Shown here: positions 1 through 64,000 of the stretch, piece after piece
How the letters are laid out: each line of letters starts with the position of its first letter
Position numbering within the stretch: the first letter of the stretch is position 1
DNA from: an uncultured Chloroflexia bacterium
GTDB lineage: Bacteria > Chloroflexota > Limnocylindria > QHBO01
Reading direction: 5' to 3'
Length of the DNA: 64,000 bases
Assembly (NCBI GenBank): GCA_963695195.1
Contig: CAVOGE010000007.1
Coordinates: 767,756 to 831,755, forward strand
Translations under genes and position numbers: made by a program
Notes under the pieces: generated by a model
Databases searched by the model: none
The model's input: the letters and a program-made list of their open reading frames with translations, nothing else
Told to the model about the DNA's origin: nothing

Positions 1-447
1 ATCGGGATCGTCTTCCAGGACTTCCGTCTCCTGCCGGCCAAGACCGTCTTCGAGAATGTCGCGTTCGCGCTCGAGGTGACCGGGGCGACACGTCAGGAGA
101 TACGGCGGCGGGTTCCGCAGCTCCTCAACCTGGTGGGACTGCACGAGCACGACGACCACCTGCCGACGCAGCTCTCCGGCGGTGAGCTGCAGCGCGTCGC
201 GATCGCGCGCGCGCTGGTCCACGATCCCGCCATGCTGATCGCCGACGAACCGACCGGCAACCTCGATCCGGTCACCAGCTGGGAGATCATCCAGTTGTTG
301 ATCCAGATCAACACGATGGGCACCACCGTCCTGATGGCGACCCACAATCAGGAGATCGTCAACGCCATGCGCCGCCGCGTGCTGGCGCTCGAACACGGCG
401 CGCTGGTCCGCGATGAGGCCGGAGCCGCCTACGAGCGGGAGTACTGA
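1..447 (+). CDS. ftsE: Cell-division ABC ATPase FtsE (5'-partial, runs in from upstream of the window)
   Basis: Frame 1 is open from nt 1. ABC signature [15 protein letters not shown] and Walker [12 protein letters not shown] are present. Stop at 445-447, and ftsX starts 4 nt later. Confidence 0.9.
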
Positions 448-450
448 CCG

Positions 451-1344
451 ATGCGCTTCATCCGCTTCGTGGCCTTCTCGATCGTGCGGGCATGGCAGGG
501 TTTCTGGCGCAACGCGATGATGAGCCTCGCCGCCACGGCGACGGTGGTGCTGATGCTCGTCCTCCTGTCGGGCCTGTTCATCGTGCTCGGCGGGCTGAAC
601 AGCGGCCTGGAGTTCATCGAGAGCAAGGTTGGCGTCACCGCCAGGCTGCGCGACCAGCTGCCGGACGCAGAGCTCCAGCCGCTCATCGCCGATGTGCGGA
701 CGCTGGACGGCGTCGCCGGGGTCGATTACATCAGTCCCGAGGTGGCGATGGACCGACTCCGCGACGCCTATCGGGAGCAGGGCCAGGTGCTCGACCTGGG
801 AGGGGCCGAGATCACGCTCTATGCGAGCCTGGAGATATCGCTGGATGAACCGAGCTTCGCCGAAGGGGTCGGCACCGCGCTCACCGGACGGCCCGAGATC
901 GAGCGCATCACGACCAGGCAGGTCGACTACGAGAAGCTGCTCGGCATCATCGGCGTCATTCGCACGGCCGGGATCGCCGCGCTCGGCCTGGTCGGGCTCA
1001 CCGTCCTGTTCATGATCGTGAACATGATCCGCATCGCGGTCTACAGCCGGTCGAGCGAGATCGAGATCATGCGCCTCGTCGGCGCCAGCGACTCGTTCAT
1101 CCGCTGGCCGTTCATCTTCGAAGGGATCCTGTGCGGGCTGCTTGGGGCGGTGATCACGATCCTTCTCGTCGCCGTGGCGTGGGACCCGATCCAGCCGATC
1201 ATGGTGCGCGTCTTCCAGATGCCAACTGCGGTGAGCAGCCAGTTCCTGGCGGTTCTATCTGCCGTCATCCTGGGCGTCGGGCTGGGGGTGGGGGCGATCG
1301 GCAGCTGGATCAGCGTTCGCTCCAACCTCTCGGCCGCCGGCTGA
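451..1344 (+). CDS. ftsX: Cell-division permease FtsX
   Basis: 297 aa with N-terminal TM, a periplasmic domain and three C-terminal TMs, typical FtsX topology. Immediately follows ftsE. Confidence 0.88.
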   Translation: MRFIRFVAFSIVRAWQGFWRNAMMSLAATATVVLMLVLLSGLFIVLGGLNSGLEFIESKVGVTARLRDQLPDAELQPLIADVRTLDGVAGVDYISPEVAMDRLRDAYREQGQVLDLGGAEITLYASLEISLDEPSFAEGVGTALTGRPEIERITTRQVDYEKLLGIIGVIRTAGIAALGLVGLTVLFMIVNMIRIAVYSRSSEIEIMRLVGASDSFIRWPFIFEGILCGLLGAVITILLVAVAWDPIQPIMVRVFQMPTAVSSQFLAVLSAVILGVGLGVGAIGSWISVRSNLSAAG

Positions 1345-1440
1345 GCGGCTCCGGACGCCGTCACGGCCCGGACCGGTAAGCGAAACGTAATGAGGCGATA
1401 ACCGGGCCACCGTGAGGCCAGTGCTACACTCCGGCCTCCC

Positions 1441-2838
1441 ATGTCCGAGCAGCCTGCGACGCACCCCGTCCCGGACCGGTCCGGTGACGCTCCCGCTGCG
1501 CCAGATCCGGTCACCGCTGGCCTCGGGCCAGAGGCCGCGCGCCTCCTTCCGACTTCCCCTCCTTCGCGCGCGAACGACCGCGGTGACCGGGGCTCGCCGA
1601 TCGCCTGGGTCGTCTCGCTGGTGCTGGCCAGCATGGTCGGTGCGCTGCTGTTCGCGGGCGGATACCTGGCCGCCGGCGCCGGAGATCGCGGCAGCGGCTG
1701 CGCGGCGCCGACCGAGGCCTTTGCCGCGCTCTGCGAGGCGTACGAGAAGCTGCAGAACCAGTTCGTTGATCGGCTGGACGACAAGACGCTGGTCGAGGGC
1801 GCCCTCAAGGGGATGTTCGAATACGGCGTCAAGGATCCGTTCAGTGGCTACATGACGCCGGAGGAGTACCAGCGCGCGCTCGGCTCGCTCTCCGGAAAGT
1901 TCAGCGGGATCGGCGCCGAGATGTCGGTGAAGAACCTGGAGAATCCCGACGACCTGGCTGCCTGTAGCCAGCTGTCGGAAATCTGCGCCCTGGTGATCGT
2001 GGCTCCGCTCGCGGACTCACCCGCCGAGGCGGCCGGCGTCCAATCTGGCGACATTGTGATCGCGGTGGATGGTGAGAGCGTCAATGGCTCCACCATGCAG
2101 GACCAGGTCGGCAAGGTCCGCGGCGAGGTGGGGACCGACGTGACGCTCACCCTGCGCCGCGGAGACGTGACGCTCGACGTGACGATCACCCGCGCCGAGA
2201 TCGTCCAGCGCGAGGTCACCAGCCGCATGATCGAGAGCCGGATCGGCTATGTCGCGCTGCACGGCTTCAGTCCGGACAGCCCGGAGCAGTTCCGCGAGGC
2301 GCTCCAGGGGCTCCTCGATGGGGGGGCGACGAGCTTCATCTTCGACCTGCGCGACAACCCGGGGGGATACATCGACGCGGCCAACGAGATCGCGTCGGAG
2401 TTCATCGGGTCCGGATTGATCTTCACCCAGGAGTCGTCAGGCGACCAGGTCAAGCGCTGGGAGGCGACGGGGAACGGCCTGCTGATCGACCAATCGATCG
2501 AGGTCGTGGTGCTCGTGAACAACGGCAGCGCCTCGGCATCCGAGATCGTGTCGGCGGCGCTCCAGGACCGCGGCCGCGCCATGGTCATCGGCCAGCCGAC
2601 ATATGGCAAGAACACCGTCCAGGTGTGGGCGCCGCTCGAGAACGACGGTGGCGTGCGGATCACCATCTCGCGCTGGTTCACCCCCGATCACCGGTCCGTC
2701 GCGCCCGACGGAGTGCAGCCGGACATCGCTGTGGAGATTCCCGACGGCACCCCGCCCGAGACCGACCTGATCCTCGACCGGGCTGTCCTGGAGCTGAGCG
2801 CCCCGACCGCGGGGCTGCTGGCCGAGATCGCCGCCTGA
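1441..2838 (+). CDS. S41 family C-terminal processing (tail-specific) protease with N-terminal TM and PDZ domain
   Basis: Motifs FDLRDNPGGY, VVLVNNGSASASEIVSAAL and GQPTYGKNTVQ are the catalytic Ser/Lys region of S41 peptidases. A PDZ-like segment sits at about aa 200-260. Confidence 0.85.
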   Translation: MSEQPATHPVPDRSGDAPAAPDPVTAGLGPEAARLLPTSPPSRANDRGDRGSPIAWVVSLVLASMVGALLFAGGYLAAGAGDRGSGCAAPTEAFAALCEAYEKLQNQFVDRLDDKTLVEGALKGMFEYGVKDPFSGYMTPEEYQRALGSLSGKFSGIGAEMSVKNLENPDDLAACSQLSEICALVIVAPLADSPAEAAGVQSGDIVIAVDGESVNGSTMQDQVGKVRGEVGTDVTLTLRRGDVTLDVTITRAEIVQREVTSRMIESRIGYVALHGFSPDSPEQFREALQGLLDGGATSFIFDLRDNPGGYIDAANEIASEFIGSGLIFTQESSGDQVKRWEATGNGLLIDQSIEVVVLVNNGSASASEIVSAALQDRGRAMVIGQPTYGKNTVQVWAPLENDGGVRITISRWFTPDHRSVAPDGVQPDIAVEIPDGTPPETDLILDRAVLELSAPTAGLLAEIAA

Positions 2839-2984
2839 GCCCATGTCCGCGCTTGGTCATTGCGCGGCCGCCTACCGGCTGGTAGCATCCCGCCCAACGA
2901 AAGGAGGTGGTGTGCAGTGAGCAGTTCCTGTCACGCCACCACCGAGGCGCTGCGCTAGCACGACCTCGCGTGGTTGCGACGGAG

Positions 2985-3016
2985 GAGCCGGCCGATACGG
3001 CCGGCTCTTTCCTTTC
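2985..3016 (+). terminator. Intrinsic terminator downstream of the S41 protease gene
   Basis: Perfect 9-bp GC stem GAGCCGGCC / GGCCGGCUC with a 5-nt loop, followed by UUUCCUUUCC. Confidence 0.55.
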
Positions 3017-3071
3017 CCCCCGAAGCCCCGACGCCACCGGCGTCCCACTAGGATTGACCCGAGCCAGACCG

Positions 3072-3530
3072 ATGCCCGACAAGACCGTCGCCGTCAACCG
3101 CCGCGCGCACTTCCAGTACGCCGTCGAGGAGACCCTCGAGGCGGGCATCGTGCTGACCGGGACCGAGATCAAATCGATACGTGCCGGTCGCGCCAACCTG
3201 GCCGAGGCGTACGCGCGGATCGATCACGGAGAGGCCTGGCTGATCGGCGCCCACATCGCCCCGTACGAACAGGGGAACCGGAACAACCATGAGCCGACGC
3301 GGGTCCGCAAGCTGTTGCTGCACCGCGACCAGATCGCCGAGCTGCTGGGGCGTACCAAGGCCAAGGGCTTCACCCTCGTCCCACTGAAGCTCTACATCAG
3401 GGGTGGGTTGGCGAAACTGGAGCTGGGGATCGCCAAGGGAAAGCAGACGCACGACAAGCGGCGAGTCATCGCCGAGCGGGACGCCCGCCGTAACCTGGAA
3501 CGCACGACCAAGGAGCGGATCAAGCTCTAG
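3072..3530 (+). CDS. smpB: SsrA-binding protein SmpB
   Basis: TGTEIKSIRAGRANL, VPLKLY and the basic C-terminal tail are diagnostic. The start ATG at 3072 is in frame with the longer six-frame ORF. Confidence 0.92.
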   Translation: MPDKTVAVNRRAHFQYAVEETLEAGIVLTGTEIKSIRAGRANLAEAYARIDHGEAWLIGAHIAPYEQGNRNNHEPTRVRKLLLHRDQIAELLGRTKAKGFTLVPLKLYIRGGLAKLELGIAKGKQTHDKRRVIAERDARRNLERTTKERIKL

Positions 3531-3584
3531 CGGCTCGAGGGGGCCTGGCGGGCGCGTGCTACCATTGGCCGGTTATCGGTCCGT

Positions 3585-3949
3585 GGGGATGTCAGGTTTC
3601 GACAGGGCTCAGGGACCGGGAACTGCAGGTCGAGGTCGCCCGCAGGTCCTCGTTAAACCGCGGGCAAGCCAGTAACTGGCACTAACAGTTACGCTCTCGC
3701 CGCCTAACTAGCGTCGAGCGTCAACACGGCCCTCTCTCGCCGGGCCGTGAAGGCGTCAAAAGGCGGGATGCGGCGTCGCCGACTCCGGTGAGCGACGTCA
3801 AAGGGGCCGCAAGGCCTGCCGGATAGCACGCGGAGCACCCCGCCGGTCGGGGGCCCGCAAGCGAAGCGCAAATTGGCCGGAAATACCTGTAGTACGTTCC
3901 CGGCGACTCGGTTCTGGACGGGGAGTTCGATTCTCCCCCATCTCCACCA
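3585..3949 (+). ncRNA. ssrA: tmRNA (ssrA), one-piece. Predicted tag reading frame ends ...GKPVTGTNSYALAA-stop (3663..3707).
   Basis: 5' end GGGGAUGUCAGGUUUCGACAGGG matches the tmRNA consensus. 3' end GGACGGGGAGUUCGAUUCUCCCCCAUCUCCACCA has a T-arm and CCA. The acceptor stem pairs 5' GGGGAUG with 3' CAUCUCC and includes the G3.U wobble needed for alanylation. An internal ORF ends YALAA-TAA. Located directly after smpB. Confidence 0.9.
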
Positions 3950-4053
3950 AACAGACGACCATGCGCCCGCGCTGTGGGTGGTGGGGCTTCCCCCCCATGC
4001 TACGGTTACCCTCGGCTCACGGCGGGGGAACCAGCGTGGAGGACGGAGGACCG

Positions 4054-4464
4054 ATGGACTTCTCGAAGCTAACCTCGTTCGACCGAACGGCGGCATTCGC
4101 CGGGATTGCGGTGGTCGTCTCGGGAATCGTCGCCAACATCATGAGCGACTGGGGCGACCTCTACTGGCTTGCCATCATTGCCGCGGCACTGACCGTGATC
4201 CTGGTCTTCCTGCCGCAGATCGCTCCGAACACGAAGGCTCCAGGCTCGAAAGGGAGCCTCCTGCTGCTGCTCGGCGGCATCGCCGGCGCCGCAGCGGTGC
4301 TCTACGCCCTCCAGTGGATGGGCTACATCACCAAGTACATCGCCGACGTTGACACCATCCTGTTCCTTGTCGGTCTCGTCGGGTCGGTAATGCTTGCCCT
4401 GAACGGATGGCGGGCGTTCCAGGCCGAGGGTGGCAAGTTCCAGCTCGGCGGCGGCAAGCAATGA
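4054..4464 (+). CDS. Small polytopic membrane protein, paralog 1 (unknown family)
   Basis: GGAGGA sits 5 nt upstream of ATG. N-terminus MDFSKL, conserved LPQxxPxTKxPGSKGSL and C-terminal FQAEGGKF are shared with the downstream paralog. Confidence 0.6.
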   Translation: MDFSKLTSFDRTAAFAGIAVVVSGIVANIMSDWGDLYWLAIIAAALTVILVFLPQIAPNTKAPGSKGSLLLLLGGIAGAAAVLYALQWMGYITKYIADVDTILFLVGLVGSVMLALNGWRAFQAEGGKFQLGGGKQ

Positions 4465-4654
4465 AGCCCGCCCGCAAGGGCTGACGCGGCTCCGGGGCTT
4501 CGGCGTCTCGGCATCGACAGTGCGCGGCCGACGGCCGATTGGTGTGGCCGTCTGCCTATGAAGCCGCCGCTCCCTGTGCTAAGGTGCCGGCCAAGCGGCA
4601 CGCCCATGGCGCTCCACGCATCGTCGCCGCGTTGAAATCGGAGGCAAGCCTTAC

Positions 4655-5173
4655 ATGGACTTCTCCAAGCTCGGCAAGAACGAGAAGCTGGCGAGCATCG
4701 GGGCGGTTGTCGCCATCGTCGGCGGGTTGGTCGGCGGTATTGGGGGTGGTGGGCTCGGTTTGCTGACCGCGATCCTCATGCTCGTGATCGTCTTCCTGCC
4801 GCAGTTCTCGCCACAAACGAAGCTCCCCGGATCAAAGGGGAGCCTGATGCTGCTGGTTGGCGGTGGCGCCGGCATCGGTGCGCTGCTAGCGCTCCTCGCC
4901 TGGCTCCCGTACCTCTCCATTCTCGGCTCGTACTTCTTCGGATACCTGGCGAGCATCGTCGGCGGACTGCTGATGGGCTGGGCCGGCTGGAGCGAGTTCC
5001 AGGCTGAGGGCGGCAAGTTCAACATCGGGATGGCGAGCACGCCTCCCGCCGCTCCCCCGGCACCGATGGCACCTCCCGCCGCTCCCCCGGCACCGATGGC
5101 TCAGCCGATGGCTCAGCCGATGGCCGATCCAATGGCGGACGATGGCGGTTCCGATGAGGAACCGGCGAGCTAG
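4655..5173 (+). CDS. Small polytopic membrane protein, paralog 2, with a repeat-encoded Pro/Ala/Met-rich acidic C-terminal tail
   Basis: GGAGG sits 9 nt upstream. Same MDFSKL...PGSKGSL...FQAEGGKF framework as 4054..4464. The tail is encoded by perfect 30-nt and 12-nt tandem repeats. Confidence 0.6.
   Translation: MDFSKLGKNEKLASIGAVVAIVGGLVGGIGGGGLGLLTAILMLVIVFLPQFSPQTKLPGSKGSLMLLVGGGAGIGALLALLAWLPYLSILGSYFFGYLASIVGGLLMGWAGWSEFQAEGGKFNIGMASTPPAAPPAPMAPPAAPPAPMAQPMAQPMADPMADDGGSDEEPAS
5042..5125 (+). repeat. In-frame tandem repeats inside the paralog-2 gene: 2 x 30 nt, then 2 x 12 nt plus degenerate copies
   Basis: cctcccgccgctcccccggcaccgatggca occurs twice back to back, then cagccgatggct twice. 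These encode PPAAPPAPMA x2 and QPMA x2. Confidence 0.8.
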
Positions 5174-5186
5174 CTTCCGCGCCGGC

Positions 5187-5663
5187 TCACCCGGCACCTG
5201 AGCCGGGCGTCACCAGGGCCTGGTACGCACCCAGGAGCAGGTCGACCGGGTCGGCCTGCTCCTTTGCTTCCGGCCGCACGCTGCCGGCGTAGGCGTTCAG
5301 CAGGTTCACCACCGCATCGCTCGCAAGACCGTCATCGATGGCATCCACCGCCTCGTGCGCGCGCTCGACCACCCGCGGTTCCGTCTCGGTCGCGGCGAGC
5401 CAGCCGAGCAGCCCCGCCAGGTCGGCCTGGGTCGCCTCCAGCAAGACAGGCGGATCCAGGAGCAGGTCCGCGAAGTGAGCCGCGGCCGCAGCGATCAGCA
5501 GCACGCGCCCGGTAGCGCTCGCGGTGGCCGGCCATGTGCGAACCGTTCCGTCCGCGTCGCCGAAGACGAGCTCCCAACCGGACGCGCCGCGGCGTGCCCC
5601 CACCCAGGGGCCTTCGGACGACAGCCGTCCGAAGGCGCTGACCGAATGGGCCGAGTCGGCCAT
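5187..5663 (-). CDS. Hypothetical protein (158 aa) immediately downstream of jag
   Basis: ORF only. Starts 8 nt after the jag stop with no clear SD and no recognisable motifs. Confidence 0.4.
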   Translation of the reverse strand: MADSAHSVSAFGRLSSEGPWVGARRGASGWELVFGDADGTVRTWPATASATGRVLLIAAAAAHFADLLLDPPVLLEATQADLAGLLGWLAATETEPRVVERAHEAVDAIDDGLASDAVVNLLNAYAGSVRPEAKEQADPVDLLLGAYQALVTPGSGAG

Positions 5664-5671
5664 GGGGGGAG

Positions 5672-6685
5672 CTAGGACTCCACCTTTCCGGCGGGCAGGA
5701 TGACGATCCGGCGTCCCGGCTCAACGCCGACGCTCTGGGTGCGCACCTTCGGGTTCTCGACGAGCGCCATGTGCACGATGCGGCGCTCGATCGCCGGCAT
5801 TGCCTCGAGTTGAATGATCTTGCCGGTCTGGATCACTCGCTTGGCGGCCCGCTCGGCCACGTCGCGAAGCTGCTCCTCGCGGCGCGTGCGGTACCCCTCG
5901 ACATCCACGGCGATGCGGTTGTACTCGCCCTCGCGCTTGGCCACGATCAGGTTGACGATGTGCTGCAGGCTGGCCAGCTTCTCGCCGCGGCGACCGATCA
6001 GGACACCCAGGTCGGAGCCCCGCACGTTCAGCCGGGCGGTCTCGCCGCCGGTCGCGATCTCGACGTCGCCAGGGACATCCATCAGGCGCAGAAGCTCTTC
6101 GAGGACCGTCTTCGCCTGTTCGACCGCGCTTCGCTCCTTGTCCGTCAACTCCTCCAGGGGCTTCCCGGGGATGAACGGGGCCGGTTCACGCTGTGGGCGG
6201 TCGCCCTGGTCGGGGCGTGGTTCGCGTGGCGGACGATCGCCGCGATCACGATGGGGGCGCTCGGAGCGGCCGCTGCGCGCGGGACGATCGCCCCGCCCGG
6301 ACCCGCCACGACCGCCGCGAGCATATCCATCGTCGCTCCGCGCAGAATCGGGGGGCGGTGGCACGTCGCTGGGCGCATCGCTCGGCGTCGCCGGGGCAAC
6401 GGCGACCGCCTCCTCGACGACCTCAGCGGGTGTGGCGGGGGCGCTCGCCTCGCTGCGCGGTTCGGCTGCCTGCGGAGCTTCAGGGGCACGCACCGTCTTT
6501 GCTGCGGCCACGGCCGACTTGGGGGCCGCCAGGATGCGCGCCTCCTCGCCGCCGACGCCCAGGATGCCACGGCTGCCCTGCGCCAGGATCTCGATGTCGA
6601 GGTCGCTCAGGTCCGCGCTGAACTCCTTCATCGCGGAACGGATCGCCTCCTCGACGTTCTTGCCGTTGAATTCGCGGAATGTCAT
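5672..6685 (-). CDS. jag: Jag/KhpB RNA-binding protein (Jag_N, KH and R3H domains)
   Basis: N-terminus MTFREFNGKNVEEAI is a Jag_N domain. A long low-complexity Arg/Pro/Asp linker follows. The C-terminal KH and R3H region is recognisable (VIGRRGEKLASLQHIV...). The start overlaps the yidC stop by 4 nt. Confidence 0.85.
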   Translation of the reverse strand: MTFREFNGKNVEEAIRSAMKEFSADLSDLDIEILAQGSRGILGVGGEEARILAAPKSAVAAAKTVRAPEAPQAAEPRSEASAPATPAEVVEEAVAVAPATPSDAPSDVPPPPDSARSDDGYARGGRGGSGRGDRPARSGRSERPHRDRGDRPPREPRPDQGDRPQREPAPFIPGKPLEELTDKERSAVEQAKTVLEELLRLMDVPGDVEIATGGETARLNVRGSDLGVLIGRRGEKLASLQHIVNLIVAKREGEYNRIAVDVEGYRTRREEQLRDVAERAAKRVIQTGKIIQLEAMPAIERRIVHMALVENPKVRTQSVGVEPGRRIVILPAGKVES

Positions 6686-7815
6686 CGCTTTCGGCCTCGT
6701 CGCTTCTTCTTGCCGCCGGGGCGCTGGCCGGGCCGCGTGGCGCCGGGTGCCCCAGGGCGGGGGGTGGAGGGCTGCCGGGTCTCGTTCTTCGCGTCGCCGC
6801 CTTCCGCACCCTCGCGGCGCGGGGGCGCCGCCAGTAGCGTGCCTTCCGGCACGGGCGCGAAGCGCGGGTGCCATCCGAAGAGCGGGAAGAGGTTGCCGAA
6901 GCCCATGATCGTGTACTGCTGGACGATGAGATAGGCGGTGTAGACGACCCAGTAGAGGATCAGTCCGCTCGGGAAGAGGCCGCCCCACCAGATCGTCAAC
7001 AGCGGGAAGAGATAGGTCATCGTGTTCGTCGTGGACGACGTTGGGTCGCCCTCGATCGGCTTGGGGCTGGTCATGCGCACCTGCACGAACTGCAGGATCG
7101 CCGCGGCGACGGCCAGCCCGGAGAGGGCGAAGCCGCCCAGGCTCACGGAGAAGACGTGATCGATCTGGGCGAGGTCCAGTCCGAACAGCCACGTCACCGA
7201 GGTCTGCACCGGCTCGGAGAGCTTCAGCGGGTCGATCAGCTGGCAGTTGAGGGGCAGGAAGTGGCTGAACTCGCCGTTGAAGGCAGGGAGGTCACACACG
7301 CCGGCGATCGGGGCCCGGAACTGTGTCGTCGAGCCGGCAAGCGCCGTGATGCCCGGCACAGCGTCCTGCAGCTTGCTGAAGGCGTCGGATGCCGCCTGTT
7401 CGGCAGTGATGGTCACCACGTTTGAGGCACGGATGAGGGCCTGGTAGAGGGCGAACAGGAGGGGCAGCTGGATCAGGAGCGGGAGGCACCCGGCCGCCGG
7501 GTTGACGCCGTGCTCCCGATAGAGAACCTGCGTCTCCTCGGCGATCTTGGTGCGGTTGCCCTTGTGCTTGCGCTGCACCTCACGGATGAGCGGCGCCATC
7601 CGCTGCGCCTCACGCTGCGACCGGATCTGCCGCACGAAGAGCGGCGCGAGGATGGTGCGGATGACGATGGTGAAGACGATGATCGCCAGCGCGAAATCGC
7701 TGAAGATCAGGTGGTAGAAGCCGATCAGCAGGTTGAAGAGGGGGAGGAAGAAGAGATCCCATGGCGGCGTGAAGTGCTCGACCCCCAGGAAGCCGGCGCC
7801 GATGATTGGGCTCAA
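6682..7815 (-). CDS. yidC: Membrane protein insertase YidC (short Gram-positive type)
   Basis: Conserved YidC/Oxa1 core LAPLFVRQIRSQREAQRMAPL and GCLPLLIQLPLLFALYQAL. Basic C-terminal tail GKKKRRGRKR. Confidence 0.9.
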   Translation of the reverse strand: MSPIIGAGFLGVEHFTPPWDLFFLPLFNLLIGFYHLIFSDFALAIIVFTIVIRTILAPLFVRQIRSQREAQRMAPLIREVQRKHKGNRTKIAEETQVLYREHGVNPAAGCLPLLIQLPLLFALYQALIRASNVVTITAEQAASDAFSKLQDAVPGITALAGSTTQFRAPIAGVCDLPAFNGEFSHFLPLNCQLIDPLKLSEPVQTSVTWLFGLDLAQIDHVFSVSLGGFALSGLAVAAAILQFVQVRMTSPKPIEGDPTSSTTNTMTYLFPLLTIWWGGLFPSGLILYWVVYTAYLIVQQYTIMGFGNLFPLFGWHPRFAPVPEGTLLAAPPRREGAEGGDAKNETRQPSTPRPGAPGATRPGQRPGGKKKRRGRKR

Positions 7816-7830
7816 GGTGTGCGGATCTCC

Positions 7831-8037
7831 CTAGCGAACCGGATCATGGCCGCCAGGATGGAGCGGATGGCAGCGCCCGATGCGCTTGGCGCCCATCCAG
7901 CTCCCCTTCAGCAGCCCATAGCGCTCGATGGCGGTGTAGGTGTACTGCGAGCAGCTCGGCGTGTAGCGGCATGACGGCGGCATCCACGCGAAGAGCCGCT
8001 GGTATGCCCTGATCAATCCCAGGCCGATCATTCTCAT
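7831..8037 (-). CDS. yidD: Membrane protein insertion efficiency factor YidD
   Basis: 68 aa with the motif [19 protein letters not shown]. Confidence 0.85.
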
Positions 8038-8369
8038 CCACGAATCCCCGATCGCTCCACGAGCGACCGAACTGCCTCCCTGAGCTCGTCATGGCTCACC
8101 CTTGCGGCCTCCGGTCGGGCGACCACGAGGAGGTCCCAGCCCGATCCGAGGGTGCCGATCTGCTCCCGTAGCACCTGCCGCAGCCGGCGCCTCACCAGAT
8201 TGCGCTGAACTGCGCCGCCGAGAGATCGCGGGGTGCTGAGCCCGACCCTTGTCGCCGAGCCGCCGGTCCGCAGCGAGCGGAGGACCAGCAGCCGGTTCGA
8301 GCGGGCAGTGCCCTGGCGACTGAGGGCGTCGAAATCCGCCTTGCGCCGCAGCATGACAAGGGGCGGCAC
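8034..8369 (-). CDS. rnpA: RNase P protein component
   Basis: 111 aa basic protein. Sits between rpmH and yidD and overlaps yidD by 4 nt. Confidence 0.85.
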
Positions 8370-8386
8370 GGCGGGTCTCGTCGCCG

Positions 8387-8521
8387 TCAGACGCTCAGCT
8401 TCTCGCGCCCCTTGGCTCGGCGCCGGGCCAACACGCGACGACCGCCCTTCGAAGACATGCGAGCGCGGAAGCCATGTTCGCGCTTCCGGGCGCGCTTCTT
8501 GGGCTGATAGGTCCTCTTCAT
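8387..8521 (-). CDS. rpmH: 50S ribosomal protein L34
   Basis: [44 protein letters not shown] is essentially the L34 consensus. Confidence 0.93.
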
Positions 8522-8839
8522 CGTCGGTGCGTGCTTCCCTCGTTCAGCGGCGGCGAAACAGGTCCGATAACACACGAACGGCTGGCACGCTCGCCAGCCT
8601 CACGCGATCTCCCCCTCGCGGGTACCCGTCTCACTCTGCGAGCGGATTCTACCGATGGCGCCGTAGGAGTGTCAAACCTCAACGGACTTCTCGGAGAATC
8701 CATTGCCGGCTCGGAATGGCTGCTGCTACACTACCGCGACCCCTGAGCAACGGCCCCCAAGAGCCGGGTCTCGTGCGCCCCGGGGGAAGTTCGAATGCCC
8801 CGGGAGCCCTGGCAGAGATCGGTTGGGAGACGGCTATTG

Positions 8840-10180
8840 ATGGATGCGAAGCAGGTGTGGCGTGCCGTCCTCGGTGAGCTGCAGGTCAGCCTCTCGCCGG
8901 CCAATTTCGAGACCTGGCTGAAGGACACGTCCCTCGTCGACCTCGACGAGAACCGCTATCGCATCGCAGCGCCAAACGGCTTCGCGCGCGACTGGCTCGA
9001 CAACCGCTATCGGACCCTCGTCAGCCAGACCCTGGCGCGCGTGGTCGGCGGATCGGTCCAGGTCGAGTTCGTGGTCGCAGACGCGCCGGGTCCGGTCCCC
9101 GCGCAGGCCGACGATGACACGCTCCCCCTGCCCCCGGCATCCGCGGGCGGCAACACGGTCAACCTCAGCGGCCGCTACGCCTTCAGCAACTTCATCGTCG
9201 GGAGCGCCAATCGCCTGGCGCATGCCGCCGCCCTCTCAGTCGCCGAGCGGCCCGGGCACGCCTACAACCCGCTCTTCCTCTACGGCGGAGTAGGGCTGGG
9301 CAAGACCCACCTGATGCACGCAATCGGCAACGCGGTCGCGGCGAAGTTCCCACGCAAGCGGATCCTGTACGCGACCAGCGAGAAGTTCACCAACGACTTC
9401 ATCAACTCCATCCGCGAGCAGAAGATGGAGGACTTCCGGAACCGGTACCGCCGCATCGACGTGCTGCTGATCGACGACATCCAGTTCATCGCCGATCGCG
9501 AACGGACCCAGGAGGAGTTCTTCCACACCTTCAACACGATCCACGAGGCCGGCAAGCAGATCGTGCTCTCCAGTGACCGGCCACCCAAGGCGATCACCAC
9601 CCTGGAGGAGCGGCTTCGCTCCCGGTTCGAGTGGGGCCTGATCGCCGACCTGACGCCGCCGGACCTGGAGACCCGCATCGCCATCCTGCGGAGCAAGGCC
9701 GAGGACCAGGTGAACCTGATCCCGGGCGAGGTGATCGAGTTCATCGCCCGCAAGGTGGTGAGCAACGTCCGTGAGCTCGAAGGTGCGCTCAACCGGGTCG
9801 TCGCGTACGCCAGCATGTCCGGCATGCCGATCAACAACGAGCTGGCGAGCGCGGTGCTCAGCAACGTCATGTACAACCCCAAGAAGCGCTCGATCACTCC
9901 GCAACGGATCGTGCGCGCGGTTGCCGACTACTACGGCGTGAACCTGGACCAGCTGCGCTCCAGCAAGCGTGATCGCGCGATCGTGGTCCCGCGACAGATC
10001 GCCATGTACCTGATCCGCGAGGAGACCGACATCTCGCTGCTGCGGATCGGCGCCGAGCTGGGCGGTCGAGACCATTCCACGGTGCTGCACGCCTACGACA
10101 AGATTGCCCGAGAGTTGCTCGACAACGACGAGATGCGCCGCGAGGTGAGCGCGGTGCGCGAGATGATCTACTCCGATTGA
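8840..10180 (+). CDS. dnaA: Chromosomal replication initiator DnaA
   Basis: Walker [14 protein letters not shown]+ sensor motifs, and the C-terminal DnaA-box binding helix VLHAYDKI. Confidence 0.95.
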
Positions 10181-10473
10181 CTCGGTGCGGTCACGGTGTG
10201 GACAAGCGGCTCACATCCGCGGTTCGCGCCCCGGCGGGCCGGGCGGTAATCCACACGGGGCCGACGCGGATCCCCGGTCTGTGCACTTCCCAGGCGAGGG
10301 GACCAACAGGAGCGGGCCGGTTATCCGCAGCGCACGGGAGCGCGGCGGAGCACAACAACCCACACCGTCCACAGCACTACGAGAGACGGTGACGTACAGG
10401 TATCCTTGACGAGTATCAGAGTGGTGTTGAGCCTGGTGGTGGACAAGCCGCCCCAGATGAGGTTGAGGACTCG
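10181..10473. promoter_or_regulatory. Probable oriC: DnaA-box cluster and AT-rich unwinding element between dnaA and dnaN
   Basis: 9-mers within 1-2 mismatches of TTATCCACA or its complement: TGTGGACAA (10197), TAATCCACA (10247), TTATCCGCA (10321), CCGTCCACA (10364), GGTGGACAA (about 10437). The locally AT-rich segment ggtatccttgacgagtatcagagtggtgttgag lies at 10399-10431. Confidence 0.7.
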
Positions 10474-11601
10474 ATGAACGTAACCGTGATGCAGGCAAAC
10501 CTGGCGCGCGGACTGGGCGTCGCAGGGCGCGCTGTCAGCAGTCGCGCCACCCTCCCGGTGCTGGCCAATGTGCTGCTGAAGACCGACAATGCCGGGCTGA
10601 AGCTCACGGCCACCAACCTCGAGATCGGCATCAACTGCTGGATCCCCGGCAAGGTGACCGACGAGGGAGAGATCACCGTGCCCGCCAAGCTGCTGGCCGA
10701 CCTGGTGACCTCGCTCTCACCCACGGACCCCGTCCACCTCCAGTTCTCCGCCAAGGACCGCACCCTCAAGGTCGCCTGCGGAGGAAGCCGATCGTCGATC
10801 AAGGGCATCGAGGCGGACGAGTTCCCGGTCGTCGCGGCCATCGGCGATTCACCTGCCACCACGGTCGACTCGCGAGCCCTCCGCGAGGCGCTCGGCGAGG
10901 TCGTCTTCGCGGCGGCCACCGACGAGAGCCGGCCGATCCTCACCGGGGTCCTCACCCGTTTCGCCGGAGGCGTCATGACGCTGGCGGCAGCCGATAACTA
11001 CCGGATCGCTGTCCGGACGGTTGGCCTGGCCAAGCCAGTCGCGCAGGAGATGACGATCGTCGTGCCGGCACGCTCGTATGCCGAGCTGATGCGCATCCTC
11101 CCCGACGCGGAGGAGATGATCGAGATCACCGTGACGCCGAACAAGAGCCAGATCCTCTTTCACGTGGACCAGATCGACCTCGTAAGCCGCCTTATCGAGG
11201 GGCAGTTCCCGAACTACGAGCCGGTCATTCCGACATCGCACACCAGTCGCGCCGTGCTCGACCGCGAGGCCTTTCTTGCTGGCGCCAGGCGCGCCAGCAT
11301 CTTCGCCCGCGACAGCGCGAACATCATCAAGGTCGAGTTGGGAGGCGAGGCCGGCGATGGGGTCTCTATCACGGCCCACGCAGCCGATATCGGCGACGCC
11401 TCGGACGCCGTCGAGGCTGCGGTCGAGGGCCAGGCGACCACGATCGCCTTCAACGCGCGCTACTTGATCGATGTCCTCGCCAATGTGGGGACCGAAGAGG
11501 TCGCCCTCGAGCTGTCGGGGCCGCTGGCCCCGGGCGTCGTCCGCGGGATCGGCAAGGACGAATACGTCCACGTGATCATGCCGGTCCGCACTGCGTCGTA
11601 A
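10474..11601 (+). CDS. dnaN: DNA polymerase III beta sliding clamp
   Basis: 375 aa. N-terminus MNVTVMQANLARGL, LTATNLEI and other beta-clamp hallmarks. Confidence 0.95.
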   Translation: MNVTVMQANLARGLGVAGRAVSSRATLPVLANVLLKTDNAGLKLTATNLEIGINCWIPGKVTDEGEITVPAKLLADLVTSLSPTDPVHLQFSAKDRTLKVACGGSRSSIKGIEADEFPVVAAIGDSPATTVDSRALREALGEVVFAAATDESRPILTGVLTRFAGGVMTLAAADNYRIAVRTVGLAKPVAQEMTIVVPARSYAELMRILPDAEEMIEITVTPNKSQILFHVDQIDLVSRLIEGQFPNYEPVIPTSHTSRAVLDREAFLAGARRASIFARDSANIIKVELGGEAGDGVSITAHAADIGDASDAVEAAVEGQATTIAFNARYLIDVLANVGTEEVALELSGPLAPGVVRGIGKDEYVHVIMPVRTAS

Positions 11602-11634
11602 GGGCGCGACCCGGCCGGCGCCGCGGCGGCACCG

Positions 11635-12798
11635 ATGCGCCTGACCCGCCTCCTGCTCGAGGATTTCCGCAGCTACGCGAGCGCGGAGCTGCATCCGGAG
11701 GCAGGGCTGACCATCGTCGCAGGCCCGAACGGCGCGGGAAAGACGAATCTCCTCGAGGCGATCTACGTGGCGGTCGCGGGCCGCTCGCATCGCGCCGGGC
11801 CCGACTCCGAGATGGTGCGCCACGGGCGTCCATTCAGCCGCGTCCGCCTCGACCTTGCCGACCCCGCGGGCAGCGCCACCGCGCGCGTGGAGTTGATCCT
11901 GCCCGGCGCAGAGGCACCCCCCGAGATCCGGAAGCGACTGACCGTCAACGGTGCAGCCCGGCGCGTCACGTCGGTGCACGACACCGCGCGCGTCGTCCTC
12001 TTCCGGCCCGAGGAGATGCTCCTCCTGGTCGGGGCGCCCGGCGAGCGCCGTCGATTCCTCGATGCGATCCTGGCGCAGCGCGATCGTCGAGCGGCTCGCG
12101 ACCTGGTCGAGCTGGCTCGGGTCCTCGCCCAGCGGAACGCACTCCTCCGCTCGATCCGGCGCGAGGAGACCACCGCCGACGGGCTCGACTTCTGGGACGA
12201 GGCGCTCGCCACGGTGGGAGGCAGGGTGACAGCAGCGCGCCTGGAATTGGTGCGGGAGCTCGACGACCGGATCCCCGCGCTGCATGACGCCGTGGCACCG
12301 ACCGACGAGGCCGGCGATCGCGTCCGGCTCGTCTACGTCGACACGCTGAAGGACGCGTGGGCGGACCGAACGGTGCAACCATCTGTCGAGGAACTGGTGG
12401 TCGCCTACCGGCGCCGTTTGGCGGACGTGCGGCAGAAGGAGCTGTGGAACGGCGTCTCCCTGGTCGGACCGCAGCGAGACGACCTTCGGGTCGAGCTCAC
12501 CGGGCGCGAGGTGGCGACGCACGCCAGCCGCGGTCAACAGCGCACCATCATCCTCGCCCTCAAACTGGCCGAGCGAGATCTCCTCTCCGAGGGCGGGCCG
12601 ACGCCGATCGTCCTCCTCGACGACGTGTTCAGCGAACTCGACCCGGACCGGTCCGAGCGGCTCCTGGCGATTCTCCTCGAGCGCGGGCAGGTGCTCGTCA
12701 CCATGGCCGACCTCTCGGCGCTGCCGGCGGGACGCCGCGGCCTGGCGCTCTGGCAGGTCGGGGAGGGGCGCCTCTCGCTGACGCCGCGCGTGGCGTGA
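11635..12798 (+). CDS. recF: DNA replication and repair protein RecF
   Basis: Walker A GPNGAGKTNLLEA and SMC-like signature LSGGQQRT-type region (SRGQQRTIILALKLA). Confidence 0.93.
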   Translation: MRLTRLLLEDFRSYASAELHPEAGLTIVAGPNGAGKTNLLEAIYVAVAGRSHRAGPDSEMVRHGRPFSRVRLDLADPAGSATARVELILPGAEAPPEIRKRLTVNGAARRVTSVHDTARVVLFRPEEMLLLVGAPGERRRFLDAILAQRDRRAARDLVELARVLAQRNALLRSIRREETTADGLDFWDEALATVGGRVTAARLELVRELDDRIPALHDAVAPTDEAGDRVRLVYVDTLKDAWADRTVQPSVEELVVAYRRRLADVRQKELWNGVSLVGPQRDDLRVELTGREVATHASRGQQRTIILALKLAERDLLSEGGPTPIVLLDDVFSELDPDRSERLLAILLERGQVLVTMADLSALPAGRRGLALWQVGEGRLSLTPRVA

Positions 12799-13145
12799 GT
12801 CGCGCCGAGGAGGCTGCTACGGCTGTCCAGCGCGCCCTGCTGAGCTGCGTGGGCCCGGGCGCCGCCGAGCAGATCGCGCAGGCCCAGGCGCGGTTGGCGT
12901 GGGCAGAGGCGGTGGCCGCTGCCGGCCTGGAGCGCGCCGGCATGGAGTCGCGCCTGGTCCGGGTTCGGAACGGGATCGCTGATGTCGTGGCCTCGGATCC
13001 GATTCTCGCGCAGGAGCTGACGCTTCGCGCCGACGCCCTCGTGCACGGCGTCAACGCTCGCATGGCCGGACGCCCGGGCGCGACGATCGTCCTGGTCCGA
13101 CTCGCCGTAACGGTGGGTCGTGCAGGCACCGGTCGCTCCCTATAA
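12795..13145 (+). CDS. DUF721-type small protein that follows recF
   Basis: GTG start overlaps the recF stop (GTGA). Conserved position after recF. Only the 3' 351 nt of six-frame ORF 12357..13145 is used. Confidence 0.65.
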   Translation: MSRAEEAATAVQRALLSCVGPGAAEQIAQAQARLAWAEAVAAAGLERAGMESRLVRVRNGIADVVASDPILAQELTLRADALVHGVNARMAGRPGATIVLVRLAVTVGRAGTGRSL

Positions 13146-13191
13146 TCGACCACATCCCGCCGTCTCCCGGCCACCGCTCGAGCGCAGCCCC

Positions 13192-15414
13192 ATGAGCAAT
13201 CGCCTCTCCACCCGCATCGGTCTACCGGCGGCCGACGAGCGCGGAGCCGGAGCGCTGGACATCGTTCGCTTCCGCGAGCCTGCCACGGGAGCCGAGGCGC
13301 GCACAAAGGGCTCCCTGTTCGTCGTGGCGCAACTGACGGGCGGCGGCGCCCCGCTGGCCCGGGCGGTCGGCGAGGCGCTCGAGGTGCTCGAGCGCGATTT
13401 CTACTACGACATGTCGGTCGGCGCCCTGGGCGCCCTCTCGAAGGCACTGGCGGGGGCGAATCGCCGCCTCTTCCATCAGCGCGCGCGGCTCGGGATCCCC
13501 CGGCGCGGGTCGGTGAGCGTCGTTGCCCTGGTGGTCCGCGGTCGCGAGGGGCACGTGGCGAAACTGGGACCGGCCGCGGCCGTCATCGTCCGCGGGGGCC
13601 GGATGTACGAGCTGCCACCTCCGCCGGCGGCAGCCGAGGAGGATCCCCGGATCCGGACCCGCCTTGTCGCCGAGACGCTGGGCGAAGCGCTCGAGGTTCA
13701 GCCCTTCACCTGGCAGGGAGAGCTGACACCCGACGACCGGATCGCCCTGCTCTCGCGCAACCTGGCCGACCTGGTCGGGACCGATGAACTGCAGCAGGCG
13801 ATCTCCACGCTTCGGCCGGCGGCTGCGGTGGAGCACCTCCAACAGCTCTTCCGAATCCGCGGCGGGGTCGGCTCCGACGCCGTGCTGGCACTCGAGGTGA
13901 TCGAGTTGGCGGCCACGGCCACAACCCGGCAACTCGAGGCGGTGCGCCCGGCAGAACCGCTGGCTGGCCTGCCCGACCACAGCCCGGTCCCCCTGGCCGA
14001 TGCGATCGGCTCCGGGCTCCACCGTGCCGGGGATGCGATCGACGGGGCGCAGGCTCTCATCGCCAAGGGGATCCTGTACGGGGTCAACATCCTGCTCGCT
14101 TTCGTGCCGCGCCGACGGCCGGCCTACCCCACATCGATCCCGCGAACGGCGCTTCGCGAGGAGGGCCGCCGGCGTCGTCTGGGGTTGCTGGGGATGGCGG
14201 GCGTGGCGGGGCTGATGGCGGTGGGGGCGACCGTCGCGAGTCTCCCCAATCCCGACCCGACCGACGCCATCCTGCGCGCCAGCATTGCGCGGACCGCCGT
14301 GCTCGAGGCGCAGGACCTGATCGCCACGGTCAACGAGCGCGTCGGCGGTCGCGACCTGGTCGATCGCGAACCCGAGACGGCGACCGAGCTCCTGAACGCT
14401 GCGGCAGCGGCACTCCGACGAGCCACCGACGCGGGAGTCTCCTCGGTCGACCTTGCCCCCCTCGAGCGTCGGGTGGGACGCGGGCTGGACGCCGTGTACG
14501 CGGTGACCCGGATCTCCGAGACGACCACGGTCGCGGACCTGGGCGCGGCGTTCGATGACTTCGATCCGCTCGACATGGCACTCGCCGGCGATGGCTCGCT
14601 GTGGGTGATCGAGCTGGCGCGCGGTCGGGTGGTGCGGGTCGATCCGGCGACCGGGGACTCGGTGGTGGTCTATCGGTCCGGACAGGAGCTCGTCGGGGGT
14701 ATCGCGGGGGCCCCGTGGATGCTGGCCACCGCGGCTACCGACATGGTGCTGGTCGACCGCCAGCGGCAGGCGTGGCGCTTCGACCTGGTCGAGCAGGTCG
14801 CGCATCCACTCGCCATGCGCGGCCTCGACGCCGTCTCCGCCGGCAGCCACCTCCTGGCAGCGCTGCAGCACCGACCGCCGCTTGAGATCTTCAACCTCTA
14901 CCTGGTCGACGCCGCGGCCGATGAGGTTCGCAAGTGGTCGGCCGGAAGCGTCGTCCCCGTGACGTATCCGGGCGACCCCGAGCAGTTCCTCTCGGAGGCG
15001 CCCGATCTGCCCGCCGGCGCAGCGCGCGACCTGTTGGTCGACGCCAACCTGTGGCTGCTGCATTCGGACACCGTGACGCGAGTCAACTTCGGTACACCGC
15101 TCATCCAGGAGGACTACTCGCTCGACCCACCACCCGACGCGGCCGTTCGGCGGTCGCTCGGGTACACGCTGCTGGACGCCGCAACGATCGGGGAGCGGGA
15201 GCTGTTCTACGCGTACGACGCGGCCAATGCGCGGATCATCGCCTTCCAGCGAGCCGACGGCGCCTTTGTCCGGCAGTGGCTGGCGCCCCGCGACGGCGCC
15301 GAATCCGGCCTCCTCGACACGGTCCTGGCGATGACCGTCTCCTCGGTCGCCGATGGACCTCCGGCCGCCTATCTCCTGACACCGGACCGCATCGTCCGCA
15401 TCGTCCTCGAATAG
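13192..15414 (+). CDS. Membrane protein: N-terminal PP2C-like domain with catalytic Asp residues replaced, one TM helix, about 400-aa C-terminal extracytoplasmic domain
   Basis: PP2C blocks are recognisable but degenerate. LFVVAQLTGGGAPLA stands for the usual DGMGGH block. GSVSVVALVVRG...KLGPAAAVIVRGGRMYEL stands for the GDSR block. DDRIALLSRNLADLV stands for the CSDGL block. TM is LGLLGMAGVAGLMAVGATVASL. Alternative start at 13120. Confidence 0.6.
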   Translation: MSNRLSTRIGLPAADERGAGALDIVRFREPATGAEARTKGSLFVVAQLTGGGAPLARAVGEALEVLERDFYYDMSVGALGALSKALAGANRRLFHQRARLGIPRRGSVSVVALVVRGREGHVAKLGPAAAVIVRGGRMYELPPPPAAAEEDPRIRTRLVAETLGEALEVQPFTWQGELTPDDRIALLSRNLADLVGTDELQQAISTLRPAAAVEHLQQLFRIRGGVGSDAVLALEVIELAATATTRQLEAVRPAEPLAGLPDHSPVPLADAIGSGLHRAGDAIDGAQALIAKGILYGVNILLAFVPRRRPAYPTSIPRTALREEGRRRRLGLLGMAGVAGLMAVGATVASLPNPDPTDAILRASIARTAVLEAQDLIATVNERVGGRDLVDREPETATELLNAAAAALRRATDAGVSSVDLAPLERRVGRGLDAVYAVTRISETTTVADLGAAFDDFDPLDMALAGDGSLWVIELARGRVVRVDPATGDSVVVYRSGQELVGGIAGAPWMLATAATDMVLVDRQRQAWRFDLVEQVAHPLAMRGLDAVSAGSHLLAALQHRPPLEIFNLYLVDAAADEVRKWSAGSVVPVTYPGDPEQFLSEAPDLPAGAARDLLVDANLWLLHSDTVTRVNFGTPLIQEDYSLDPPPDAAVRRSLGYTLLDAATIGERELFYAYDAANARIIAFQRADGAFVRQWLAPRDGAESGLLDTVLAMTVSSVADGPPAAYLLTPDRIVRIVLE

Positions 15415-15433
15415 CCTCATCTAGAATCCGACG

Positions 15434-15964
15434 GTGAGGCTCATCGAGATGGTCGTGGAGAGCGTGCGCGTCCACATGCTCTCCAGCCAGCACGTTGTCA
15501 TCCTGAAGGAGTCGGACAGGGACCGATACCTGCCGATCTGGATCGGTCCCTCCGAGGCGAACGCCATCGCGATGCGCCTGCAGGGGCTCAACGCGGAGCG
15601 CCCGCTCACCCACGACCTGCTGGTCAGCATCGTCGGGACGCTCAACGCATCGGTGAGCCGGGTGGTGGTCACCAGCGTGACCGAGGGTACGTTCCACGCA
15701 CGCCTGTACGTGGAAGCTGCCGACGGCAGCGAGGCCGAGATCGACTCACGCACGAGCGACGCAATCGCTGTGGCAGTGCGCACCGGGTCGACCATCTACG
15801 TGGACGAGCGCGTCCTCGACGAGGCGGGGGTCACCCCAGACCGGGCGGAGGCGGGCGACGACCCCGACGAGAAGCTGGCGGTCTTCCGCGAGTTCATCAA
15901 CTCGCTCGACGTCGACCTAGGCGGTGGCGAGAAGGGGCCGCCCCGCGAGGAGTCCGGCGGCTAG
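15434..15964 (+). CDS. Bifunctional nuclease family (BFN/DUF151) protein
   Basis: VVILKESDRDRYLPIWIGPSEANAIAMRLQG...RPLTHDL matches the BFN domain core. GTG start. Confidence 0.7.
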   Translation: MRLIEMVVESVRVHMLSSQHVVILKESDRDRYLPIWIGPSEANAIAMRLQGLNAERPLTHDLLVSIVGTLNASVSRVVVTSVTEGTFHARLYVEAADGSEAEIDSRTSDAIAVAVRTGSTIYVDERVLDEAGVTPDRAEAGDDPDEKLAVFREFINSLDVDLGGGEKGPPREESGG

Positions 15965-16755
15965 GCCGTCTCCCGGCGCGTCCCCAGCACCTGCGTTCTC
16001 CGGGTCCACAGCGCCCAGCGCAGGGCCGCCAGGTCACGGAAGGTCCGCAGGATCTTGCCGATGCTGGCACCGGTGTTGGTGCCAGCCGCCCGCGGGTAGT
16101 GGTTGACGCCCACCTGGGCGGAACGCACGCCGCGGGCACGCAGCTTGATGAGCAACTCGGCCGACAGGAACGGCCCGTCGGCGTCCAGACGCAGGCCGTC
16201 GAAGACCTCGCGGCGGAAGAGCTTCATGGCGCAGTCGATGTCGCGCACGCGCAGGCCGAAGGCGACCGAGACGATGGCGTTGTAGGTCTTGGCGATGAAG
16301 ATCCGGTGGAACGGATCGCGCCGCTTGATGCGGTAGCCGATCACCGCGTCGACCGGCTTTCGGTCATCGGCCAATCGGTCGAGCAGGCGGCTCATCTCGC
16401 GCAGGTCGAACTGCAGATCACCGTCCGAGAAGCAGATCAGCTCGCCGCGCGCCTGCTCGAACCCCGCCTTCAGGGCGCCGCCGTAGCCTCGATTGACCTG
16501 GTGGTGGACGCGCACCCTCGGATCGGCGGCGGCCAGGGCATCGGCCATCGCCGGCGTGCTGTCGGTTGAGCCGTCATCGATGGCCAGGACCTCGATTGAG
16601 CTGACGAGGGGGCCGATCTCGGCCAGCGCCCGCTCGACGGTCCGCTCGATGTTCTCCTGCTCGTTGTAGGCGGGGAAGAAGAAGGTGAGCGCCGGCCGGG
16701 CGTCGTCGGACGGCGCCGAGGATGGAGCGGGGGACGGGTTCGGGTCGTGGGTCAC
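15961..16755 (-). CDS. GT2 family polyprenol-phosphate glycosyltransferase (Ppm1/DPM1-like)
   Basis: GTG start 4 nt after a perfect AAGGAGG. LAIDDGSTDST and the DxD region FSDGDLQFD are GT-A motifs. The upstream part of six-frame ORF 15961..18432 is not coding. Confidence 0.85.
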   Translation of the reverse strand: MTHDPNPSPAPSSAPSDDARPALTFFFPAYNEQENIERTVERALAEIGPLVSSIEVLAIDDGSTDSTPAMADALAAADPRVRVHHQVNRGYGGALKAGFEQARGELICFSDGDLQFDLREMSRLLDRLADDRKPVDAVIGYRIKRRDPFHRIFIAKTYNAIVSVAFGLRVRDIDCAMKLFRREVFDGLRLDADGPFLSAELLIKLRARGVRSAQVGVNHYPRAAGTNTGASIGKILRTFRDLAALRWALWTRRTQVLGTRRETA

Positions 16756-16887
16756 GCGACCTCCTTGCAGCGGGTCCGCCGTACCGTAGCGCAACCGCTC
16801 GGGGAGCGGGGCCGTCAAAGGGTCGATGTATACTCCGGCCCACCTTGGCCCACGACCGCAGGCGCCCCTGACCGGGTGCCCCCACCG

Positions 16888-19800
16888 ATGACCCGCGACT
16901 CCGTGAGGGAGCGGGGCGCGAGGCCATTCGACCGCGGCCTGCCGCTCGATCCCGCCACGTTGGTGATCCTCCTGATCGCACTGGGGGTGCTTCTTCGCGC
17001 CTTCATCGGCGGGGTCTTCGTGCCACTCTCCGGCTTCCGGATCGACGTCGGCGACTTCTCGGCCTGGGCCCAGCGGCTGGCCGCTGGCGGACCGGGCGAG
17101 TTCTACCAGGCCGACTACTTCAGTGACTACCCGCCCGGCTACATGTACGTGCTGTGGCTGCTCGGCTCGATCGGGGAGTGGCTGCGCCCGGTCTTCGGCC
17201 TGTCGATCACCCCTGGGCTGGTGAAGGTGCCCGGCATCCTGGCCGACGCGGGCGTCGCCTGGGTCCTGTTCATCTACGCCCGACGGTTCGGAGACCGATG
17301 GCTCGGCGGCTGGGGTGGCGAACGGATCGGCGTGGTCGCGGCGACGATCTACCTCTTCAACCCCGGCACCATCTTCAACGCATCGGTCTGGGGCCAGGTC
17401 GACTCGGTGGGGACGCTCGCCATCCTCGCAACGCTCTACCTTCTCGCTCGCGGCTGGACCGAGGCTGCCGCGGTGGGCGCCGTCGTGGCGCTGCTGGTGA
17501 AGTTCCAGTTCGCCTTCCTGATCCCGATCGTCGCCATCGTCGGCATCAAGCGACACCTCTTCGGCGGCTCGTCGGACCCGGAGCAGGACGGCCGCGGCGA
17601 CCCGCTTCGCGTGCTCACCTCGCTCGCGGCGGGTCTCGGAACGCTGGTCGTGCTGATCCTGCCGTTCGGGCTGGCTGTCTGGGCTCCAGCGGATCGCGCT
17701 CACTCGCTGATCGGGAAGTTCCTTGACGCGGCCGACACGTACAAGGGCCTCTCGATCAACGGGTTCAACCTGTGGCGTAACCCGTGGAGCGGACTGGGCG
17801 ACTCGTTGCAGTGGGGATGCGACGTCGCCCCGCCGACATGCCCCGACGGGCAAGGCATTGCTGTCGTGCTCGGCTCGTTTCCCGTCACCTGGCAGCTGGT
17901 GGGCACCGTCCTGTTCGCGCTCGCCGCCCTCATCGCGCTCTGGCAGATCGCGCGCCGCGACGACGCGACGGGCCTTCTCGTCGGTGCGCTGGTGCTGGCG
18001 GTGGCCTTCTACGCGCTCCCCACCCGCGTTCACGAGCGATACCTCTTCCCGGCGCTGGCGCTGGCTGCCCCGCTGGTGCTGCTGGGGCGGCGATGGATGG
18101 TCCTGTACGCGGCCCTGACCGTCGCGTTCTTTGCCAACGTCTACTGGGTCTACACGGCTGACTGGTCGTGGGCGGGAGGCAGCGTCATGAACCCGGGGCT
18201 GAACGGGGCTCCCATGCCACGCGACCCGCTGCTGGCCCAGTTCCTGTTCAACGATACCGGGATCTATCTGCTGTCGGCCGGGATCGTCGTCGTCCTCGTC
18301 TGGCTGCTCGTGCAGTCGGCGGGGATGGCGGTTCGCGCGAGCGATCTGGTCCTGGCCCCCATGCGTTCGAGCCCGCCGCCTGCCCCGGCCAGCCCGTTGC
18401 CCGAGCCGCAACTGCCGCAGCCTGCCACGCATGCGCCGATCCCTCGCAACCGACCACCCTTCCGTTCACAGGTGCGCCACCTGCTCCGCCGTGACCCGAC
18501 CGACCCGTACGCTTCGGAGCCGTCGCGGCGACTCGACCGACGTGATGCCCTGCTGCTCCTTGGACTCGTGCTCTTCGCCCTCGTCTTCCGCCTGTGGCGG
18601 CTTGACTTCCCGCGCCACTTCCACTTCGACGAGGTGTACCACGCGCGCACCGCGACCGAGATGCTCTCCGACTGGCAGGAGGGCTGGACCCGAGACACGT
18701 ACGAGTGGACGCACCCGCAACTGGCGAAGTACCTGATCGCGGCCGGGATCGCGGCGGTCGACCCCAACAAGGTGCTCGGCAGGACCGAGCTGGACGCGCC
18801 GGCCACGTCGCTGGCGGTCGCGCCCCAGCGCAGCGCCGAGGGGCGCCCCGCGTCGATCGTCTTCGCGTCCGCCGGAGACGAGACGATCACGGCCCGAGAG
18901 GTCACGTCGGGGACGGTGGTGTCGAGCTGGACGCTGAGCAGCCCGGTTGCCAGTCTCGCGTACGACGAAGACGCCAACCGGTTGCTCGTCGGGTTGGCCG
19001 ACACCGGGACCGTATCGGTGTTTGATCTGACCGCATTCCTGGGCCAGCTTGGTGAGCGGGGGCCGCCGCCGGGCGTGGCGCAGATCGAGACCGGGTTGGC
19101 CGGTATCCCCGAGATCGTCATGCCGCAGGGCCAGCCGATCATCCTCTTCCGCGGCAGCGACGGGATCGCCGAGGTGGAGCGCGAGACGGGCGCCCAGATC
19201 GCGTTCTCCAGCCTGGTCGCGAGTGGCATCGGCTACGTGCCGGCCGGCTCCGGCGAGGACGGCGCGCCGGCGCGCGTCGTCGCCATCGACCTGTCGAGCG
19301 GAAGCCTGGTGGCGCTCGACGCCGGCTCGCTCCAGCTTGATACCGGGGTGATCGGCAGCGACGGACGACTGTTCCTGCGCGCCCCTCCGACGGGACCGAT
19401 CATGGTCCAGGCGCGGGGCAAGGACACGCAGGTCTGGGTTCCGATCGGACCACTCCCCGCTGACGACGAGCACGGCCCCGTTGCCGGGGGCCTGACCGTT
19501 TTCGACGAGAAGCTGTCCGAGATCGACACGGTCCCGCTACCCGGCACCCCGCGACTGATCGGCTGGCAGTTCGTGGCCAACATCGTCTACGTCGCGGGGA
19601 CCGATCCGGCCACCGGCGAGGGCGAGGCATGGGCGGTGATGCCGCACGGCAACGGCGGCTCGCAGAGTGTTGGGTTCGCCGCATTCGACACGAGTCCGCT
19701 GCTGGGGGAGCCGCTGGCACTTGGGTTCGACATCTCCGACCACGCGGAGGGCGACGATCACGGTCGGCTGCTCGTCTCAACGAACGCATCGGCGGGCGCG

Positions 19801-21576
19801 CAGTTGGAGACGATCGATGCGGGCAGCAACGCGTTCGCCTGGCGCATCGCGGGGATCGTCTTCGGTTCGATCCTGGTCGGACTCATCTACCTGCTCACGG
19901 CGACCCTCTTCCGACGTCGACGGATCGCGGTCCTTGCAGCCGCCTTCGTGGCGATCGACGGGATGAGCTACGTCATGAGCCGGATTGCGATGAACGACAT
20001 CTTCGTGGCCACCTTCATCGTGGCCGCCTACCTGGTCTTCTGGCAGGTCTGGTCGGGGCGCTGGGTACGCAGCGCCTGGTGGGCCATGCCGCTGGTCGGC
20101 GTCCTGATCGGCCTGGCAGCCGCCAGCAAGTGGGTCGGCTGGTACGCGCTCTTCGGCCTGTGGGTCCTCGTCCTGGCGCGTTCCGGCCTCGGCCGCTTCC
20201 TGCTGGTCGCCGGTGTGGCATTCATCACCGTGGTGGGCGGCATCGGGGCCCCATGGCCGTTCCTGGTCGTCTGCCTGCTGGCACTCGGACTCGCGCTCGT
20301 CCTCGTCTGGGAGCGCCCGGTGCGCCTCACGGGCCGCGACCTGGCGGCGCTGCCGGCCATCGGCGTCGTGGCGGGCGGCATCGGCCTGGCCTTCACGATG
20401 GCCTACGGCACCGTGGAGGGGCGTGATCCGCGGAGCGCCGTGGAACTCCTCTTCGCGATCCTCGCGCGCGGCGCGCAGGCGGCGTGGCCAACCTGGCTGA
20501 TGCTGGGCGTCGCGGCCGTGCTCCTCCTGCTCCGCGCCTGGCGGTCACTGCGCGACCCCGCCAGCGACCGGCGCTGGTACCTCCCCGGCGAGCTCGGCGG
20601 CTTCGCCTGGCCGTGGGTTGGGGCGAGCCTGCTGGTCATCCCGCTGCTGGTCTACTTCGTGAGCTACGTCCCGTACCTGCAGCTCGGCCACGGCATCGCC
20701 ACGGTCGGGCAGGGGCCTGGCTACGGCTGGTCGCTCGATGAGCTGCACTCGCAGATGTTCGGCTACCACTTCGGTCTGCAGGCAGGCCACGCCGCTTCGT
20801 CGCCATGGTGGAGCTGGCCGCTCGACCTGAAGCCGGTCTGGTTCTACAGCCACTCCTTCGATGACCGGCAGATGGCGGTCATCTACAACGGCGGCAACCC
20901 GATCCTCTTCTGGGCGGGCGTCCCGGCCGTGCTCTGGGCCGCCGTCATGGCCTGGCGTCGTCGATCGCTTGCCCTCGCCGTGGTCGCCGCAGCATTCGCT
21001 TTCCAGTACCTGCCCTGGATCCGGATCGAGCGCGCCACCTTCCAGTACCACTACCTGACCGCCGTCCTCTTCTCGATGGTCGCCGTGGCCTACTTCGTCG
21101 ACGAGGGTCTTCGCTCGTGGGGATATCGGTCCCTGGCGATCGCCTTCCTGGTGGCCGTCGGGGTCGCGGGGGTGCTCGTCTTCCCACTCGGAGCCGCGCT
21201 GGTCATGCCGGACTGGTACATCAACGCAGCCCGCGCCCTGGCCCCATGGAACTACGCGTTCCAGTTCCCGTCGCCGCCGCAGGGAGAGCGTGCGCAGCTG
21301 ATCACGGCCGACAGCCTGAAGCTCGCGATCGGCACGGTCGTCTCGGTGGGCGCGGCCGCCTTCGCCCTGATGGGGCGGGACCTGCTCGGCTCCCGCGCCG
21401 CGCCGCCGCCGTCAGCCTCGACGACGGAAGGCGACCACCATGAGGAGCATGCCCACGACGACGAGCCCGAGTGGCCAGAGCCGATCGATGTCGATCTCCG
21501 GCAGGTACTCGCGGGCGAGGAAGTAGATCCCGAGCCCGATCAGGATCAGCCCGAAGACCCACGACCCGCCACCTGA
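16888..21576 (+). CDS. Giant (about 1563 aa) double-module GT-C glycosyltransferase: N-terminal polytopic GT-C module, then a PMT/ArnT-like module with a large extracytoplasmic insert
   Basis: Module 1 (about aa 1-500) is multi-TM with GT-C-like loops. A Pro-rich linker follows. Module 2 carries RLDFPRHFHFDEVYHARTA (the first-loop motif of the PMT family) and a PMT-type C-terminal 4-TM region (HSQMFGYHFGLQ...SPWWSWPLDLKPVWFY). A 350-400 aa beta-rich segment sits between TM1 and TM2 of module 2. A possible extended -10 promoter TGTATACT lies at 16822-16829. Confidence 0.8.
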   Translation: MTRDSVRERGARPFDRGLPLDPATLVILLIALGVLLRAFIGGVFVPLSGFRIDVGDFSAWAQRLAAGGPGEFYQADYFSDYPPGYMYVLWLLGSIGEWLRPVFGLSITPGLVKVPGILADAGVAWVLFIYARRFGDRWLGGWGGERIGVVAATIYLFNPGTIFNASVWGQVDSVGTLAILATLYLLARGWTEAAAVGAVVALLVKFQFAFLIPIVAIVGIKRHLFGGSSDPEQDGRGDPLRVLTSLAAGLGTLVVLILPFGLAVWAPADRAHSLIGKFLDAADTYKGLSINGFNLWRNPWSGLGDSLQWGCDVAPPTCPDGQGIAVVLGSFPVTWQLVGTVLFALAALIALWQIARRDDATGLLVGALVLAVAFYALPTRVHERYLFPALALAAPLVLLGRRWMVLYAALTVAFFANVYWVYTADWSWAGGSVMNPGLNGAPMPRDPLLAQFLFNDTGIYLLSAGIVVVLVWLLVQSAGMAVRASDLVLAPMRSSPPPAPASPLPEPQLPQPATHAPIPRNRPPFRSQVRHLLRRDPTDPYASEPSRRLDRRDALLLLGLVLFALVFRLWRLDFPRHFHFDEVYHARTATEMLSDWQEGWTRDTYEWTHPQLAKYLIAAGIAAVDPNKVLGRTELDAPATSLAVAPQRSAEGRPASIVFASAGDETITAREVTSGTVVSSWTLSSPVASLAYDEDANRLLVGLADTGTVSVFDLTAFLGQLGERGPPPGVAQIETGLAGIPEIVMPQGQPIILFRGSDGIAEVERETGAQIAFSSLVASGIGYVPAGSGEDGAPARVVAIDLSSGSLVALDAGSLQLDTGVIGSDGRLFLRAPPTGPIMVQARGKDTQVWVPIGPLPADDEHGPVAGGLTVFDEKLSEIDTVPLPGTPRLIGWQFVANIVYVAGTDPATGEGEAWAVMPHGNGGSQSVGFAAFDTSPLLGEPLALGFDISDHAEGDDHGRLLVSTNASAGAQLETIDAGSNAFAWRIAGIVFGSILVGLIYLLTATLFRRRRIAVLAAAFVAIDGMSYVMSRIAMNDIFVATFIVAAYLVFWQVWSGRWVRSAWWAMPLVGVLIGLAAASKWVGWYALFGLWVLVLARSGLGRFLLVAGVAFITVVGGIGAPWPFLVVCLLALGLALVLVWERPVRLTGRDLAALPAIGVVAGGIGLAFTMAYGTVEGRDPRSAVELLFAILARGAQAAWPTWLMLGVAAVLLLLRAWRSLRDPASDRRWYLPGELGGFAWPWVGASLLVIPLLVYFVSYVPYLQLGHGIATVGQGPGYGWSLDELHSQMFGYHFGLQAGHAASSPWWSWPLDLKPVWFYSHSFDDRQMAVIYNGGNPILFWAGVPAVLWAAVMAWRRRSLALAVVAAAFAFQYLPWIRIERATFQYHYLTAVLFSMVAVAYFVDEGLRSWGYRSLAIAFLVAVGVAGVLVFPLGAALVMPDWYINAARALAPWNYAFQFPSPPQGERAQLITADSLKLAIGTVVSVGAAAFALMGRDLLGSRAAPPPSASTTEGDHHEEHAHDDEPEWPEPIDVDLRQVLAGEEVDPEPDQDQPEDPRPAT

Positions 21577-21879
21577 GTGTCGGCGTGCCGGACGCCCGGA
21601 CTGCGCAGCTCGGCCGGCTGGCGCCACCCAGCCCGATGACGGCGCGGCGCCTCCCGGGTCCGGGTCGGCGGCGTCCGACGACCCCGCGCCTTCCGGAGCC
21701 TGTGGCACCACGATCCACATCACGATGTAGACGATGATGAAGATGCCCCCGGTGATGAGCCCCAGCACGGCCCACACCACGCGCACGATCGACGGGTCGA
21801 GGTCCAGGTACTCGGCGACGCCGCCCGCGACGCCGCTGATCATCTCCTCGCGACGCGACCGATAGAGCCGGCGATTCAT
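21412..21879 (-). CDS. PspC-domain membrane protein
   Basis: AGGAGG sits 7 nt upstream of ATG. N-terminal PspC domain RLYRSRREEMISGVAGGVAEYLDLDPSIVRVVWAVL, then TM segments. Its start overlaps the upstream gene stop (ATGA). Confidence 0.75.
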   Translation of the reverse strand: MNRRLYRSRREEMISGVAGGVAEYLDLDPSIVRVVWAVLGLITGGIFIIVYIVMWIVVPQAPEGAGSSDAADPDPGGAAPSSGWVAPAGRAAQSGRPARRHSGGGSWVFGLILIGLGIYFLAREYLPEIDIDRLWPLGLVVVGMLLMVVAFRRRG

Positions 21880-22838
21880 TCGCAGCCTCCTTCAGGGTTC
21901 AAGGTAAAGCTCCCGGCGTTGCCGCTGATCTCGAGTTGGATCTGCTGGGCCGCCCCCGCGTAGCCCGAGGTAGACCAGGTGTCGCCGACACGCGTCAGTC
22001 CGGAGTCATCCAGGTTGTGCGAGAAGGTGATGTTCGAGTCGACGGTGAACTCGACGGCCACCCCGTCGAGCGTGCAGACCTCAATCGACCCGGCATTGAC
22101 GCTCAGGCTGCCCCGGCTCTCCATCGCCGTCCCGATCGTGACCGATGCCGAACCGGCATTCAACGACAGGTCGAGGCGGTCGACATCTGCATCGGTCAGG
22201 TCGAGCGTCAACGAGCCGGCATTCGGACTCAGCGAGATGCTCGTGAAGTGACCCCCGCCGAGGTCGATGGTCGTGTCGGCCGCGTTGGGTGACGCGCTCA
22301 GCGCGTACACCGAATCGATCGGCAGGCTGACCTCCCAGCGCTGACGCCCGCCATCCCACCAGCGCCCGCTGTCCGGCGAGCGGACCTCGAGGCGATCGCC
22401 GCTCGCGGTGATCCGGGCCGGATCCCCGCCCCGCTGGCCGCTGGCGACCGTCCACGCCGATTCATCGGTCATGGCGACGCTCAAGGTGCCGCAGTTGAAG
22501 TCGAGCGCCACCCCGGCGCTGCCCCCGAAGTCGCCGCTGCGGGTGGAGAGGCTTGTCGGGTCGCCTCCGCCGCAGGCGAGCGACATCGTCGGTCCGACGG
22601 CGATCAACGCCCCACCGGCGGTGCCGACCACCAGGGCTGCCGCAACCGTCCCGATGACCGCGAACGGCGTGCTCGACACGACCACCGACACACCGATCAC
22701 GATCAGGATGACCGGCCAGAGGCGCCAGAGGTCGCGGAGGGCATCCTTGTCGAGATACCCCTGCTGGGCGGCCAGGGCGACTGCGCCGGCGGTGATGAGC
22801 GCCAGGCCCCAGAAGAGGAGCCCACGGTTGAGCGTCAT
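21876..22838 (-). CDS. DUF4097 (toast-rack, LiaF/YvlB-like) membrane protein paired with pspC
   Basis: N-terminal TMs, then a repetitive beta-rich domain (ISLSPNAGSLTLDLTDADVDRLDLSLNAGSASVTIG...SLSVNAGSIEV) typical of DUF4097. Start at Met66 of the six-frame ORF. Confidence 0.65.
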   Translation of the reverse strand: MTLNRGLLFWGLALITAGAVALAAQQGYLDKDALRDLWRLWPVILIVIGVSVVVSSTPFAVIGTVAAALVVGTAGGALIAVGPTMSLACGGGDPTSLSTRSGDFGGSAGVALDFNCGTLSVAMTDESAWTVASGQRGGDPARITASGDRLEVRSPDSGRWWDGGRQRWEVSLPIDSVYALSASPNAADTTIDLGGGHFTSISLSPNAGSLTLDLTDADVDRLDLSLNAGSASVTIGTAMESRGSLSVNAGSIEVCTLDGVAVEFTVDSNITFSHNLDDSGLTRVGDTWSTSGYAGAAQQIQLEISGNAGSFTLNPEGGCE

Positions 22839-22953
22839 GGCAGATTGGTCCTCAGAGTTGGTTCCACGCGAACGCGGAGACGGTACCACCGCGGCCTGGC
22901 CGCGAGTGGAGTGCCGATTGGCCCGTTGCCTGCCGGCCATCTGAACCTTTGGC

Positions 22954-22983
22954 TTGACAGGCCGCCGGGGACCGCCGTAGACT
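22954..22983 (+). promoter_or_regulatory. Sigma70-like promoter for the ABC exporter leader
   Basis: TTGACA (22954-22959), an 18-nt spacer, then TAGACT (22978-22983). Confidence 0.5.
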
Positions 22984-23065
22984 CCCGCGGCGGCCACTCC
23001 GGACAGTCGTGTCCTGCGTGCCCGTCCGGCCACTCAACCACCCCCGCGAGGACCGATGTAAGGCA

Positions 23066-23158
23066 ATGGATCTTCACCGGAGCACCCCCAACGCGTGCCC
23101 CACGGTGACGCCTATCAACGGCGACGCCGACGGGAGATCTGCGCCCGCCTCGAGCTGA
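23066..23158 (+). CDS. Candidate 30-aa leader peptide ORF (MDLHRSTPNACPTVTPINGDADGRSAPASS)
   Basis: GAGGA sits about 11 nt upstream. An ATG-TAA start-stop pair lies at 23056-23061. The ORF stops 38 nt before the terminator stem. Confidence 0.3.
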   Translation: MDLHRSTPNACPTVTPINGDADGRSAPASS

Positions 23159-23195
23159 CGAGACGGCGGCAAGGCCGCCAAACGAACGCCACGAG

Positions 23196-23226
23196 CCGTG
23201 GGCCAGATCGGGTCCACGGTTTTTTG
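23196..23226 (+). terminator. Intrinsic terminator inside the 5' leader of the ABC exporter operon (attenuator)
   Basis: 9-bp stem CCGUGGGCC / GGUCCACGG with one G.U, a 6-nt loop, then UUUUUUG. An alternative GCCACG-AGC-CGUGG(G)C hairpin overlaps the 5' arm. Confidence 0.6.
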
Positions 23227-23301
23227 TTGCTCGACCGACGAGCACAGGAGCCGCGGACCGACTGGGACCCGCGGCTCTCTTCTTTCCCGACAAGGCAACC
23301 G

Positions 23302-24252
23302 ATGGACGAGCGAGTGATGCCCGACCAAGACGAGGAACCCGAGATGACCAGCGTGCTGGAACAACCAAAGACCGATACGGCCACGGCCGCGCCCGTCGCA
23401 TCGCCGGCGCCGTCGCGGACCCGTCGCACGCTGCCGGAGGACGGCGTGCCGGCCCTGCTCGTCGAGCACGTCACCAAGCAGTTTCTGGTCGGCCGCAAGC
23501 GCAAGCCGGTGACCGCCGTGAAGGACATCTCGCTGCGCATCCGGCGGGGCGAGATCTACGGCGTGCTTGGAGCGAACGGCAGCGGCAAGTCCACCTTCAT
23601 TCGGCTGGTCAGCACCTTGCTGACCCTCGATACCGGCAAGGTGGAGGTGTTCGGCCACGACATCGAGCGCGACGAGATGGCGGTCAAGCGACTCATCAAC
23701 CGGGTGAGCGTGGACGCCGCCTTCTTCAAGAAGCTGAGCCCGTTCGAGAACCTGGCCTACGCAGCGCGCCTGTACGGCATGGACCCGAAGTCCGCGCGGC
23801 AGGAGGCGATCGCCATCCTGGCGCGGCTGGGGATCAGCGAGAAGCGGCTCGGCCGTCCGCTGGAGCAGATGAGCCGGGGGATGCAGCAGAAGGTCGCCAT
23901 CGCGCGGGCGCTGCTGACCAGCCCGACCCTGCTGTTGCTCGACGAGCCGACCACCGGTCTCGACCCGCGGTCGAAGCTGGACGTGCAGAGCTTCATCGAG
24001 GAGCTGCGCGATGGGCATGACGCCACAATCGTGCTCACCACGCACGACCTGGCGGAGGCCGACCGGCTCTGCGACCGGATCGCGATCATCAACGACGGGC
24101 GGATCGTGGTCGAGGACACACCCGAGGCGCTCAAGGTGCTCGTGGCAGAGCGCCACGGACAGGAGCCGACCATGGAGAGCGTCTTCATGACCTTCACGGG
24201 GCGCTCCCTTGACGACGATATCGACAACCAGGACGAAGAGAACGAAGACTGA
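23302..24252 (+). CDS. ABC-2 type exporter ATP-binding subunit
   Basis: Walker A GANGSGKST, signature MSRGMQQKVAIARAL, Walker B LLLDEPTTGLD, and an acidic C-terminal tail. Confidence 0.85.
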   Translation: MDERVMPDQDEEPEMTSVLEQPKTDTATAAPVASPAPSRTRRTLPEDGVPALLVEHVTKQFLVGRKRKPVTAVKDISLRIRRGEIYGVLGANGSGKSTFIRLVSTLLTLDTGKVEVFGHDIERDEMAVKRLINRVSVDAAFFKKLSPFENLAYAARLYGMDPKSARQEAIAILARLGISEKRLGRPLEQMSRGMQQKVAIARALLTSPTLLLLDEPTTGLDPRSKLDVQSFIEELRDGHDATIVLTTHDLAEADRLCDRIAIINDGRIVVEDTPEALKVLVAERHGQEPTMESVFMTFTGRSLDDDIDNQDEENED

Positions 24253-24268
24253 ATGAGAGGAGGTGATG

Positions 24269-24466
24269 AAGATGCTGTACCTGCATGACCAGGTAGCGAT
24301 CCGGTCGGTGCATGCCGATCGGGCACGGCACCTGCGCGGCGAGTTGCATGCAGCTCGTCGGCTGTCGCGCCGCCCCGTGCGGCGCTGGGTCGGTCGCCAA
24401 CTCGTGCGCGTCGGAGCGCACCTGGCGGCGGACCCCTCGCTGCGGCGTTCGGCTCGGTCACGGTGA
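24269..24466 (+). CDS. Small Arg-rich ORF (about 65 aa) between the ABC ATPase and permease
   Basis: AGGAGG sits 8 nt upstream of ATG 24269. Highly basic composition and no homology features. Confidence 0.25.
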   Translation, partial: KMLYLHDQVAIRSVHADRARHLRGELHAARRLSRRPVRRWVGRQLVRVGAHLAADPSLRRSARSR

Positions 24467-24504
24467 CCGGGCCGGCGCCGACCCTCATCGGTAGGAGTGG
24501 ACCA

Positions 24505-25305
24505 ATGGCACTTATGACCCGCGAACTGAAGGCGTCCTTCGCCTTCGTGGAGCGGAACTTCAACCTGACAAAGCGCTACTGGGGCTGGGAGGTCGCCTTC
24601 CTGGTCTATGCCGTGGCGGGCGCACTCGCGGTGTCGCTCATCGGTGCAGGGCAGAACGACACCCGGCTCCTGCTCACGCTGGTCATCGGTGCCGTCTTCT
24701 GGAACTACCTGTCGGTCGTCTTCAGCTTCATCGCCGAGACGGTCAGCTGGGAGCGCTGGGAGGGGACGCTGGAGTACACCTTCATGGCGCCGGTGCGGCG
24801 CTATGCCCAGATGCTCGGCTCAACGCTCTACGCGGTCATCTTTGGTTTCGTGCACACCGTGGTGGTGCTGGTCGTGCTCGCGCTCTTCTTCGAGCTCGAC
24901 CTGAGCCAGGCGAACTTCGGCACCGCCGCGGTCTTCATGGTTCTCGGCTCGGTCTCGTTCATCGGGATCGGGATCATGACCGCCATCCTGCCGCTCATGT
25001 ATGTCGAGCGCGGTGCGCAGATGACCTTCGTGCTGCAGTCGGTGCTGCTGCTGATCAGCGGCGTCTACTACAGCATCGACGTGCTGCCCGGCTGGATGCA
25101 GGTGGCTTCGAACTTCTCACCCGCGACCTATGTCCTCGACGGTGTTCGTGCCGGACTGATCGACGGGGTGGGCATCAGTGAGCTGCTCCGGGACGTGTGG
25201 CCGCTCGCCCTGATGGGGATCATCTTCATCCCCTTGGGCCTGTGGGCGTTCGGTCGCGCGGAGCGCTACGCCAAGCGGACCGGCAAGCTCAAGCGAGTAG
25301 GCTGA
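24505..25305 (+). CDS. ABC-2 type exporter permease
   Basis: Six predicted TM helices. AGGAG sits 8 nt upstream of ATG 24505 (Met15 of the six-frame ORF). Confidence 0.8.
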   Translation: MALMTRELKASFAFVERNFNLTKRYWGWEVAFLVYAVAGALAVSLIGAGQNDTRLLLTLVIGAVFWNYLSVVFSFIAETVSWERWEGTLEYTFMAPVRRYAQMLGSTLYAVIFGFVHTVVVLVVLALFFELDLSQANFGTAAVFMVLGSVSFIGIGIMTAILPLMYVERGAQMTFVLQSVLLLISGVYYSIDVLPGWMQVASNFSPATYVLDGVRAGLIDGVGISELLRDVWPLALMGIIFIPLGLWAFGRAERYAKRTGKLKRVG

Positions 25306-25309
25306 ACCG

Positions 25310-26302
25310 ATGCGCACGCCACCGCCTGGCTTCGTCCTGCGCCCCTATGCCGACCTCCCGGATGTGCCGGAGATGCTCCGCGTCTTCACCGCCTCCAACG
25401 AGGCAGACGAGATCGACGAGCGGATGTCGGCCGCCGGGCTCACCACCTGGCTGAGCCATCCGAGCGAGCACTTCGATCCTGCCAACGACCTGGTGCTGGC
25501 CGAAGTGGATGGCGAGGTGGTGGGCTACGGCTGGGCCTTCTGGGTCGACACCACCGACGGCCTGCGCGAGTACCTCACGCGCGGCCACGTGCATCCCGCG
25601 TGGAGGAGACGAGGTGTCGGCAGCGCCATCATGGCGCGCAATGAGGCGCACCTGCGCGGCCTGGCCGCCAGGCACGAATCAGACCGTGAGCGGGTGATGG
25701 GAACATTCGCCGACGAGCGACGGCCCGGCGCAGTGGCGCTGGTGCTGGCGAACGGCTACCAGCCGGTCCGCTACTTCTTCGAGATGCTGCGGCCGACCCT
25801 TACCGATATCGACGTCCCGCCGATGCCGGATGGACTCGAGCTGCGGCCGGTTGGGGACCGCGACGGCTATCGGCGGATCTTCGACGCCGATGCCGAGGCC
25901 TTCATGGACCACTGGGGCGGCTTCGATGCCAGCGACGCGAGCTTCGAGGAATGGCTGGACCAGCCCGACTTCGACCCGTCGCTCTTCGTCGTGGCCTTCG
26001 ACGGTGACGAGATCGCGGGCGTCGTGATCAACGAGATCGACGCGCACGAGAACGAGGCGTTGCAGCGCAAGCGCGGGCTGCTGGCCAGCGTCTTCGTGCG
26101 GCGTCCATGGCGGCGCAGGGGCCTCGCCGCAGCGCTCGTCGCCCGCAGCCTGCTCCTCCTCCGGGAGCGCGGCATGACCAGCGCGTGGCTCGGCGTCGAT
26201 GGTGAGAATCCGACCGGGGCGCTGGGCGTCTACGAACGGGCCGGGTTCGCGGTCCATTCGCGCGGGATGCAGTACCGGAAGCCGATGGAGACAGACCGAT
26301 GA
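25310..26302 (+). CDS. Tandem double-GNAT N-acetyltransferase (MshD-like architecture), copy 1
   Basis: Two GNAT cores with RRRGVGSAIM and RRRGLAAALV acetyl-CoA binding motifs. About 330 aa. Confidence 0.75.
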   Translation: MRTPPPGFVLRPYADLPDVPEMLRVFTASNEADEIDERMSAAGLTTWLSHPSEHFDPANDLVLAEVDGEVVGYGWAFWVDTTDGLREYLTRGHVHPAWRRRGVGSAIMARNEAHLRGLAARHESDRERVMGTFADERRPGAVALVLANGYQPVRYFFEMLRPTLTDIDVPPMPDGLELRPVGDRDGYRRIFDADAEAFMDHWGGFDASDASFEEWLDQPDFDPSLFVVAFDGDEIAGVVINEIDAHENEALQRKRGLLASVFVRRPWRRRGLAAALVARSLLLLRERGMTSAWLGVDGENPTGALGVYERAGFAVHSRGMQYRKPMETDR

Positions 26303-27315
26303 GCCAAGCACCTGCAACCTCCGAGGCGCTGCGCCCGACGATCGACGGTCTCGTGGTGCGACCGTACCGGCCGGGCGACGGCCCTGCGGTCGCCGACCTG
26401 CTCAACGCCGATAACGAGGCCGACGGGCTTCCGTGGCGCGTGTCGGCCGAGGAGATCGAGAACTGGATGGCCCACCCGACCGCCGGGTTTACCGCCGAGC
26501 GTGATGCATCGGTCCTGGAGCTCGACGGTCGGATCGTGGGGCAGACCGAGGTGGAGTGGGTCGACACGACCGATGGCCTCCGCGAGTTCCGCCTTGGCTG
26601 CGCGCTGCACCCCGACGTTCGCCGGCGCGGGATCGGGCGCTGGCTGCTGCGCCTTGGCGAGGAACGCGCCGCCGAGCGCCTGGCGGAGCAGCCGACCGAG
26701 CGCCCCGTGGTGCTCGGCACCTGGTGTCCCGACCGGCGCGTCGGCAAGGTGGCGCTCATCGAGCAGGAGGGCTACCAACGTGCCCGCTACTTCTTCGACA
26801 TGGAGCGCCCCAGCCTCGACGGGATCGTCCTGCCGCCGATGCCGACCGGGATCGAGGTCCGCCCGATGCGTGAGGACCGGCTTCGGCAGCTGTGGGACGC
26901 AGATGTCGAGGCCTTCGCCGACCACTGGGGCGGCTTCGATGGTTCGGAAGCGCGGTTCAACCAGTGGCGGAACGATCCGAGATTCGATCTCGATCTGCTG
27001 GTCGTGGCCTGGGATGGTGACGAGATCGCGGGCGGTGTCGTCAACTCGATCAACGAGGCGGAGAATGCCGCCCTGGGGCGGCAGCGCGGCTGGCTCGATA
27101 GCGTCTTCGTGCGCAGACAGTGGCGCCGGCGGGGACTCGCCCGTGCCGTTGTCATGCGCTCCCTCGCACTCCTGCGCGAACGGGGAATGACGTGCGCCGG
27201 CCTCGGTGTCGACGCGGACAACGCCAACGAGGCGCTGCGCCTCTACACGGAGTGCGGATTCGTCACGGACCTGCGGTCAGCGGCGTATCGCAAGCCGATG
27301 GAGCTGGATCGATGA
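26299..27315 (+). CDS. Tandem double-GNAT N-acetyltransferase, copy 2
   Basis: Paralog of copy 1 with the same YFFEM/DHWGGFDGSE framework. The start overlaps the previous stop (ATGA). Confidence 0.75.
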   Translation: MSQAPATSEALRPTIDGLVVRPYRPGDGPAVADLLNADNEADGLPWRVSAEEIENWMAHPTAGFTAERDASVLELDGRIVGQTEVEWVDTTDGLREFRLGCALHPDVRRRGIGRWLLRLGEERAAERLAEQPTERPVVLGTWCPDRRVGKVALIEQEGYQRARYFFDMERPSLDGIVLPPMPTGIEVRPMREDRLRQLWDADVEAFADHWGGFDGSEARFNQWRNDPRFDLDLLVVAWDGDEIAGGVVNSINEAENAALGRQRGWLDSVFVRRQWRRRGLARAVVMRSLALLRERGMTCAGLGVDADNANEALRLYTECGFVTDLRSAAYRKPMELDR

Positions 27316-28322
27316 CGGTCGAGCTGCCGTACGCGCCGCCGATCCAGGGGCTGCGCTTCCGGCGCCTTGAGCGGCCCGCCGACGACGCCGCCTTGGCCGA
27401 TCTGGACAATGCGGGCTTCCGGGCCGACGGCATCGAATTCCGCCTCTCGGCGGCGCAGGTGGGCACCTGGCTCGATCACCCCTCTCGGATGGACCTGACC
27501 GAAGACCTGCTGCTCGCAGAAATCGATGGCACGCTCGTGGCGCATGCCGAGGCCGGCTGGGAGCTCGACAACGACGGGGGCCGCAATTACAACGTCTGGG
27601 GTCAGGTGCATCCGACCTGGCGCCGGCGTGGCCTCGGTAGGACGCTCCTTCGATGGAACGAGGAGCGCCAGCGCCAGGTAGGCGCGGGCCACCCCACAGG
27701 CGGCGAGCGCCGGCTACAGAGCTGGGCCGACGAAGGGGAGGTCGGCCGGCTCGCTCTGCTGGAGGCCAGCGGGTACCAGGTCGCCCGCTACGCGTTCGAA
27801 ATGACCCGGGCCACGCTGGAGGGTATCCCCGATTTCGCGCTGCCCAACGGAGTCGAGGTCCGCCCGGCGAGCGGGGCCGACATGCGCGCCATCTGGGAAC
27901 TCGAGGTCGAGGCCTTCAGCGACCATTGGGGCGCAATCGACGGCACTGAGGAGTCATTCGCACGGTTTGTCGCCGACCCGACCCACGACCGGTCGCTGTG
28001 GGTCATCGCGTGGCACCGCGACGAGATTGTTGGCCAAGTGCTCAACCGCATTAACGCAGAGGCCAATGCGGAGCTCGGAATGCTGCGCGGGCGGGTCAAC
28101 TCGGTCGGCGTGCGGAAGGCGTGGCGGCGGCAGGGGGTGGGACAGGCGCTGGTGCTGGCCAGCCTGAGGGTCTTGCGCCAAGCTGGCATGACCAGCGCGT
28201 CGCTCGGCGTCGATGCCGAGAACCCGCACGGCGCCCTGGGGATCTACGAGCGGGCCGGCTTCCAAGTCGTGCGCCGAGAACGGGTCTACCGCAAGGCGCT
28301 CGAGCAGTCGCAGCCGGGCTAG
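27312..28322 (+). CDS. Tandem double-GNAT N-acetyltransferase, copy 3
   Basis: Paralog with an ATGA overlap. RRRGLGRTLL and RRQGVGQALV motifs. Start at internal Met of six-frame ORF 27120..28322. Confidence 0.75.
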   Translation: MTVELPYAPPIQGLRFRRLERPADDAALADLDNAGFRADGIEFRLSAAQVGTWLDHPSRMDLTEDLLLAEIDGTLVAHAEAGWELDNDGGRNYNVWGQVHPTWRRRGLGRTLLRWNEERQRQVGAGHPTGGERRLQSWADEGEVGRLALLEASGYQVARYAFEMTRATLEGIPDFALPNGVEVRPASGADMRAIWELEVEAFSDHWGAIDGTEESFARFVADPTHDRSLWVIAWHRDEIVGQVLNRINAEANAELGMLRGRVNSVGVRKAWRRQGVGQALVLASLRVLRQAGMTSASLGVDAENPHGALGIYERAGFQVVRRERVYRKALEQSQPG

Positions 28323-29470
28323 CGGGACTCGACCAGTCCCGCCGCGAGGGCGCGCTCGCGCGACGTGCGATAGAACTCGACGATCTGCTCGGTCACCCGG
28401 TCCCACGAGTATTCCGGAGCCTTCTCACGGCCAGCCTCGCCCATCCGGTGACGGCGATCCGCATCATTGGCAAGTCCGTACAGCGCGGCCGCGAGTGCCC
28501 GGTGGTTGCGCGGCTCGACCAGGAGGCCCTGCACGCCCCGCTGCACCACGTTCTTGTAGCCGTGGATGTCCGACGCCACGATCGGGACTCCTGCAGCCAT
28601 CGCCTCCAGCAGCACGATGCCAAAGCTCTCCTGCCCGGTCGCCGGCGCGCAGAAGATGTCGGCACTCGCGAAGTAGCGTGCCTTGGCCTCGTCGGGGACG
28701 CGGCCCAGGAACTCGACGTCACGGATCTGGCGCAGCCCGACATAGCGGCGATACTCGCGCGCCTTCGGCCCGTTGCCGATGATCAGCAACCGGGCATCGA
28801 CGTGGCGCTTGCGGAGCCGGTGGTAGGCCTTGAGCAGGTGAATCAGGCCCTTCCGCTCCTCGAAGCGCCCGACGAACAGGATGTTGACGGTGCCGTCGCG
28901 CAGCTCTTCGAATGGTTGGGCATGGGCGAATCGGTCCAGGTCGACGCCGTTGGGGATGATCTGGTAGTCGCCGGGGAAGTAGCGGCTGGAGAAGTGCCGC
29001 GCCGCGCCGCTCACCGCGATGCGGCCGTGGAGCTTGGCGGCAAGGTGGCCGGCAAAGCGTTTCCCGACCCAGTACGACGGGGAGAAGCCACCGAACGCGT
29101 GGAAGGTGGCGACGTTCACCGTGTTCGACTGGTCGAGAACGGTCGGTGACAGGAAGGGAACGAACGGCTCGTGGAAGTGGAGCACGTCGAACCGATGCTC
29201 GGCGAGCAGGTCCCGCGCACGCTCCTTGAAGCGCCAGCTCAGGGTGACGCGGCCCATGCTGCCGTTGGCGGGGAATGCGTAGCCGGTCCCCAGCCGAATG
29301 ACATGCCCTTCGTCGGCCCGCTGCTTGCCGTACTTGCTGGTGATGATCCACACGTCGTGTCCCATCCGCAGCATGGCGTCGTAGGTGTGGCGAACGTGCT
29401 CGTTCACCCCTCCGGGGTGTGGGTAACCGTACGGGCTGACGATCCCGATCTTCAGCGGCGTCACCGCCAT
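28319..29470 (-). CDS. pimA: GT4 glycosyltransferase, PimA-like phosphatidylinositol mannosyltransferase
   Basis: IGIVSPYGYPHPGGVNEHV and GQESFGIVLLEAMAAGVPIVASD are close matches to mycobacterial PimA blocks. Last gene of the pgsA operon. Confidence 0.8.
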   Translation of the reverse strand: MAVTPLKIGIVSPYGYPHPGGVNEHVRHTYDAMLRMGHDVWIITSKYGKQRADEGHVIRLGTGYAFPANGSMGRVTLSWRFKERARDLLAEHRFDVLHFHEPFVPFLSPTVLDQSNTVNVATFHAFGGFSPSYWVGKRFAGHLAAKLHGRIAVSGAARHFSSRYFPGDYQIIPNGVDLDRFAHAQPFEELRDGTVNILFVGRFEERKGLIHLLKAYHRLRKRHVDARLLIIGNGPKAREYRRYVGLRQIRDVEFLGRVPDEAKARYFASADIFCAPATGQESFGIVLLEAMAAGVPIVASDIHGYKNVVQRGVQGLLVEPRNHRALAAALYGLANDADRRHRMGEAGREKAPEYSWDRVTEQIVEFYRTSRERALAAGLVESR

Positions 29471-30225
29471 TCCCCCGAGGGGCGCAGCGAGTGGCCGACG
29501 TGACGCGCCTTCGCGATCAGCTGGCGGCCGTAGACCGTCACGTTGTGCCAGTGCGTCCAGTACCTGCCATCCGGCTCGGTCGACTTTCCGGCGATGGCGG
29601 CGCGGTAGTCGTCGGCGGTGACGCCGGGGAACCAGGTCCAGCCGCTGCCGATCCCCTCGAGGACGTGTGCGTCGGAGTTCCCGAGCGGCGCCAGCTCGAG
29701 TAGCTCCTCGTTGGCCCGTCGTCGGCGCCCACGGCGAATCCGGCCGGCGGCGCTCGGATTCATCAACTCGATGGCGTCGAGGTGATGGTCCGGGTCTGGA
29801 TCGTGATGCAGCCTCACTAGGCTGCGGTGGCCGAGACTGGGGGTGAGGGGCGCCATGGGGTGCGCGGCAACGGCGATCCCGCCCTGGGCGTGAATCCGCT
29901 CGATCGTCTCCTCGAGCGGGCGGAGCGCCGGAATGCGTGCGGTCAGGAAGAGCCCCAGGAGGTGGCCGCGGCGCGTGGTGATCTCCTCCCCGACCACCAC
30001 GTCGAAGTGGTAGTCACCGGCATCGACGATCTCTCGGGCCCGCAGCGCCCCGTCGATGCGCTCGTGATCGGTGATCGCCACCAGGTCGAGGGTGGTGTTC
30101 CGCTCGACATGGTCGAGGAGCTCCCCGACGCCCATCGTGCCATCAGAGTAGAGCGTGTGCAGGTGCATGTCCGCGCGCCCGCGTGGATCGCCGCCGCGCG
30201 GCCGGCGCACCGCTCCGAGGTTCAT
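29461..30225 (-). CDS. PHP-domain metal-dependent phosphoesterase
   Basis: MHLHTLYSDG and the later HD, H and DAH metal-ligand motifs are typical of the PHP family. The ATG at 30225 overlaps the upstream stop (ATGA). Alternative start at 30168. Confidence 0.75.
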   Translation of the reverse strand: MNLGAVRRPRGGDPRGRADMHLHTLYSDGTMGVGELLDHVERNTTLDLVAITDHERIDGALRAREIVDAGDYHFDVVVGEEITTRRGHLLGLFLTARIPALRPLEETIERIHAQGGIAVAAHPMAPLTPSLGHRSLVRLHHDPDPDHHLDAIELMNPSAAGRIRRGRRRRANEELLELAPLGNSDAHVLEGIGSGWTWFPGVTADDYRAAIAGKSTEPDGRYWTHWHNVTVYGRQLIAKARHVGHSLRPSGEWR

Positions 30226-31121
30226 TGCGCCTCCCCGTCAGCAAGATCGGGCCAGAGCGGCTGAAAGGTCGCCCACCACTGCTCGGGCATGGGCGCGATC
30301 AGCTCTTCGAAGCGCCGCGCCATGGCGTCGGTGAGGGCGGCGACATCATGCTGTCGATCGCCGGTGAGCGGAGCCTCGACCGGGTAGGCCCGCCCCCGGA
30401 AGCGCTCCTGCCCGACGCGCCAGCAGGCGGCCGCCACGAGTGGCCGACCGGTGAGCAGCGAGAGCGCAGCGGGGCCGGACGGCAGGGTCGTCGGGTGGCC
30501 GAAGAGCGTGGCCGGCAGCCCGTTCCCGGCGAGATCGCGGTCACCGGCGAGTGCCACCATGGTGCCGGCTCGCAGCGCGGCGATCATCGGCCGGCGGGCC
30601 TTCGCGAGTGGGATCAGGGTGACTCCGCGTCCCGTCCCGCGCCGAGCCGTCATGAAGTCGTGGATCTCGCGAGGCTTCAGCACCTCCATCGGTGCGACCG
30701 CATGGATCCCGTTCGACGCCAGAAAGGTCCCGTACGGCTCGAAGTTTCCGAAATGGATGGTGGCCACCACGGCCCCTTCGCGCAGGATCGGTCCCCAGTG
30801 GTCCCAGTCGTCGGCGACCACCATGCGGCCGATCCGCTCGACCGAGTAGTGCGGGATGCGCAGCACCTCGAGGTAGTAGCGGGCGTGGGCCACGAAGGCA
30901 TCGCGCACCAGCCGCCGGAATGCCGGCCCACGGCTCGGCCGGCCGGTCGCCGCGGAGACCCGCGCGAGCTGGTCGGTCACCAGCGCCCGGCGCTCATCGG
31001 CGAGTCGATGCCATACCCGCCCGACCAGATCAGCCAGCGCGTACGCGAGCGGGCGAGGCAACGAGATCGCGACGATATCGGCGGCACGCAGGCCGAGCCG
31101 AAGCAGGGCACCGCGCATCAC
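30222..31121 (-). CDS. Lysophospholipid/lipid A-type acyltransferase (HtrB/PatA-like), copy 1
   Basis: LPLAT superfamily fold. HtrB-like blocks HFGNFE and PSGPAALS. Confidence 0.75.
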   Translation of the reverse strand: MMRGALLRLGLRAADIVAISLPRPLAYALADLVGRVWHRLADERRALVTDQLARVSAATGRPSRGPAFRRLVRDAFVAHARYYLEVLRIPHYSVERIGRMVVADDWDHWGPILREGAVVATIHFGNFEPYGTFLASNGIHAVAPMEVLKPREIHDFMTARRGTGRGVTLIPLAKARRPMIAALRAGTMVALAGDRDLAGNGLPATLFGHPTTLPSGPAALSLLTGRPLVAAACWRVGQERFRGRAYPVEAPLTGDRQHDVAALTDAMARRFEELIAPMPEQWWATFQPLWPDLADGEAQ

Positions 31122-32170
31122 GATGGCCGCTTCGTCCAGTCTTCGCCACGACGCGCCATCTCCAGGGCGTCACGCGCGCTGGCTCGATCGGCGTCGGTCA
31201 CCGGCCAGATCGGTCGGAACATGTACCACTGGCCGGGGTCTGCCGCGATCACCCCGCCCAGCGCGTCCGCCAGGGCCTGGGTGGCGCGATAGATCTCGGC
31301 CGGCTCATCGCTGGTGGCGCGGATCAGTGGCAGGCCGCGTGTGCGAAACGACTCATCGGCCTGGCGGGAGCATGCGACGGGAAGCATCGGCGCCCCCGAC
31401 CGTGCCGAGAGCGCGGCCGGCCCGGAGGGGAAGGTGGTGGCCTCGCCGAGGAATTCGACCGGGACGTCTCCTGCCCGGTATCCGCCGTCGCAGAAGAGGA
31501 CCAGGTTCTCGCCGCTCCGCAGCGCGCGGATCAGGCCGCGCAGCTTGCGCCAGCCGATCAGCGTCAGGCCGTGTCGTGCCCGGATCTTGACGAGGTGGTC
31601 GTAGAGACGGCCATAGGTCGTGTCATCGGCGACAACGTGGAGCCCATAGCCGTGGCGGTGCAGCGCCGGGGCGATGAGGTCCATGCCGCCCACGTGGACG
31701 GTGCACAACAGGACGCCGCGGTCATCGGCGCGGGCCTCGACCAGCAGTTCCAGGTTGTCGATCTGGACCAGCTGCTCGACATCCTCCTCCCGAAGATCGG
31801 CCAGCCGCATCATGTCGACGAGGTACTTGGCGTAGTTGCGGAACGCTCGTCTCGCGGCACGACGAACGGTGCGGTGATCCGCCGGCAGGCCGGCGGCGCG
31901 GGCGAGGTTCTCACCGACCACGACGCGCTTTGCCGCAGACAAGTCGTAGGCGGCGTTCCCCGCGGCCGAGGCGATGCGCAGCACGATCGACCGCGGCAGG
32001 AGGTTGATGAGCCGTTCCGCCACCCGGTAGGCGGCGTAGGTCAGCAACTCGCGCCTGCGCTCCGAGCTGGAGGCGGACGATCCGCGGGACGAGGTCTGCG
32101 GCGGCGAGCCTGCCGGTTGGTCGACCACGGAGGACGAGGCTGTCACGGTCTCGATGGGAACCGGGTTCAA
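31118..32170 (-). CDS. Lysophospholipid/lipid A-type acyltransferase (HtrB/PatA-like), copy 2
   Basis: Paralog of 30222..31121 with HVGGMD and PSGPAALS blocks. 4-nt overlaps with both neighbours. Confidence 0.75.
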
Positions 32171-33375
32171 CCGGCGCCGGTCGCGGCCTTCGACCTGCTC
32201 ACCGGCGCCTTGCGCAGGGTGACCTTCGGTGGCGTCTCCGTCCCGTCCAGCGTCTCGTTGTCCTCCCCGCGGATGAAGGCCTCGACACGCTCGCGGGCGA
32301 CGTCGTCATGGATCTGTCGCGGTGGGCTCTTCATGAAGTAGGACGATGGCGCGACCAGCGTCCCAGCCAGCCCGCGATCGAGGCCGAGCCGCAGGCAGCG
32401 AATCGCATCGGTGATCACGCCCGCACTGTTCGGCGAGTCCCAGACCTCGAGCTTGAGCTCCAGGTTGAGCGGAACATCGCCGTACGTGGTCCCCTCCATG
32501 CGGATGTGGCACCACTTGCGGTCCTGAAGCCATGGCACGTAATCCGACGGGCCCACGTGCACGTTGTCCTCGCCGATCTCGTAGTCGAGCATCGAGGTGA
32601 CCGCGTTGGTCTTGCTGATCTTCTTGGACTCCAGCCGCTCCCGCTCCAGCATGTTCAGGAAGTCGGTGTTTCCTCCGAAGTTCAGCTGGTAGGTCCGATC
32701 GATGCGCACGCCACGATCCATGAAGAGACGGGTCAGAACCCGGTGGGTGATCGTCGCGCCGACCTGGCTCTTGATGTCGTCGCCGATGACCGGCAGGCCG
32801 CGCTCGGCGAAGCGCCGTTGCCAGTACGGCTCGCGACCGATGAAGACCGGGATCGCGTTGATGAAGCCGACACCGGCCTGGAGCGCCTGCTCCACGTACC
32901 ACTTGGTCGCCTCCTCGCTGCCAACCGGCAGGTAGGAGACCATCACGTCAACCTTGCGCTCCTTCAGGATGCCGACGACGTCGGCCGTCGGGCCGGGCGC
33001 CTTCTCGATCACCTGCGACAGGTACTTGCCGAGCCCGTCATGGGTCATCCCGCGATCGACGGTCACCCCGGTATGCGGCACGTCGGAGAACTTGATGGTG
33101 TTGTTCTGCCCGGCGAAGATCGCCTCGGACAGGTCCCTGCCGACTTTGGTCTTGTCCACGTCGAACGCGGCGACGAACTCGATATCGCGGATGTGATACC
33201 CGCCCAGGTCCACGTGCATCAGCCCCGGGATGAGGTCGCCCGGCTTGGCGTTCTCGTAGTACTGCCGCCCCTGGACGAGAGACGAGGCGCAGTTCCCGAC
33301 GCCGACGATGGCGACCCGGATCTTGCCGTCTGCGGGTCGATGTCCGTTGGTCGATCCCTTGCCGTTGGTAGCCAC
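32167..33375 (-). CDS. ino1: myo-Inositol-1-phosphate synthase
   Basis: [16 protein letters not shown] is the NAD-binding motif of bacterial and archaeal MIPS. About 400 aa. Confidence 0.9.
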
Positions 33376-33381
33376 GCTGTC

Positions 33382-34074
33382 TTACTTCTCCCTTGTCGTG
33401 TCGCCGTCGCCGGCCGCGAGCGTCTGCTCGTCGAACTGGCGCCAGACATGCCAGATGCGTTGAACCGTGGTCGCCGCCGAGAGGACGGCGATGATACCGA
33501 TCGCCACGATGAGACCGATGCCCAGGCCGAGGCCCGCGAGGGCGATGCCCGCGACGATCAGTACCAGCCGCTCGGTTCGTGGGGCGAGGCCCACCGATGC
33601 GGTCAGCCCGATCCCCTCCGCCTTGGCCCGCGTATAGCTGACCATGAAGGATCCCGCGAGGGCGGCCAGCGTCAACAGGACGGGGCCGACCGGGTCGGCC
33701 GTGGCGCGAAGGTAGTATGCGACGATCCCGCCGTAGAGGGTGGCCTCGGCGGCCCGGTCGAGCGTCGAGTCGAGGAAGCTGCCGAAGGCATTCGCGCCCC
33801 CGGTCGCGCGGGCGAGGGCACCGTCGACCGCGTCGAGCAGTGAGCCGACCACCAGGACCGCGGCCCCGGCCAACAGAAATCCCGCCGCAACGAGCACCGC
33901 GGCGACGACGACCAGGAGGAATCCGGTCACCGTCACGGTGTTCGGCGTGATTCCGAGCCGGACCGCCAACCGAACGACCGGGGCCAGCACCGCTCGGCCG
34001 ACCTCCTTGACGCGATCGGAGAGCAGTGAATCGCCTCGCCGGAGGTCTCGGGTCTGCGGATGGCTAGCCGACAT
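33382..34074 (-). CDS. pgsA: CDP-alcohol phosphatidyltransferase, phosphatidylinositol-phosphate synthase-like
   Basis: DAVDGALARATGGANAFGSFLDSTLDRAAE is the D-x2-DG-x2-AR...G-x3-D-x3-D motif. About 230 aa with 6 TMs. Start at Met75 of the six-frame ORF. Confidence 0.85.
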   Translation of the reverse strand: MSASHPQTRDLRRGDSLLSDRVKEVGRAVLAPVVRLAVRLGITPNTVTVTGFLLVVVAAVLVAAGFLLAGAAVLVVGSLLDAVDGALARATGGANAFGSFLDSTLDRAAEATLYGGIVAYYLRATADPVGPVLLTLAALAGSFMVSYTRAKAEGIGLTASVGLAPRTERLVLIVAGIALAGLGLGIGLIVAIGIIAVLSAATTVQRIWHVWRQFDEQTLAAGDGDTTREK

Positions 34075-34426
34075 CGTGCACCTCGGCTGTCGTCGAGCCG
34101 CGTGCGACACCGATGCCGGACGTGCCGCCGACAAGGCGCGCCTCGATCTCGTGGAGCTCCTCGAACGCCGCGGCCTGCAGCCGGCAGATCCTCTCGCGCC
34201 CCTGGCGTCGCGTCTCGACCAGTCCGGCCAGGCGCAGGATGCGCAGGTGCCAGCTGATGAGCGGCTGCGACAGGACAACGCGCGCGGACAGCTCATTGAC
34301 CGGCATCGGCCCGAACTCGGCGAGCAGACTGATCACACGGAGCCGAGTTTCGTCGCCCAGGGCGCGATAGAGCGTGCGCAGGCGGCGCAGGTCGCGCTCG
34401 GCATTGGTCTCAAGGGTGAGCGTCAT
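34064..34426 (-). CDS. ArsR/SmtB-family HTH transcriptional regulator heading the pgsA operon
   Basis: wHTH region ALGDETRLRVISLLAEFGPMPVNELSARVVLSQPLISWHLRILRLAGLV. No metal-site Cys. The 3' end overlaps the pgsA start. The six-frame ORF starts at TTG 34447, but ATG 34426 is more likely. Confidence 0.8.
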   Translation of the reverse strand: MTLTLETNAERDLRRLRTLYRALGDETRLRVISLLAEFGPMPVNELSARVVLSQPLISWHLRILRLAGLVETRRQGRERICRLQAAAFEELHEIEARLVGGTSGIGVARGSTTAEVHDVG

Positions 34427-34441
34427 CTCGTAGTGCTTCTT

Positions 34442-34475
34442 TATCAAATGCAGATTGATATAAGCGGATGCTTAT
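34442..34475. promoter_or_regulatory. Two adjacent palindromes in the AT-rich divergent promoter region (candidate ArsR operators)
   Basis: TATCAA-N7-TTGATA (34442-34460) and ATAAGC-GGAT-GCTTAT (34460-34475). This is the only strongly AT-rich 60 nt in the region. Confidence 0.45.
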
Positions 34476-34493
34476 GATAGGAACAGGACACCG

Positions 34494-35366
34494 GTGCCGT
34501 CAAGGGGGGTGATAGACTGGCCGCCCAGTCGGCCCTTGCGGCGACCGAGGAGGTGCCACCTGACGAGCTCCACGCCTGACGCGCTGTGGGCCTCGCGGTC
34601 GGTCCGGGTGCTCCGCCCGGCGGCGGTTCTGGCCTCGGGGATCACCCGATCCGTGCGTGGCGTGCGCCTGCTCGACGATCTCGAGCTGTCGGTCGGAGTC
34701 GGGGCACGATTGCTCCTCGTCTCTCGGCCCGAGGGATCCGCCTCGCTCCTGCTCCGGATCCTGGCCGGTCTTGCGCACGCCGACCGCGGCAGTGTCCGGC
34801 TGGCCGGCGTGTCGCGTGCCGATGACTCGGCCGGCGGCTGGGCGCGGCGCATCGGGTACGTGGGCGCCGCCGCGGGGATCTACGCCTGGATGACACCGGC
34901 GGAGGTGCTCGAGCTCGCGGGTCGGCTGGCCGGCTACGACCGAGCCGAGCGGCGCCGCAAATCGGATGCGGCGACGGAGCGATACCGCCTGGGGGCGAAC
35001 AGGGACGCCCCGATCCGCCGCGGAGGGCCCGCCCTGGCGCAGCGGACCGCCCTGGCGGCGGCCATGCTGACGGATCCGGAGGTGCTCCTCCTGGACGATC
35101 CGCTGCGGTCAGTGGAGGTGGAGGAGCGGAGCCGGCTGCTGGCCATCCCGGGCAAGCGGCGCACCGTGGTGCTGGCCAGTGCGTTTCCTGCGGCCGAGGC
35201 AGGCCTGGTGAACCAGGTCGCGCTGGTTCGGGACGGGAAGCTGGCGCTGCACGTCCAGGTGCGCGAGCTCGACGCGCGGGGCCTCACCCTCTCGCTGCGC
35301 GGTATCGAAGCGCTGGCCGGCCTCAGCGAACCGCCCGCGGCGCCAGCGAGGGTGGCCGCGCGATGA
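34494..35366 (+). CDS. Degenerate ABC ATPase-like protein (Walker A and signature motifs not conserved)
   Basis: ABC fold is recognisable. The Walker A position reads SRPEGSAS, the signature position reads RRGGPALAQRTA, and Walker B LLLDDP is retained. Start is uncertain: GTG 34494, or CTG 34560 which lies 6 nt after GAGGAGG. Confidence 0.6.
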   Translation: MPSRGVIDWPPSRPLRRPRRCHLTSSTPDALWASRSVRVLRPAAVLASGITRSVRGVRLLDDLELSVGVGARLLLVSRPEGSASLLLRILAGLAHADRGSVRLAGVSRADDSAGGWARRIGYVGAAAGIYAWMTPAEVLELAGRLAGYDRAERRRKSDAATERYRLGANRDAPIRRGGPALAQRTALAAAMLTDPEVLLLDDPLRSVEVEERSRLLAIPGKRRTVVLASAFPAAEAGLVNQVALVRDGKLALHVQVRELDARGLTLSLRGIEALAGLSEPPAAPARVAAR

Positions 35367-36082
35367 GCCGCCTCCTCGCGTTGGTCGGCCTGGCCGTGCA
35401 CGAGCTCTGGATCAGCTATCGGCTCCTCCTCCTGCTCACGCTGCCGCTGCTCGGTGGCCTGGCGGTGGGAGCCATCCCGGCGGAGCTGGCCGGGCTTCGT
35501 GCCGTCGACGGGGCGGCGCGTTGGTATGCGATCTCTCTCTGCGCATCGGTCGGCATCGGGGCAGCCGTCGTGTCCGGAACGCTGGCCGCCGAGCGACGCC
35601 GCGGGACGATCGCCTGGCTGGCGGTGCGTGCCGTGCCGCGGTCGAGCGTCCAGCTGGCCTGGTTCATCGTCATGGGTGGGGTGATGGTGCTGGGCATCAC
35701 GCTCGGCGCCGCGGCCGCATGGTTCACCGCTACCGAGCGGCTGGCTGAGGTATCCGACGCCGCGCCCATGGTGGCGGCGACCACCGCTTCGGCTGCGGCC
35801 GCGCTGATGGTGCTTGCCGCAGCGATGGTCGTCGGAGCGCTGCCACTGGCTCCCGCGCCGGCGAGCGCACTGTCGCTCCTTCTTGGCGTGGGGACGCTCG
35901 CCGCAACGGTCGTGGTGCCGCTGACCGCGCCGCTGCCGACGGGAGGATTCGGACTGCTGGCTGACCTGTCCCGATCGAGTCGTCCGATCGCCGACGCGCT
36001 CCAGTCGACCGGGACGGCGCTGGTCGGCGTCGCCACCCTCCTCGTGCTGGCCGTGCTCACCCTCGATCGCGCCGACCTCTGA
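35363..36082 (+). CDS. ABC-2-like permease (6 TM) coupled to the degenerate ATPase
   Basis: Hydrophobic polytopic protein. 4-nt overlap with the upstream gene. Confidence 0.6.
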   Translation: MSRLLALVGLAVHELWISYRLLLLLTLPLLGGLAVGAIPAELAGLRAVDGAARWYAISLCASVGIGAAVVSGTLAAERRRGTIAWLAVRAVPRSSVQLAWFIVMGGVMVLGITLGAAAAWFTATERLAEVSDAAPMVAATTASAAAALMVLAAAMVVGALPLAPAPASALSLLLGVGTLAATVVVPLTAPLPTGGFGLLADLSRSSRPIADALQSTGTALVGVATLLVLAVLTLDRADL

Positions 36083-36090
36083 CGTCAACA

Positions 36091-37686
36091 ATGAGCGAGC
36101 CGACCGCTCCAATCCTGCGGCCCGTGGCCGCCTGGACCGTCCTGGTGATCGCCTCGCTGGGTGTCTTCCTGGGCGGCGCGGAACTGATGGTGGTGGCGAT
36201 CGCGCTGCCTTCGATCGTGGTCGACTTTGGGGGCTGGGCGGACCTGGCGCGGACCAGCTGGATCGTGAACGGCTACCTGGTCGCTTACGTGGTCGCGATG
36301 CCGCTCGCTGGCCGTGCCGCGGACCTGTGGGGCGCACGGCGGCTGTACGTCGTGGCGCTCCTCCTGTTCTCCGCCGGCAGCCTGGGCGCTGCCCTGTCGC
36401 GCTTCGCCGGTCCCGAGGCGGGGATCGGCTGGCTGATCGGTGCCCGCGTCGTGCAGGGCCTCGGCGGTGGGGCGCTCGTGCCGCTCTCGATGACGCTGGC
36501 CAGCCACCTGTTCGCCGGCCGCGCGCGCGCCACGGCGCTGGGAATCGAGGGGGCCGCCGCATTCGTCGGCATGGCCGTCGGTCCAGCCTACGGCGCCTGG
36601 GTGCTGCTGAATGTGTCCCTGCCGGTTCCGGGGCTCGACCTGGCCGGCTGGCAGTGGATCTTCTTCCTGAACGTGCCGGCCGGCCTGATCACCCTGGTCC
36701 TGCTCTACGTTGTGGCGGGCGGGGTCGAGACACCGCGGGCCCGAGGGCGCCTGGACCTGGTCGGCGGGCTGCTCGTCTCGGTCACCCTGCTCCTGGGGGT
36801 GGGCGCCCTGTCGCTTGCCGGGCAGCGGGGCTGGGGAGATCCACTCATCGCGGGCGGACTGGCGGCGTCGGCGATCACGCTGGTCGCCTTCGTGGCCCTG
36901 GAGCTCGGCCGTCGCTGGCCGCTGGTCGACCCGCGCCTCTTTCGCTCCGTCGAGTTCTCGGCCGCGAACGCGGTCAGCCTGCTGACCGGGTACACCCTGG
37001 CGACCATGATCATCGGCGGCCCGGTCTTCGTGAACCGCGTGCTGAACACGGGGCCCGACCAGGCAGCCGCGGCCCTCACTGCGCTCAGCCTCGCGATCGC
37101 GGGCGGGGCCCTGGTGGGCGGCGTCGCCTCGGGACGGATCGGAGAGCGGCTGCCCACCTTCGCCGGCGTGGCCGTCAGCGCGGTCGGCCTGTGGCTTGCA
37201 CTCGGCTGGGAGGTCGGGACCGAGCTGTCTCGCCTCCAGCGCGACCTGGCGCTGTTCGGCGTCGGCTTCGGGCTGACCGTCTCGCCGCGCGCCACCGCGG
37301 CGGTCGAGGCCGCGGGCGCATCGGCCTACGGGGTCGCCAGCGCCATGATGCAGATCACACGGACGATCGGGATGAGCGTCGGCCTTGCGCTGTTGACCAG
37401 CATCGGTCAGAACCGGATCGACGAGCTGAACGCGTTGATCAACGATCCGACGCGACGCGACGCGCTGGTGGTGACCCTGGGGCACCCGGAATTCGTGGGG
37501 ATCGATCCACGGGGAAGCCTGGCGCTGATCGACCTGCTCGAGTCCTGGTCGCGCGGCGAGGCTGCGGACGTGCTGCGGCTGGTATTCAGCCTCGCCCTGG
37601 GCGTGGCGGTGGCCACGCTCCCGGTGGCGCTGGGCGTGTCAGCTCGGAATCGGAGCCGACCGAACGGCCGACAGGCGGAGTCCTAG
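36091..37686 (+). CDS. MFS transporter, 14-TMS DHA2-like
   Basis: 531 aa. MFS motif A-like GRAADLWGARR. 14 predicted TM segments. Confidence 0.85.
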   Translation: MSEPTAPILRPVAAWTVLVIASLGVFLGGAELMVVAIALPSIVVDFGGWADLARTSWIVNGYLVAYVVAMPLAGRAADLWGARRLYVVALLLFSAGSLGAALSRFAGPEAGIGWLIGARVVQGLGGGALVPLSMTLASHLFAGRARATALGIEGAAAFVGMAVGPAYGAWVLLNVSLPVPGLDLAGWQWIFFLNVPAGLITLVLLYVVAGGVETPRARGRLDLVGGLLVSVTLLLGVGALSLAGQRGWGDPLIAGGLAASAITLVAFVALELGRRWPLVDPRLFRSVEFSAANAVSLLTGYTLATMIIGGPVFVNRVLNTGPDQAAAALTALSLAIAGGALVGGVASGRIGERLPTFAGVAVSAVGLWLALGWEVGTELSRLQRDLALFGVGFGLTVSPRATAAVEAAGASAYGVASAMMQITRTIGMSVGLALLTSIGQNRIDELNALINDPTRRDALVVTLGHPEFVGIDPRGSLALIDLLESWSRGEAADVLRLVFSLALGVAVATLPVALGVSARNRSRPNGRQAES

Positions 37687-38369
37687 AGGATCGGCTCGGC
37701 CACCACGACCAGCTCGCCCCAGTTGCGGTTGTAGCCCTGGCTCGTCTGCAGGGTGAGCCGCTCGTGGTCGACCGGCTTGGTCCACCACACGCCGGCGCAG
37801 CCGGGAGGTGCGTACAGCATCGCGGGGGGCAGCTTCCACGCGGCCTCGGCGCGGTCGTCGGGGCAGCTCACGTTGGGGTGGATCTCCGTGACCCGGTAGC
37901 GCAGCACCTGGTCGTCGGACATGAGGATCTTGACCTCGGCGCCCAGGAGGACATTCCAGAGTGGCTTGAACAGGTTCAACTGGGCATGCGCGAAGAGATA
38001 GCTGGTGGTGCCGCGTCCCGGCTGTGAGCTCTCGCGCAGGATGTAGGCACCGTCGTGGGGAGGGAAGTCGTCGTGACCGGGGAGCACGGCCTGCATGACC
38101 GGGATGTTGATGCCGACCGACTCGATCTGGATCTGCGCCGCAACCCAGTCTGCCGGGATCGGCGTCGGTGAGGGAGTCGGGGCGTCGGTGGGCGCCGAGC
38201 CGGTCGGACTCGGACTCACCACGGCGACCTGGCTGCTCGGGTCGGGGATGTCGGGCAGGCTCGGGCTGGGGCGCGCGTCGAGGTCCAGCTGGCCGACCAG
38301 GATCAGCCCCACGCCCGCGACGGCAAGCAGCAGCGGCAGCGCGATGGTCGGAGCGGAGAGGCGCCTCAT
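37683..38369 (-). CDS. Sortase-fold membrane-anchored protein with Ser in place of the catalytic Cys
   Basis: N-terminal TM and a Pro/Ser/Thr linker. LFAHAQ aligns to the sortase His block. LTLQTS aligns to TLxTC (the Ser codon AGC was verified). NRNWGELVVVA aligns to the Arg block. Confidence 0.55.
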   Translation of the reverse strand: MRRLSAPTIALPLLLAVAGVGLILVGQLDLDARPSPSLPDIPDPSSQVAVVSPSPTGSAPTDAPTPSPTPIPADWVAAQIQIESVGINIPVMQAVLPGHDDFPPHDGAYILRESSQPGRGTTSYLFAHAQLNLFKPLWNVLLGAEVKILMSDDQVLRYRVTEIHPNVSCPDDRAEAAWKLPPAMLYAPPGCAGVWWTKPVDHERLTLQTSQGYNRNWGELVVVAEPIL

Positions 38370-38391
38370 GCGCCGGAGTCTAGCAAGCGCG

Positions 38392-39846
38392 CTAGAAGAG
38401 GCTCGCGACCGAGGCCTGGAGGAAGGTGAGCACCGGCTCCGGGAAGAGCCCCAGGGCCAGGACGGCGACCACCGAGATCGCCAGCGCAGCGACGCCGAGC
38501 GGCGAACGATCGATCGGTGCCGGCTCGGCCTCGGGGTCGCGCATGTACATGTAGACGATCACGCGCAGGTAGTAGAACGCGGCCAGCGCGGCATTCAGGG
38601 CGATCGCCACCGCGAGCCATGCGACGCCGGCATCGACGGTCGCGATCAGCACGTACAGCTTGGCGAAGAAGCCGACCGTCGGCGGGATGCCTGTCAGCGA
38701 CAGGAGCAGGATCGCCATCCCGGCGGCCAGCCACGGCGCGCGTGCGGCCAGGCCCGCGAAGCCGCCCAACCCGCCGAAGCGGCGCGGGTCGCGCTGCAGC
38801 ATGCCGACGACCGCGAAGGCAGCCAGGTTCATGACGCCATAGCCGAGCACGTAGAAGAGGACCGACTCGATCCCCTGCGCGCGGATGTCGGGGTTCGTCG
38901 CGTGGGCGAACGCGGCCAGGCCGGCCAGGATGTAGCCGGTGTGAGCAATGCTCGAGTAGGCGAGCATGCGCTTCACGTTGGTCTGGGTGAGCGCCACGAT
39001 GTTGCCGCCGGTCATGGTCACCACCGCCAGGATCGCCATCACACCGAACCAGTCCGCGCTCATCGGGCCGAGCCCCTCGGCGAAGAGGCGCACCAGCAGG
39101 GCAAAGGCACCGAGCTTTGGCCCAACTGAGAGAAAGCCGGTGATCGGCGTTGGCGCGCCCTGGTACGCGTCGGGGGTCCAGAAGTGGAACGGCACGGCGG
39201 CCGCCTTGAAGGTGGCGCCCACGGTCAGCAGCCCGATCGCCAGGATCCCGGCCGGGCCTGCCGCGTTCGCCAGGTCGCTCATCCCATCGATCCGCGTTGT
39301 CCCGGTCAGCCCGTACGTCCAGCTGATCCCGAAGAGCAGGATGGCGCTGGCGAACGATCCGAGCAGGAAGTACTTGAGACCGCCCTCGTTGCTGTACCGA
39401 TCGGTCTTGTGGAAGGCGGTCATCAGGTAGGCGGGCATGACCATCAGCTCGAGGCCGATGAAGAGTGTGATCAGGTCAGCGCTCGAGGCCAGCACGAACA
39501 TGCCGATCAGGCTGAAGACGAGGATCGCGTTGAACTCGCCGAGCGGCAGCCGGCGCTGCGCCAGGTAGGAGGGGGCGAAGAGCGCCGCCAGGATGCCGAT
39601 GACCACGGTCGCGGCCTTGAAGAAGACCGACAGGTCGTCGACCACGTAGAAGCCCTCGAAGATGCGGTCGTTGACGCCCCAGACCGGGATGCAGGCGGCG
39701 CCGACCAGGACAAGGCCGGCCACGGTGATGGGCGTCAGGATCCACTTGCCGCTCGGTGGCAGGAACAGGTCCACGGTGATGATCGCCAGCACCAGGAGGA
39801 CCAGGATCAGCTCGGGGAGGAGCGGGGCGAGGTCGATCAGCTGCAT
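38392..39846 (-). CDS. nuoN: NADH-quinone oxidoreductase subunit N
   Basis: 484 aa antiporter-like subunit. Last gene of the nuo operon. Confidence 0.9.
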   Translation of the reverse strand: MQLIDLAPLLPELILVLLVLAIITVDLFLPPSGKWILTPITVAGLVLVGAACIPVWGVNDRIFEGFYVVDDLSVFFKAATVVIGILAALFAPSYLAQRRLPLGEFNAILVFSLIGMFVLASSADLITLFIGLELMVMPAYLMTAFHKTDRYSNEGGLKYFLLGSFASAILLFGISWTYGLTGTTRIDGMSDLANAAGPAGILAIGLLTVGATFKAAAVPFHFWTPDAYQGAPTPITGFLSVGPKLGAFALLVRLFAEGLGPMSADWFGVMAILAVVTMTGGNIVALTQTNVKRMLAYSSIAHTGYILAGLAAFAHATNPDIRAQGIESVLFYVLGYGVMNLAAFAVVGMLQRDPRRFGGLGGFAGLAARAPWLAAGMAILLLSLTGIPPTVGFFAKLYVLIATVDAGVAWLAVAIALNAALAAFYYLRVIVYMYMRDPEAEPAPIDRSPLGVAALAISVVAVLALGLFPEPVLTFLQASVASLF

Positions 39847-39856
39847 CGGTCCGTCC

Positions 39857-41380
39857 TCACCACGGCAGGCTGAACGAGGTCAGCCCCTGCGAGGATTCGA
39901 TCGCCTCGATGATGCGATCGACCGGCCCGCTGATCGCATCGAGCACTGGTCCCGGGAAGACGCCCAGCGCGACGACCAGCACGATCAGCGGCGCCAGCGC
40001 CAGCCACTCGTTGCGGTTCATGTCCCTGAGCGACGGCCACCAGCGGCGCATCCAGTCCGAGGGAACCGCGAAGAAGACGCGCTGGAACATCCAGAGCATG
40101 TATACCGCGCTCATGATCACCACGAGCATCGTGGCGGCGGCCACCCAGCCGGAGTACTGGAACGCGCCCAGCAGGACCAGGAACTCGCCGATGAAGCCCG
40201 ACAGGCCGGGCAGGCCGATGCTGGCGAAGGTGAAGAGGCCGAAGATCGCGGCGTACTGCGGCATCCGCGCATTGAGGCCGCCCATGTGCGCGATCGCCCG
40301 GTCGTGGGTGCGCTCGTAGATCACCCCGACCAGCAGGAAGAGGGCGCCGGTGGTGATGCCGTGGCTGATCATCTGGAAGATGGCGCCCTGGAGCCCCTGG
40401 ACGTTGAAGACGAAGGCGCCCAGCGTGACGAAGCCCATGTGGCTGACCGATGAATACGCGATCAGCTTCTTCAGGTCGGGCTGCACCATGCTCACCATGG
40501 CGCCGTACAGGACCGCGATCACGGCCAGGGCGATCACGAACGGCGCAAAGCTGACCGCAGCATCGGGAAGCAGCGGCAGGGAGTAGCGCAGGAAGCCGTA
40601 GCCGCCCAGCTTCAGCAGGACGCCGGCCAGGATGATGCTGCCGGCGGTGGGCGCCTCGACGTGGGCATCGGGCAGCCAGGTGTGGAACGGCCACATCGGG
40701 ACCTTGATGGCGAACGCGAGGAAGAACGCAACGAACGCCAGCGCCTGGAGTCCGTCGGCGTAGCCGAAGCCGCGCAGCGTCTCGTAGCTGAAGGTGAACG
40801 GGTGCCCGGCCCCCGCATGCGCGATCGCCACCGCCAGGATGGCGACCAGCATCAACAGCGAGCCGACCAGGGTGTAGATCACGAACTTGACGGTGGCGTA
40901 GATTCGCCGCGGTCCGCCCCAGATGCCGATGATCAGGTACATCGGAATCAGGCTGATCTCCCAGAAGACGTAGAACAGGAAGAGGTCGAGCGAGACGAAG
41001 ACGCCGAGCATGCCGACCATCAGCAGCAGCATCGCCGCGTAGTACTCCTTGACGCGGACCCGGATCGGATCCCAGGAGTAGAAGATGCTGACCACGCTCA
41101 GGACCGTGGTGAGCAGCACCAGGACGACCGAAAGCCCGTCCACGCCGAGCGTGTAGCGCATCCCGAAGGCGGGGATCCAGGAGAGATCCTCGCGGTACTG
41201 GAACTCCGCTCCGGCGGTGCTGTAGCCGAGCAGCGCCAGGCTGAACCCGAAGCTGGCGAGCGATGCCAGCAGCGCGATCCAGCGCACGGCACGGTGGTTA
41301 TCGCCGGGGACGAGGAGCAGGACCACGACGCCGATAAGCGGCGAGAAGACGATGAGAGAGAGGATCGGCAGATCGCTCAT
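39857..41380 (-). CDS. nuoM: NADH-quinone oxidoreductase subunit M
   Basis: Start at Met58 of the six-frame ORF (MSDLPILSLIV), overlapping the nuoL stop. Typical NuoM blocks. Confidence 0.9.
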   Translation of the reverse strand: MSDLPILSLIVFSPLIGVVVLLLVPGDNHRAVRWIALLASLASFGFSLALLGYSTAGAEFQYREDLSWIPAFGMRYTLGVDGLSVVLVLLTTVLSVVSIFYSWDPIRVRVKEYYAAMLLLMVGMLGVFVSLDLFLFYVFWEISLIPMYLIIGIWGGPRRIYATVKFVIYTLVGSLLMLVAILAVAIAHAGAGHPFTFSYETLRGFGYADGLQALAFVAFFLAFAIKVPMWPFHTWLPDAHVEAPTAGSIILAGVLLKLGGYGFLRYSLPLLPDAAVSFAPFVIALAVIAVLYGAMVSMVQPDLKKLIAYSSVSHMGFVTLGAFVFNVQGLQGAIFQMISHGITTGALFLLVGVIYERTHDRAIAHMGGLNARMPQYAAIFGLFTFASIGLPGLSGFIGEFLVLLGAFQYSGWVAAATMLVVIMSAVYMLWMFQRVFFAVPSDWMRRWWPSLRDMNRNEWLALAPLIVLVVALGVFPGPVLDAISGPVDRIIEAIESSQGLTSFSLPW

Positions 41381-43608
41381 GGCCGCAGCACCAGGTAGGC
41401 GACCAGCACCAGCGCCAGGCCGGCGGCCATCCCCAGTCCGTAGTTCTCGACGCGGCCGGTCTGTGCTCGCCGCAGCAGCCCGCCGAACCGTTGGGCGATC
41501 CACCCGGCGCCGTTGACCGCGCCGTCGATCACCTTGGCGTCGAACCACCACAGGGCGTTGCCGACCAGCACGCCGCCGCGCGCCCAGACGAGGCCGTACA
41601 GGTCATCCACGTAGTACTTGTTCAGGCTGGCCGCGTACATCCCCGGTCCGAGGCCGAACGGGATGCGGACGACGAAGCGCCGCGGCGCCTCCGGATCACC
41701 GACGTACCAGCGATGCGCCAGCCAGATCCCGGCCACCCCCACCGACGCGCCGATAAGCAGCAGCAGTCCCCCGATCCCGAACAGCTCGAAGCCGTGGTGC
41801 TCGCCGGCGGCGATCGAGCCAGAAAGGATGCCGGCGCCAGCCTCCTCCGCGCCGTGGAAGACTTCCTCCAGCCAGGTGTGGATGAAGCCGCCCTCCGGAG
41901 GAAGTCCCAGGACCAGGCCGATCAGCGCGGTCGGGACGGCCAGGATGATGAGCGGCCAGACCATGGTCGGCGCCGACTCGTGAACGTGGTGCCAGGCGTC
42001 GCGCGGTCCGCGCCACGCCCCGTGGAAGGTCATGAAGATCATGCGGAAGGTGTAGAAGGCGGTCATGAAGGCGACGATCACGCCGACCGCGTAGAACAAG
42101 TAGTAGCCGCGGTTGAACGACTCGGCCAGGATCTCGTCCTTACTGAAGAATCCCGCAAAGAGCGGGATCCCGGCGAGCGCCAGCGCCCCGACCACCATCG
42201 TTCGGTAGGTCCACCTCATGCGTTCACGCAACCCGCCCATGAAGCGCATGTCCTGCTCGCCGGACGCCCCGTGGATGACCGAGCCGGAGCCCATGAAGAG
42301 GAGCCCCTTGAAGAAGCCGTGGCTGACCAGGTGGAAGATGGCCGCCACCCAGGCACCGATCCCCAGCGCGAAGAACATGTAGGCCAGCTGGCTCACCGTC
42401 GAGTAGGCGAGCACCTTCTTGATGTCGTTCTGGGTCAGCGCGATCGCGGCGGCAAAGATGGCGGTGAAGACGCCGATGCCGGCCACCACCCACATGGCGA
42501 CCGGGCTCTCCACGAAGATCGGGTTGGCGCGGGCGACCATGTAGACCCCGGCGTTGACCATCGTCGCGGCATGGATCAGCGCGCTGACCGGGGTGGGACC
42601 CTCCATCGCGTCCGGCAGCCAGACGTGCAGCGGGAACTGGGCGCTCTTGCCGACCGCGCCGGCGAAGAGGAGCAGCGCGATGACCGTCACGGCGGTCGGG
42701 TCGAGGCCGCCGATGCCGGCGAAGACCTCCTCGAAGTTGAGGGTTCCCAGCATCGTCCAGATCATCATGATCCCGAGGCCGAAGCCGAAGTCGCCGACCC
42801 GGTTGACCACGAACGCCTTCTTGGCAGCACCGGCCGCCGAGGGCTTCTTGTACCAGAAGCCGATGAGCGCGTAGCTGCACAGGCCGACCGCCTCCCAGCC
42901 GACGTACAGCATCAGGAAGTTGTCGCCCAGGATCAGCAGCAGCATGCTGAACATGAACAGGTTCAGGTAGGCGAAGAAGCGCCACAGCCCGCGGTCGCCG
43001 TCCATGTAGCCGATGCTGTAGACGTGGACCAGCAGGCCGACCGTGCTCACCACCAGGAGCAGCGCGGCGGTCAGGCCGTCAACCAAGAACGCGATCTCGA
43101 TCTGGAAGTCGCCCGACACGATCCATTCGTAGACCGAGACGTGGTACACGTTGCCGCCGAAGACCACGTTGGCGAAGACGATCATGGAAAAGGCCCAGGC
43201 GATCCCGACCAGTGCGGTCGGCACCCACCAGGACCGATAGCTCGGGCGCGGGCCGCCCTCGACCACATGCCCGGCCTGTCCAAGCCCGTCGTTCATGTCG
43301 TCAGGGATCACCCCGTCGGCTCCGCTGCTGTTGGCCAGGTCGTCCGCGTGGCCGGCGTGCGGCGAGCTGAGCGCCTGCTCCTCCTCGGACGGGATGGCGC
43401 GGAACGCGGAGTCGTCGACCTCGCCGGAATCGTGCCCATCACCGCCGTGGCCTGCGTGCCCGCCATGGTCATCGGCGTGCGCGTCGTCGCCGTGCTCATC
43501 GTGGCCATGCGACGGAACGCGATCCAGCCGCGAACCTGCGAGCACGGCGAACAGGAAGCCGGCCAGCGGCAGCGCCGGGATGAGGGCGATCAACAGCTCG
43601 GTCGACAT
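41377..43608 (-). CDS. nuoL: NADH-quinone oxidoreductase subunit L with an about 110-aa His/Asp-rich insertion after TM1
   Basis: 743 aa against about 630 typical. Conserved NuoL core and a long C-terminal helix region. The insert is RVPSHGHDEHGDDAHADDHGGHAGHGGDGHDSG... Confidence 0.9.
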   Translation of the reverse strand: MSTELLIALIPALPLAGFLFAVLAGSRLDRVPSHGHDEHGDDAHADDHGGHAGHGGDGHDSGEVDDSAFRAIPSEEEQALSSPHAGHADDLANSSGADGVIPDDMNDGLGQAGHVVEGGPRPSYRSWWVPTALVGIAWAFSMIVFANVVFGGNVYHVSVYEWIVSGDFQIEIAFLVDGLTAALLLVVSTVGLLVHVYSIGYMDGDRGLWRFFAYLNLFMFSMLLLILGDNFLMLYVGWEAVGLCSYALIGFWYKKPSAAGAAKKAFVVNRVGDFGFGLGIMMIWTMLGTLNFEEVFAGIGGLDPTAVTVIALLLFAGAVGKSAQFPLHVWLPDAMEGPTPVSALIHAATMVNAGVYMVARANPIFVESPVAMWVVAGIGVFTAIFAAAIALTQNDIKKVLAYSTVSQLAYMFFALGIGAWVAAIFHLVSHGFFKGLLFMGSGSVIHGASGEQDMRFMGGLRERMRWTYRTMVVGALALAGIPLFAGFFSKDEILAESFNRGYYLFYAVGVIVAFMTAFYTFRMIFMTFHGAWRGPRDAWHHVHESAPTMVWPLIILAVPTALIGLVLGLPPEGGFIHTWLEEVFHGAEEAGAGILSGSIAAGEHHGFELFGIGGLLLLIGASVGVAGIWLAHRWYVGDPEAPRRFVVRIPFGLGPGMYAASLNKYYVDDLYGLVWARGGVLVGNALWWFDAKVIDGAVNGAGWIAQRFGGLLRRAQTGRVENYGLGMAAGLALVLVAYLVLRP

Positions 43609-43612
43609 CGGT

Positions 43613-43918
43613 CTATTCCTTCAGGTCCGCGTACTGGTCAACCTCGGCCGTCTTGCGCGTGCGGATGATGGCGATCACCAGCGCAAGCCCGACCGTGGCC
43701 TCGGCAGCGGCCACCGCCATGACCAGCAGGGCGAAGATGGCGCCCGCAGGTGAGCCGTCGGGCGCGTAGGCGTTGAATGCGACCAGCGACAGGTTGACCG
43801 CGTTGAGCATCAGCTCGATCGAGATCAGCATCAGGATCGCGTTCCGACGCGCCATGAAGCCAAAGGCGCCGATCCCGAACAGGATCGCGGAGACGAGGAG
43901 GTAGCCCTGCAGCCCCAT
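43613..43918 (-). CDS. nuoK: NADH-quinone oxidoreductase subunit K
   Basis: 101 aa: MGLQGYLLVSAILFGIGAFGFMARRNAILMLISIELMLNAVNL... Confidence 0.9.
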   Translation of the reverse strand: MGLQGYLLVSAILFGIGAFGFMARRNAILMLISIELMLNAVNLSLVAFNAYAPDGSPAGAIFALLVMAVAAAEATVGLALVIAIIRTRKTAEVDQYADLKE

Positions 43919-44427
43919 CAGTTGGCCCCCTCGTCGTCTTCGGGGCGGCGGGCGATGTAGATGGCACCGATGATCGCCACCAGCAGCAGCAGGCTGAGGA
44001 TCTCGAAGGGCAGTGCATAGTCGGTGAAGAGCGCGGTGGCGATCGTCTCGACGCTCACCGCGGTGACCTCCAGGGCGCCGTGCCAATCGGTCTGGGTGAC
44101 GGTGTAGCCGATCAACCCCACGATGATCAGCGCCACCAGCCCCGCGACCCAGACCTGCGGATGGAACGGGCGCGGCAGGTTCGCGTCGCCCGCCTGGGTG
44201 AGCATGATCGCGAACAGGATCAGGACGCTGATGGCGCCGAGGTAGATGAGCACCTGGGCGGCAGCCACGATGGGGGCGCCCAGCAGCGCATACATCCCCG
44301 CCAGCGAGCCGAAGCAGACCATCATCGCCACGGCGCTGTGGATGATGTTGCGCAGCGTGACGACCAGCAGTCCGGCACCGATGACGCCGACGGCGAGCAG
44401 GATGAAGAGGACGCCGGAGAGGTCCAG
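43918..44427 (-). CDS. nuoJ: NADH-quinone oxidoreductase subunit J (probable CTG start)
   Basis: The conserved N-terminus LFILLAVGVIGAGLLVVTLRNIIHSA lies upstream of the first ATG, GTG or TTG. The only in-frame candidate after the stop is CTG 44425-44427, 8 nt after AGGAG. Confidence 0.7.
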   Translation of the reverse strand: MDLSGVLFILLAVGVIGAGLLVVTLRNIIHSAVAMMVCFGSLAGMYALLGAPIVAAAQVLIYLGAISVLILFAIMLTQAGDANLPRPFHPQVWVAGLVALIIVGLIGYTVTQTDWHGALEVTAVSVETIATALFTDYALPFEILSLLLLVAIIGAIYIARRPEDDEGAN

Positions 44428-44753
44428 GGCTGCGGCTCCTGCTGGGTGATTGAGCGCTCAAACGGCCTCGCCGATCAGAGATCCGAGGCCGTATCCGATT
44501 CTAGCGCAGCCCGAGTTCGGCTTACGCCGTTGCCAGGGGGCCTCGCGGCAGGCTCCGGGCGAAATGCTCAGCATCTGAGCATATGGACAGGGATATGCCT
44601 CAAATGCCCTCGATTCGTCGCCGTTCCGCTCAGCTGCCGAGCATTCGGCCGGCATTCCACACCATCTCGGCTCTTGTGCTCAGATGCTGAGCAGCCATCC
44701 CTTCAGAGGCGAGCATCACCAGCCGAGGAAATGGTTGCCCACCTCATCAACTC

Positions 44754-47142
44754 CTACCTGGTGGGACGCTCCCGGTCGGACATCTCGAGGATGTCGAGCA
44801 TGGGCAGATCGCGCTGGTATTCGCTGAACTCGAACTCCGGTCCGCAGCGCAGGGCGTCGTACGGGCAGGCATCGGCGCAGATGCCACAGAAGATGCAGCG
44901 GCTCATGTCGAGCTGGTAGGTCTCGAGGGTGCGCGGCCGCGGCATCAGGGCGCCGACCGGGCAGGTCTCCGCGCAGCGGCCGCACGACACGCACGGCGTC
45001 TCGTTGAGGGAGACGAAGTCCGCGGTGGTGACGAGTGAGTCGAAGCCCTTGCCGATGAAGTCGTAGCAGCCCGCACCCACGACCTCCTTGCAGACCTGCG
45101 CGCAGCGACCGCAGTCGATGCAGCGGGAGTAGTCGCGCAGGATGAAGGAGTGGGTCTCGTCGCGGCCGTAGCCGTGGTTGACGCCGACGTACGGGTTGTC
45201 CTGGATCGAGCGCTCGTCGATCGCCATGTTGAGCGTCGTCTCGTACTCGATCGCCGCCTCGCGCAGGTCGCAATGGCCGATCGCCTCGCAGGTGCACTGC
45301 AGGCAGCGCCCCGCCTCGGCCATCGCCTGGTCGCCGGTGTAGCCGTGCTCGTACTCGCCGAAGCCACCCTTGCGCTCGTCGGCGCCGAGCTTGCCCATCA
45401 CCGCGCGCGGCTCCTTCACGTCGTCGGTGAACGGCACGATCGTCAGGAAGGAGGGCTGCGGCTCGGACACGATGCGGCGCACCTGCGGGTCGTCGAGGTC
45501 GTGGCCGCGCAGCCAGTAGTCGATCGCGTAGCTGGCGCGCCTCCCCTCGCCGATCGCCTCGACCACGGTCTGGGCGCCGTTGCGCACGTCGCCGGAAGCG
45601 AAGACACGCGGGACGCCGGTGCGGAAGATGTCGTCCTCGGCGACCAGGGTGCCGCGCCGGCTCACCTCCAGCTGCGAGCGGATCTCGTCCGGCTCGCTGT
45701 CGACCCAGGAGAGCTCAGGGCCCTGGCCGATGGCGCCGAGCACGGTGTCGCACGCCACGACGAACTCGGTGCCGGGCATCGGCTCCGGGCGGCGGCGACC
45801 CTTCTCGTCGGGCGCGCCGAGGCGCATCCGCTGGAACTCGACACCGGTCACCTTGTTGGCCGCATCGGTCACGACGCGGACCGGCGCCGCCTGGAAGATG
45901 ACCCGCGCCCCCTCCTCGATCGCCTCGTGCACCTCGTCGGCGGCAGGCATGTCCTTGAGGTCGCGCCGGTAGACGAGCGTCACCTCCGCGGCGGACTGGC
46001 GGATGCTGGTGCGCGTGCAGTCGATGGCGGTGAATCCTCCGCCGATCACGACCACCCGCGCCCCCTTCAACGCCGGGATCGGCACGCCGCGAGAGCTGTT
46101 GTAGAGGTTCTCGAGGGCATTGACCACGCCGTCGGCGTCCTCGCCGGGGATCCCCATCTCGTTGGATTTGTAGCAACCGATGCCGACGTAGACCGCGTCA
46201 TAGCCCTGCTCCAGGAGGTCGGCCACGTGGAAGTCCTTGCCGAGCCGCATGTTCGGGACGGAAGGTGGCGCCCAGCTCCCAGACGTGGTTCAGCTCGCGA
46301 TCCATCCAGGCCTTCGGCAGGCGGTACTCCGGGATCCCGTAGCGGAGCATGCCGCCCTGCTCCGGATCGGCCTCGTACACGTCGCAGTGATGACCGCGCA
46401 ACTGGAGGTAGTAGGCGGCGGACATCCCTGCCGGACCTGACCCGATGACGGCCACGCGCCGGCCGGAATCGGTCTCCTTCGGCCACGGCGTCGGTGCGGG
46501 GGCGTCCACCTCCAGCACCCGGTCGGCGCAGTAGCGGTGGCTGTCGCGGATGGCGATGGCGGTGTCCACCTCCTCGCGACGGCAGTGCGTCTCGCACGGG
46601 GCGGGGCAGACGCGACCCAGGATCGCCGGGAAGGGGAGCGAGCGCTTGAGGATGCGCGTCGCCTCCTCCCAGTTGCCGAGCGTGTTCTGCTTGAGATAGC
46701 CGGGGATGTCGACCCGGGTCGGGCACTTGAACTGGCACGGCGGCAGGCAGTACGCGTCGTGGTCGGAGAAGATCAACTCCAGGACCATCCGCCGGTTCTC
46801 GACCAAGCGCTCGGAGTGGGTGGTGATGACCATCCCCGGCTCGACGAAGGTGCCGCAGGAGATTGGCGTGCTCTCCTGGCCCTCGACCTCGACGACACAG
46901 ATTCGGCAGGCGCCGAAGGCGGCCAGTTTCGGCTCGTAGCAGAGGGTCGGGACGTCGATGCCCAGGACACGGCAGGCCTGCAGGATGGTCTGGCCTTCCT
47001 CGGCCTCGACCTGCTCGCCGTTGATGGTGACGCTCACCTTGGCCGAGCCGGGCACCATTGGCCAGAGGGGAGCGTAGTCCTCCGCGCGGAGGGCCACGCC
47101 CTTCCCGTTCCCCTTCCCGTTGCCGTTGGTGACGAAGCTCAT
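44754..47142 (-). pseudogene. Frameshifted mosaic FeS-flavoprotein gene: NuoG-type 2Fe-2S domain + GltD/NfnB-like FAD-NAD(P)H oxidoreductase + NuoG-type 4Fe-4S domain + NuoI (TYKY) C-terminal half. Six-frame ORFs 46198..47142 and 44754..46250.
   Basis: N-terminus VSVTINGEQVEAEEGQTILQACRVLGIDVPTLCYEPKLAAFGACRIC is a NuoG-like 2Fe-2S. GltD cluster motifs CLPPCQFKCPTRVDIPGYL and ILGRVCPAPCETHC, then VAVIGSGPAGMSAAYYL. After a +1 shift near 46250 come RVVVIGGGFTAIDC and ASGD. Then HSFILRDY...CIDCGRCAQVC...CVSCGRCAETCPVGAL (NuoG-type 4Fe-4S). Then SRCIFCGICADACPYDALRCGPEFEFSEYQRDL (NuoI C-terminal block). Confidence 0.6.
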
Positions 47143-47158
47143 GGCCGGTGCATCCTAC

Positions 47159-48523
47159 CTATGAGGCCGCCGGCCCGACGCCGGAGAGCGGCGCGAGGAG
47201 CGGTGCGACGTCGATGCCGCGGCACGAGCCGGCCGGGCACTCGCCGCGCTCGGCGTGGGCGCGGTACTCGTCCTCGAAGCGGTCGAGCGTGGTGAGCATC
47301 GGTCCGGGCGCACGCGATTCGAGGTGGCAGAGCGCGGTATCGGTCATCTTGCGCGACAGGTCGCGGAGCAGCAGCAGATCGTTCGGCCGGGGAGTCGCGG
47401 CAAGGATCCGGTCCAGCGTCTCGACCAGGCGCCTGGTGCCGATCCGGCACGGAACCGCCTTGCCGCAGGCCTCACGCGCCGAGTAGTCGAGGAAGAAGCG
47501 CGCGGTATCGACCATGCAGGTGTCGCTGTCGGTCACGAGGACCTGGCCGAGACCGATGCCCGCTCCCGCCTTTCGGAGTGGTTCGAAGTCATAGGGCGTG
47601 TCCAGCTCGCCGGCGCTGAGTGCGCCGCCGCCCGGCCCGCCGACGAAGACCGCCTTGGTCGTCCCGGAGCCGCCACCGGCGATCTTCAGCAGCGCGGAGA
47701 GCGGTGAACCGAGCGGCACCTCGGCCAGCCCGGGGTTGGCCACGCGGCCGTAGATGCTGACCAGTTTGGTGCCGGGGCTTGCCGCCGACCCGACAGCGCG
47801 GAACTCGTCGTTGCCGTGCCGCAGGATCCAGGCGGCGTGTGCCAGGGTCTCGGCGTTCTGGACGGTGGTCGGTGCGCCGCCGAGCCCGCGCTCGGTCGGG
47901 TACGGCGGCCGGATGACCGGCATGCCCCGATCACCCGCGAGCGCTGCCAGGAGTGCCGTCTCCTCGCCAGCGACCAGGGCAGCCGCACCCTCCCAGACGC
48001 TCACCGTGCAGGAGAAGTCGGTGCCCAGTACCAGGTAGCCGGCAAGGCGCGCCGCATCCGCCTCGGCCACGGCCGCGCGCAGTCGCTCGGTGGCCAGCGT
48101 CCAGTCGCGGCGCACTGCGATGATCGCCTCGGACGCGCCGGTCGCAAATGCGGCGATCATCAGCCCCTCGAGGACCAGGTGCGGGTTGCCCTCGGCCAGC
48201 GCGCGATCCCCGAGTGCCGTCGGGTCGGCGCCGATCAGGTTGGCGACCACCACCTTTCGGCCGCCGGCTGCGTCGCGCGCGGCTCGCCACTTCGCCGCCG
48301 TCGGGTACCCGCCGCCGCCGCGCCCGCGAAGCCCCGCCGCCTCGATCTGCGCCAGGGTCATCTCCGGGCCGAGCGTCTCGACTGCTCGCGTCAGTCCCTC
48401 GTAGGCGTGTTGCTTTCTCGCCCCGTCCAGGGTGACGCGGGACCCGTCGCCGACGCCCTTCAGCAGCCGGTGCTCGCCGCCAGGGAGGATGCGGATCTGT
48501 CCTGAGAGCGCCTGTCCGGTCAC
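47159..48523 (-). CDS. nuoF: NADH dehydrogenase flavoprotein subunit NuoF-like
   Basis: GLRGRGGGGYPTAAKW is the FMN/NADH site. The C-terminal 4Fe-4S Cys cluster ACGKAVPCRIG...LCHLESRAPGP is present. Confidence 0.85.
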   Translation of the reverse strand: MTGQALSGQIRILPGGEHRLLKGVGDGSRVTLDGARKQHAYEGLTRAVETLGPEMTLAQIEAAGLRGRGGGGYPTAAKWRAARDAAGGRKVVVANLIGADPTALGDRALAEGNPHLVLEGLMIAAFATGASEAIIAVRRDWTLATERLRAAVAEADAARLAGYLVLGTDFSCTVSVWEGAAALVAGEETALLAALAGDRGMPVIRPPYPTERGLGGAPTTVQNAETLAHAAWILRHGNDEFRAVGSAASPGTKLVSIYGRVANPGLAEVPLGSPLSALLKIAGGGSGTTKAVFVGGPGGGALSAGELDTPYDFEPLRKAGAGIGLGQVLVTDSDTCMVDTARFFLDYSAREACGKAVPCRIGTRRLVETLDRILAATPRPNDLLLLRDLSRKMTDTALCHLESRAPGPMLTTLDRFEDEYRAHAERGECPAGSCRGIDVAPLLAPLSGVGPAAS

Positions 48524-49353
48524 GCCGGGCGCCCCGCTGTGGTCGCCGCCCGACGTCGCTCGCCGACCAGGTGGCGCGCCTGATCCGCGGTGAGCGGGCC
48601 GTAGACCAGCGTGTCGATCCGAATCGCCGGCGCGAGCGTCCCCGCGGCGACCGAATCGCTCGTCTCCAGGCTGAAGGCGCCGTCGTCGGTCGATTCGCCG
48701 GGGGCGATCCCCAACTCCTCGGAGAGTGCCGCGAGCAGCGCCTCGCCGCCGGCGAAACGACAGGCAGTGCAGTTGCAGACGGTGATCACGTGCCCTTCGC
48801 CGGGGAGCAGCCGGAAGCCGCCCAGCCCGGCGGCGCCGAAGACCTGCGCCCAGTGGATCGACATGCTGTCACTCACCTGGCGCAGGGCACGCTCAGGGAG
48901 ATAGCCGTAGCGCTCCTGGACCGCGGAAAAGATCGCCACGAGCGACTCGGGGCGCCCGCCGAAGCCGTCGATGACGCCACGCATCCAGCCGGCGTCGATC
49001 TCCTCGTCCCAGCGCGCCACGTTGCGCATCGGGGCCGCGGCCAGGCCCGCGCGCCGGTAGGCGTTGGGATCCTTGCGCTCGTCGTAGATCTCCGGCATGC
49101 CGTAGCGGATCCGGTTCCCCTCCGAGTCGAAGCCGCTCATGTCGATCGCCTCGACCGGGCAGACCTGGGCGCACTGGAAGCAGACCTCGCACTTGTGCTC
49201 GCCGAACGGATCGTAGATCAGGTCGAGGCGGCCACGCCATCGGTCGGGCATGGTCGGGCGCTCTTCGGGGTACTGGCTGGTGACCTTGGGCGCCCAGTAG
49301 TTGCGCATGGTCACGCGCATCCCCTTCAGGATGCCGGCTCCCGGGATCCGCAT
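48520..49353 (-). CDS. Fusion protein: NuoI (TYKY) N-terminal half with one 4Fe-4S motif, joined to a NuoE-like 2Fe-2S thioredoxin-fold domain
   Basis: N-terminus KVTSQYPEERPTMPDRWRGRLDLIYDPFGEHKCEVCFQCAQVCPVEAI matches the first half of TYKY, and the second CxxCxxCxxxCP is absent. C-terminus VAIFSAVQERYGYLPERALRQVS...ITVCNCTACRFAGGEAL...LETSDSVAAGTLAPA matches NuoE. Confidence 0.75.
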   Translation of the reverse strand: MRIPGAGILKGMRVTMRNYWAPKVTSQYPEERPTMPDRWRGRLDLIYDPFGEHKCEVCFQCAQVCPVEAIDMSGFDSEGNRIRYGMPEIYDERKDPNAYRRAGLAAAPMRNVARWDEEIDAGWMRGVIDGFGGRPESLVAIFSAVQERYGYLPERALRQVSDSMSIHWAQVFGAAGLGGFRLLPGEGHVITVCNCTACRFAGGEALLAALSEELGIAPGESTDDGAFSLETSDSVAAGTLAPAIRIDTLVYGPLTADQARHLVGERRRAATTAGRPA

Positions 49354-49368
49354 CGGTCTGCCGCCCTC

Positions 49369-50379
49369 CTACAGGTTCAGCCAGACGACCACGCCGGCCG
49401 TCACGATCAGGTTGAGCATTGCCAGTGGCAAGAGCACCTTCCAGGCCATCCCCATCAGCTGGTCGACGCGAACGCGCGGGAGGGTGGCGCGCAGCCAGAC
49501 CGCCACGAACACGAAGAGGTAGCTCTTCAGGAAGAACCAGAAGATGCCGTACAGGGTGCCGCCGAATCCTTCGAACTGAGCGGGGAATGGCCAGGGGGCC
49601 AGCCAGCCGCCGAAGAAGAGGGCGACCATGATCCCGCTCATGATGAAGAGCGCCACATATTCGGCGAAGAAGAAGAAGCCGAAGCGCATCCCGGAGTATT
49701 CCGTGAAGGGTCCGGCGACCAGCTCGCTGTCGGCCTCGATCATGTCAAACGGGGTGCGGTTGATCTCGGCGAGCGACGCGATGTAGAAGATCCCCCAGCC
49801 GACCGGCTGCCAGAGGAGCATCCAGCCGTGGGCGAGCTGCCATTCGATCACTTCGCGGAAGTTGAGCGTGCCACCCAGGACCACCACGCCCACCACCGAG
49901 AGGGTCAGCGGGATCTCGTAGCTGACCATCTGGGCCGCACTTCGCAGGCCACCCAGCAGCGAGTACTTGTTGTAGCTGGCCCAACCAGCAATCAGCATGC
50001 CCACGACCGAGAGGCCGATGATGGCGAAGAAGTAGACGATCCCGATGCTGAAGTCGGCCGCGATGGCTCCCGGCGCCCACGGGATGACGAGCATGCTCAT
50101 GGCCGCCGCCATGTAGACCATCCACGGTGCCATGGTGAAGGTCGTCCGATCCGCCTGGTCGGGCATGTGGTCTTCCTTGGCAAGGAACTTGAAGCCGTGG
50201 ATCGTGCTCTGGAACATGCCCCACGGCCCGATCCGGTTCGGGCCGTAGCGCAGCTGCATCTGGGCGATCACCTTGAGCTCCATCTGGATCACCACGAAGG
50301 CGGTCGGCACGGTAAGCAGCAGCAACAGGGTCGTGGCCAGCAGGAAGCGGCCGACACCCAGCAGCAGGTCCAGATCCAT
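49369..50379 (-). CDS. nuoH: NADH-quinone oxidoreductase subunit H
   Basis: 336 aa with 8 TMs. Conserved blocks QMQLRYGPNRIGPWG and EYSGMRFGFFFFAEY. Confidence 0.92.
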   Translation of the reverse strand: MDLDLLLGVGRFLLATTLLLLLTVPTAFVVIQMELKVIAQMQLRYGPNRIGPWGMFQSTIHGFKFLAKEDHMPDQADRTTFTMAPWMVYMAAAMSMLVIPWAPGAIAADFSIGIVYFFAIIGLSVVGMLIAGWASYNKYSLLGGLRSAAQMVSYEIPLTLSVVGVVVLGGTLNFREVIEWQLAHGWMLLWQPVGWGIFYIASLAEINRTPFDMIEADSELVAGPFTEYSGMRFGFFFFAEYVALFIMSGIMVALFFGGWLAPWPFPAQFEGFGGTLYGIFWFFLKSYLFVFVAVWLRATLPRVRVDQLMGMAWKVLLPLAMLNLIVTAGVVVWLNL

Positions 50380-51654
50380 CTACTTGTCCACCCCGCCCAT
50401 CACCGGATCGAAGCTGGCCATCACCGCCATCGTGTCGGCGATCAGGCGGCCCGGCATCAGCTTGGGGATCGCCTGCAGGCTGATGAAACTGGGGTCGCGC
50501 ATGCGGAACCGATACGGGTTCGGTCCGCCGTCGCTGATGGCGTAGACGCTGTACAGGCCGCGCGGCGATTCGACCGCAGCGTAGGCGCGTCCGGGCTTGG
50601 GGCGAATGATGCCGGGCACCTGCGCCTGGACCGGGCCGTGGGGCATCTTGTCCACGATCTGATCGATCAGGTGGATGCTCTGCTTGAGCTCCGCGACGCG
50701 CTGGAGGTAACGCGAGTAGACGTCGCCTCCCGACTGCGTGATCACGTCGAACTCGAGCTCGGGGTAGATCGAGTACGGATGTGCCTTGCGGACGTCGAAC
50801 GGCACGCCTGAGGCGCGCAGGCTTGGCCCCGTGACGCCCAGGGCGATCGCCTCGGCGCCTGACAGGACGCCCATCCCGATGGTGCGACCGCGGAAGATCT
50901 CGTTGTCGGTCATGATCCGCTCGTTCATCTCAATCGTTTTCAGGACACCGGCCCGCCAGGTTCCAAGGCGCGAGAAGAACTCGTCGTTGGCGTCGAAGTT
51001 CACGCCGCCGACGCGGAAGAAGTTGAACAGCATCCGCTGGCCGCTGATGGCCGACAGCAGGTCGACCACCTCGTCGCGATTGATGAACCCGTACAGGATC
51101 GGGGTCAGGCCGCCCATGTCGAGCGCCTGGAAGCCCATCATCAGCCCATGGCTGAAGACGCGGTTCAGCTCCACGACCAACGCGCGGATGTACTCGGCGC
51201 GCCTGGGCGCCTTGATGCCGTAGAGCTTCTCGAAGGCGATCGCCGGCGCGTGCTCGTTGTGCATCGCCGACAGGTAGTCCATCGGGTCGACGTAGGTCAT
51301 CACCGTTGTGTACGTGGCGTTCTCGCACAGCTTCTCGATGCCACGGTGCAGGTACCCCAGCACCGGGTCGATATCGACCACCACCTCGCCCCGGACCTTG
51401 ACCACCAGGCGCATGACGCCGTGGGTGGAGGGGTGCTGGGGACCCATGTTGACGAGCATCTCGCCGTCGCCAAGGGTGTAGACCTCGCGCTCGCGCTCGG
51501 TCTGCGGCGGCCGCTCCGGCAGGCCGACCGACTCGAACCCGGCGTATTCCCCTCCGCTCGCGGGTGGCCGCGCGAGGCCCGCTGCGGCCCGCAGGCGCGT
51601 CTCCTCGGCGCGCTCGAGGTCGAGAGGATCGGGGATGCGCACCTCGGAGGTCAC
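50380..51654 (-). CDS. nuoD: NADH-quinone oxidoreductase subunit D
   Basis: GTG start overlaps the nuoC stop (GTGA). MGPQHPSTHGVMRLVV and the C-terminal RMRDPSF region are present. Confidence 0.92.
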   Translation of the reverse strand: MTSEVRIPDPLDLERAEETRLRAAAGLARPPASGGEYAGFESVGLPERPPQTEREREVYTLGDGEMLVNMGPQHPSTHGVMRLVVKVRGEVVVDIDPVLGYLHRGIEKLCENATYTTVMTYVDPMDYLSAMHNEHAPAIAFEKLYGIKAPRRAEYIRALVVELNRVFSHGLMMGFQALDMGGLTPILYGFINRDEVVDLLSAISGQRMLFNFFRVGGVNFDANDEFFSRLGTWRAGVLKTIEMNERIMTDNEIFRGRTIGMGVLSGAEAIALGVTGPSLRASGVPFDVRKAHPYSIYPELEFDVITQSGGDVYSRYLQRVAELKQSIHLIDQIVDKMPHGPVQAQVPGIIRPKPGRAYAAVESPRGLYSVYAISDGGPNPYRFRMRDPSFISLQAIPKLMPGRLIADTMAVMASFDPVMGGVDK

Positions 51655-52214
51655 GATTCCGCCTCGGACGAGGTCGCGGCCTCCACGAAGTTGGACAGAT
51701 CCCAGGTCTCGGGACGCTCCAGCGGGACGACGCCGGCGGCGGACGAGTCGGCCGCGTCGTCGGGCAGCAGGAAGTCCTTGCGCTGCGGGAAGCTGCGGTA
51801 GTCGGGCGACATGTAGATCCGCCGCAGGTCGCGGCTGCCGTCGAAGACGATGCCCATCATGTCGTACATCTCGCGCTCGTGAAAGCCGGCCCCCTCCCAC
51901 AGGCCGGTGATGGTGGGGAGGTGCGGCTCTGTGCGATCGACGCGCGCCCGCACGCGGAGCCACGACGGATGCAGATCGGAATACAGGTGATAGACCACCT
52001 CGAAGTGCTCGGTCGGCCCGTAGTCCACTGCCGCCGCATCGGCGAGCATGGAGAAGTTGAGCTCCGGGTCGTCGCGGAGCCGCTCGAGCACCTCCACGTT
52101 GCGCGCTCCGTCGATGCGCACCTCGACCGTGTCCTCATCGGTCCAGACGGTCGGGGCGAGGTCTGCGAATCGGTCGAGGAGCAGGCGCACCAGCGCGCCG
52201 GCCGGCGCGCTCAG
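51651..52214 (-). CDS. nuoC: NADH-quinone oxidoreductase subunit C (start uncertain)
   Basis: [22 protein letters not shown] and [24 protein letters not shown] blocks. CTG 52212-52214 lies 6 nt after GGAAGGAGA. An alternative GTG 52188-52190 has no SD. Confidence 0.8.
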
Positions 52215-52825
52215 GTCACGTCTCCTTCCCAGTTGCTTCGCTGCGGGCCGCGGTCGACATACGTCGGCCACTCGCCGCGTCGCTGCAGGACCAGCTCGCG
52301 GAGCCGCAGCATCCCATAGATCAGCCCCTCCGGGCGTGGCGGGCAGCCGGGCACGTACACGTCGACCGGCATCAGCCGATCGACGCCCTGCACCACGCTG
52401 TAGCTGCGCTTGAAGCGGCCGCCCGAGGTCGTGCAGGTGCCCATCGCCACGCACCACTTGGGCTCGGGCATCTGCTCCCAGAGACGTACCAGCGGGCCCG
52501 CCATCTTGGTGGTCAGCGTGCCAGCCACGATCAGCACATCCGCCTGGCGGGGGCTGGCGCGCATCGGGAACATGCCGAAGCGATCGATGTCGTTCTTGCT
52601 GGTGGCGGTGCTCATCATCTCGATGGCGCAACAGGAGAGTCCCGACAGGAGCGGCCAGAGCGAGTTGGCGCGGATCAGGTCGAGCACGATGTCCGCCCGG
52701 GTGGGGATCACCTCGAGCAGGCCGTGGAAGCCGCCGCGCGGGTGCTCGGCCATCCCGAATTCGCGGAAGTCGTCGTCCCCCGCGAGGTCGGGGATGACGA
52801 TGGGGCCGTTGGTCTCTAGCGCCAT
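52211..52825 (-). CDS. nuoB: NADH-quinone oxidoreductase subunit B
   Basis: N2-cluster Cys motifs [23 protein letters not shown] and VPGCPPRPE are present. Confidence 0.92.
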
Positions 52826-53175
52826 GTCAGGTCACCCTTGCGCCAGGCGTACAGCTCGCCGAAGAGGAGGATCACCAGGAAGACGCCGATCAGCACGATC
52901 CCCTGGACGGCCATCGCTCGCACGGTGATCGCCCACAGGTAGACGAACACGATCTCCACGTCGAAGGCCACAAAGAGGAGCGCGTACAGGTAGAAGGCGA
53001 GCCCGAAGCGCGACCAGGTGTCGCCGATGGTGTCGATCCCGCACTCGTACGGCAGGCCCTTCTGCGGACGACGACGTCGATGGGTGATCAGCCACGAGAA
53101 CAGGATCGTGGCGAACACGAAGACCGATGTCGCAATGCCGAACCCGATGACGTAGAGCAGTCCGGTCTGATCCAT
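52816..53175 (-). CDS. nuoA: NADH-quinone oxidoreductase subunit A
   Basis: 119 aa, 3 TMs, PYECGID motif. Confidence 0.88.
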
Positions 53176-53323
53176 GCCAGCTCCGTGGGTGCTCGGTGCG
53201 CAGGACCGATGCGTCCCACGCGATTGATGCTCGTCTCAGGCCGCCCTCGCAGACGCGCGAGCCGCCTCGGAAAACAGTCTAGCAGCCGATCCGGGGAGGC
53301 GGCAGACGCTGCGAGGCGAGGCG

Positions 53324-54487
53324 CTAACGGCCCAGCCACGCTGCGTCGACCAGGATGCGCAGCCCGTCGCTGACCAGGGCGTGTCCACCCAGCAGAACCG
53401 GGACCCCTGCGGCGGCCGCGGCCGCGGTGAGCGCCTTGAGCCACGGCGTGCCGATCGAGGTGGCGTCGCCGAAATCCGACGCGAAGCGCTCCTCATCCGG
53501 CGGCCAGGTGGCCGCGTCCGATGATCCGGCCAGGGCGGCCATCAGGACGCGGCTGTCCAGGATGACCGCGTCGCCGAGCGTCGTGAGCTCAGCGACCAGA
53601 TCGGCGGGTCCGAGGCGCGTTACCCAGTCGGCAAGCAGCGAGCGTGGGGCATGGTCGGGCGCCGCGCGCATCCCGCGCTCCTCGATGAAGCACCGGACAC
53701 GGCAGGCACTCTCCGTCTCGAGGTACGCCCAGGCGCTCGACGGGATCCTGCCCGCGACAACCACCTGGGCCTCGCGATCGCGGAGCACGTCGCCAAGCTC
53801 GGCGAGGTGGGGGATCTCCAGGCTGCGGCCGCCGGGTAGTGTCGCCATCTCCAGGAAGGCAGCCACCACACCTTCCGGACGCCGTGACGTGGGGAGGCGG
53901 TTCGCGAGGCGCAGCAGGGCCAGGTCGAGCGGCGTATCCACGTCAAAGCGCGACCAGGGGTTCGATGCGAGGTCCCGTGCGGTGAAGCCGGCCTCTTCGA
54001 GGCAGCGAACGGCCAGGTTGTCGCTCGGGCAGCGCTCGAGTGCCGCGATCGCCGCATCAAGGTCGCCGGCCACCAGGAAGGCGTCGGCGGAGTAGCGGTT
54101 GTTGCCCACCACCTCTCCCCGGACCGGAGTGCTCAGCGCCTCAAGCAGCGTGTCGTCGGCCAGGGCAAGCGACCCGGCGCCGGCGTAGCCCAGCGCATCC
54201 ACCGGACGTCGCTCGCGGTCAGCGGCCGCCAGCGCCGCGCGGGCGCCGGCCCCGAACCAGCGTCCCCAGTGGAACCGGTCGCCGAGCGGTGGGTCGGTCG
54301 GGGCGAGCGGGGCCACCGCGCAGCCGAGCGCACCGAACCGCCGGGACAGCTCCGCGGCCAGCAGCCGCTGTCCGGTGTGGGCCACCGCCGCGTACGACCC
54401 GAAGGGCAGGTCGCCTCCGCCCCCCGGATCGACGACCAGCATCAGCGGTGCCGGCCGCTCAGCCGGCGGCATCCGCGCCTCTGGCAC
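53324..54487 (-). CDS. Hypothetical protein (387 aa) upstream of nuoA
   Basis: ORF only. No confident motifs. Confidence 0.4.
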   Translation of the reverse strand: MPEARMPPAERPAPLMLVVDPGGGGDLPFGSYAAVAHTGQRLLAAELSRRFGALGCAVAPLAPTDPPLGDRFHWGRWFGAGARAALAAADRERRPVDALGYAGAGSLALADDTLLEALSTPVRGEVVGNNRYSADAFLVAGDLDAAIAALERCPSDNLAVRCLEEAGFTARDLASNPWSRFDVDTPLDLALLRLANRLPTSRRPEGVVAAFLEMATLPGGRSLEIPHLAELGDVLRDREAQVVVAGRIPSSAWAYLETESACRVRCFIEERGMRAAPDHAPRSLLADWVTRLGPADLVAELTTLGDAVILDSRVLMAALAGSSDAATWPPDEERFASDFGDATSIGTPWLKALTAAAAAAGVPVLLGGHALVSDGLRILVDAAWLGR

Positions 54488-55052
54488 GGAGTCGATGGAG
54501 TTGCTGCACGTGCATCAGGTCGTGCACACCCGCCCAGAGGAGCCACTCCCCGCAGCGAAGCTTCCCGACGAGCGGATGCTCGAGCGGGCATGAGTCGGAC
54601 TCGTGGCCGGCGATGGCGGCCGCCGACTCCGCCATCGATCGGCGGCTCTTGGCGAGCAGCGTCTGCAGCGTGGCGCGGTCCGCGTCGGGGGCGCCGGGCA
54701 CGCCGGGGACGACCGCCGGAGCGTGGGACGGCCAGGCGCCGGATGCCGCCCAGGCGGCCGCTCGCGCGAGCCAGCGGCGGGCCCCGGTGGTGTGGGCGAA
54801 CGTCTGGGCCACGTTCCAGTCTGCCTCACCGCCGGGCTCGCGCAGCATCCCGTCGGGGACCCCATCCAGGGCCGAGGCGAGCGCATCGGCGACCGCCTCC
54901 TGCTGGGCCAGCACCCGCTGCGCGGATCCAGGGCCGGCACGGCGGCGCAGCTCGCGGCGCGCTGCGCGGAAGTCGGTGTCGATCAGGCGCCAGACCGCGA
55001 CCACATCGGGAGCGGCCGGCTCAACAGCGGCAAGCCAGTCCGGCGCCGCCAT
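54459..55052 (-). CDS. DinB_2/MDMPI_N-like (DinB-YfiT superfamily) metal-dependent protein
   Basis: WNVAQTFAHTT and HDLMHVQQL resemble the two His blocks of the DinB_2 fold. Confidence 0.5.
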   Translation of the reverse strand: MAAPDWLAAVEPAAPDVVAVWRLIDTDFRAARRELRRRAGPGSAQRVLAQQEAVADALASALDGVPDGMLREPGGEADWNVAQTFAHTTGARRWLARAAAWAASGAWPSHAPAVVPGVPGAPDADRATLQTLLAKSRRSMAESAAAIAGHESDSCPLEHPLVGKLRCGEWLLWAGVHDLMHVQQLHRLRARGADAAG

Positions 55053-55073
55053 CGGTATCGGCCGGCGCGTGCG

Positions 55074-55403
55074 CTACAGGCGCTCGAAGCGCTCGACCGG
55101 GAGGACGAAGACGGTGGCTCCGCCGACCTCGACCTCGACCGGGTACGGCATGTAGAACTCGCCCGGCTCCATGATCGGCGGCATCGGGTTGACGAACTGG
55201 CGGCGGGAGTGGCAGTTGGCGCTGACGATCGCCAGGACGGCGTCCACCTGGTCGTCCTCGACGCCCACCAGGATGGTGGCGTTCCCCTGCTTGAGGAAGC
55301 CACCGGACGACTGCAGCCGGGTTGCCCGGAATTCCTTCTCCAGCAGGGCGTCGACGAGGGTGCCGGCGTCCTCGCTGTGCACGATGGCGGTCACGAGCTT
55401 CAT
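55074..55403 (-). CDS. darA: PII-like cyclic-di-AMP receptor DarA (PstA/YaaQ family)
   Basis: MKLVTAIV...GFRATRLQSSGGFLKQGNATILVGVED...PYPVEVEVGGATVFVLPVERF is near-identical in key blocks to B. subtilis DarA. Adjacent to tmk, as in Firmicutes. Confidence 0.85.
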   Translation of the reverse strand: MKLVTAIVHSEDAGTLVDALLEKEFRATRLQSSGGFLKQGNATILVGVEDDQVDAVLAIVSANCHSRRQFVNPMPPIMEPGEFYMPYPVEVEVGGATVFVLPVERFERL

Positions 55404-55466
55404 GGTGCGGGGCTCCTCACGTCTGCATGGACGGTCGAGTGGTGGGCGCGGATCCGTCCGGGGCGA

Positions 55467-56126
55467 TTATGCCGCAGGCGAGCCCCCGAAGACCAGCGGC
55501 TCGACCACACCGCGGATCGCGGCATCGGTGGCTGCCACGCTGCCCGAGCCGTCCACCACGCGATAGCGCTGCGGCTCGGCGGCGGCGAGGTCCAGGTAGG
55601 CGGAGCGAACCGTCTCGAAGAAGCGCACCCCCTCGGTGTCCTCGAACCGGTTCCATGCCCCGCGCCGCTTGCGTCCCAGCCCGACCTCGACCGGGACGTC
55701 GACCAGGATGGTCAGGTCGGGCAGCGTGTCGTACGTGGCAAAGCGCTGCAGGGCGCGGATCTCGGTCGGATCGATCCCGTAGGCCGCGCCCTGGTACGCG
55801 AGCGACGAGTCGAGATATCGCGCGCAGACGACGTGCTCGCCTCGCTCGAGCGCGGGGAGGATCAGCCGGGCGGTGTGCTGGGCGCGCGCGGCGGCGAAGA
55901 GGAGCGCGTCGGCCCGCGGGTCGAGGTCATCGGACACGTCCCGGAGGTGGAGCAGCAGGCGCCGCACCTCCTCCCCGACCGGGGTGCCACCCGGCTCACC
56001 GGTCAGCACCACGGTCTCGCCGCGCGTGCGCAGCCATTCCGCCAGGTGCCGGGCGGCGGTCGTCTTGCCGCTGCCGTCGGGGCCCTCGAGCGTGATGAAC
56101 CGCCCCCGCCCCGGCGCGCCGCTCAC
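55467..56126 (-). CDS. tmk: Thymidylate kinase
   Basis: P-loop GRFITLEGPDGSGKTT and a LID region. GTG start. An alternative GTG at 56144 overlaps the upstream gene. Confidence 0.82.
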   Translation of the reverse strand: MSGAPGRGRFITLEGPDGSGKTTAARHLAEWLRTRGETVVLTGEPGGTPVGEEVRRLLLHLRDVSDDLDPRADALLFAAARAQHTARLILPALERGEHVVCARYLDSSLAYQGAAYGIDPTEIRALQRFATYDTLPDLTILVDVPVEVGLGRKRRGAWNRFEDTEGVRFFETVRSAYLDLAAAEPQRYRVVDGSGSVAATDAAIRGVVEPLVFGGSPAA

Positions 56127-56130
56127 CGGC

Positions 56131-57972
56131 TCAGCGCCACGCACGCCCCTCCTCGGGGAGCAGCTCGACGCGTCGGTTCGGCTCCGACCCACGCGACCGC
56201 GACATGAGGCTGTTGCGCTCCGCCATCTGGTGCTGGAGGCGCCGGATGTACGCGTTCTGCGGGGCGAGCTCCATCGGCGTGCCGCTCGACTGCACCAGCC
56301 CGATCGCCTCGGCGGTCTCGCGCAGCGCCGCATCCGAGGGGTCGGCCTCCAGGTCGAAGAGGCTGGCCAGCAAGTTCTCCATCTGCACCGCGGTATTCGT
56401 CTTCAGGACGTAGATCGGGATCCCGCCGGCCTCGGCCTCGCGCAGCGCGCTCGGCTTGCGGCGGTAGTAGTTGCGCAGCGTGACCACCGCATCGGCCTCG
56501 TCCAGCTCGCGTCCGACCGTGACCGGCACGCCCAGCTCGCGGACCGCCTGCTCCAGCCGCTTGCGGCTGACCCCGAAACCGAGCAGGTTGAGCGGCCGAT
56601 GCGAGCCGCCGCGCCCCTTCCGAGGCCCGTCGCGGCGAGGTGCCGGCTCGTGGGCACGCATCGAATCGCGGAGGCTCTGCTCCAGCCCGCGGCGGGGATC
56701 CGATGCCTCCGATGCTTCGAAGCGCTCCCCGGTAGGATCCGGCTGCTCGCTCGCGAACCGCTCGCCCGGGAGAACGTGTCCGCCGCGTCCGGGCTCGCGT
56801 GCGGCTCCGCGGCCGGGCAGCGGCCGCAGGCCCAGCGCCCCGCCGCTCCTGCCTGCCCCGCGTCCGCGGCCGAATGCGCCGAAGCTGCCGGTCGGCTCGA
56901 GGGGAGCGAAGGCCGGGTTGCCGGCCGAGGTCTCGCTCAGTGCGTAGTCGTACTTCGTGGCGGCCCGGACTGCTCCGTCCTCGCGCCAGCGGGACTCCGG
57001 CGGGACCATGTGGCCGCGCAGGATGGCGTCGATCGTCTCCGCCACGTTGCGGTGCACGATCACGCTGTCGCGATCGACGATCTCGACCACGACGTCGAAG
57101 GTGGGGGGCGCCTTGCGCTCGAGCACCGTCTTCTGGGTGCCACGTCGGCGGGCCTCCTCGTCGCCCAGGGTGACCGAGTGGATCCCGCCGATCAGGTCGG
57201 ACAGGGTCGGGTTGAGCATCAGGTTGTCGAGCGTGTTGCCGTGGGCGGTACCGACCAGCTGGACACCGCGCTCGGCGATGGTGCGCGCCGCGACGGCCTC
57301 CAGCTCGGTCCCGATCTCGTCGATCACGATCACCTCGGGCATGTGGTTCTCCACGCCCTCGATCATCACCGCGTGCTGCTCGGTGGGCGTGCGCACCTGC
57401 ATCCGCCGCGCGTCCCCGATGCCGGGGTGCGGGATGTCGCCGTCGCCGGCGATCTCGTTGCTGGTGTCCACCACGATCACGCGCTTGCCCAGATCGTCGG
57501 CCAGGACGCGGGCCACTTCGCGCAGCATGGTCGTCTTCCCGACGCCCGGTCGCCCCAGCAGCAGGACGCTCTGCCCGTCCTCGACGATGTCGCGGATGAT
57601 GTCGATGGTGCCGAACACGGCTCGTCCGATGCGGCAGGTGAGACCGACCACCTTGCCCGCACGGTTGCGGATGGCACTGATCCGGTGCAGCGTGCGCTCG
57701 ATTCCGGCGCGGTTGTCGTCACCGAATGCACCGATATGGTCGATCACGTGGGCGATGTCGGCATCCACGATCTCACGGTCGAGGAGCACCTCCTCACCGT
57801 GGGTGAAGCGCGCCTCCGGACGGCGCCCGAGGTCGAGCACCACCTCGAGCAGGTCCGCGCGGTTGGCGAATGCGCGCAGGCGCGCCACGATCTCCGGCGG
57901 CAGCGCCGCCAGGAGGGCGTCGAGATCGTCGGTCGCCGCTTGTCGGGTCACGCTGGTTGACTTCCTTCTCAT
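56131..57972 (-). CDS. SpoIIIAA/Ycf45-like AAA ATPase with C-terminal R3H domain
   Basis: Walker [15 protein letters not shown] and Walker [11 protein letters not shown] long disordered Gly/Arg linker, then a C-terminal R3H-like region. Confidence 0.7.
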
Positions 57973-57980
57973 CCTGGCTG

Positions 57981-59033
57981 TCAGATCGCCGGCACCATGG
58001 CCGGTTGCCGGACCGCGGATCGGACCTCGCGGACGAGCATCGTCACTTCGCCGATCGGCTCGAACCCCGCCGATTCGGCAGCCGCCAGGCCTGCCGCCTC
58101 GTATGTTCGCACCGGAGCGATGATCCCCGCAGCCGCCGCGTCACCGCCGAGGGCGGAGAGCACGGCCTGCAGGAAGCGGCCCCCGTCGGTGCCGTCGCGG
58201 ATGAGGAAACGCAGATAGTGCGGTCCCTCCCGGCTCGCTCCGTGCTGCGCAAAGGCGGCGAGCCGCTGTCCCTCGGGGGCGCCCCAGGCGTTCACCGCGC
58301 TGAAGTGGAGGAGCGGGTTGAGGCTGCTGCGTGGGACGACCCCTTCATGTCCCACCGGCTCCCAGTCGGCCGCGCCGTAGTCCTCGGTGCGGGCGACCGC
58401 CGGTGGCGTGGCGTGCGTCCACAGGTCGAAGAGGTGCCACGCATCGGCGGGACCGATCGACTCGAGCGATGGCCGCCCCGCATCCGCCGACGCGCTGCCG
58501 GGAGCGTCCCCGGGCAGGATGGTCCGCAGCCACGAACGTGCGCCACGCTCCCCATCCGGAGGGCGGTAGAAGATCTCCTCGGCCGCGTACGCCGCAAACC
58601 CGATCTGGCGAAACAGCGTCAGGTTCTCCGGAGCGTCGGAGCAGGCGGCATGGAACCGCGCGACGTTGTGCTTGGCGCCCTCCTCGACCACGGCCCGCAG
58701 GAGGGCGAAGCGCACCTCGGCAGCCATCGGGGCGTCTGCCGCGTCGAGCTCGGTGATCACCCAGTCGTCGCGATGCGGCTCCTCGATCGCGCGACACGAG
58801 CCGACAAGCTCGCCGTCTGCCTCCGCCACCAGGTGGACGGAGGGTGACCGCAGTGGCAACCACGACCGAACAAGGTCGGCCAGGCTGATGCGCGTCAGCG
58901 TGTCGGGCGGCGCGGGGACGCCGAGCGACCGCCGATGCGACTCCTCCGACAGGTGCACGCGCCGGGCTAGTGCCGCGAGGGCCTGGCGGTCCGCCAGGCG
59001 GGCCGGACGGATCAGGCCGGTGTCAGGGGTCAT
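57981..59033 (-). CDS. GNAT-like N-acetyltransferase (two-lobed)
   Basis: GNAT-like fold blocks (LVGSCRAI..., [11 protein letters not shown]). Weak. Confidence 0.5.
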
Positions 59034-59656
59034 GCGCCGATCATCTCCAGCAGCAGACGGTGGACGCGCCGGTCCGGGGTCAGCTCCGGGTGAAAGGCGG
59101 TGGCCAGGATCCGGCCCTGCCGCACGGCGATCGGTCGCTCGTCGGCATCCCGGGCAAGCACCTCCACGCCGTCCCCCAGTTCGCTCACCACCGGTGCGCG
59201 GATGAATACCCCGTGCAGCGGCTCAGTTCCGAGCGCCGGCATCGACAGGTCAGCCTCGAACGAGTCGAGTTGCCGCCCGTAGGCGTTGCGCTGGACCGTC
59301 ACGTCCAGGAGGCCCAGGACCGGCTCGTCGCCGTCGGCGATGCGTGCGGCCAGCAGGATCATGCCCGCGCAGGTGCCGAAGATCGGTGCCCCGCCGCGGG
59401 CGAACGCCCGGATCGGTTCGCGCAGGCCGTACCGGTCGATCAGGTTACGCATGGTGGTCGACTCGCCGCCGGGCAGGATGAGGGCGTCGAGGCCCACCAG
59501 GTCGCGCGGCAATCGCACCCCGACCGGTTCGGCCCCGATCTCGCGGATCGCATCCGCGTGCTCGCGCACGTCGCCCTGCAGGGCAAGGATGCCGACCCGT
59601 CGGCGGGGCAAGGCATCGACTACCGAGGGGGTCGCCATCGGCGCCAGCTGCGCCAT
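59030..59656 (-). CDS. pdxT: PLP synthase glutaminase subunit PdxT
   Basis: VGILALQGDVREH, catalytic GTCAGMILL, and His/Glu near the C-terminus (AFHPELT). Confidence 0.9.
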   Translation of the reverse strand: MAQLAPMATPSVVDALPRRRVGILALQGDVREHADAIREIGAEPVGVRLPRDLVGLDALILPGGESTTMRNLIDRYGLREPIRAFARGGAPIFGTCAGMILLAARIADGDEPVLGLLDVTVQRNAYGRQLDSFEADLSMPALGTEPLHGVFIRAPVVSELGDGVEVLARDADERPIAVRQGRILATAFHPELTPDRRVHRLLLEMIGA

Positions 59657-59673
59657 CGGTCCTGTCGCCTCGC

Positions 59674-60633
59674 CTACCAGCCGCGCAGGGCCAGGCGTTC
59701 CTCCGCCGGGATCTCGGAGAGCTCCAGCCCATGCATCGGCTCACCCAGGCCGGTGCTCACCTCGGCCAGGATCTCGGCGTTGTCCCAGTGCGTGGTGGCC
59801 ATCACGATCGCCCGGGCAACGCGCTCCGGATGCTCGCTCTTGAAGATGCCACTGCCCACGAAGACCGACTGGGCACCGAGCTGCCGCATCAGGCTCGCAT
59901 CGGCCGGCGTGGCCACCCCACCGGCGGAGAAGTTCGGGACCGGTAGCTCACCCAGGGTGGCCGTCTGGCGCACGATGTCGAGCGGGGCGCGCAGCTCCTT
60001 GGCCGCGGCGTACAGCTCGTCCTCGCGCATGCCGGCCAATTCGCGGATCCCGCGCTGCACGGCGCGCATGTGGCGGACCGCCTCGACGACGTTGCCGGTT
60101 CCCGCCTCGCCCTTGGTCCGGATCATGGCCGCCCCCTCGCCGATCCGCCGCAGGGCCTCGCCCAGGTCGCGACAGCCGCACACGAACGGCACGCGGAACT
60201 CGTGCTTGTCGATGTGGTGCTCCTCGTCGGCCGGCGTCAGGACCTCTGACTCGTCGATGAAGTCGACCTCCAGCTGCTGGAGGATCTGCGCCTCGGCGAT
60301 ATGGCCGATGCGGCACTTGGCCATCACGGGGATGCTGACGGCGGCCTTGATCTCCTCGATCAGCTTCGGGTCGCTCATGCGGGCGACGCCGCCGAACTTG
60401 CGGATGTCGGATGGGACGCGCTCGAGCGCCATGACGGCGACCGCGCCCGCCTCCTGGGCCAGCTTCGCCTGGTCGGCGGTCACCACATCCATGATCACGC
60501 CGCCCGACAGCATGCGGGCGAGCCCGACCTTTGTCGTCCATGTGCTCGTCTCGATGGTGGCCAATGCAGCCTCTGTGATGCGAATTCGTGCGCGGAGCGG
60601 CGTCGACTCGGTGAGCCGCATCCGGCCATCCAT
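59674..60633 (-). CDS. pdxS: PLP synthase subunit PdxS
   Basis: [19 protein letters not shown] and [17 protein letters not shown]. Start at MDGRM. Confidence 0.92.
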
Positions 60634-60714
60634 TGTACTCGCGGCCTCGCACCGACCCGCACGTGGGAGCAGGTGGCCGGCCGTTGCTATCATTCGCCAC
60701 CACGGAGGCGCGGA

Positions 60715-61248
60715 TTGCTCAACGCTGCGGTACTAGTCCTCAACCAGAATTACGAGCCGCTCAACGTCTGCGACATCAGGCGCGCTTTCAACCTGCTCGG
60801 CGCGGACAAGGCCGAGCTGATCGCCCGCAATCACCAGGTGATCCACACGCCCACGCTCGCGATACCGGCACCATCGGTGATCCGCCTCGTCTACCTGGTG
60901 CGGCGTCCCCGCCCGAAGGTCAAGCTGAGCCGGCGGGAGGTCTTTGCCCGGGACGGACACGTCTGCCAGTACTGCGGAACGCACAGTCGCGACCTGACGA
61001 TCGACCACGTCATGCCGCGCCACCGCGGCGGGCGCCACGAGTGGGAGAACCTGGTCGCCGCGTGCCGCGCCTGCAATCACCGCAAGGGGAGCAAGACGCT
61101 CGCCGAATCACGCATGTCGCTCCTCCGCGCGCCACGGGCCCCGCGGGCGGACGCGCGCTACCTGTACGGCACCTACCTCGCCGACGAGCGGAACGACGCC
61201 TGGCGCACCTTCCTCTTCATGGACGACGCCCCGCCGCAGCGCGCATAG
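60715..61248 (+). CDS. HNH-family endonuclease-like protein (probable TTG start)
   Basis: HNH motif CQYCGT...[11 protein letters not shown]...[19 protein letters not shown] sits 9 nt upstream of TTG 60715. The upstream part of six-frame ORF 60301..61248 is antisense to pdxS. Confidence 0.7.
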
Positions 61249-61271
61249 CGCCGCCGGCGCGAGCAGCACCG

Positions 61272-62750
61272 ATGCGCGACGGAGACTCCCTGGCGATCGC
61301 ACTGCCGCCCGCTGTGTCGGCCGTCCTCGGCGGCCTGATCGCCGGCGGCGACGAGGCGGCGCTGGTCGGAGGCTGCGTGCGTGACCTGCTCCGGGGAGAG
61401 CGGCCGCTCGACTGGGACGTCGCGACGTCGGCACCCCCCGAGGTCGTCGCGGCGCGCTTCCCGGGCGCCACGTGGGACAACCGCTTCGGCACGGTGACCG
61501 TGCGGTCGACCGATGCCGGTACGAGGCTGGGCGATGGGGACGCGGGGATCGAGGTCACCACCTATCGGGTCGAGGGTGGGTACCGCGATCATCGGCGACC
61601 CGACGAGGTGCGCTGGGGACGCTCGCTGACCGACGACCTTGCGCGTCGCGACTTCACGATCAACGCCATCGCCTGGCTGCCCGACGGTCCTGCTCACAAC
61701 ACCGGTCGGCTGGTGGATCCGTTCGGCGGCGCCGCAGACCTGGAGGCGGGTCTCCTGCGCGCGGTCGGGGATGCCGACGCTCGCTTTGCGGAGGACGCGC
61801 TGCGACTGGTCCGTGCGGTGCGCTTCGCCGCGAGATTCAACCTGGCGGTCGACCCGGCGACGGAGGCTGCCATCCGGCTCGGAGCGCCGCTGGCGGCGAA
61901 CCTCTCGGGCGAGCGGGTGCGAGACGAGTTGCTGCGGATCCTGGGCGGGGCAGATCCACCGTCGCTTGCTCTGCTGATGATGGAGCGGCTCGGCCTGCTG
62001 GCGGTTCTCCTCCCCGAACTCGCCGACCTCCGAGGCGTGCCCCAGAGCAAGGCGCTGGCGGGCGATGCGCTCGACCACTCGCTGCGAGCCGCCGATGCCC
62101 TACCTGCCAGTGATCCGGTGCTGCGCCTCGGCGGCCTGCTGCATGACCTGGGGAAGGCGACCACCCTCGCCGACGGCCACTTCATCGGTCATGAGCTGGC
62201 CGGCGCCGATTTCGCGGAGGCGGTGCTGCGGCGGCTTCGGGCCTCCCGCGCCGACCTCGTGCGTGTGACTCGCCTGGTACGGCAGCACATGTTCGCCTAC
62301 TCCGCCGAATGGTCCGACGCCGCGGTCCGCCGCTTCGTGCGGCGCGTCGGCATCGATCTGCTCGACGACCTGTTCGCCCTGCGTGCGGCGGACAATGCGG
62401 CGTCGGGCGTCAGCGAGCCGAGGCGCGGCGGAACCGCCGAACTGCGGGCGCGCTGCCGGGCTGCGATCGCCGGCGACCCGCTGGAGGCGCGCCACCTCGC
62501 GGTCAGCGGCCACGACCTGGTCACCGAACTCGGCGTGCCGCCGGGGCGCCTGATCGGGCGCCTCATCGAGCGCCTCGTCGACGCGGTCCTGGAGGATCCG
62601 TCCGAGAACCGTCGCGAACGCCTGCTGACCCTGGCACGCGGCTGGGCGGCCGAGCCGACCGACAATCCTGGCGGGGTCAGGGGTGGCGGGGTCGAAGGTG
62701 GTGCGGCGGTGCACCACAAGGGCGATCACGGGGTGGCGGACCCGTTCTGA
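61272..62750 (+). CDS. cca: CCA-adding tRNA nucleotidyltransferase with C-terminal HD domain
   Basis: [20 protein letters not shown] and RDFTINAI are polymerase-beta head motifs. The HD region is LHDLGK...H. Confidence 0.8.
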
Positions 62751-62824
62751 CGCGCTGCTACAATCGGCGATCCGAAGTGCGTGCCCACGCCTCGACGTCC
62801 TGGAGCGGAGGATCCCTGCCCGCG

Positions 62825-63535
62825 ATGACCGCCCACGCGCGACATGCCGCGCGGCTTGAACATCGACTCACCCATCCGACCGCTTCTCGTGCCGACCTCG
62901 AGGCGGCGGTGGCGCTCGTTCTTGAGCACGGCCTGGATGCGCTGACCGTCAGCCCCTGGCTGCTCAAGCACGCGCGGCGGATGCTCGCGCGATCCTCGGT
63001 GCGGCTCGGATCGGTGATCGGCTATCCCGGCGGTGGACAACTCCCCGCCGTGAAGGCATTCGAGGCCTCCCGGGCCCTCGAACACGGGGCGACACAGCTT
63101 GACTTCGTTCTGAACGCCGGCGCGCTGATCTCCGGGGAGGACGAGACGGTCGTCGGCGACATGCTGGCGGTGGTGGAGATGGCCCATGCGGCTCTCGCCA
63201 CGGCGGGGGTCATCCTCGAGCCGGAACCGCTCACCGACCAACAGCTGCGGCGCGCCTGCAGACTCGCGGAGCGCGCCGGCGCCGACCACGTGGTCACCTC
63301 GCCCGGCGGTGCGGACGCCGCATCGACGATCGCGCGGGTCGGCCTGGTGCATGACCTGCTGGGAACGCACCTTGCCGTCAAGGCGGCCGGGAGGTTCGCG
63401 GCCATCGACGAGCTCGTCGCGGCGCGGTCGGCGGGAGCATCGGTCATCTCCACCGAGTTCGACCGCCGACTTGCGATCGAGGCTGTCGCCACCGTCGGCG
63501 TACCCCCGCACCCGCTGCGCGCAGCGGCCGGCTGA
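62825..63535 (+). CDS. deoC: Deoxyribose-phosphate aldolase
   Basis: DeoC fold with the Schiff-base Lys block LAVKAAGRF and conserved VIGYPGG and GADHVVTS. Confidence 0.78.
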   Translation: MTAHARHAARLEHRLTHPTASRADLEAAVALVLEHGLDALTVSPWLLKHARRMLARSSVRLGSVIGYPGGGQLPAVKAFEASRALEHGATQLDFVLNAGALISGEDETVVGDMLAVVEMAHAALATAGVILEPEPLTDQQLRRACRLAERAGADHVVTSPGGADAASTIARVGLVHDLLGTHLAVKAAGRFAAIDELVAARSAGASVISTEFDRRLAIEAVATVGVPPHPLRAAAG

Positions 63536-63554
63536 GCGAAGGCGAGGGCGGAAG

Positions 63555-64000
63555 ATGCGCATCCTGGTGGTCGGCGGCGCCGGCTTCATCGGTTCCACCA
63601 GCGTGGAAACCTTCATCGAAGCCGGGCACGACGTGACCGTGTACGACGATCTGTCGACCGGTCATGCATCCGCGGTGGTACGCCCCGCCCGGCTGGTGCG
63701 CGGCCAGATGGAGGATCGTGCGCACCTGACGCAGGTCCTGCGCGAGGATAGGATCGAGGCGGTCCTGCATTGCGCCGCCAAGTCGCTCGTCGGTCAGAGC
63801 CTTCTCGACCCCGGCCTCTACTACCGCAACAACGTCGGCGGCGGCGTCTCGCTGCTTGACGCGATGCACGCCGCCGGTGTCAACCGCCTCGTCTTCTCCT
63901 CAACCGCCGCCGTGTACGGTGAGCCGCGCCGCGTCCCGATCGCGGAGGCCGACCGAACCGAGCCGATCAACCCATACGGCGCCACCAAGCTCGCCTTCGA
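63555..64000 (+). CDS. galE: UDP-glucose 4-epimerase / NAD-dependent epimerase (3'-partial)
   Basis: MRILVVGGAGFIGS Rossmann motif and NPYGATK (YxxxK region). Runs off the end of the window. Confidence 0.8.
   Translation, partial: MRILVVGGAGFIGSTSVETFIEAGHDVTVYDDLSTGHASAVVRPARLVRGQMEDRAHLTQVLREDRIEAVLHCAAKSLVGQSLLDPGLYYRNNVGGGVSLLDAMHAAGVNRLVFSSTAAVYGEPRRVPIAEADRTEPINPYGATKLAF

Follow-up and report, generated by a model that had tools for sequence, protein, structure and literature searches.

Gene X, which follows the replication genes dnaA, dnaN and recF in the 64,000-nucleotide stretch of Limnocylindria DNA analysed here (the window), probably encodes a non-catalytic, receptor-like pseudophosphatase that crosses the membrane once and descends from a membrane-anchored PP2C phosphatase of the PstP type; we give this reading a probability of about 0.7. 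A PstP-type origin is favoured because the true PP2Cs closest to X in sequence consist of a PP2C domain, one transmembrane (TM) helix and an outside tail. For the same reason the term 'PstP-like', used in an earlier reading made from the DNA letters alone (the sequence-only reading), is apt. The features of gene X and its two neighbours are collected in Table 1.

Table 1. Gene X, its parts and its flanking genes, in window coordinates.
Feature	Position	Strand	Basis or remark
Upstream neighbour, small DciA/DUF721-like gene	12795..13145	+	Pfam DciA weak; start codon not fixed; 46-nt gap to X
Gene X, whole	13192..15414	+	ORF and translation; 740-aa bitopic membrane protein, stop codon included
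Parts of gene X in order: pseudo-PP2C, TM helix, stalk, NHL propeller			
Cytoplasmic PP2C-fold domain without metal-binding Asp (aa ~20-240)	13249..13911	+	Foldseek, HMMER, hhalign
Q47-L48 in place of DGMGG Asp-Gly (Asp bridging both metals; Gly carbonyl ligand)	13330..13335	+	Alignments
P127 in place of GDS Asp (third-metal ligand in tPphA and PstP)	13570..13572	+	Alignments
R189 in place of SDG Asp	13756..13758	+	Alignments
G227-S228-D229, with G227 at the place of the DN-motif Asp	13870..13878	+	Ungapped HMMER and hhalign alignments
Linear motif PAEPLAGLPDHSPVPLAD (aa 253-270) within a linker of predicted disorder	13948..14001	+	Invariant in close family
Juxtamembrane helix, moderately hydrophobic (aa 286-306), followed by Arg-rich stretch	14047..14109	+	Hydropathy 1.8 over 19 residues; AF2 helix
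Single TM helix (aa 330-351), N-terminus cytoplasmic	14179..14244	+	Top hydropathy window
Extracytoplasmic three-helix stalk (aa 352-452)	14245..14547	+	AF2 model m3f131013891f, pLDDT 95
Extracytoplasmic six-bladed NHL-type beta-propeller (aa 453-740)	14548..15411	+	Profile and Foldseek
Downstream neighbour, BFN (bifunctional nuclease) domain gene	15434..15964	+	Pfam BFN_dom E 1.8e-40; 19 nt after X

The open reading frame extends from an ATG at 13192 to a stop codon at 15412-15414 and encodes 740 amino acids, exactly as the sequence-only reading had it. An identical protein (P0001) is present in public data, together with hundreds of orthologues of 739-741 residues. A longer start at GTG 13120 is unsupported, because the orthologues begin with MSNRL or MxxRL, and a gene fusion or frameshift artefact can be dismissed, since the 740-residue length is conserved across hundreds of assemblies. 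Among species-representative genomes, at least 588 stretches match the family. The sources searched contain neither a Pfam or NCBIfam model nor an informative annotation for it; the names of its members read hypothetical or, for some members in JGI, 'PrpC phosphatase' or 'streptogramin lyase'. A scan for promoters and terminators around X gave results at chance level.

Profile comparisons identify residues ~25-240 of X as a true PP2C homologue, sharing its ancestry with the PPM catalytic domain (PF00481, PF13672 and PF07228). The X family aligns to true PP2Cs with a probability of 99.85% and an E-value of 6.9e-31 (hhalign), and a HMMER profile of the dead family only matches tPphA from Thermosynechococcus elongatus in the PDB over nearly the full domain (profile positions 41-222, E 4.5e-9). 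In addition, the matches of the X-family profile include proteins that score Pfam PP2C at E 3.6e-19, and a true Limnocylindria PP2C used as tblastn query matches X domains directly, with E-values down to 8e-8. tPphA (PDB entries 2j82, 2j86 and 2xzv; TMt 0.74-0.77) is also the closest structure: in a Foldseek search with the AF2 model of X, entry 2j86 ranks first (E 1.3e-11, TMt 0.74), followed by PstP (1txo), and the leading matches, to tPphA, PstP, PppA and Stp1, have E-values of 1e-11 to 1e-9 and TMt values of 0.67-0.77, those to tPphA and PstP lying at 0.70-0.77. The best 50 PDB matches are PP2C enzymes throughout, in agreement with an alpha-beta-beta-alpha sandwich fold. The PP2C similarity claimed in the sequence-only reading is therefore significant by hhalign, by the tPphA profile and by Foldseek, and the cytoplasmic domain (residues ~20-240) has retained both the fold and the structural residues of PP2C.

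The relationship is detected by some searches and missed by others. The tPphA match required a profile of the N-terminal part alone; the matches listed for the full-length family profile against the PDB are almost all propellers, with no PP2C among them. A search of X against Pfam and NCBIfam (hmmscan, E 10) gave weak propeller families only and no PP2C, PP2C_2 or SpoIIE match, and phmmer against PDB sequences gave only regucalcin (E ~1). A word-index homologue search with the N-terminal domain returned close relatives only, and it was an exhaustive search of representatives that bridged to the true PP2Cs. In the first AF2 run, on full-length X with a shallow alignment, the pLDDT was 57 and the propeller was poorly modelled, with values of 70-85 for the N-terminal domain.

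C-terminal to the PP2C-like domain, the linker has a pLDDT of ~30 in the AF2 model. Its motif at residues 253-270 is conserved in Limnocylindrales as PEEPLAGAPDRSPIPLAD and is absent from a clade of 692-residue homologues. The TM helix of the window protein is rich in Gly and Ala (LGLLGMAGVAGLMAVGATVASLP) and is flanked by nine Lys/Arg residues in the preceding 26 positions and two in the following 25, a positive-inside bias; distant clades have a TM helix at the equivalent place. The part outside the membrane comprises 389 residues, so that the single TM helix and outside domain of roughly 400 residues described in the sequence-only reading are both found. A second AF2 run on this outside domain, with a more diverse alignment, reached a pLDDT of 94.9 and a pTM of 0.91, the stalk helices corresponding to residues 4-29, 42-61 and 66-83 of the modelled fragment. 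The model and the profile matches together indicate a six-bladed propeller with an NHL-type blade signature. Foldseek relates it to Pizza6, the NHL domain of Brat (1q7f) and the PknD sensor domain (1rwi), with TMt values of 0.71-0.77, and profile comparison with the PDB finds the Pizza6 designs (E 5e-11, via blade 1) and PknD (1rwi, E 0.08). The NHL signature is recognisable by sequence in one blade only (residues ~455-500), and Pfam NHL matches a single distant member of the family (E 2e-4). In one orthologue (L050) the tail is rich in S, T and P, a composition typical of surface proteins that are glycosylated.

Alternatively, the propeller itself could do the work of X, either as a factor for envelope assembly or binding or as an enzyme akin to SMP-30/lactonases or streptogramin lyases; the dead PP2C domain would then be a mere cytoplasmic anchor or oligomerisation plug and take no part in signalling. 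This explanation, which we regard as unlikely, draws on weak profile matches to the Vgb_lyase, SGL, DUF6923 and BamB-like families, on the JGI name 'streptogramin lyase', on the envelope-related genes downstream in the window (GT2, a PMT/GT87-like protein mannosyltransferase, PspC and LiaF-like), on a RodZ-like gene that follows the X homologue in one distant-clade member, and on the tail of the L050 orthologue. The matches to enzyme families, however, reach only 12-15 bits against curated cutoffs of 27-434, and the best structural matches are the non-enzymatic NHL propellers of PknD, Brat and TRIM. Moreover, an anchor-only role of the PP2C-like domain is disfavoured because this domain is better conserved than any other region, the propeller included; a mere anchor would have no need of this. 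The PP2C-like domain shares 67% identity with the window protein in the close clade and 39% in Limnocylindrales, compared with 59% and 25% for the propeller, and the TM sequence is 19% conserved between clades. Eight positions, D23, R37, K39, D73, G126, R134, D182 and D229, are invariant in X orthologues across two orders (in the residue table of 69 orthologues, 'invariant' acidic residues are those found in 67-69). Judged from this pattern, the dead PP2C domain varies least of all parts of X and is under purifying selection.

The conserved domain has lost the residues on which PP2C chemistry depends. MAFFT, HMMER and hhalign agree that the four canonical metal-ligand aspartates, which belong to the DGMGG, GDS, SDG and DN motifs of the PPM metal centre, are replaced in X by Q47, P127, R189 and G227; in the profile alignment these residues are paired with D34, D119, D193 and D231 of tPphA. 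Position 47 is Gln in 39 and Thr in 26 of the 69 orthologues, and Asp or Glu in none; position 127 is Pro in 63 and Asp in five; position 189 is Arg in 41, Pro in 20, Gly in four, Ala in two, Ser in one and Glu in one, next to a Ser188 that is retained in 67. At the fourth site, S228 (68/69) and D229 (69/69) form a conserved Ser-Asp pair two residues downstream of the position of the DN aspartate. Intact aspartates at shifted positions, considered beforehand as a sign of an active enzyme, are not seen for the two central ligands, as no Limnocylindria orthologue clade has an acidic residue at positions 44-54 or 185-192 apart from one Glu189 (n=69). The sequence-only reading was right about the loss itself, which it extended to all metal-binding aspartates, and about Q47; it misassigned two of the substituting residues (Pro, not Leu, in KLGPAAAV and Arg, not Asn, in LSRNLADL), and G227, the fourth of the canonical positions, went unmentioned.

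Because all four aspartates and the ligand glycine (now L48) are replaced, X should be unable to build the two-metal centre of PP2C chemistry. The candidates that remain near the ligand positions are D229 and, tentatively, D23 at the Asp of the RxxNED motif; R17 and D23 are matched to this motif by MAFFT only, the hhalign and HMMER alignments beginning further downstream. As far as the alignments tell, these two residues cannot rebuild such a centre, and we infer that the N-terminal domain is catalytically dead. The proposal of a dead PstP-like phosphatase is thus supported both by significant PP2C homology and by the loss of the ligands. A residual single-metal site might still be formed by the invariant D23, D73, D182 and D229, the last being two residues away from the canonical position.

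That X is still an active phosphatase or hydrolase, with a non-canonical site rebuilt from D23, D73, D182, D229, E119 and E235, is very unlikely. These six residues are invariant in 67-69 of the 69 orthologues, D229 lies close to the DN position, a Glu takes the place of the DGMGG aspartate in some outer clades and JGI labels some members PrpC. Yet the nearest true PP2Cs share D73, D182 and E119, which have a structural and not a catalytic role there, and in all Limnocylindria clades the bridging aspartate (now Gln or Thr) and the SDG aspartate (now Arg, Pro or Gly) are without an acidic substitute within several residues. The Pfam PP2C, PP2C_2 and SpoIIE models, furthermore, fail to match X even at E 10.

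The genes that precede X in the window were identified by Pfam as DnaA (8795-10180), DnaN (10474-11601) and RecF (11635-12798), in line with the order given in the sequence-only reading; the DUF721 gene placed next in that order is backed only by a weak DciA/DUF721 match (E 0.0018; 18.9 bits, below the cutoff of 24). The small gene keeps its place in 49 close-clade loci, and a weak DciA match is found in L081, a locus of the 692-residue clade. Downstream, X and the BFN gene probably form one operon, and wherever a locus extends far enough, X is followed by a BFN gene, either at once or past a rhomboid gene. Wherever the contig is long enough, the order dnaA-dnaN-recF-(dciA-like)-X-(rhomboid)-BFN is preserved; this applies to 80 of 80 genome loci and to L081, members of the class Limnocylindria (Chloroflexota) without exception. 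Among the window ORFs scanned (several short ORFs were left out) there is no gyrB, whose usual place X takes according to the sequence-only reading, and no Pkinase, FHA, FtsW/RodA, transpeptidase or true PP2C. The search for a partner kinase or FHA protein among these ORFs was therefore negative, and no partner is indicated for the source genome. The parallel drawn to Actinobacteria, in which PstP and PknB are encoded next to the origin, holds in part: in L081, a PASTA kinase and a true PstP-like PP2C are encoded on the other strand ~6.7 kb downstream of X. Among the window ORFs scanned there is neither a kinase nor an FHA gene.

Regulated intramembrane proteolysis, in which the neighbouring rhomboid would cut the TM helix and free the pseudo-PP2C into the cytoplasm as a signal, is suggested by a rhomboid gene 7-50 nt after X in the Limnocylindrales clade (24 loci) and L081 and by the helix-destabilising Gly/Ala content of the window TM helix, but is most improbable, given that no rhomboid gene is found at this place in the window's own clade (L001-L049 and the window) or by tblastn anywhere in the 64-kb window, that clades differ widely in TM sequence, and that adjacency by itself is weak evidence.

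Under the preferred reading of X as a receptor-like pseudophosphatase, the PP2C shell would have been retained for binding or allosteric regulation and not for catalysis, by analogy with RssB and TAB1. The propeller may bind an envelope or external ligand or partner, and this would, through the stalk and TM helix, shift the cytoplasmic domain to another conformation or oligomeric state. That domain could then bind, sequester or scaffold partners, perhaps phospho-Ser/Thr proteins, Hanks-type kinases or a true PstP-like phosphatase, with the linker motif as a likely docking or regulatory element. We infer from these considerations that X acts as a scaffold or sensor. A bolder but improbable extension would make X a transmembrane checkpoint, whose propeller senses the state of the envelope and reports to the co-encoded replication machinery (dnaN-recF-dciA-X-BFN). 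The dead PP2C shell would serve as a phospho-Ser/Thr reader or as an 'anti-phosphatase', keeping phosphorylated proteins of replication or division shielded or sequestered, and the adjacent rhomboid would release the shell in some lineages. If true, this would constitute a bacterial receptor pseudophosphatase pathway without a described counterpart.

Bacterial pseudokinases are only now being catalogued, and bacterial pseudophosphatases are, to our knowledge, almost unknown apart from RssB. The X family joins an apparently dead PP2C domain to an extracellular propeller and occupies one fixed chromosomal place by the replication genes throughout a class of mostly uncultured, abundant soil and freshwater Chloroflexota. 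X is a defined candidate for the coupling of envelope sensing to cytoplasmic regulation in Limnocylindria, and a natural test case for the capabilities of a metal-free PP2C shell. Recognition of the family as pseudoenzymes also averts its false annotation as phosphatases.

Of the known systems, PstP (Rv0018c) from Mycobacterium tuberculosis and PstP-like PP2Cs have the same domain order as X, with a cytoplasmic PP2C domain, one TM helix and an extracytoplasmic C-terminal part, and the PstP structures 1txo and 2cm1, which share the fold, are among the top Foldseek matches. In contrast to the PstP-like enzymes, X lacks all four metal-ligand aspartates, and where the nearest true PP2C relatives mostly carry low-complexity Thr/Pro-rich tails (in one case a LysM domain), X has a larger, folded stalk and propeller. 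The pstP gene lies in the Rv0014c-Rv0020c cluster near oriC. X is likewise origin-proximal, and in L081 even has a true PstP-like PP2C in the vicinity; however, it is not part of an operon with pknB, fhaA/B, rodA and pbpA, and linkage to a cluster of Hanks kinase, FHA and RodA/PbpA genes is not seen among the window ORFs scanned, X being placed between recF-dciA and the BFN gene. tPphA, the closest match in sequence and structure, differs in being a soluble, active three-metal enzyme according to the PDB entry titles.

With its PP2C fold, degraded metal site and signs of purifying selection, X belongs with the PP2C-family pseudophosphatases RssB (E. coli) and TAB1 (human), whose main role is independent of phosphatase activity; in RssB the PP2C shell is described as an adaptor module for the regulated binding of proteins (PMC5468089). 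X is thus a new version of a class already known from these two pseudo-PP2Cs. The C-terminal domain of RssB and TAB1 are, unlike X, soluble, the former being fused to a receiver domain and the latter to kinase-binding tails, and neither has a TM helix or outside sensor. RssB and TAB1 show no particular sequence kinship with X: they are absent from the 29 sequence-profile matches and from the 50 best structure matches listed for X, and the loss of activity in X is independent of theirs. The closest parallel for the outer half is PknD (Rv0931c; 1rwi/1rwl), which together with the Pizza designs derived from it represents the six-bladed NHL propeller (Foldseek TMt 0.71 for the PknD sensor) and which, like X, joins an outside propeller through one TM helix to a cytoplasmic domain of signalling type. 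The cytoplasmic domain of PknD is an active Hanks kinase, whereas that of X is a seemingly dead phosphatase, and in X three additional helices form a stalk that separates the propeller from the TM helix.

The 740-aa protein is encoded by an intact open reading frame (740 codons plus a stop codon), with a codon-position GC pattern that matches that of the other genes of the window (68–72% GC). An identical protein, P0001, is present on a public contig of 1.87 Mb. A word-index search yields 529 relatives, the best 120 of which are 739–741 aa long with 66–93% identity; the named ones among these 120 derive from MAGs of Chloroflexota or Candidatus Limnocylindria. The ATG at 13192 is assigned as the start because the orthologues begin with MSNRL or MxxRL; an upstream GTG at 13120 was rejected, since these N-termini fit the ATG.

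The N-terminal part of the protein is unambiguously a PP2C homologue, as the sequence-only reading had proposed. Direct searches (Pfam, NCBIfam and phmmer against the PDB) return no PP2C match. A profile of the N-terminal fragment of the family, searched against 1.84 billion representatives (E≤1e-3), matches 3002 proteins, including P0283, P0288, P0297 and P0314 (E about 1e-25 to 1e-22), which carry canonical DGMGG, GDSRAY, CSDGL and GGSDN motifs; in a test alignment holding these four, five members have Pfam PP2C matches (best E 3.6e-19). Among solved structures, a dead-family profile, built from 19 members with none of the catalytic motifs, matches the cyanobacterial phosphatase tPphA over nearly the whole domain (E 4.5e-9) and, more weakly, MspP, Stp and PstP. 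Aligned by hhalign to the four true PP2Cs, the same profile gives 99.85% probability and E 6.9e-31 over 209 columns. The N-terminal domain of the AF2 model has a pLDDT of 70–85, and all top 50 Foldseek matches of the model in the PDB are PP2C enzymes (tPphA, PstP, PppA, Stp1, MspP, ABI1, PPM1K), with a best E of 1.3e-11 and TMt up to 0.77. In addition, tblastn with a true 238-aa PP2C from a Limnocylindria genome matches the domains of this family (E down to 8e-8). Profile alignment and structure prediction thus both confirm the fold.

The mapping of the metal ligands is identical by MAFFT, HMMER and hhalign (tPphA numbering read from the HMMER-profile alignment). The Asp of DGMGG (tPphA D34) is replaced by Q47 and the following ligand Gly by L48 (both in VVAQLTGGG), the Asp of GDS (D119) by P127 (KLGPAAAV), that of SDG (D193) by R189 (LLSRNL) and that of DN (D231) by G227 (GGVGSD). 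The sequence-only reading was right that the metal-binding Asp residues are lost and that Gln occupies the first position; at the second and third, given as Leu and Asn, the aligned residues are Pro and Arg, and the fourth, G227, was missed. In 69 full-length orthologues spanning two orders, position 47 is Gln or Thr and never acidic, position 127 is Pro in 63 and Asp in 5, position 189 is Arg, Pro, Gly, Ala or Ser with Glu in one, and position 227 is Gly or Ala with Asp in one. None of 39 tabulated domains of the wider family that lack the catalytic motifs has the full ligand set; in some outer clades the first site is Glu. A rebuilt active site might be sought in the invariant S228-D229, two residues after the DN position, and in D23 and R17, which in the MAFFT alignment only may be the last Asp and the Arg of the RxxNED motif; these residues could be at most a remnant of the metal site. 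Near the two central ligand positions there is no acidic residue to stand in for the lost Asp, so the case of an active enzyme with its Asp ligands intact but shifted does not apply; D229 and D23 could not rebuild a two-metal centre.

The domain without its metal site is nevertheless the best-conserved region of the protein, with 67% identity between the window protein and its close-clade orthologues (n=38) and 39% to those of Limnocylindrales (n=30), compared with 53% and 30% for the stalk, 59% and 25% for the propeller, and 66% and 19% for the TM helix. This argues against a reading in which the propeller is the working part and the N-terminal domain a mere anchor. Residues D23, R37, K39, D73, G126, R134, D182 and D229 are invariant. 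Neighbours of the lost ligands are retained (G126 and S188, and largely G224-G225), suggesting continued constraint on the former cleft. K39-G40, YYxD73, E119, R134 and G181-D182 occur in the nearest true PP2Cs as well and probably have a structural role; E29-P30, R37, W174, P209, S228-D229 and E235 are among those specific to the dead family. As judged from this conservation, the dead PP2C domain is functional and under strong purifying selection.

The domain is followed by a predicted-disordered linker with an invariant motif, PAEPLAGLPDHSPVPLAD (residues 253–270), which is kept in two of the three Limnocylindria clades. Next come a moderately hydrophobic helix (residues 286–306), an Arg-rich stretch and then the single TM helix (residues 330–351), around which Lys and Arg are distributed nine before versus two after, placing the N-terminus in the cytoplasm. 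The single TM helix and large outside domain noted earlier are borne out: residues 352–740, modelled with a diverse alignment (pLDDT 94.9, pTM 0.91), are predicted to form a three-helix stalk and a six-bladed propeller. Foldseek matches this part to Pizza6 designs, the NHL domains of Brat and TRIM proteins and the sensor of the kinase PknD (1rwi, TMt 0.71). Blade 1 carries an NHL signature in its sequence, and the profile matches both Pizza6 (E 5e-11) and, weakly, PknD (E 0.08).

The gene lies at the gyrB position of the ori cluster, as the sequence-only reading had it, preceded by dnaA, dnaN, recF and a weak DciA match, which is likewise weak in the counterpart at L081, an ori locus of the 692-aa clade. 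Among the window ORFs scanned (all but a few short ones), no gyrB, Hanks kinase, FHA protein or true PP2C was found, so the suggested partner kinase and FHA protein do not appear there. The gaps flanking the gene are 46 and 19 nt, and a scan around it found no terminator-like site between it and its neighbours; its position is fixed, and it probably forms an operon with them.

Table. Coordinates of the ori-cluster genes and other features of the window, and of the rhomboid genes at related loci.
Feature	Coordinates	Strand	Remark
Jag/KhpB	5672-7192	minus	Pfam; 506 aa
YidC	6682-7815	minus	Pfam
RNase P protein	8034-8369	minus	Pfam
DnaA	8795-10180	plus	Pfam
DnaA-box-like 9-mers	10197-10329		dnaA-dnaN gap
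DnaN	10474-11601	plus	Pfam
RecF	11635-12798	plus	Pfam
DciA/DUF721-like small ORF	about 12795-13145		sub-threshold Pfam match, E 0.0018
740-aa protein	13192-15414	plus	intact ORF
BFN nuclease-domain gene			19 nt downstream of the 740-codon gene
GT2 gene	15961-18432	minus	beyond BFN; GT2 domain at low-coordinate end
PMT-like ORF, very large	16747-21576	plus	beyond BFN; 1609 aa; PMT/PMT_4TMC domains in C-terminal third
PspC-domain and LiaF-like genes	21412-23033	minus	membrane stress genes
Three double-GNAT acetyltransferase genes	25310-28322		in a row, 330-400 aa each
Glycolipid-type run	28319-33375	minus	
Rhomboid gene, L050 (Limnocylindrales)	10357-11076		between orthologue and BFN
Rhomboid gene, L081 (692-aa clade)	10090-10797		between orthologue and BFN
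Rhomboid gene, 23 further Limnocylindrales loci			between orthologue and BFN

Several other features of the window were observed. The dnaA-dnaN gap contains a cluster of three DnaA-box-like 9-mers that each differ from TTATCCACA at a single position, and the whole window has 8 such 9-mers versus 1.8 expected by chance; the gap is probably oriC or part of it. The Jag/KhpB ORF overlaps yidC and has its Jag_N domain from residue 175, so that its true start probably lies downstream, or else it has a long N-terminal extension. The GT2 and PMT-like ORFs overlap on opposite strands, and the matching region of L081 holds a GT2 gene, an unknown gene and a GT87/PMT gene; this block, just upstream of the PspC and LiaF-like genes, is possibly a protein O-mannosylation module. 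In L050, the C-terminal tail of the pseudophosphatase orthologue is S/T/P-rich. The run at 28319 encodes a GT4 glycosyltransferase, a PHP-associated protein, two HtrB/Lip_A_acyltrans-type acyltransferases and myo-inositol-1-phosphate synthase, and resembles a pathway for glycolipids of the phosphatidylinositol-mannoside type, unusual outside Actinobacteria.

In a scan of one genome per GTDB species, at least 588 genome stretches encode a relative (588 of the 600 matches listed). The order yidC(−)/dnaA/dnaN/recF/(dciA-like)/pseudophosphatase/BFN/GT2 is found in the best 80 loci as far as the contigs reach, and these are mostly labelled Limnocylindria, Limnocylindrales, Chloroflexota or Chloroflexia. 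A few, identical in gene order, are labelled Steroidobacteraceae, Binatia, Verrucomicrobiia, Candidatus Angelobacter, Anaerolineaceae or 'uncultured bacterium'. Seven loci with the first four of these labels (L001, L017, L033, L045, L046, L051 and L071) have the ori cluster of Limnocylindria; the DnaA of oddly labelled close-clade loci is about 90% identical to that of the window, and the DnaA of L051 and L071 is 74–75% identical. The odd labels probably stem from errors of binning or labelling in public MAGs.

Three orthologous clades occupy this locus: the 740-aa clade of the window, that of Limnocylindrales (about 760–816 aa, 30–35% identity) and a 692-aa clade (27% identity), placed at the ori locus by L081. 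In the Limnocylindrales and 692-aa clades, a gene for a rhomboid intramembrane protease lies before BFN and may have a functional connection with the single-pass protein; release of the protein through rhomboid cleavage is disfavoured by the lack of an adjacent rhomboid gene in the window's clade. L081 also encodes, about 6.7 kb downstream of the orthologue and on the opposite strand (16812-18082, minus), a true PstP-like PP2C (238 aa, C-terminal TM helix) and a Pkinase-PASTA (PknB-like) protein, a pair resembling the origin-proximal pknB/pstP cluster of Actinobacteria. Distant proteins of the same architecture also exist away from the ori locus. At L082 8001-11094 (contig FWPU01001905.1), one of them, P0270 (775 aa), is followed after 11 nt by a RodZ-like gene (HTH_25 and RodZ_C), which hints at a link to cell shape or the envelope. 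Among true PP2Cs, the closest have a PstP-like layout: a PP2C domain, a single TM helix and an outside tail rich in Thr and Pro. This points to an origin by duplication of a PstP-like enzyme and a metal site lost ahead of the diversification of the class.

The data establish a PP2C-derived fold devoid of a metal centre, an N-in single-pass topology and an NHL propeller outside the cell. Such a protein would be unable to dephosphorylate and may act as a receptor-like binding or allosteric module, by analogy with RssB, in which the PP2C shell serves as a regulated adaptor (PMC5468089). A ligand or partner would bind the propeller outside the cell, and the signal would be relayed inwards via the stalk and the TM helix; the cytoplasmic domain and the linker motif would then engage cytoplasmic partners.

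We rate the protein as a class-wide, membrane receptor-type pseudophosphatase. Its anatomy is solid, and the consequence for annotation is clear: a phosphatase annotation should be avoided, despite the label PrpC given to relatives in some JGI entries. No published description of the family was found in the literature searched, nor any Pfam or NCBIfam model. The protein is homologous to the PPM/PP2C family, but lacks its defining catalytic feature. It shares its architecture with PstP, whereas the PknB/FHA operon is absent around the gene, and its sensor type with PknD, without the kinase. RssB and TAB1, among the few known PP2C pseudophosphatases, belong to the same functional class in an unrelated domain context, and the loss of activity arose independently of both.

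Follow-up and report, generated by a model that had tools for sequence, protein, structure and literature searches.

Protein O-mannosylation in bacteria has been studied almost wholly in Actinobacteria, where the pathway comprises a GT2 Ppm synthase, a GT39 protein O-mannosyltransferase (PMT) and the GT87 elongator PimE; target selection and the elongating enzyme outside mycobacteria are still open questions (PMC12757957). Experiments have shown four residues of MtPMT to be essential: D74, D176, R441 and Y444 (PMC12331936). In streptococci, the Pgf system for protein O-glycosylation uses a single GT2 together with two GT-C enzymes (PMC11127046; PMC12041528).

Within a 64-kb window (the whole stretch of DNA analysed) from a soil Chloroflexota bacterium, the ORF at 16888..21576 on the + strand encoded a single membrane protein of 1562 aa with two GT-C modules, which were joined, as the earlier note had proposed, by a Pro-rich linker. 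The upstream GTG 16747 was rejected as a start, because it overlaps with the start codon of the GT2 gene and the alignments of homologues begin at the ATG at 16888. More than 800 protein clusters (90% identity level) matched the fusion protein at E <= 1e-5. The best 120 of these were about 1200-1650 aa long and 54-90% identical to the query, which most of them covered nearly in full. A second subfamily, at ~34% identity, had the same architecture at the same syntenic site. Homologues with a named source were nearly all from Chloroflexota, class Limnocylindria, and all members of the family were from uncultured MAGs. No description of a two-GT-C fusion was found in the open-access literature searched.

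The N-terminal module (aa 1-488; 16888..18351, + strand) was polytopic and of the ALG6/PIG-M/ALG3/PimE (GT87-like) type. It had the polytopic fold of GT-C_A enzymes and was superimposable on solved GT-C structures, its top fold matches being ALG6 (GT57), GPI mannosyltransferase I/PIG-M (GT50) and ALG3 (GT58) at 12-16% identity. Sequence searches of the PDB returned chance matches only, to glutamate receptor 2 (E 0.06-0.6), and the family assignment therefore rests on the fold and on weak Pfam matches. PIG-U was the sole significant Pfam match of the query module, and Pfam GT87 (PF09594) did not match it even at E<=10. PF09594 was present, however, in 3 of the best 120 close homologues, and among the 31 sequences scanned in alignment A3 there were matches to GT87 (6), Alg6_Alg8 (10) and PIG-U (8). 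Relatives also occurred as standalone proteins of ~450-550 aa, named “glycosyltransferase 87 family protein”. The module was GT-C both by fold and by Pfam, in agreement with the earlier note. The two modules are not “unrelated”, as had been claimed, since the best matches (ALG6, PimE, ArnT and PMT) are all GT-C, although the two modules fall into different families. A fusion across two GT-C subclasses was also considered and dropped: ALG6 is classed as GT-C_A, together with ArnT, PglB and PimE (PMC12041525).

The candidate catalytic Asp of the N-module was D53 (17044..17046), which follows TM1 (aa 22-44) and lies at the start of a helix (51-67), an acidic residue placed as in GT-C_A enzymes. 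All 49 close and all 31 distant sequences carried this Asp. In relatives 30-38% identical, the invariant polar residues were D53, K113, D120, Q170, K205, N294, T379, H382, E383, R384 and Y385. Judged by position alone, D53 would be equivalent to D58 of PimE or to the catalytic Asp of ALG6.

By its domain matches, the C-terminal module is a member of the GT39/PMT family or superfamily. It consisted of TM1 with the head of external loop 1 (EL1; aa 549-628; 18532..18771, + strand), which carries the DE motif (D581 E582; 18628..18633) and an HPxLAKYL helix, and of a transmembrane core (aa 978-1504; 19819..21399, + strand) with R1032..D1037 in EL2 and R1382..F1385 in EL5. The PMT motif on which the earlier identification had relied proved significant, as both PMT (PF02366, 51.1 bits) and PMT_4TMC (PF16192, 63 bits) scored above their Pfam cut-offs of 22.7 and 32.4. 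The head of loop 1 aligned to yeast Pmt1 and Pmt2 at vfDEvhf and hPPLaKml. In the alignment with ScPmt1, D581/E582 corresponded to D77/E78, R1032..D1037 to R184..D189 and R1382..F1385 to R649..F652. Residues F580, D581, E582, Y584, H585 and R587 were invariant in 49 sequences, as were R1032, D1037 and R1382, while the F1385 position was invariant in all but the query. The four catalytic-site residues essential in MtPMT all had counterparts in this module, three of them invariant. The core was 75% identical across homologues. Identity to solved PMTs was low, with matches restricted to the motif regions, and the NCBIfam Pmt equivalog NF058602 scored 28.5 bits where 800 are required, spanning only aa 1286-1402. 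The C-module is therefore no orthologue of the Pmt of Actinobacteria.

The beta-rich insert reported earlier between TM1 and TM2 of this module was found to be a seven-bladed beta-propeller (aa ~629-977; 18772..19818, + strand), located in EL1 ahead of TM2. Its 7 blades, each four-stranded, comprised some 28 strands, and it was superimposable on solved propellers. Its length was kept across homologues (~1% gaps), which is consistent with purifying selection. No PMT with a propeller was found described in the open-access literature searched. A folded propeller in the catalytic loop of a PMT would be a previously undescribed attachment of a putative acceptor-recognition domain, and this mode of attachment makes it an attractive structural target for the study of substrate selection.

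The linker (aa 489-548; 18352..18531, + strand) was basic and 28% Pro. It was only 26% identical to the query among homologues, compared with 66-75% for the modules, had pLDDT <50, and is probably cytoplasmic and disordered. The acidic, poorly conserved C-terminal tail with the stop codon (aa 1505-1562; 21400..21576, + strand) overlapped the 3′ end of a convergent PspC-like gene by 165 nt.

A GT2 glycosyltransferase of 264 aa (15961..16755, - strand; Pfam Glycos_transf_2, 1.5e-30) was transcribed divergently from the fusion gene. A longer ORF on the same strand (15961..18432, 823 aa) was rejected, as it merely continues the GT2 frame; the gene itself starts with the GTG at 16755, behind AAGGAGG. 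The catalytic domain of the GT2 and the interface-helix region that follows were homologous to the solved DPM1/Ppm1/ArnC/GtrB members, with PDB matches to ArnC (3e-19, aa 23-244), P. furiosus DPMS (3.4e-12) and GtrB (4.9e-10). The GT2 belongs, on this homology, to the polyprenyl-phosphate-sugar synthase clade, and its nearest match by sequence is ArnC, not a mannose synthase. The ArnC, GtrB and PgfS models were all matched below the equivalog threshold, the top score being ArnC-type (77.8 bits against 529). The earlier note had called the protein Ppm1-like: the synthase type held, but ArnC was closer than DPMS, and as no NCBIfam equivalog threshold was reached, the name can be used only by analogy. 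No TM helix was found in the GT2 (maximum Kyte-Doolittle 19-residue score 1.36).

The GT2 was 77-97% identical across relatives and was adjacent to and divergent from the fusion gene in 50 of the 50 informative related loci. This adjacency is part of a class-wide synteny and, taken alone, is weak evidence for functional coupling. Most relatives had a third, TMEM260-like GT-C gene between the GT2 and the fusion gene, and in two loci (L080 and L082) the GT2 was fused to a TMEM260-like GT-C. The TMEM260 family takes its name from a protein O-mannosyltransferase. Distant loci carried a polytopic gene (455-507 aa) inside the GT2 operon, for which the Pfam search found no family. A scan of ORFs from 10.8 to 34.3 kb gave no flippase gene (GtrA, SMR or MATE).

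In the divergent intergenic region (16756..16887), an alignment of 15 loci showed an invariant TATACT (16829..16834), with a conserved CCACCTTG 3′ of it. A sigma-70 consensus scan of 15.3-22.2 kb returned no promoter, so TATACT with CCACCTTG is only a putative -10 element of the fusion gene. The terminator scan of the same interval gave one terminator-like site, inside a coding region and at or below shuffle expectation. Rfam had no match in the region; the sole match in the window was a tmRNA (3585..3949).

A PI/PIM-like lipid operon (28319..34296, - strand) lay 6.7 kb downstream of the fusion gene. All on the - strand, it comprised a PIP synthase (33382..34296), Ino1 (32167..33375), two PatA-like acyltransferases (31118..32170 and 30222..31121), a PHP hydrolase (29461..30225) and a GT4 (28319..29470). 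Neither this operon nor the TMEM260-like third GT-C had been noticed in the earlier note. Scores for PatA, the PIP synthase and Ino1 were all under the NCBIfam cut-offs, and the GT4 had no PimA-specific match. In the distant subfamily the operon was directly convergent with the fusion gene (L079, L080, L081 and L084). Judging by this operon, Limnocylindria may make glycolipids based on inositol, which would bear on the cell envelope type of these uncultured bacteria. No description of PIMs in Chloroflexota was found in the open-access literature searched.

We give an even chance to the reading that the locus encodes an extracytoplasmic glycosylation pathway with a polyprenyl-phosphate-sugar donor and two transferase steps in one polypeptide, that is, actinobacterial-type O-mannosylation with initiator and elongator fused. 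Its observed basis consists of what the domains are, of catalytic residues and a fusion that are both conserved, and of a GT2 that stays adjacent across loci. In such a pathway the GT2, peripheral on the cytoplasmic side, would charge polyprenyl phosphate with a hexose (most likely mannose), and a flippase would move the product across the membrane to its outer side. There the GT39/PMT module would transfer the first sugar to Ser/Thr of exported proteins. The EL1 propeller, which would lie by the catalytic Asp-Glu, may recruit acceptors, a role comparable to that of the MIR, TPR and WW-like domains of other O-mannosyltransferases. The N-terminal module would then extend this with more hexose(s), drawn from the same donor, in the manner of PimE/GT87 in Actinobacteria, with both catalytic loops facing outward and the Pro-rich linker in the cytoplasm. 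Which sugar is used, what accepts it, in which order the modules act and what the propeller does are all presumptive. Against this reading stand the nearness of the GT2 to ArnC, the lack of a GT87 match in the query N-module, the low Pmt equivalog score and low identity to solved PMTs, the negative flippase result, and the nearby lipid operon, which would fit a lipid acceptor.

An artefact was also considered, in which a frameshift, misassembly or an overlooked stop codon would have joined two separate genes. In L081 and L084 the N- and C-modules were adjacent separate genes: L081 had an in-frame stop within the linker, and in L084 the modules were called as two genes. However, these apparent splits came from long-read MAGs in which other genes were visibly fragmented (L082), and the ORF was unbroken in many independent assemblies from varied sources and sequencing projects, at 54-91% identity. 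The alignments also ran without a gap at the module junction and the second subfamily shared the architecture. The artefact reading is effectively refuted, with a vanishingly small probability, and a genuine conserved fusion at 16888..21576, free of frameshift or misassembly, is confirmed. Its occurrence in two subfamilies, together with the adjacent split genes of L081 and L084, forms a Rosetta-stone pattern. It is also improbable that only the PMT module is catalytic. PIG-U is a GT-C-fold protein that is non-catalytic and part of the GPI transamidase, and the N-module could likewise be non-enzymatic, binding a polyprenyl or PI lipid or acting as a scaffold or dimerisation partner that mimics Pmt1-Pmt2, whose pairing is obligate. 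Its top fold matches are nevertheless active transferases, its invariant polar set includes an Asp at the usual GT-C catalytic position, and its standalone version is named GT87.

The main rival to the protein pathway is the assembly of a lipoglycan or PI-glycolipid, because of the nearby PI/PIM-like operon. Both GT-C modules would extend a PI-anchored mannoside or mannan (PIM/LM-like), begun in the cytoplasm by the products of that operon, and proteins would be a secondary acceptor or none. Propellers can also bind carbohydrate, and the insert would here serve in carbohydrate binding, as the CBMs of EmbC and AftD do. We regard this as possible, at clearly less than even probability. The position of the operon, 6.7 kb away in the window and convergent in four distant loci, is in its favour, although it may reflect mere inherited synteny, and the operon scores noted above fall short of PIM-specific assignments. 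The N-module resembles both PIG-M, whose substrate for mannosylation is GlcN-PI, and PimE, which adds mannose to PIM4 and acts on PIMs as well as mannoproteins (PMC12757957; PMC12041525). The C-module, on the other hand, matches the GT39-specific models PMT and PMT_4TMC and keeps the peptide- and donor-pocket residues of PMTs, and protein O-mannosylation is the sole GT39 activity described in PMC12331936 and PMC12757957.

Returning to protein O-mannosylation, we tentatively suggest, again at clearly less than even odds, that the fused enzyme is a self-contained line in which the propeller captures, GT39 initiates and the GT87-like module elongates, the mannose donor being common to a PIM-like pathway. 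If so, soil Limnocylindria would have an actinobacterial-type envelope of mannoproteins and PI-mannolipids, and the fusion would be evidence, at the genomic level, for GT87 enzymes as the dedicated partners of PMTs in bacteria. A conserved GT87-like::GT39 fusion beside a donor synthase is Rosetta-stone evidence that both GT-C families cooperate, and would extend the O-mannosylation pathway to an uncultured, abundant soil phylum-level lineage. The overall interpretation of the earlier note is supported; of its claim that the architecture is not seen in model organisms, the fusion and the propeller insert stand, but the GT2+GT39+GT87 logic is that of the known actinobacterial pathway (PMC12757957).

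The same three enzyme types occur here as in actinobacterial Ppm1 (GT2), Pmt (GT39; M. tuberculosis Rv1002c) and PimE (GT87). Actinobacterial Pmt shares with the C-module the DE motif, the EL2 Asp and the R-x2-[YF] of EL5, and the outward-facing active sites of that pathway match those predicted here. Unlike in Actinobacteria, where GT39 and GT87-like enzymes are separate proteins, the two form one polypeptide, and the host belongs to Chloroflexota. MtPMT has a WW-like motif in EL4, whereas a propeller of ~350 aa is in EL1 here. In the GtrB/GtrA/Gtr*, ArnC/ArnT and PgfS plus PgfM1/PgfM2 systems, a polyprenyl-phosphate sugar made by a GT2 is likewise used outside by a GT-C. However, three-component systems have a flippase and none of the GtrA, SMR or MATE type was seen next to this locus, ArnC and GtrB carry C-terminal TM helices that this GT2 lacks, and their GT-C is YfhO or Gtr* in place of fused GT39 and GT87-like modules. 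ALG6, PIG-M and ALG3 resemble the N-module in fold, yet share little identity with it and contrast with its bacterial context; Alg6_Alg8 Pfam matches occur in only some of its relatives. Eukaryotic PMT1/2/4 (MIR) and TMTC1-4 and TMEM260 (TPR) combine a GT-C core with an extracytoplasmic acceptor-selecting domain, as proposed here, and PMT1/2/4 have the PMT and PMT_4TMC domains in common with the C-module. No MIR or TPR was detected in the fusion protein. The accessory domain is instead a beta-propeller in loop 1, whereas in the eukaryotic enzymes MIR occupies loop 5 and the TPRs come after the C-terminus; a second GT-C module is also fused here.

The large gene runs on the + strand from an ATG at 16888 to a stop codon at 21574-21576 and encodes 1562 aa. 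The 264-aa GT2 gene (15961..16755, - strand), which has a GTG start with AAGGAGG 5 nt upstream, is divergent from it with a spacing of 132 bp, and G+C content is ~69% across the window. An in-frame GTG at 16747 was rejected as the start of the large gene, since it would run into the first codon of the adjacent gene, and the alignments of all homologues begin at the ATG at 16888. A search of 5.8 billion proteins with the large protein recovered 812 clusters at E <= 1e-5. The best 120 of the 812 were ~1200-1650 aa long and 54-90% identical to the query, which was nearly all covered in most of them; shorter members among these 120 were labelled partial or came from short contigs, and the names, where given, were "phospholipid carrier-dependent glycosyltransferase" from Chloroflexota or Candidatus Limnocylindria MAGs. 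A second subfamily (1640-1950 aa, more than 1270 clusters; pairwise BLASTP identity with the window protein ~34%) had the same architecture, insert included, in the identical syntenic position.

Scanning one genome per species detected 78 loci carrying the large gene. A few were labelled as Steroidobacteraceae, Methylomirabilota, Zixiibacteriota or Dormiibacterota, which we read as binning errors since the gene order was identical wherever the contig was long enough. The earlier note had raised the prospect of a frameshift or misassembly joining two genes. Such an artefact was excluded, because the module junction is ungapped in the homologue alignments. In two related loci, L081 (7001..12154) and L084 (6001..11164), the syntenic site has two neighbouring gene calls, one for the N-module (485-508 aa) and one for the PMT module with its propeller (1000-1231 aa); in L081 the linker contains one in-frame stop, with a GTG immediately after it. 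This split may be real or, since both are long-read MAGs, a sequencing error. In a related protein of 2390 aa (P0221), ~890 extra residues that include hydrophobic stretches separate the N-module from the PMT module, and this protein may be a three-module version.

Conservation was uneven along the protein. Identity of the homologues to the query was 66% in the N-module (aa 17-488), 26% in the linker (aa 489-548; 28% Pro, net basic), 68% in PMT TM1 (aa 549-572), 76% in the head of external loop 1 (EL1, aa 573-632), 52% in the insert with ~1% gaps (aa 633-978), 75% in the PMT core (aa 979-1450) and 48% in the C-terminal region (aa 1451-1562), falling to 25-41% in the acidic tail past aa 1500. 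Under the positive-inside rule basic segments are cytoplasmic. The N-terminus and the linker are both basic and fit the cytoplasmic side, a topology we infer from charge; this would place the first external loops of both modules outside the membrane. The 3′ end of the gene, encoding the acidic tail, shares 165 nt (21412..21576) with the end of the PspC-like gene that converges on it, and this overlap covers the LiaI-LiaF-like TM region of the PspC-like gene. Overlaps of ~95-140 nt between the two genes recur in relatives.

The C-module exceeded the Pfam cut-offs for both PMT (51 bits against 22.7) and PMT_4TMC (63 bits against 32.4), so the PMT assignment, which by the earlier note would fall if the motif hits were insignificant, held. 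A profile of 49 homologues aligned in three blocks to yeast Pmt1, Pmt2 and a third PMT: the DE motif (D581, E582; Pmt1 D77/E78) with the HPxLAK helix, the EL2 motif S-R1032-IAMN-D1037 (Pmt1 R184..D189) and the EL5 motif R1382-AT-F1385 (Pmt1 R649..F652). D581, E582, R1032, D1037 and R1382 were invariant in the 49 sequences, as was F1385 in all except the query. The counterparts of these aligned positions in the M. tuberculosis PMT are D74, D176, R441 and Y444, each essential by mutagenesis (PMC12331936). The NCBIfam Pmt equivalog was far from reached (28.5 bits, cut-off 800). The C-module is thus, as judged from sequence, a GT39-type enzyme and not an orthologue of actinobacterial Pmt. In the AF2 model of aa 540-1562 (pLDDT 77, pTM 0.79), two EL1 helices are followed by the 28 beta-strands of the predicted propeller (pLDDT mostly >85) and then by TM2.

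The N-module (aa 1-545 modelled by AF2 with pLDDT 81 and pTM 0.83) had PIG-U (6e-6) as its sole Pfam hit. Pfam matches in relatives were to Alg6_Alg8, PIG-U or GT87. When 1.84 billion representatives were searched, 3549 relatives came up, either as standalone proteins of 430-580 aa, named "glycosyltransferase 87 family protein" where named, or forming the N-terminal part of long fusions. D53, where the first loop helix begins, was invariant down to 30-38% identity, as were K113, D120, Q170, K205, N294 and the T-x2-HERY motif; the invariance of these polar residues speaks for catalytic activity. The GT-C_A class takes in ALG6, ArnT, PglB and PimE (PMC12041525), and with ALG6 in that class we do not claim a fusion across GT-C subclasses.

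The GT2 protein matched Pfam GT2 (1.5e-30), and its best PDB match was ArnC (3e-19, over aa 23-244), followed by the P. furiosus dolichyl-phosphate-mannose synthase (3.4e-12) and GtrB (4.9e-10). It reached no NCBIfam equivalog cut-off and had no hydrophobic segment (maximum Kyte-Doolittle 19-residue score 1.36). By homology it is thus a peripheral polyprenyl-phosphate-sugar synthase whose sugar the sequence does not fix. The enzyme type proposed in the earlier note therefore stands, while its label "Ppm1-like" is an analogy. The divergent intergenic region contains an invariant TATACT (16829..16834) and a conserved CCACCTTG (16840..16847) in 15 loci, including relatives with ~55% protein identity. 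These may form a promoter core; a sigma-70 consensus scan did not pick them up.

The class-wide gene order is recF, a conserved 764-aa ORF, the bifunctional nuclease, GT2 (-), the large gene (+), PspC-like (-), LiaF-like (-) and ABC. Each of the 50 loci whose upstream sequence extends to 2.6 kb or more has the divergent GT2. In 33 of the 50, a TMEM260-like GT-C gene (PF11028, 3e-30; L020 6303..7955, - strand) lies between GT2 and the large gene, upstream of GT2 and overlapping it; it is absent from the window. This GT-C gene and GT2 form one ORF of 811-828 aa in loci L080 (4064..6499) and L082 (3001..5487), which links a GT-C protein with the synthase presumed to make its donor. The TMEM260-like/GT2 operon of the distant subfamily begins with an additional polytopic membrane gene of 455-491 aa (- strand; L079 6496..7863, L080 6496..7971, L081 5503..6906) that matches no Pfam family and may encode either a fourth GT-C or the flippase that is otherwise missing. 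The 764-aa ORF (13120..15414, +), between recF and the nuclease gene, was 55-91% identical in 53 loci; it matches no Pfam family and has a single hydrophobic segment in its centre. A 732-aa ORF opposite it, only ~40% conserved, is likely a shadow ORF. Downstream of an ABC ATPase and an ABC-2 permease gene are three tandem paralogues of 330-400 aa, each with a C-terminal GNAT acetyltransferase domain (25310..28322, +). A tmRNA gene lies at 3585..3949 (+; Rfam RF00023, 133 bits).

In the distant subfamily an operon comprising GT4, PHP, two acyltransferases, Ino1 and PIP synthase lies immediately next to the large gene, in convergent orientation. The same operon is found in the window on the - strand (28319..34296, or to 34369 with an HTH regulator), with a PHP hydrolase and a GT4. 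Its best NCBIfam matches were all somewhat below the cut-offs: phosphatidylinositol phosphate synthase 154.8 bits (cut-off 170), inositol-3-phosphate synthase 556 bits (638) and, for the two PatA-like proteins, phosphatidylinositol mannoside acyltransferase 141 and 148 bits (209). The operon resembles the mycobacterial pgsA1-patA-pimA cluster and points to glycolipids built on PI, perhaps with mannose and acyl groups, in this Chloroflexota lineage. The large protein might accordingly assemble a PI-anchored mannolipid or lipoglycan jointly with this operon. We regard this main rival to protein O-mannosylation as possible but less likely. The two readings are not mutually exclusive, since PimE itself serves both pathways. 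A PIG-U-like, non-catalytic N-module is conceivable, but we disfavour it as improbable.

Public databases already contain members of the family, uncharacterised and with a generic name. Searches of the open-access literature found no paper on a GT-C::GT-C fusion, on a PMT with a propeller or on Limnocylindria envelope glycobiology. Neither the enzyme types nor the logic of the pathway is new; the novelty lies in the fusion, the loop-1 propeller and the phylum.

Actinobacterial protein O-mannosylation uses a GT2 polyprenyl-phosphate-mannose synthase and a flippase; a GT39 PMT attaches the first mannose, and elongation is the task of PimE or of other GT87 members (PMC12757957). By analogy, the GT2 would make the donor for both modules, the PMT module would initiate on acceptors recruited by the propeller, and the N-module would then elongate. 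We favour this reading, giving it an even chance of being correct, because the locus has counterparts of the three enzyme types of the actinobacterial pathway. A GT2 and a GT39 are common to both systems, and the N-module is GT87-like; unlike in Actinobacteria, the GT87-like and GT39 modules are fused here.

Follow-up and report, generated by a model that had tools for sequence, protein, structure and literature searches.

Our comparative analysis indicates that the operon for a DrrAB-like exporter and tandem GNAT acetyltransferases in an uncultured Chloroflexota bacterium (class Limnocylindria) is preceded by a leader that probably acts as a ribosome-mediated (leader-peptide) transcription attenuator. 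Comparison of orthologous loci establishes that the promoter is conserved, that a short ORF is conserved as an ORF, that the terminator is conserved, that a covarying antiterminator overlaps the ORF, and that the leader is associated near-exclusively with this operon. An earlier note on this DNA had proposed ribosome-mediated attenuation, and the conservation of the ORF and the terminator together with the covarying antiterminator supports that proposal. With this leader, a widespread uncultured lineage of soil and sediment gains a cis-regulatory RNA that is well supported.

The window (the whole 64,000-nt stretch of DNA analyzed here) carries the leader in a 463-nt intergenic gap (22839-23301), with a LiaF-like membrane protein gene on one side (21876-22838, minus strand) and the divergent gene for a DrrA-like ABC ATPase on the other (23302-24252, plus strand, ATG at 23302). 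The putative regulated operon of exporter and acetyltransferases spans 23302-28322 on the plus strand, and its genes were assigned from Pfam and NCBIfam matches, all under the equivalog cut-offs. The ATPase is followed on the same strand by a small basic ORF (24263-24466; MKMLYLHDQVAIRSVHADRARHLRGELHAARRLSRRPVRRWVGRQLVRVGAHLAADPSLRRSARSR), a DrrB-like ABC-2 permease with a GTG start (24463-25305), and three MshD-like double-GNAT acetyltransferases (25310-26302, 26299-27315, and a third extending up to 28322). We collected 80 orthologous loci via the ATPase; the ATPase is present in 80/80, the permease in 79/80, and GNATs in 72-75/80, and the unit kept among orthologs is the ATPase, the permease, and one to three GNATs. 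When we searched PDB sequences with GNAT1 and with the ATPase, the results offered no hint as to the substrate.

Several features of the neighborhood deserve separate mention. The tandem GNAT genes (25310-28322, plus strand) are paralogous, with 1 to 3 copies per orthologous locus, and the third GNAT ORF has a listed start (27120) that overlaps the second gene by ~200 nt, its real start probably lying downstream. The small basic ORF has a strong AGGAGG upstream, and its stop overlaps the permease GTG. It has no Pfam or NCBIfam match; homologues are found in 47/80 orthologous loci, never in the permease frame, and it is missing in the closest relatives (L001, whose ATPase is 95% identical to that of the window, and L002), where the gap between ATPase and permease is 4 nt. 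We considered the LiaF-like neighbor as a partner and placed it outside the system, as it is in the upstream flank of only 51/80 genome loci; among the metagenome matches listed, it is adjacent and divergent in 11/52 contigs. The upstream flank of 50/80 orthologous loci also holds a 1609-aa PMT-family (protein O-mannosyltransferase-like) protein, encoded at 16747-21576 (plus strand) in the window. Finally, the window contains a tmRNA gene (3585-3949, plus strand; Rfam 133 bits), for which ARAGORN gives the tag peptide GTNSYALAA.

Intergenic DNA is kept 5′ of the ATPase in essentially all loci with sequence there, and some intergenic blocks are better conserved than the ATPase protein. In an alignment of 73 leaders (A1), two stretches hardly vary across orthologs: the terminator and a 15-mer (GGGAGAUCUGYGCCC, 23132-23146). 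Scanning metagenomes with a pattern made from the 15-mer and terminator blocks, we matched at least 120 contigs, and among the matches listed, a DrrA-like ATPase lies <500 nt downstream of the motif in 102/106 contigs with enough sequence. These blocks are a precise metagenome marker for the operon. In all, the leader is conserved in about 200 sequences of uncultured soil Chloroflexota (Limnocylindria). The presence of promoter, ORF, and terminator is far beyond chance because they are conserved in at least 73 orthologous leaders from genome bins and at least 120 metagenome contigs, where the orthologs all come from one class (Limnocylindria) and independent evolutionary events are fewer than sequences.

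The Rfam scan that had been suggested for the leader returned no matching family (Rfam 15). The sole gathering-level hit in the window is the tmRNA, and the best sub-threshold hit in the gap (Xoo2, 25.6 bits versus a threshold of 45) covers little beyond the terminator hairpin. In the literature, we found no description of the leader, nor of gene regulation of such a kind in Candidatus Limnocylindria. Seven orthologous loci (L017, L032, L045, L062, L068, L076, and L078) are in bins titled Zixiibacteriota, Steroidobacteraceae, Binatia, or Angelobacter, probably through mis-binning of these contigs. One of the metagenome contigs lacking the ATPase downstream of the motif, L091, has a degenerate leader (9090-9320) with promoter, core, and a weakened terminator, and its downstream genes are on the opposite strand; this copy is probably a relic of rearrangement.

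The transcript is predicted to start from a sigma-70-type promoter (22954-22983, plus strand), noticed in the earlier note as near-consensus, with a −35 element TTGACA (22954-22959), an 18-nt spacer, and a −10 element TAGACT (22978-22983). The promoter has 10/12 consensus matches, and a scan of 3.5 kb found 1 such site against 0.3 expected. It is kept in 71/71 loci with enough upstream sequence while its flanks vary: TTGACA is found in 69 of them, the 18-nt spacer in 70, and TAGACT in 60. The predicted transcription start is at ~22989-22991, about 7 nt past TAGACT. MFE folds place an imperfect stem-loop at the 5′ end of the RNA (GCGG..CAC..GGACA-GUCG-UGUCC..GUG..CCGU, 22990-23025, plus strand). 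By eye, its base shows a complementary difference between clades (GCGGC/GCCGC versus GCACC/GGUGC), and its tip is variable; these observations point weakly to a real structure. RNAalifold on the 5′ part of the leader recovered nothing.

Downstream of this stem-loop lies a Shine-Dalgarno-like purine block, GAGGA (23048-23052, plus strand), within a CGAGGA that is nearly invariant in leader alignments. Its role is uncertain because its 13-nt spacing to the leader ATG is long for a Shine-Dalgarno sequence; a second candidate, AAGG, lies at 23060-23063 (plus strand). We rejected a hairpin that would join codons 2-4 to the Shine-Dalgarno-like block, since it is just 68% paired and lacks informative covariation. 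An ATG-TAA start-stop pair in this region, to which the earlier note had drawn attention, is indeed present (23056-23061), and it occurs only in the window, L001, and L002, which makes it incidental.

The leader ORF itself is at 23066-23158 (plus strand; earlier coordinates were 1 nt off) and comprises 30 codons and a TGA stop (MDLHRSTPNACPTVTPINGDADGRSAPASS*). Conservation of this ORF in relatives had been named as a check on the proposal, and we found it to be pronounced. An ATG or GTG start is in the same alignment column in 69/73 leaders, and the distance from start to core is a multiple of 3 in 69/69, with length classes of 51, 60, 63, and 66 nt. The leader frame contains 0 stops in 1453 codons, versus 67 and 10 for the other two frames. 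In 64/73 leaders, the ORF terminates at one shared alignment column, with TGA in 44, TAG in 18, and TAA in 2. Metagenome leaders encode at least 78 distinct peptides of 27-33 aa among the matches listed.

What is conserved in this ORF appears to be its translation. The N-terminal two thirds of the leader peptide are hypervariable, and entropy along the alignment shows no codon periodicity, being flat by codon position. A divergent clade (L019, L036, L049, L065, and L070) uses the +1 frame for the invariant core, giving a core peptide GD[LVP][RC]PS* versus GRS[VA]PxS[SR]* in the majority, and retains a 31-32-codon ORF that ends just past the antiterminator strand. The nucleotide conservation of the core must therefore reflect an RNA constraint, since the core is read in two frames. 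The comparison supports the view that selection at the coding level acts on translation across the stretch and not on the peptide. Two reading frames over a single RNA core amount to a clean natural experiment, showing for such leaders that being translated is important and that the identity of the peptide is not. Neither the orthologous nor the listed metagenome leader peptides contain a conserved run of regulatory codons.

Two invariant codons of the core, AGA-UCU (23135-23140), have the lowest usage among the Arg (1.1%) and Ser (0.5%) codons of neighboring genes. This rarity may keep the ribosome waiting over the antiterminator strand, or it may be a by-product of AGAUCU pairing. A programmed brake at these codons holds in the majority frame only, and we do not rely on it.

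The ORF is followed by an intrinsic terminator (T; GAGCCGUGGGCC-AGAUCG-GGUCCACGGUUU, 23193-23225, plus strand) with the U-tract UUUUUU at 23220-23225. Its stem (23193-23222) has 12 pairs around a core of 9 (23196-23204 with 23211-23219), which is the 9-bp GC stem that had been recognized from the sequence. T has a predicted energy of −20.5 kcal/mol, and its 12 pairs are 97.6% paired over the 73 leaders (here and for the other helices, we specified the helix by hand and counted pairs over the alignment).

The last 8 codons of the ORF contain the 5′ strand of an antiterminator, GAUCUG-C-GCCC-GC-CUCG (23136-23152, plus strand; codons 24-29), whose 3′ strand, CGAG-CC-GUGGGC-CAGAUC (23192-23209, plus strand), is the terminator 5′ arm plus loop. 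The helix has three segments: GAUCUG (23136-23141) with CAGAUC (23204-23209), GCCC (23143-23146) with GGGC (23200-23203), and CUCG (23149-23152) with CGAG (23192-23195). Over the 73 leaders, its first 10 pairs are 98.6% paired and the CUCG/CGAG segment is 84% paired. The helix is almost invariant, and where it does vary the changes are compensatory, in at least 4 lineages (L003/L008, L036, L070, and L080; in the variant table, the rows for L014, L019, L021, L027, and L078 are mis-anchored). L003 and L008 have a C-G pair replaced by U-A, L036 has GACGUG with CACGAG (two pairs changed), L070 has GAUGUG with CACAGG, and L080 has GGACCG with CGGUCG (two pairs changed). In the clade of L019, L036, L065, and L070, the altered terminator 5′ arm (CCGGAGGGCC) is matched by both the terminator 3′ arm (GGCCCCCCGG) and the antiterminator strand (GCCCUUCG). 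Such three-way covariation is the signature expected of mutually exclusive helices that share a strand.

This long-range helix is the conserved competitor of the terminator, a role that the earlier note had given to a small hairpin overlapping the terminator 5′ arm. The small hairpin exists (CCACG-AGC-CGUGG, 23189-23201, −6.0 kcal/mol), and checking both elements in relatives, we found the terminator to be conserved and the 5′ half of the small hairpin to vary. Being weak as well as variable, it is at most a transient fold.

The antiterminator encloses a further hairpin, P1 (GGCGG-CAAGG-CCGCC, 23165-23179, plus strand), which is 97.8% paired with a predicted energy of −11.9 kcal/mol. P1 shows changes on both sides in 3/5 pairs, as in L059 (GACAG/CUGUC) and L048 (GGCGA/UCGCC). 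RNAalifold on the MAFFT alignment recovered only fragments of the structure (P1, the terminator core, and a local hairpin) and a spurious long-range triplet. The local hairpin, RCGG-GAGAU-CUGY (23130-23142, plus strand), lies in the invariant core. It is closed by an A-U pair in 46 sequences and by a G-C pair in 11, and L036 and L070 have the same fold, with one pair more in L036. With this modest support, the local hairpin is possibly the resting fold of the antiterminator strand. Pairing of codons 2-4 (GAUCUUC) with GGAGAUC, a candidate anti-antiterminator, is 77% paired with one side invariant and no covariation, and it is not in the MFE.

We weighed these data against three other readings of the leader. 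The core 15-mer is invariant even at synonymous positions, and a clear pairing role is missing both for the loop of the local hairpin (GAGAU) and for the G and A at 23134-23135. Many exporters are under riboswitch control, and these features would fit a riboswitch-like leader in which a ligand or RNA-binding protein chooses the fold and the ORF is incidental. The start, frame, stop-freeness, and stop position of the ORF, however, are kept through 3-nt indels and a frame change, and such conservation is unexpected of a non-coding RNA. Terminator, antiterminator, or hairpin pairings explain nearly all conserved bases, and the leader has neither an aptamer-like junction nor an Rfam match. We consider a riboswitch very unlikely.

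The promoter and efficient-looking terminator bound a discrete transcript (22990-23225) that, once terminated, would accumulate when the operon is not induced. They could thus delimit an independent gene whose product, a 30-aa micro-protein or a ~235-nt small RNA, acts in trans; the operon would then be transcribed separately or by leak-through. This is highly improbable in light of the comparison: the orthologs have no conserved promoter between terminator and ATPase, the element is almost always directly 5′ of the same ATPase, and a covarying antiterminator makes sense only for conditional read-through. The micro-protein version is further disfavored by a peptide that is hypervariable and read in two frames.

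Ribosomes can also be arrested by a nascent peptide together with a small molecule, as in the TnaC and Erm leaders. For the Limnocylindria leader, this would mean that a peptide of the form [TA]-P-x-G ... GRS[VA]P-x-S-[SR]-stop arrests the ribosome on a small molecule and so sets the RNA fold. Most leaders keep the C-terminal residues and one proline, whose codon is fully degenerate at its third base, and AGA and UCU are the rarest local codons for Arg and Ser (1.1% and 0.5%). Against this, the clade that shares the RNA core has a different C-terminus (..GD[LVP][RC]PS*), and the synonymous-site conservation points to RNA constraints. Arrest at the C-terminus would moreover cover the antiterminator strand and leave the exporter off, an odd logic, and we give a peptide sensor little credence. 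We rejected a RiPP precursor outright, as the peptide is hypervariable and no modification enzymes are encoded nearby.

For the attenuator that we favor, we infer from the conserved elements that the ORF is translated, where transcription starts, that it terminates in vivo, and which way the switch works. Transcription would begin ~7 nt past TAGACT, and a ribosome would translate the ~30-codon leader. A ribosome keeping pace with the polymerase would reach codon 20 or beyond, or the stop, and cover the antiterminator strand; the terminator would then fold and transcription would end at ~23225. If the ribosome were absent or delayed in the first ~18 codons, the antiterminator would form first and hold the terminator 5′ arm, and the polymerase would read through into the exporter operon.

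Folding predictions for the nascent RNA (up to the terminator loop) are consistent with this switch. In the window, the antiterminator is in the MFE without a ribosome or with the P-site at codons 1-18, and it is lost from codons 19-21 onward. Of 69 orthologs, 65-66 have it in their MFE when no ribosome is present or when the ribosome has reached codon 5, 10, or 15; a ribosome at the last codon lowers this number to 2. The contrast arises partly by construction, since a masked strand cannot pair. Equilibrium folds of the full leader make the scan uninformative, as the terminator wins at every ribosome position. Because equilibrium favors the terminator, the decision must be kinetic (co-transcriptional). 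To our knowledge, this is common to all such attenuators. As we found no convincing anti-antiterminator, the prediction for an untranslated leader is read-through, which would set it apart from the trp leader.

The most speculative part of our model is the natural inducer, for which we propose translation stress, e.g. ribosome-targeting antibiotics or starvation, on the basis of the switch logic and the operon content. Such a signal would fit an operon for export plus acetylation. The leader flags the DrrAB-like exporter and tandem GNAT operon as conditionally expressed, plausibly in a response to translation stress or antibiotics, and by that plausible role the operon is a candidate environmental resistance determinant. 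A further suggestion from the leader is that Limnocylindria regulate genes through close coupling of transcription and translation.

Downstream of T, the leader contains two more hairpins. The first, SH (GCUCG-ACCGA-CGAGC, 23229-23243, plus strand, −8.0 kcal/mol), lies between T and the second hairpin, H2. Orthologs have a hairpin of other sequence at the same place, and 44% of cells are paired in a region that MAFFT aligns poorly. H2 (GGAGCCGCGG..CCGCGGCUCU; hairpin 23247-23278) with its U-rich tail (CUUCUUUCCC) occupies 23247-23288 (plus strand). It is 89.5% paired, with 4 covarying pairs and a predicted energy of −22.0 kcal/mol, and its tail has 4.1 T per 10 nt versus a background of 1.5. 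H2 and its tail may be a second, weaker terminator. The hairpin is present in the main clade and missing in the L019/L036 clade, and its arms resemble those of T. In L080 (~3816-3930), the most divergent leader, we observed a single hairpin with a T-like 5′ arm, an H2-like 3′ arm, and an UUUCGUUCC tail; this fused hairpin suggests that T and H2 of the main clade arose by duplication.

The T 3′ arm and U-tract can pair with the H2 5′ arm in an alternative helix that has a systematic A.C mismatch and is 85.7% paired. For 67/73 leaders, the nascent-RNA MFE includes this helix; with the H2 3′ arm present, the alternative helix is in the MFE in 28 and H2 in 39. These pairings raise the idea, which we hold to be unlikely, that the ribosome-position decision is relayed via a five-strand chain to two successive terminators. 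In the OFF state of such a relay, T and H2 would both fold, and H2 with its U-rich tail would act as a fail-safe terminator. In the ON state, the antiterminator would take the T 5′ arm, and the freed T 3′ arm and U-tract would pair with the H2 5′ arm around SH, disarming H2 too. We know of no described domino attenuator of this kind, in which one sensor governs two coupled terminators.

In logic and layout, the putative attenuator matches known leaders and adds a hitherto undescribed case to the classical ribosome-position attenuators. In the trp and his leaders of E. coli amino-acid operons, a textbook case that PMC4191407 also discusses, the position of the ribosome on a short ORF selects terminator or antiterminator. 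Like these, the Limnocylindria leader has a short ORF that stops ahead of an intrinsic terminator and an antiterminator of which one strand also belongs to the terminator and the other is overlapped by the ORF end. Unlike these, it has a hypervariable peptide without a run of regulatory codons, shows no more than a candidate 1:2 (anti-antiterminator) helix, and precedes exporter and acetyltransferase genes rather than biosynthetic ones. It has neither an Rfam hit nor sequence similarity to the trp and his leaders.

The earlier note had likened the layout to that of BmrB, the B. subtilis bmrCD leader, a 53-aa ORF with terminator, antiterminator, and anti-antiterminator inside the coding region (PMC4191407). 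Induction of this leader by antibiotics has been shown, and slowed translation was proposed to permit antiterminator formation; vmlR is also mentioned there (PMC4191407). The two leaders would share ribosome-mediated attenuation ahead of an ABC exporter, and for BmrB, too, the role of the anti-antiterminator is unclear (PMC4191407). The likeness does not extend to the arrangement of the parts: the 30-codon Limnocylindria ORF leaves 35 nt between its stop and the terminator stem, and the downstream DrrAB-like ABC-2 pair contrasts with bmrCD, which is of another ABC type. Comparing the two by layout, we see no homology and, in our judgement, no indication of common descent; what they appear to have in common is logic.

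Antibiotic-responsive uORF attenuators of resistance genes also include the vmlR, Listeria lmo0919, and mycobacterial whiB7 leaders. These belong to other phyla and lie upstream of different genes, and we set them apart from the Limnocylindria leader by description; for the latter, operon content alone suggests the link to antibiotics. Like them, the Limnocylindria leader places a short uORF and a terminator/antiterminator pair before resistance-type genes, and like them, it would sense stalled ribosomes.

Follow-up and report, generated by a model that had tools for sequence, protein, structure and literature searches.

We found that a gene in a 64,000-nucleotide stretch of an uncultured Chloroflexia bacterium (the window; GCA_963695195.1, contig CAVOGE010000007.1) encodes a predicted membrane-anchored, sortase-type surface protein in which the textbook catalytic cysteine is a strictly conserved serine. 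Its relatives suggest that some soil bacteria run the "cysteine transpeptidase" sortase chemistry with serine. The Ser-for-Cys replacement, first noticed in a first-pass annotation made from the sequence alone, is real. The interpretation given there, a naturally Cys-less class E/F-like sortase homolog (inactive scaffold or Ser-based acyl-enzyme) or a point error, was only partly supported.

The ORF is located at 37683..38369 on the minus strand and encodes 228 aa plus a TAG stop. The CDS is complete, and homologues align from residue 1. It starts 22 nt after the stop of a Proton_antipo_M (nuoN-type) gene (38392..39846) and overlaps a convergent MFS transporter gene (36091..37686) by 4 nt. The protein begins with MRRLS..PLLLAVAGVGLILVG, a hydrophobic membrane anchor (38289..38348, residues about 8-27, modelled as a helix at residues 10-30) with invariant P12, L13, L15, G19, L22, and G26. 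A low-complexity Pro/Ser/Thr-rich linker follows (38154..38273, residues about 33-72), where the blocks 31-70 have mean pLDDT of 42-64 and residues 50-61 and 63-67 fall below 50. The predicted sortase beta-barrel domain (37686..38147, residues 75-228) contains LFAHAQ and RLTLQTSQGYNRNWGELVVVA, as the first-pass annotation described.

The domain matched Pfam Sortase PF04203 with 38 bits (gathering score 26.6) over residues 80-226, covering profile positions 1-124 of 125. An AlphaFold2 model built from 39 family members had a mean pLDDT of 77.6, with about 90 over residues 71-160 and 65-86 over the rest of the domain. By Foldseek, the 50 best PDB matches were all sortases, covering classes A, C, D, and E (probability 1.00, E about 1e-7), in line with the eight-stranded sortase beta-barrel.

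Sequence searches against PDB chains, with either the single protein or the family profile, retrieved nothing relevant, since the family is too divergent for that route. Thus, we bridged the alignment through distant relatives. An HMM of the family aligned its consensus erltlqtSqGynrnyGElivva with ERLTLVTCWPYRDNTHRLIVVA of canonical Cys-type relatives, and a profile-profile comparison with a Cys/Ser clade gave the same register with 99.8% probability (E 1e-27). Ser210 (AGC, 37740..37742) occupies the position of the TLxTC cysteine, at the end of strand 204-210. His128 (CAT, 37986..37988) occupies that of the catalytic His, at the end of strand 122-128, and is invariant. The canonical Arg position, at the start of strand 220-226, is occupied by an invariant Glu219 (37713..37715), whereas Arg215 (37725..37727) lies four residues upstream. 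Both are in the invariant beta7-beta8 loop QGYNRNWGE (37713..37739). A family-specific, Pro-rich insertion of about 23 residues in the beta6-beta7 loop (37770..37874, residues 166-200) carries the invariant Cys169 (37863..37865) and Cys191 (37797..37799), which presumably form a disulfide.

These assignments correct several details of the first-pass annotation. The Ser codon is about 28 nt from the position given there (about 37768-37770), and the change from AGC to TGC is a transversion rather than a transition. The protein is not Cys-less, and the Arg taken as part of the Arg block is R215 rather than the canonical one. Two observations had been set beforehand as able to overturn the Ser reading, and neither was found: no homologue or locus examined has TGC at this codon, and the profile alignments place the TLxTC Cys on S210, not on the cysteine of GCAGV.

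The serine is not an error, and it is under selection. The protein database returned 1153 homologues, and in the best 120 (59-100% identity) S210, H128, R215, E219, C169, C191, and the whole 12-residue block QTSQGYNRNWGE around the Ser were invariant. A scan of one genome per species confirmed a relative in 171 stretches, and nearly all of the 80 loci kept were from Limnocylindria or other Chloroflexota MAGs. In 84 loci the residue was always Ser, encoded by AGC (63), TCG (13), TCC (5), or TCA (3), and the Glu was always GAG. The TCN codons fall in two or three subclades, so the family has crossed between the two Ser codon boxes while staying Ser. The dN/dS of the catalytic domain was 0.04-0.23 in ten pairs with at least 76% amino-acid identity.

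In all loci long enough to judge, the gene lies between nuoL/M/N and a convergent MFS gene, although the MFS gene is missing in a few of them. In about half of the loci, otsA and otsB are inserted between nuoN and the sortase gene. Beyond the MFS gene there are an ABC transporter, an ArsR regulator, a CDP-alcohol phosphatidyltransferase, inositol-1-phosphate synthase, and two lipid-A-type acyltransferases. The first-pass annotation remarked on the proximity of glycosylation and PIM surface loci; this link is conserved synteny only, and no functional link is shown. We scanned the 64-kb window and 85 orthologous loci (+/-10 kb) for ORFs with C-terminal sorting signals, and the only hits were false positives, mainly the last TM helix of the PI synthase ("IALAG").

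An exhaustive profile search of 1.84 billion representative proteins gave 485 hits. Among the 150 best, 114 had a readable motif, and their residues at the nucleophile and Arg positions were C/R in 35 (the canonical pair), S/R in 29, S/E in 23 (the family studied here), S/K in 19, S/V in 4, C/K in 2, S/L in 1, and A/N in 1. Thus, the nucleophile position holds Ser (76) or Cys (37) and almost nothing else, with a single Ala. Cys and Ser forms were interleaved in a neighbour-joining tree, although this tree is crude and has no support values. We searched for residues covarying with Cys versus Ser and detected no compensatory residue, nor anything else beyond phylogenetic signal. The few named members are Chloroflexota.

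Membership of class E or F, whose block order the first-pass annotation saw in the protein, is not supported. The protein scored 14 bits for class F (NF033748, cut-off 166) and gave no hit at E <= 10 for class E (NF033747, cut-off 160), where relatives scored 21-52 bits. None of these proteins, Cys-type included, reached the NCBIfam cut-off of any sortase class A-F; only the general TIGR01076 model was passed, and only by some Cys-type members. This is an unclassified clade. The protein shares with class E and F sortases, the housekeeping sortases of Actinobacteria, a signal anchor, a Pro-rich linker, and a housekeeping-like, stand-alone gene in a high-GC genome.

Ser-type relatives seem to be working sortases. 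The S/R-type protein P0162 is encoded directly downstream of a 173-aa secreted Ig-like (Big_1) protein that ends in ...ALPDTSTASGVPAS-ILWLVVGGVLILMFGAF-RIRAQR, a textbook sorting signal, and a DUF4012 gene follows. The same three-gene arrangement occurs on a 4.15-Mb contig and in a Limnocylindrales MAG, with the signals LPRTD and LPNTS. All but one of the 119 closest homologues of P0162 had a readable motif, and every one of those was Ser-type (117 S/R, 1 S/K). In 80 metagenome loci of this subclade, 20 Ser-type and 8 Cys-type genes lie directly downstream of a gene ending in LPxTS, a hydrophobic segment, and a basic tail; many of the remaining contigs are too short to show the neighbour. Ser-type and Cys-type enzymes from these pairs are 60-80% identical, with identical 20-mers around the nucleophile apart from C/S, and their adjacent substrates are 68-78% identical. 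Interchange of Cys and Ser between close orthologues that keep the same substrate gene is hard to reconcile with the Ser forms being dead. This wider pattern, which the first-pass annotation did not see, moves the balance from an inactive scaffold towards a Ser-based enzyme.

We suggest that the gene encodes a type-II membrane-anchored, extracytoplasmic sortase-family enzyme, the core, single-locus orthologue of the class Limnocylindria, that would work through a serine acyl-enzyme (probability about 0.5). In this view, Ser210, activated by His128 and possibly helped by Glu219, would attack a peptide bond in a secreted or membrane-tethered substrate to form an ester acyl-enzyme, which an acceptor nucleophile or water would then resolve. 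Since no substrate gene is adjacent, it looks like a housekeeping type whose substrates lie elsewhere in the genome, and the enlarged beta6-beta7 loop, probably stapled by a disulfide, suggests a recognition motif different from that of its relatives. Our data establish the homology, the fold, the position of the residues, the strict selection for Ser, the class-wide conservation, and the fact that Ser-type relatives keep operons with canonical LPxTS substrates just as their Cys-type orthologues do. In contrast, the catalytic activity of this protein, including any transpeptidation through an acyl-enzyme, its substrate, and its acceptor are inferences. Against this reading, the C184S change in Staphylococcus aureus SrtA is reported to decrease activity dramatically (PMC4827206) and is used as a "cys-less" background (PMC5578623). 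Moreover, the canonical Arg is lost, with any compensation by R215 remaining hypothetical, no covarying compensatory residue was detected, no ORF bearing a sorting signal occurs in the 64-kb window or within +/-10 kb in 85 loci, and the operon evidence comes from paralogous S/R-type relatives rather than from the S/E family itself.

A pseudo-sortase, i.e., a catalytically dead, membrane-anchored binding or scaffold protein that keeps the sortase groove to bind a peptide or envelope ligand, remains possible but is less likely. Two of the three canonical catalytic residues are changed, SrtA C184S is nearly inactive, and no substrate gene was found nearby. However, a dispensable nucleophile position would be expected to drift to Ala, Gly, or Thr, whereas Ser is invariant through switches between codon boxes and is the only common alternative to Cys in the whole clade. 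Besides, His128 and the loop around the Ser are the most conserved part of the protein, and Ser-type relatives keep the same substrate operons as Cys-type ones.

An active serine enzyme with a changed reaction seems unlikely, but is not excluded. A Ser210/Glu219(/His128) site could act as a hydrolase or transfer substrates to a non-peptidoglycan acceptor instead of performing classical LPXTG sorting. The S/E combination is unique to this family, while relatives with LPxTS operons are S/R or C/R; the 23-residue insertion affects the loop that reads the sorting motif in SrtA; and the synteny with PI synthase, Ino1, and acyltransferase genes is conserved class-wide. However, there is no direct evidence for any alternative substrate, and the synteny also includes nuo and otsAB, so it may only reflect a low rate of rearrangement. 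The Arg position lies on the far side of the nucleophile from His in sortase structures, so a classical triad with Glu is not obvious. More speculatively, Limnocylindria and related Chloroflexota could use genuine serine sortases, with the site of this family rebuilt further into a Ser210/His128/Glu219 arrangement with a relocated Arg215, which would form an ester acyl-enzyme and may attach envelope proteins to an acceptor other than peptidoglycan, such as a glycolipid or polysaccharide. That would be a new catalytic type on the sortase fold.

It is very unlikely that C169 or C191 is the real nucleophile: both are invariant and lie in the loop that covers the active site in sortases, but the alignments place the nucleophile on S210, the insertion is absent from all other Ser-type groups, and two invariant Cys in an exported domain fit a disulfide better. 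A sequencing or assembly error at a TGC codon, one base change from AGC, is refuted by Ser in all 120 homologues and 84 independent assemblies with four codons.

Sortases are defined and classified as cysteine transpeptidases (MEROPS C60, such as S. aureus SrtA with H120/C184/R197), and the laboratory Cys-to-Ser mutant is treated as dead. The protein shares with them the fold, the His at the end of the same strand, the L-T-L-x-T motif on beta7, and the N-terminal anchor plus linker, and its relatives have adjacent LPxT[GS] substrates; it differs in Ser for Cys, Glu for Arg, the insertion with a Cys pair, and the lack of an identified substrate. The Chloroflexota S/R-type "LTLQTSTSY..PRF" sortases of the Big_1 - sortase - DUF4012 operons, uncharacterised and found here, share the Ser, the His, and the LTLQTS motif, with an HH probability of 99.8%, but keep the canonical Arg, lack the insertion, and have a dedicated adjacent LPxTS substrate. 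In other protease clans, such as the PA clan (chymotrypsin versus picornain 3C), the same fold is also used with either nucleophile, and the AGY and TCN codons of Ser can be bridged through Cys (Brenner's "two serines" argument). However, the Ser forms there have a full Ser-His-Asp triad, and no equivalent acid partner for His has been identified here.

Full-text literature searches found no description of natural Ser-type sortases, and a 2024 structural review of sortases does not contain the word "serine", although most subscription-journal papers were outside the searched literature and this absence is not proof. This clade contains hundreds of natural sequences in which Ser replaces Cys under strong selection. 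If active, these would be the first serine sortases, which would resist oxidation and thiol reagents and form an ester instead of a thioester intermediate. This is of interest for enzyme evolution (a Cys/Ser switch caught between close orthologues, with the Ser/Cys operon pairs as a ready-made experiment), for sortase-mediated ligation technology, and for understanding the cell envelope of an abundant, uncultured soil and freshwater class.

Within the clade, the S/E family is the most derived state, with Ser for Cys, Glu for Arg, an invariant NRN in the beta7-beta8 loop, and the enlarged beta6-beta7 loop. A related S/R group ("LTLQTSTGPN..DPRF", e.g., P0146) also lies just downstream of nuoLMN and also lacks an adjacent substrate, which suggests a housekeeping-type lineage from which the S/E family arose. 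In a further subgroup, the Ig domain and a "C..GLPxT[SA]" motif are fused N-terminally to the sortase domain, again with either Cys or Ser. We also looked for an LPxTG-like motif in the linker of the enzymes themselves: P0146 has "PPDTG", but it is not conserved in its group. In the family studied here, the juxtamembrane motif S-L-P-x-I-P-D/E-P (38238..38261, minus strand, residues 37-44) is conserved, with invariant L38, I41, and P42, but it is not sorting-signal-like.

In Chloroflexota, we found a conserved operon in which a small secreted Big_1 Ig-like protein ending in LPxT[SD], a hydrophobic segment, and a basic tail is followed by a Ser-type sortase (or, in orthologues, a Cys-type one), then by DUF4012, and often by a Wzz/ParA-type kinase and Wzy polysaccharide genes. 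This arrangement was observed at the loci L086 (7417-10672), L170 (4333-7600), and L171 (2481-5811), and at the metagenome loci L090-L128. Besides, some relatives (proteins P0169, P0186, P0200, P0209, and P0225, at about columns 1-210 of their alignment A2, and locus L135) were single-chain fusions with a signal peptide, an Ig-like domain, a 'C..GLPxT[SA]' sorting-type motif, a linker, and a sortase domain, either Cys or Ser. In these fusions, the substrate motif sits N-terminal to the enzyme in the same polypeptide, which hints at cis-processing.

The profile search of representative proteins also retrieved a third Ser-type group (P0151, P0170, P0174, P0177, and others), with 'LWLQTSE', Lys or Val at the Arg position, a conserved 'YPxCDVA' Cys, and a C-terminal extension ending '..AHP...P..C'. 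Rare Cys-nucleophile versions of this group exist (P0202 and P0258).

Regarding the genomic context of the target gene, about half of the orthologous loci presented otsA (trehalose-6-P synthase) and a divergent otsB between nuoN and the sortase gene, as seen in the orthologous locus L001 (3482-5970). The window has only a 22-nt gap there (38370-38391), so the sortase gene is probably co-transcribed with the nuo operon in this genome.

Three of the orthologous loci (L011, L022, and L029) came from MAGs labelled Zixibacteriota, Methylomirabilota, and Steroidobacteraceae and carried the target gene with the full Limnocylindria synteny; these contigs are probably mis-binned. Moreover, two MAGs (one with loci L019 and L038, the other with loci L039 and L049) each carried two copies of the target gene on separate contigs with the same flanking genes, which is more likely due to mixed strains in a bin than to true paralogues.

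Elsewhere in the window, a 159-aa ORF on the minus strand (21412-21891) ends in two hydrophobic segments and RRRG; it superficially resembles a sorting tail but has no LPxTG-like motif. Finally, the plus strand harbors three tandem, partly overlapping paralogous ORFs at 25301-28322 (25301-26302, 26206-27315, and 27102-28322), which share a C-terminus of the form ERGMT.A.LGVD..N...AL..Y...GF.
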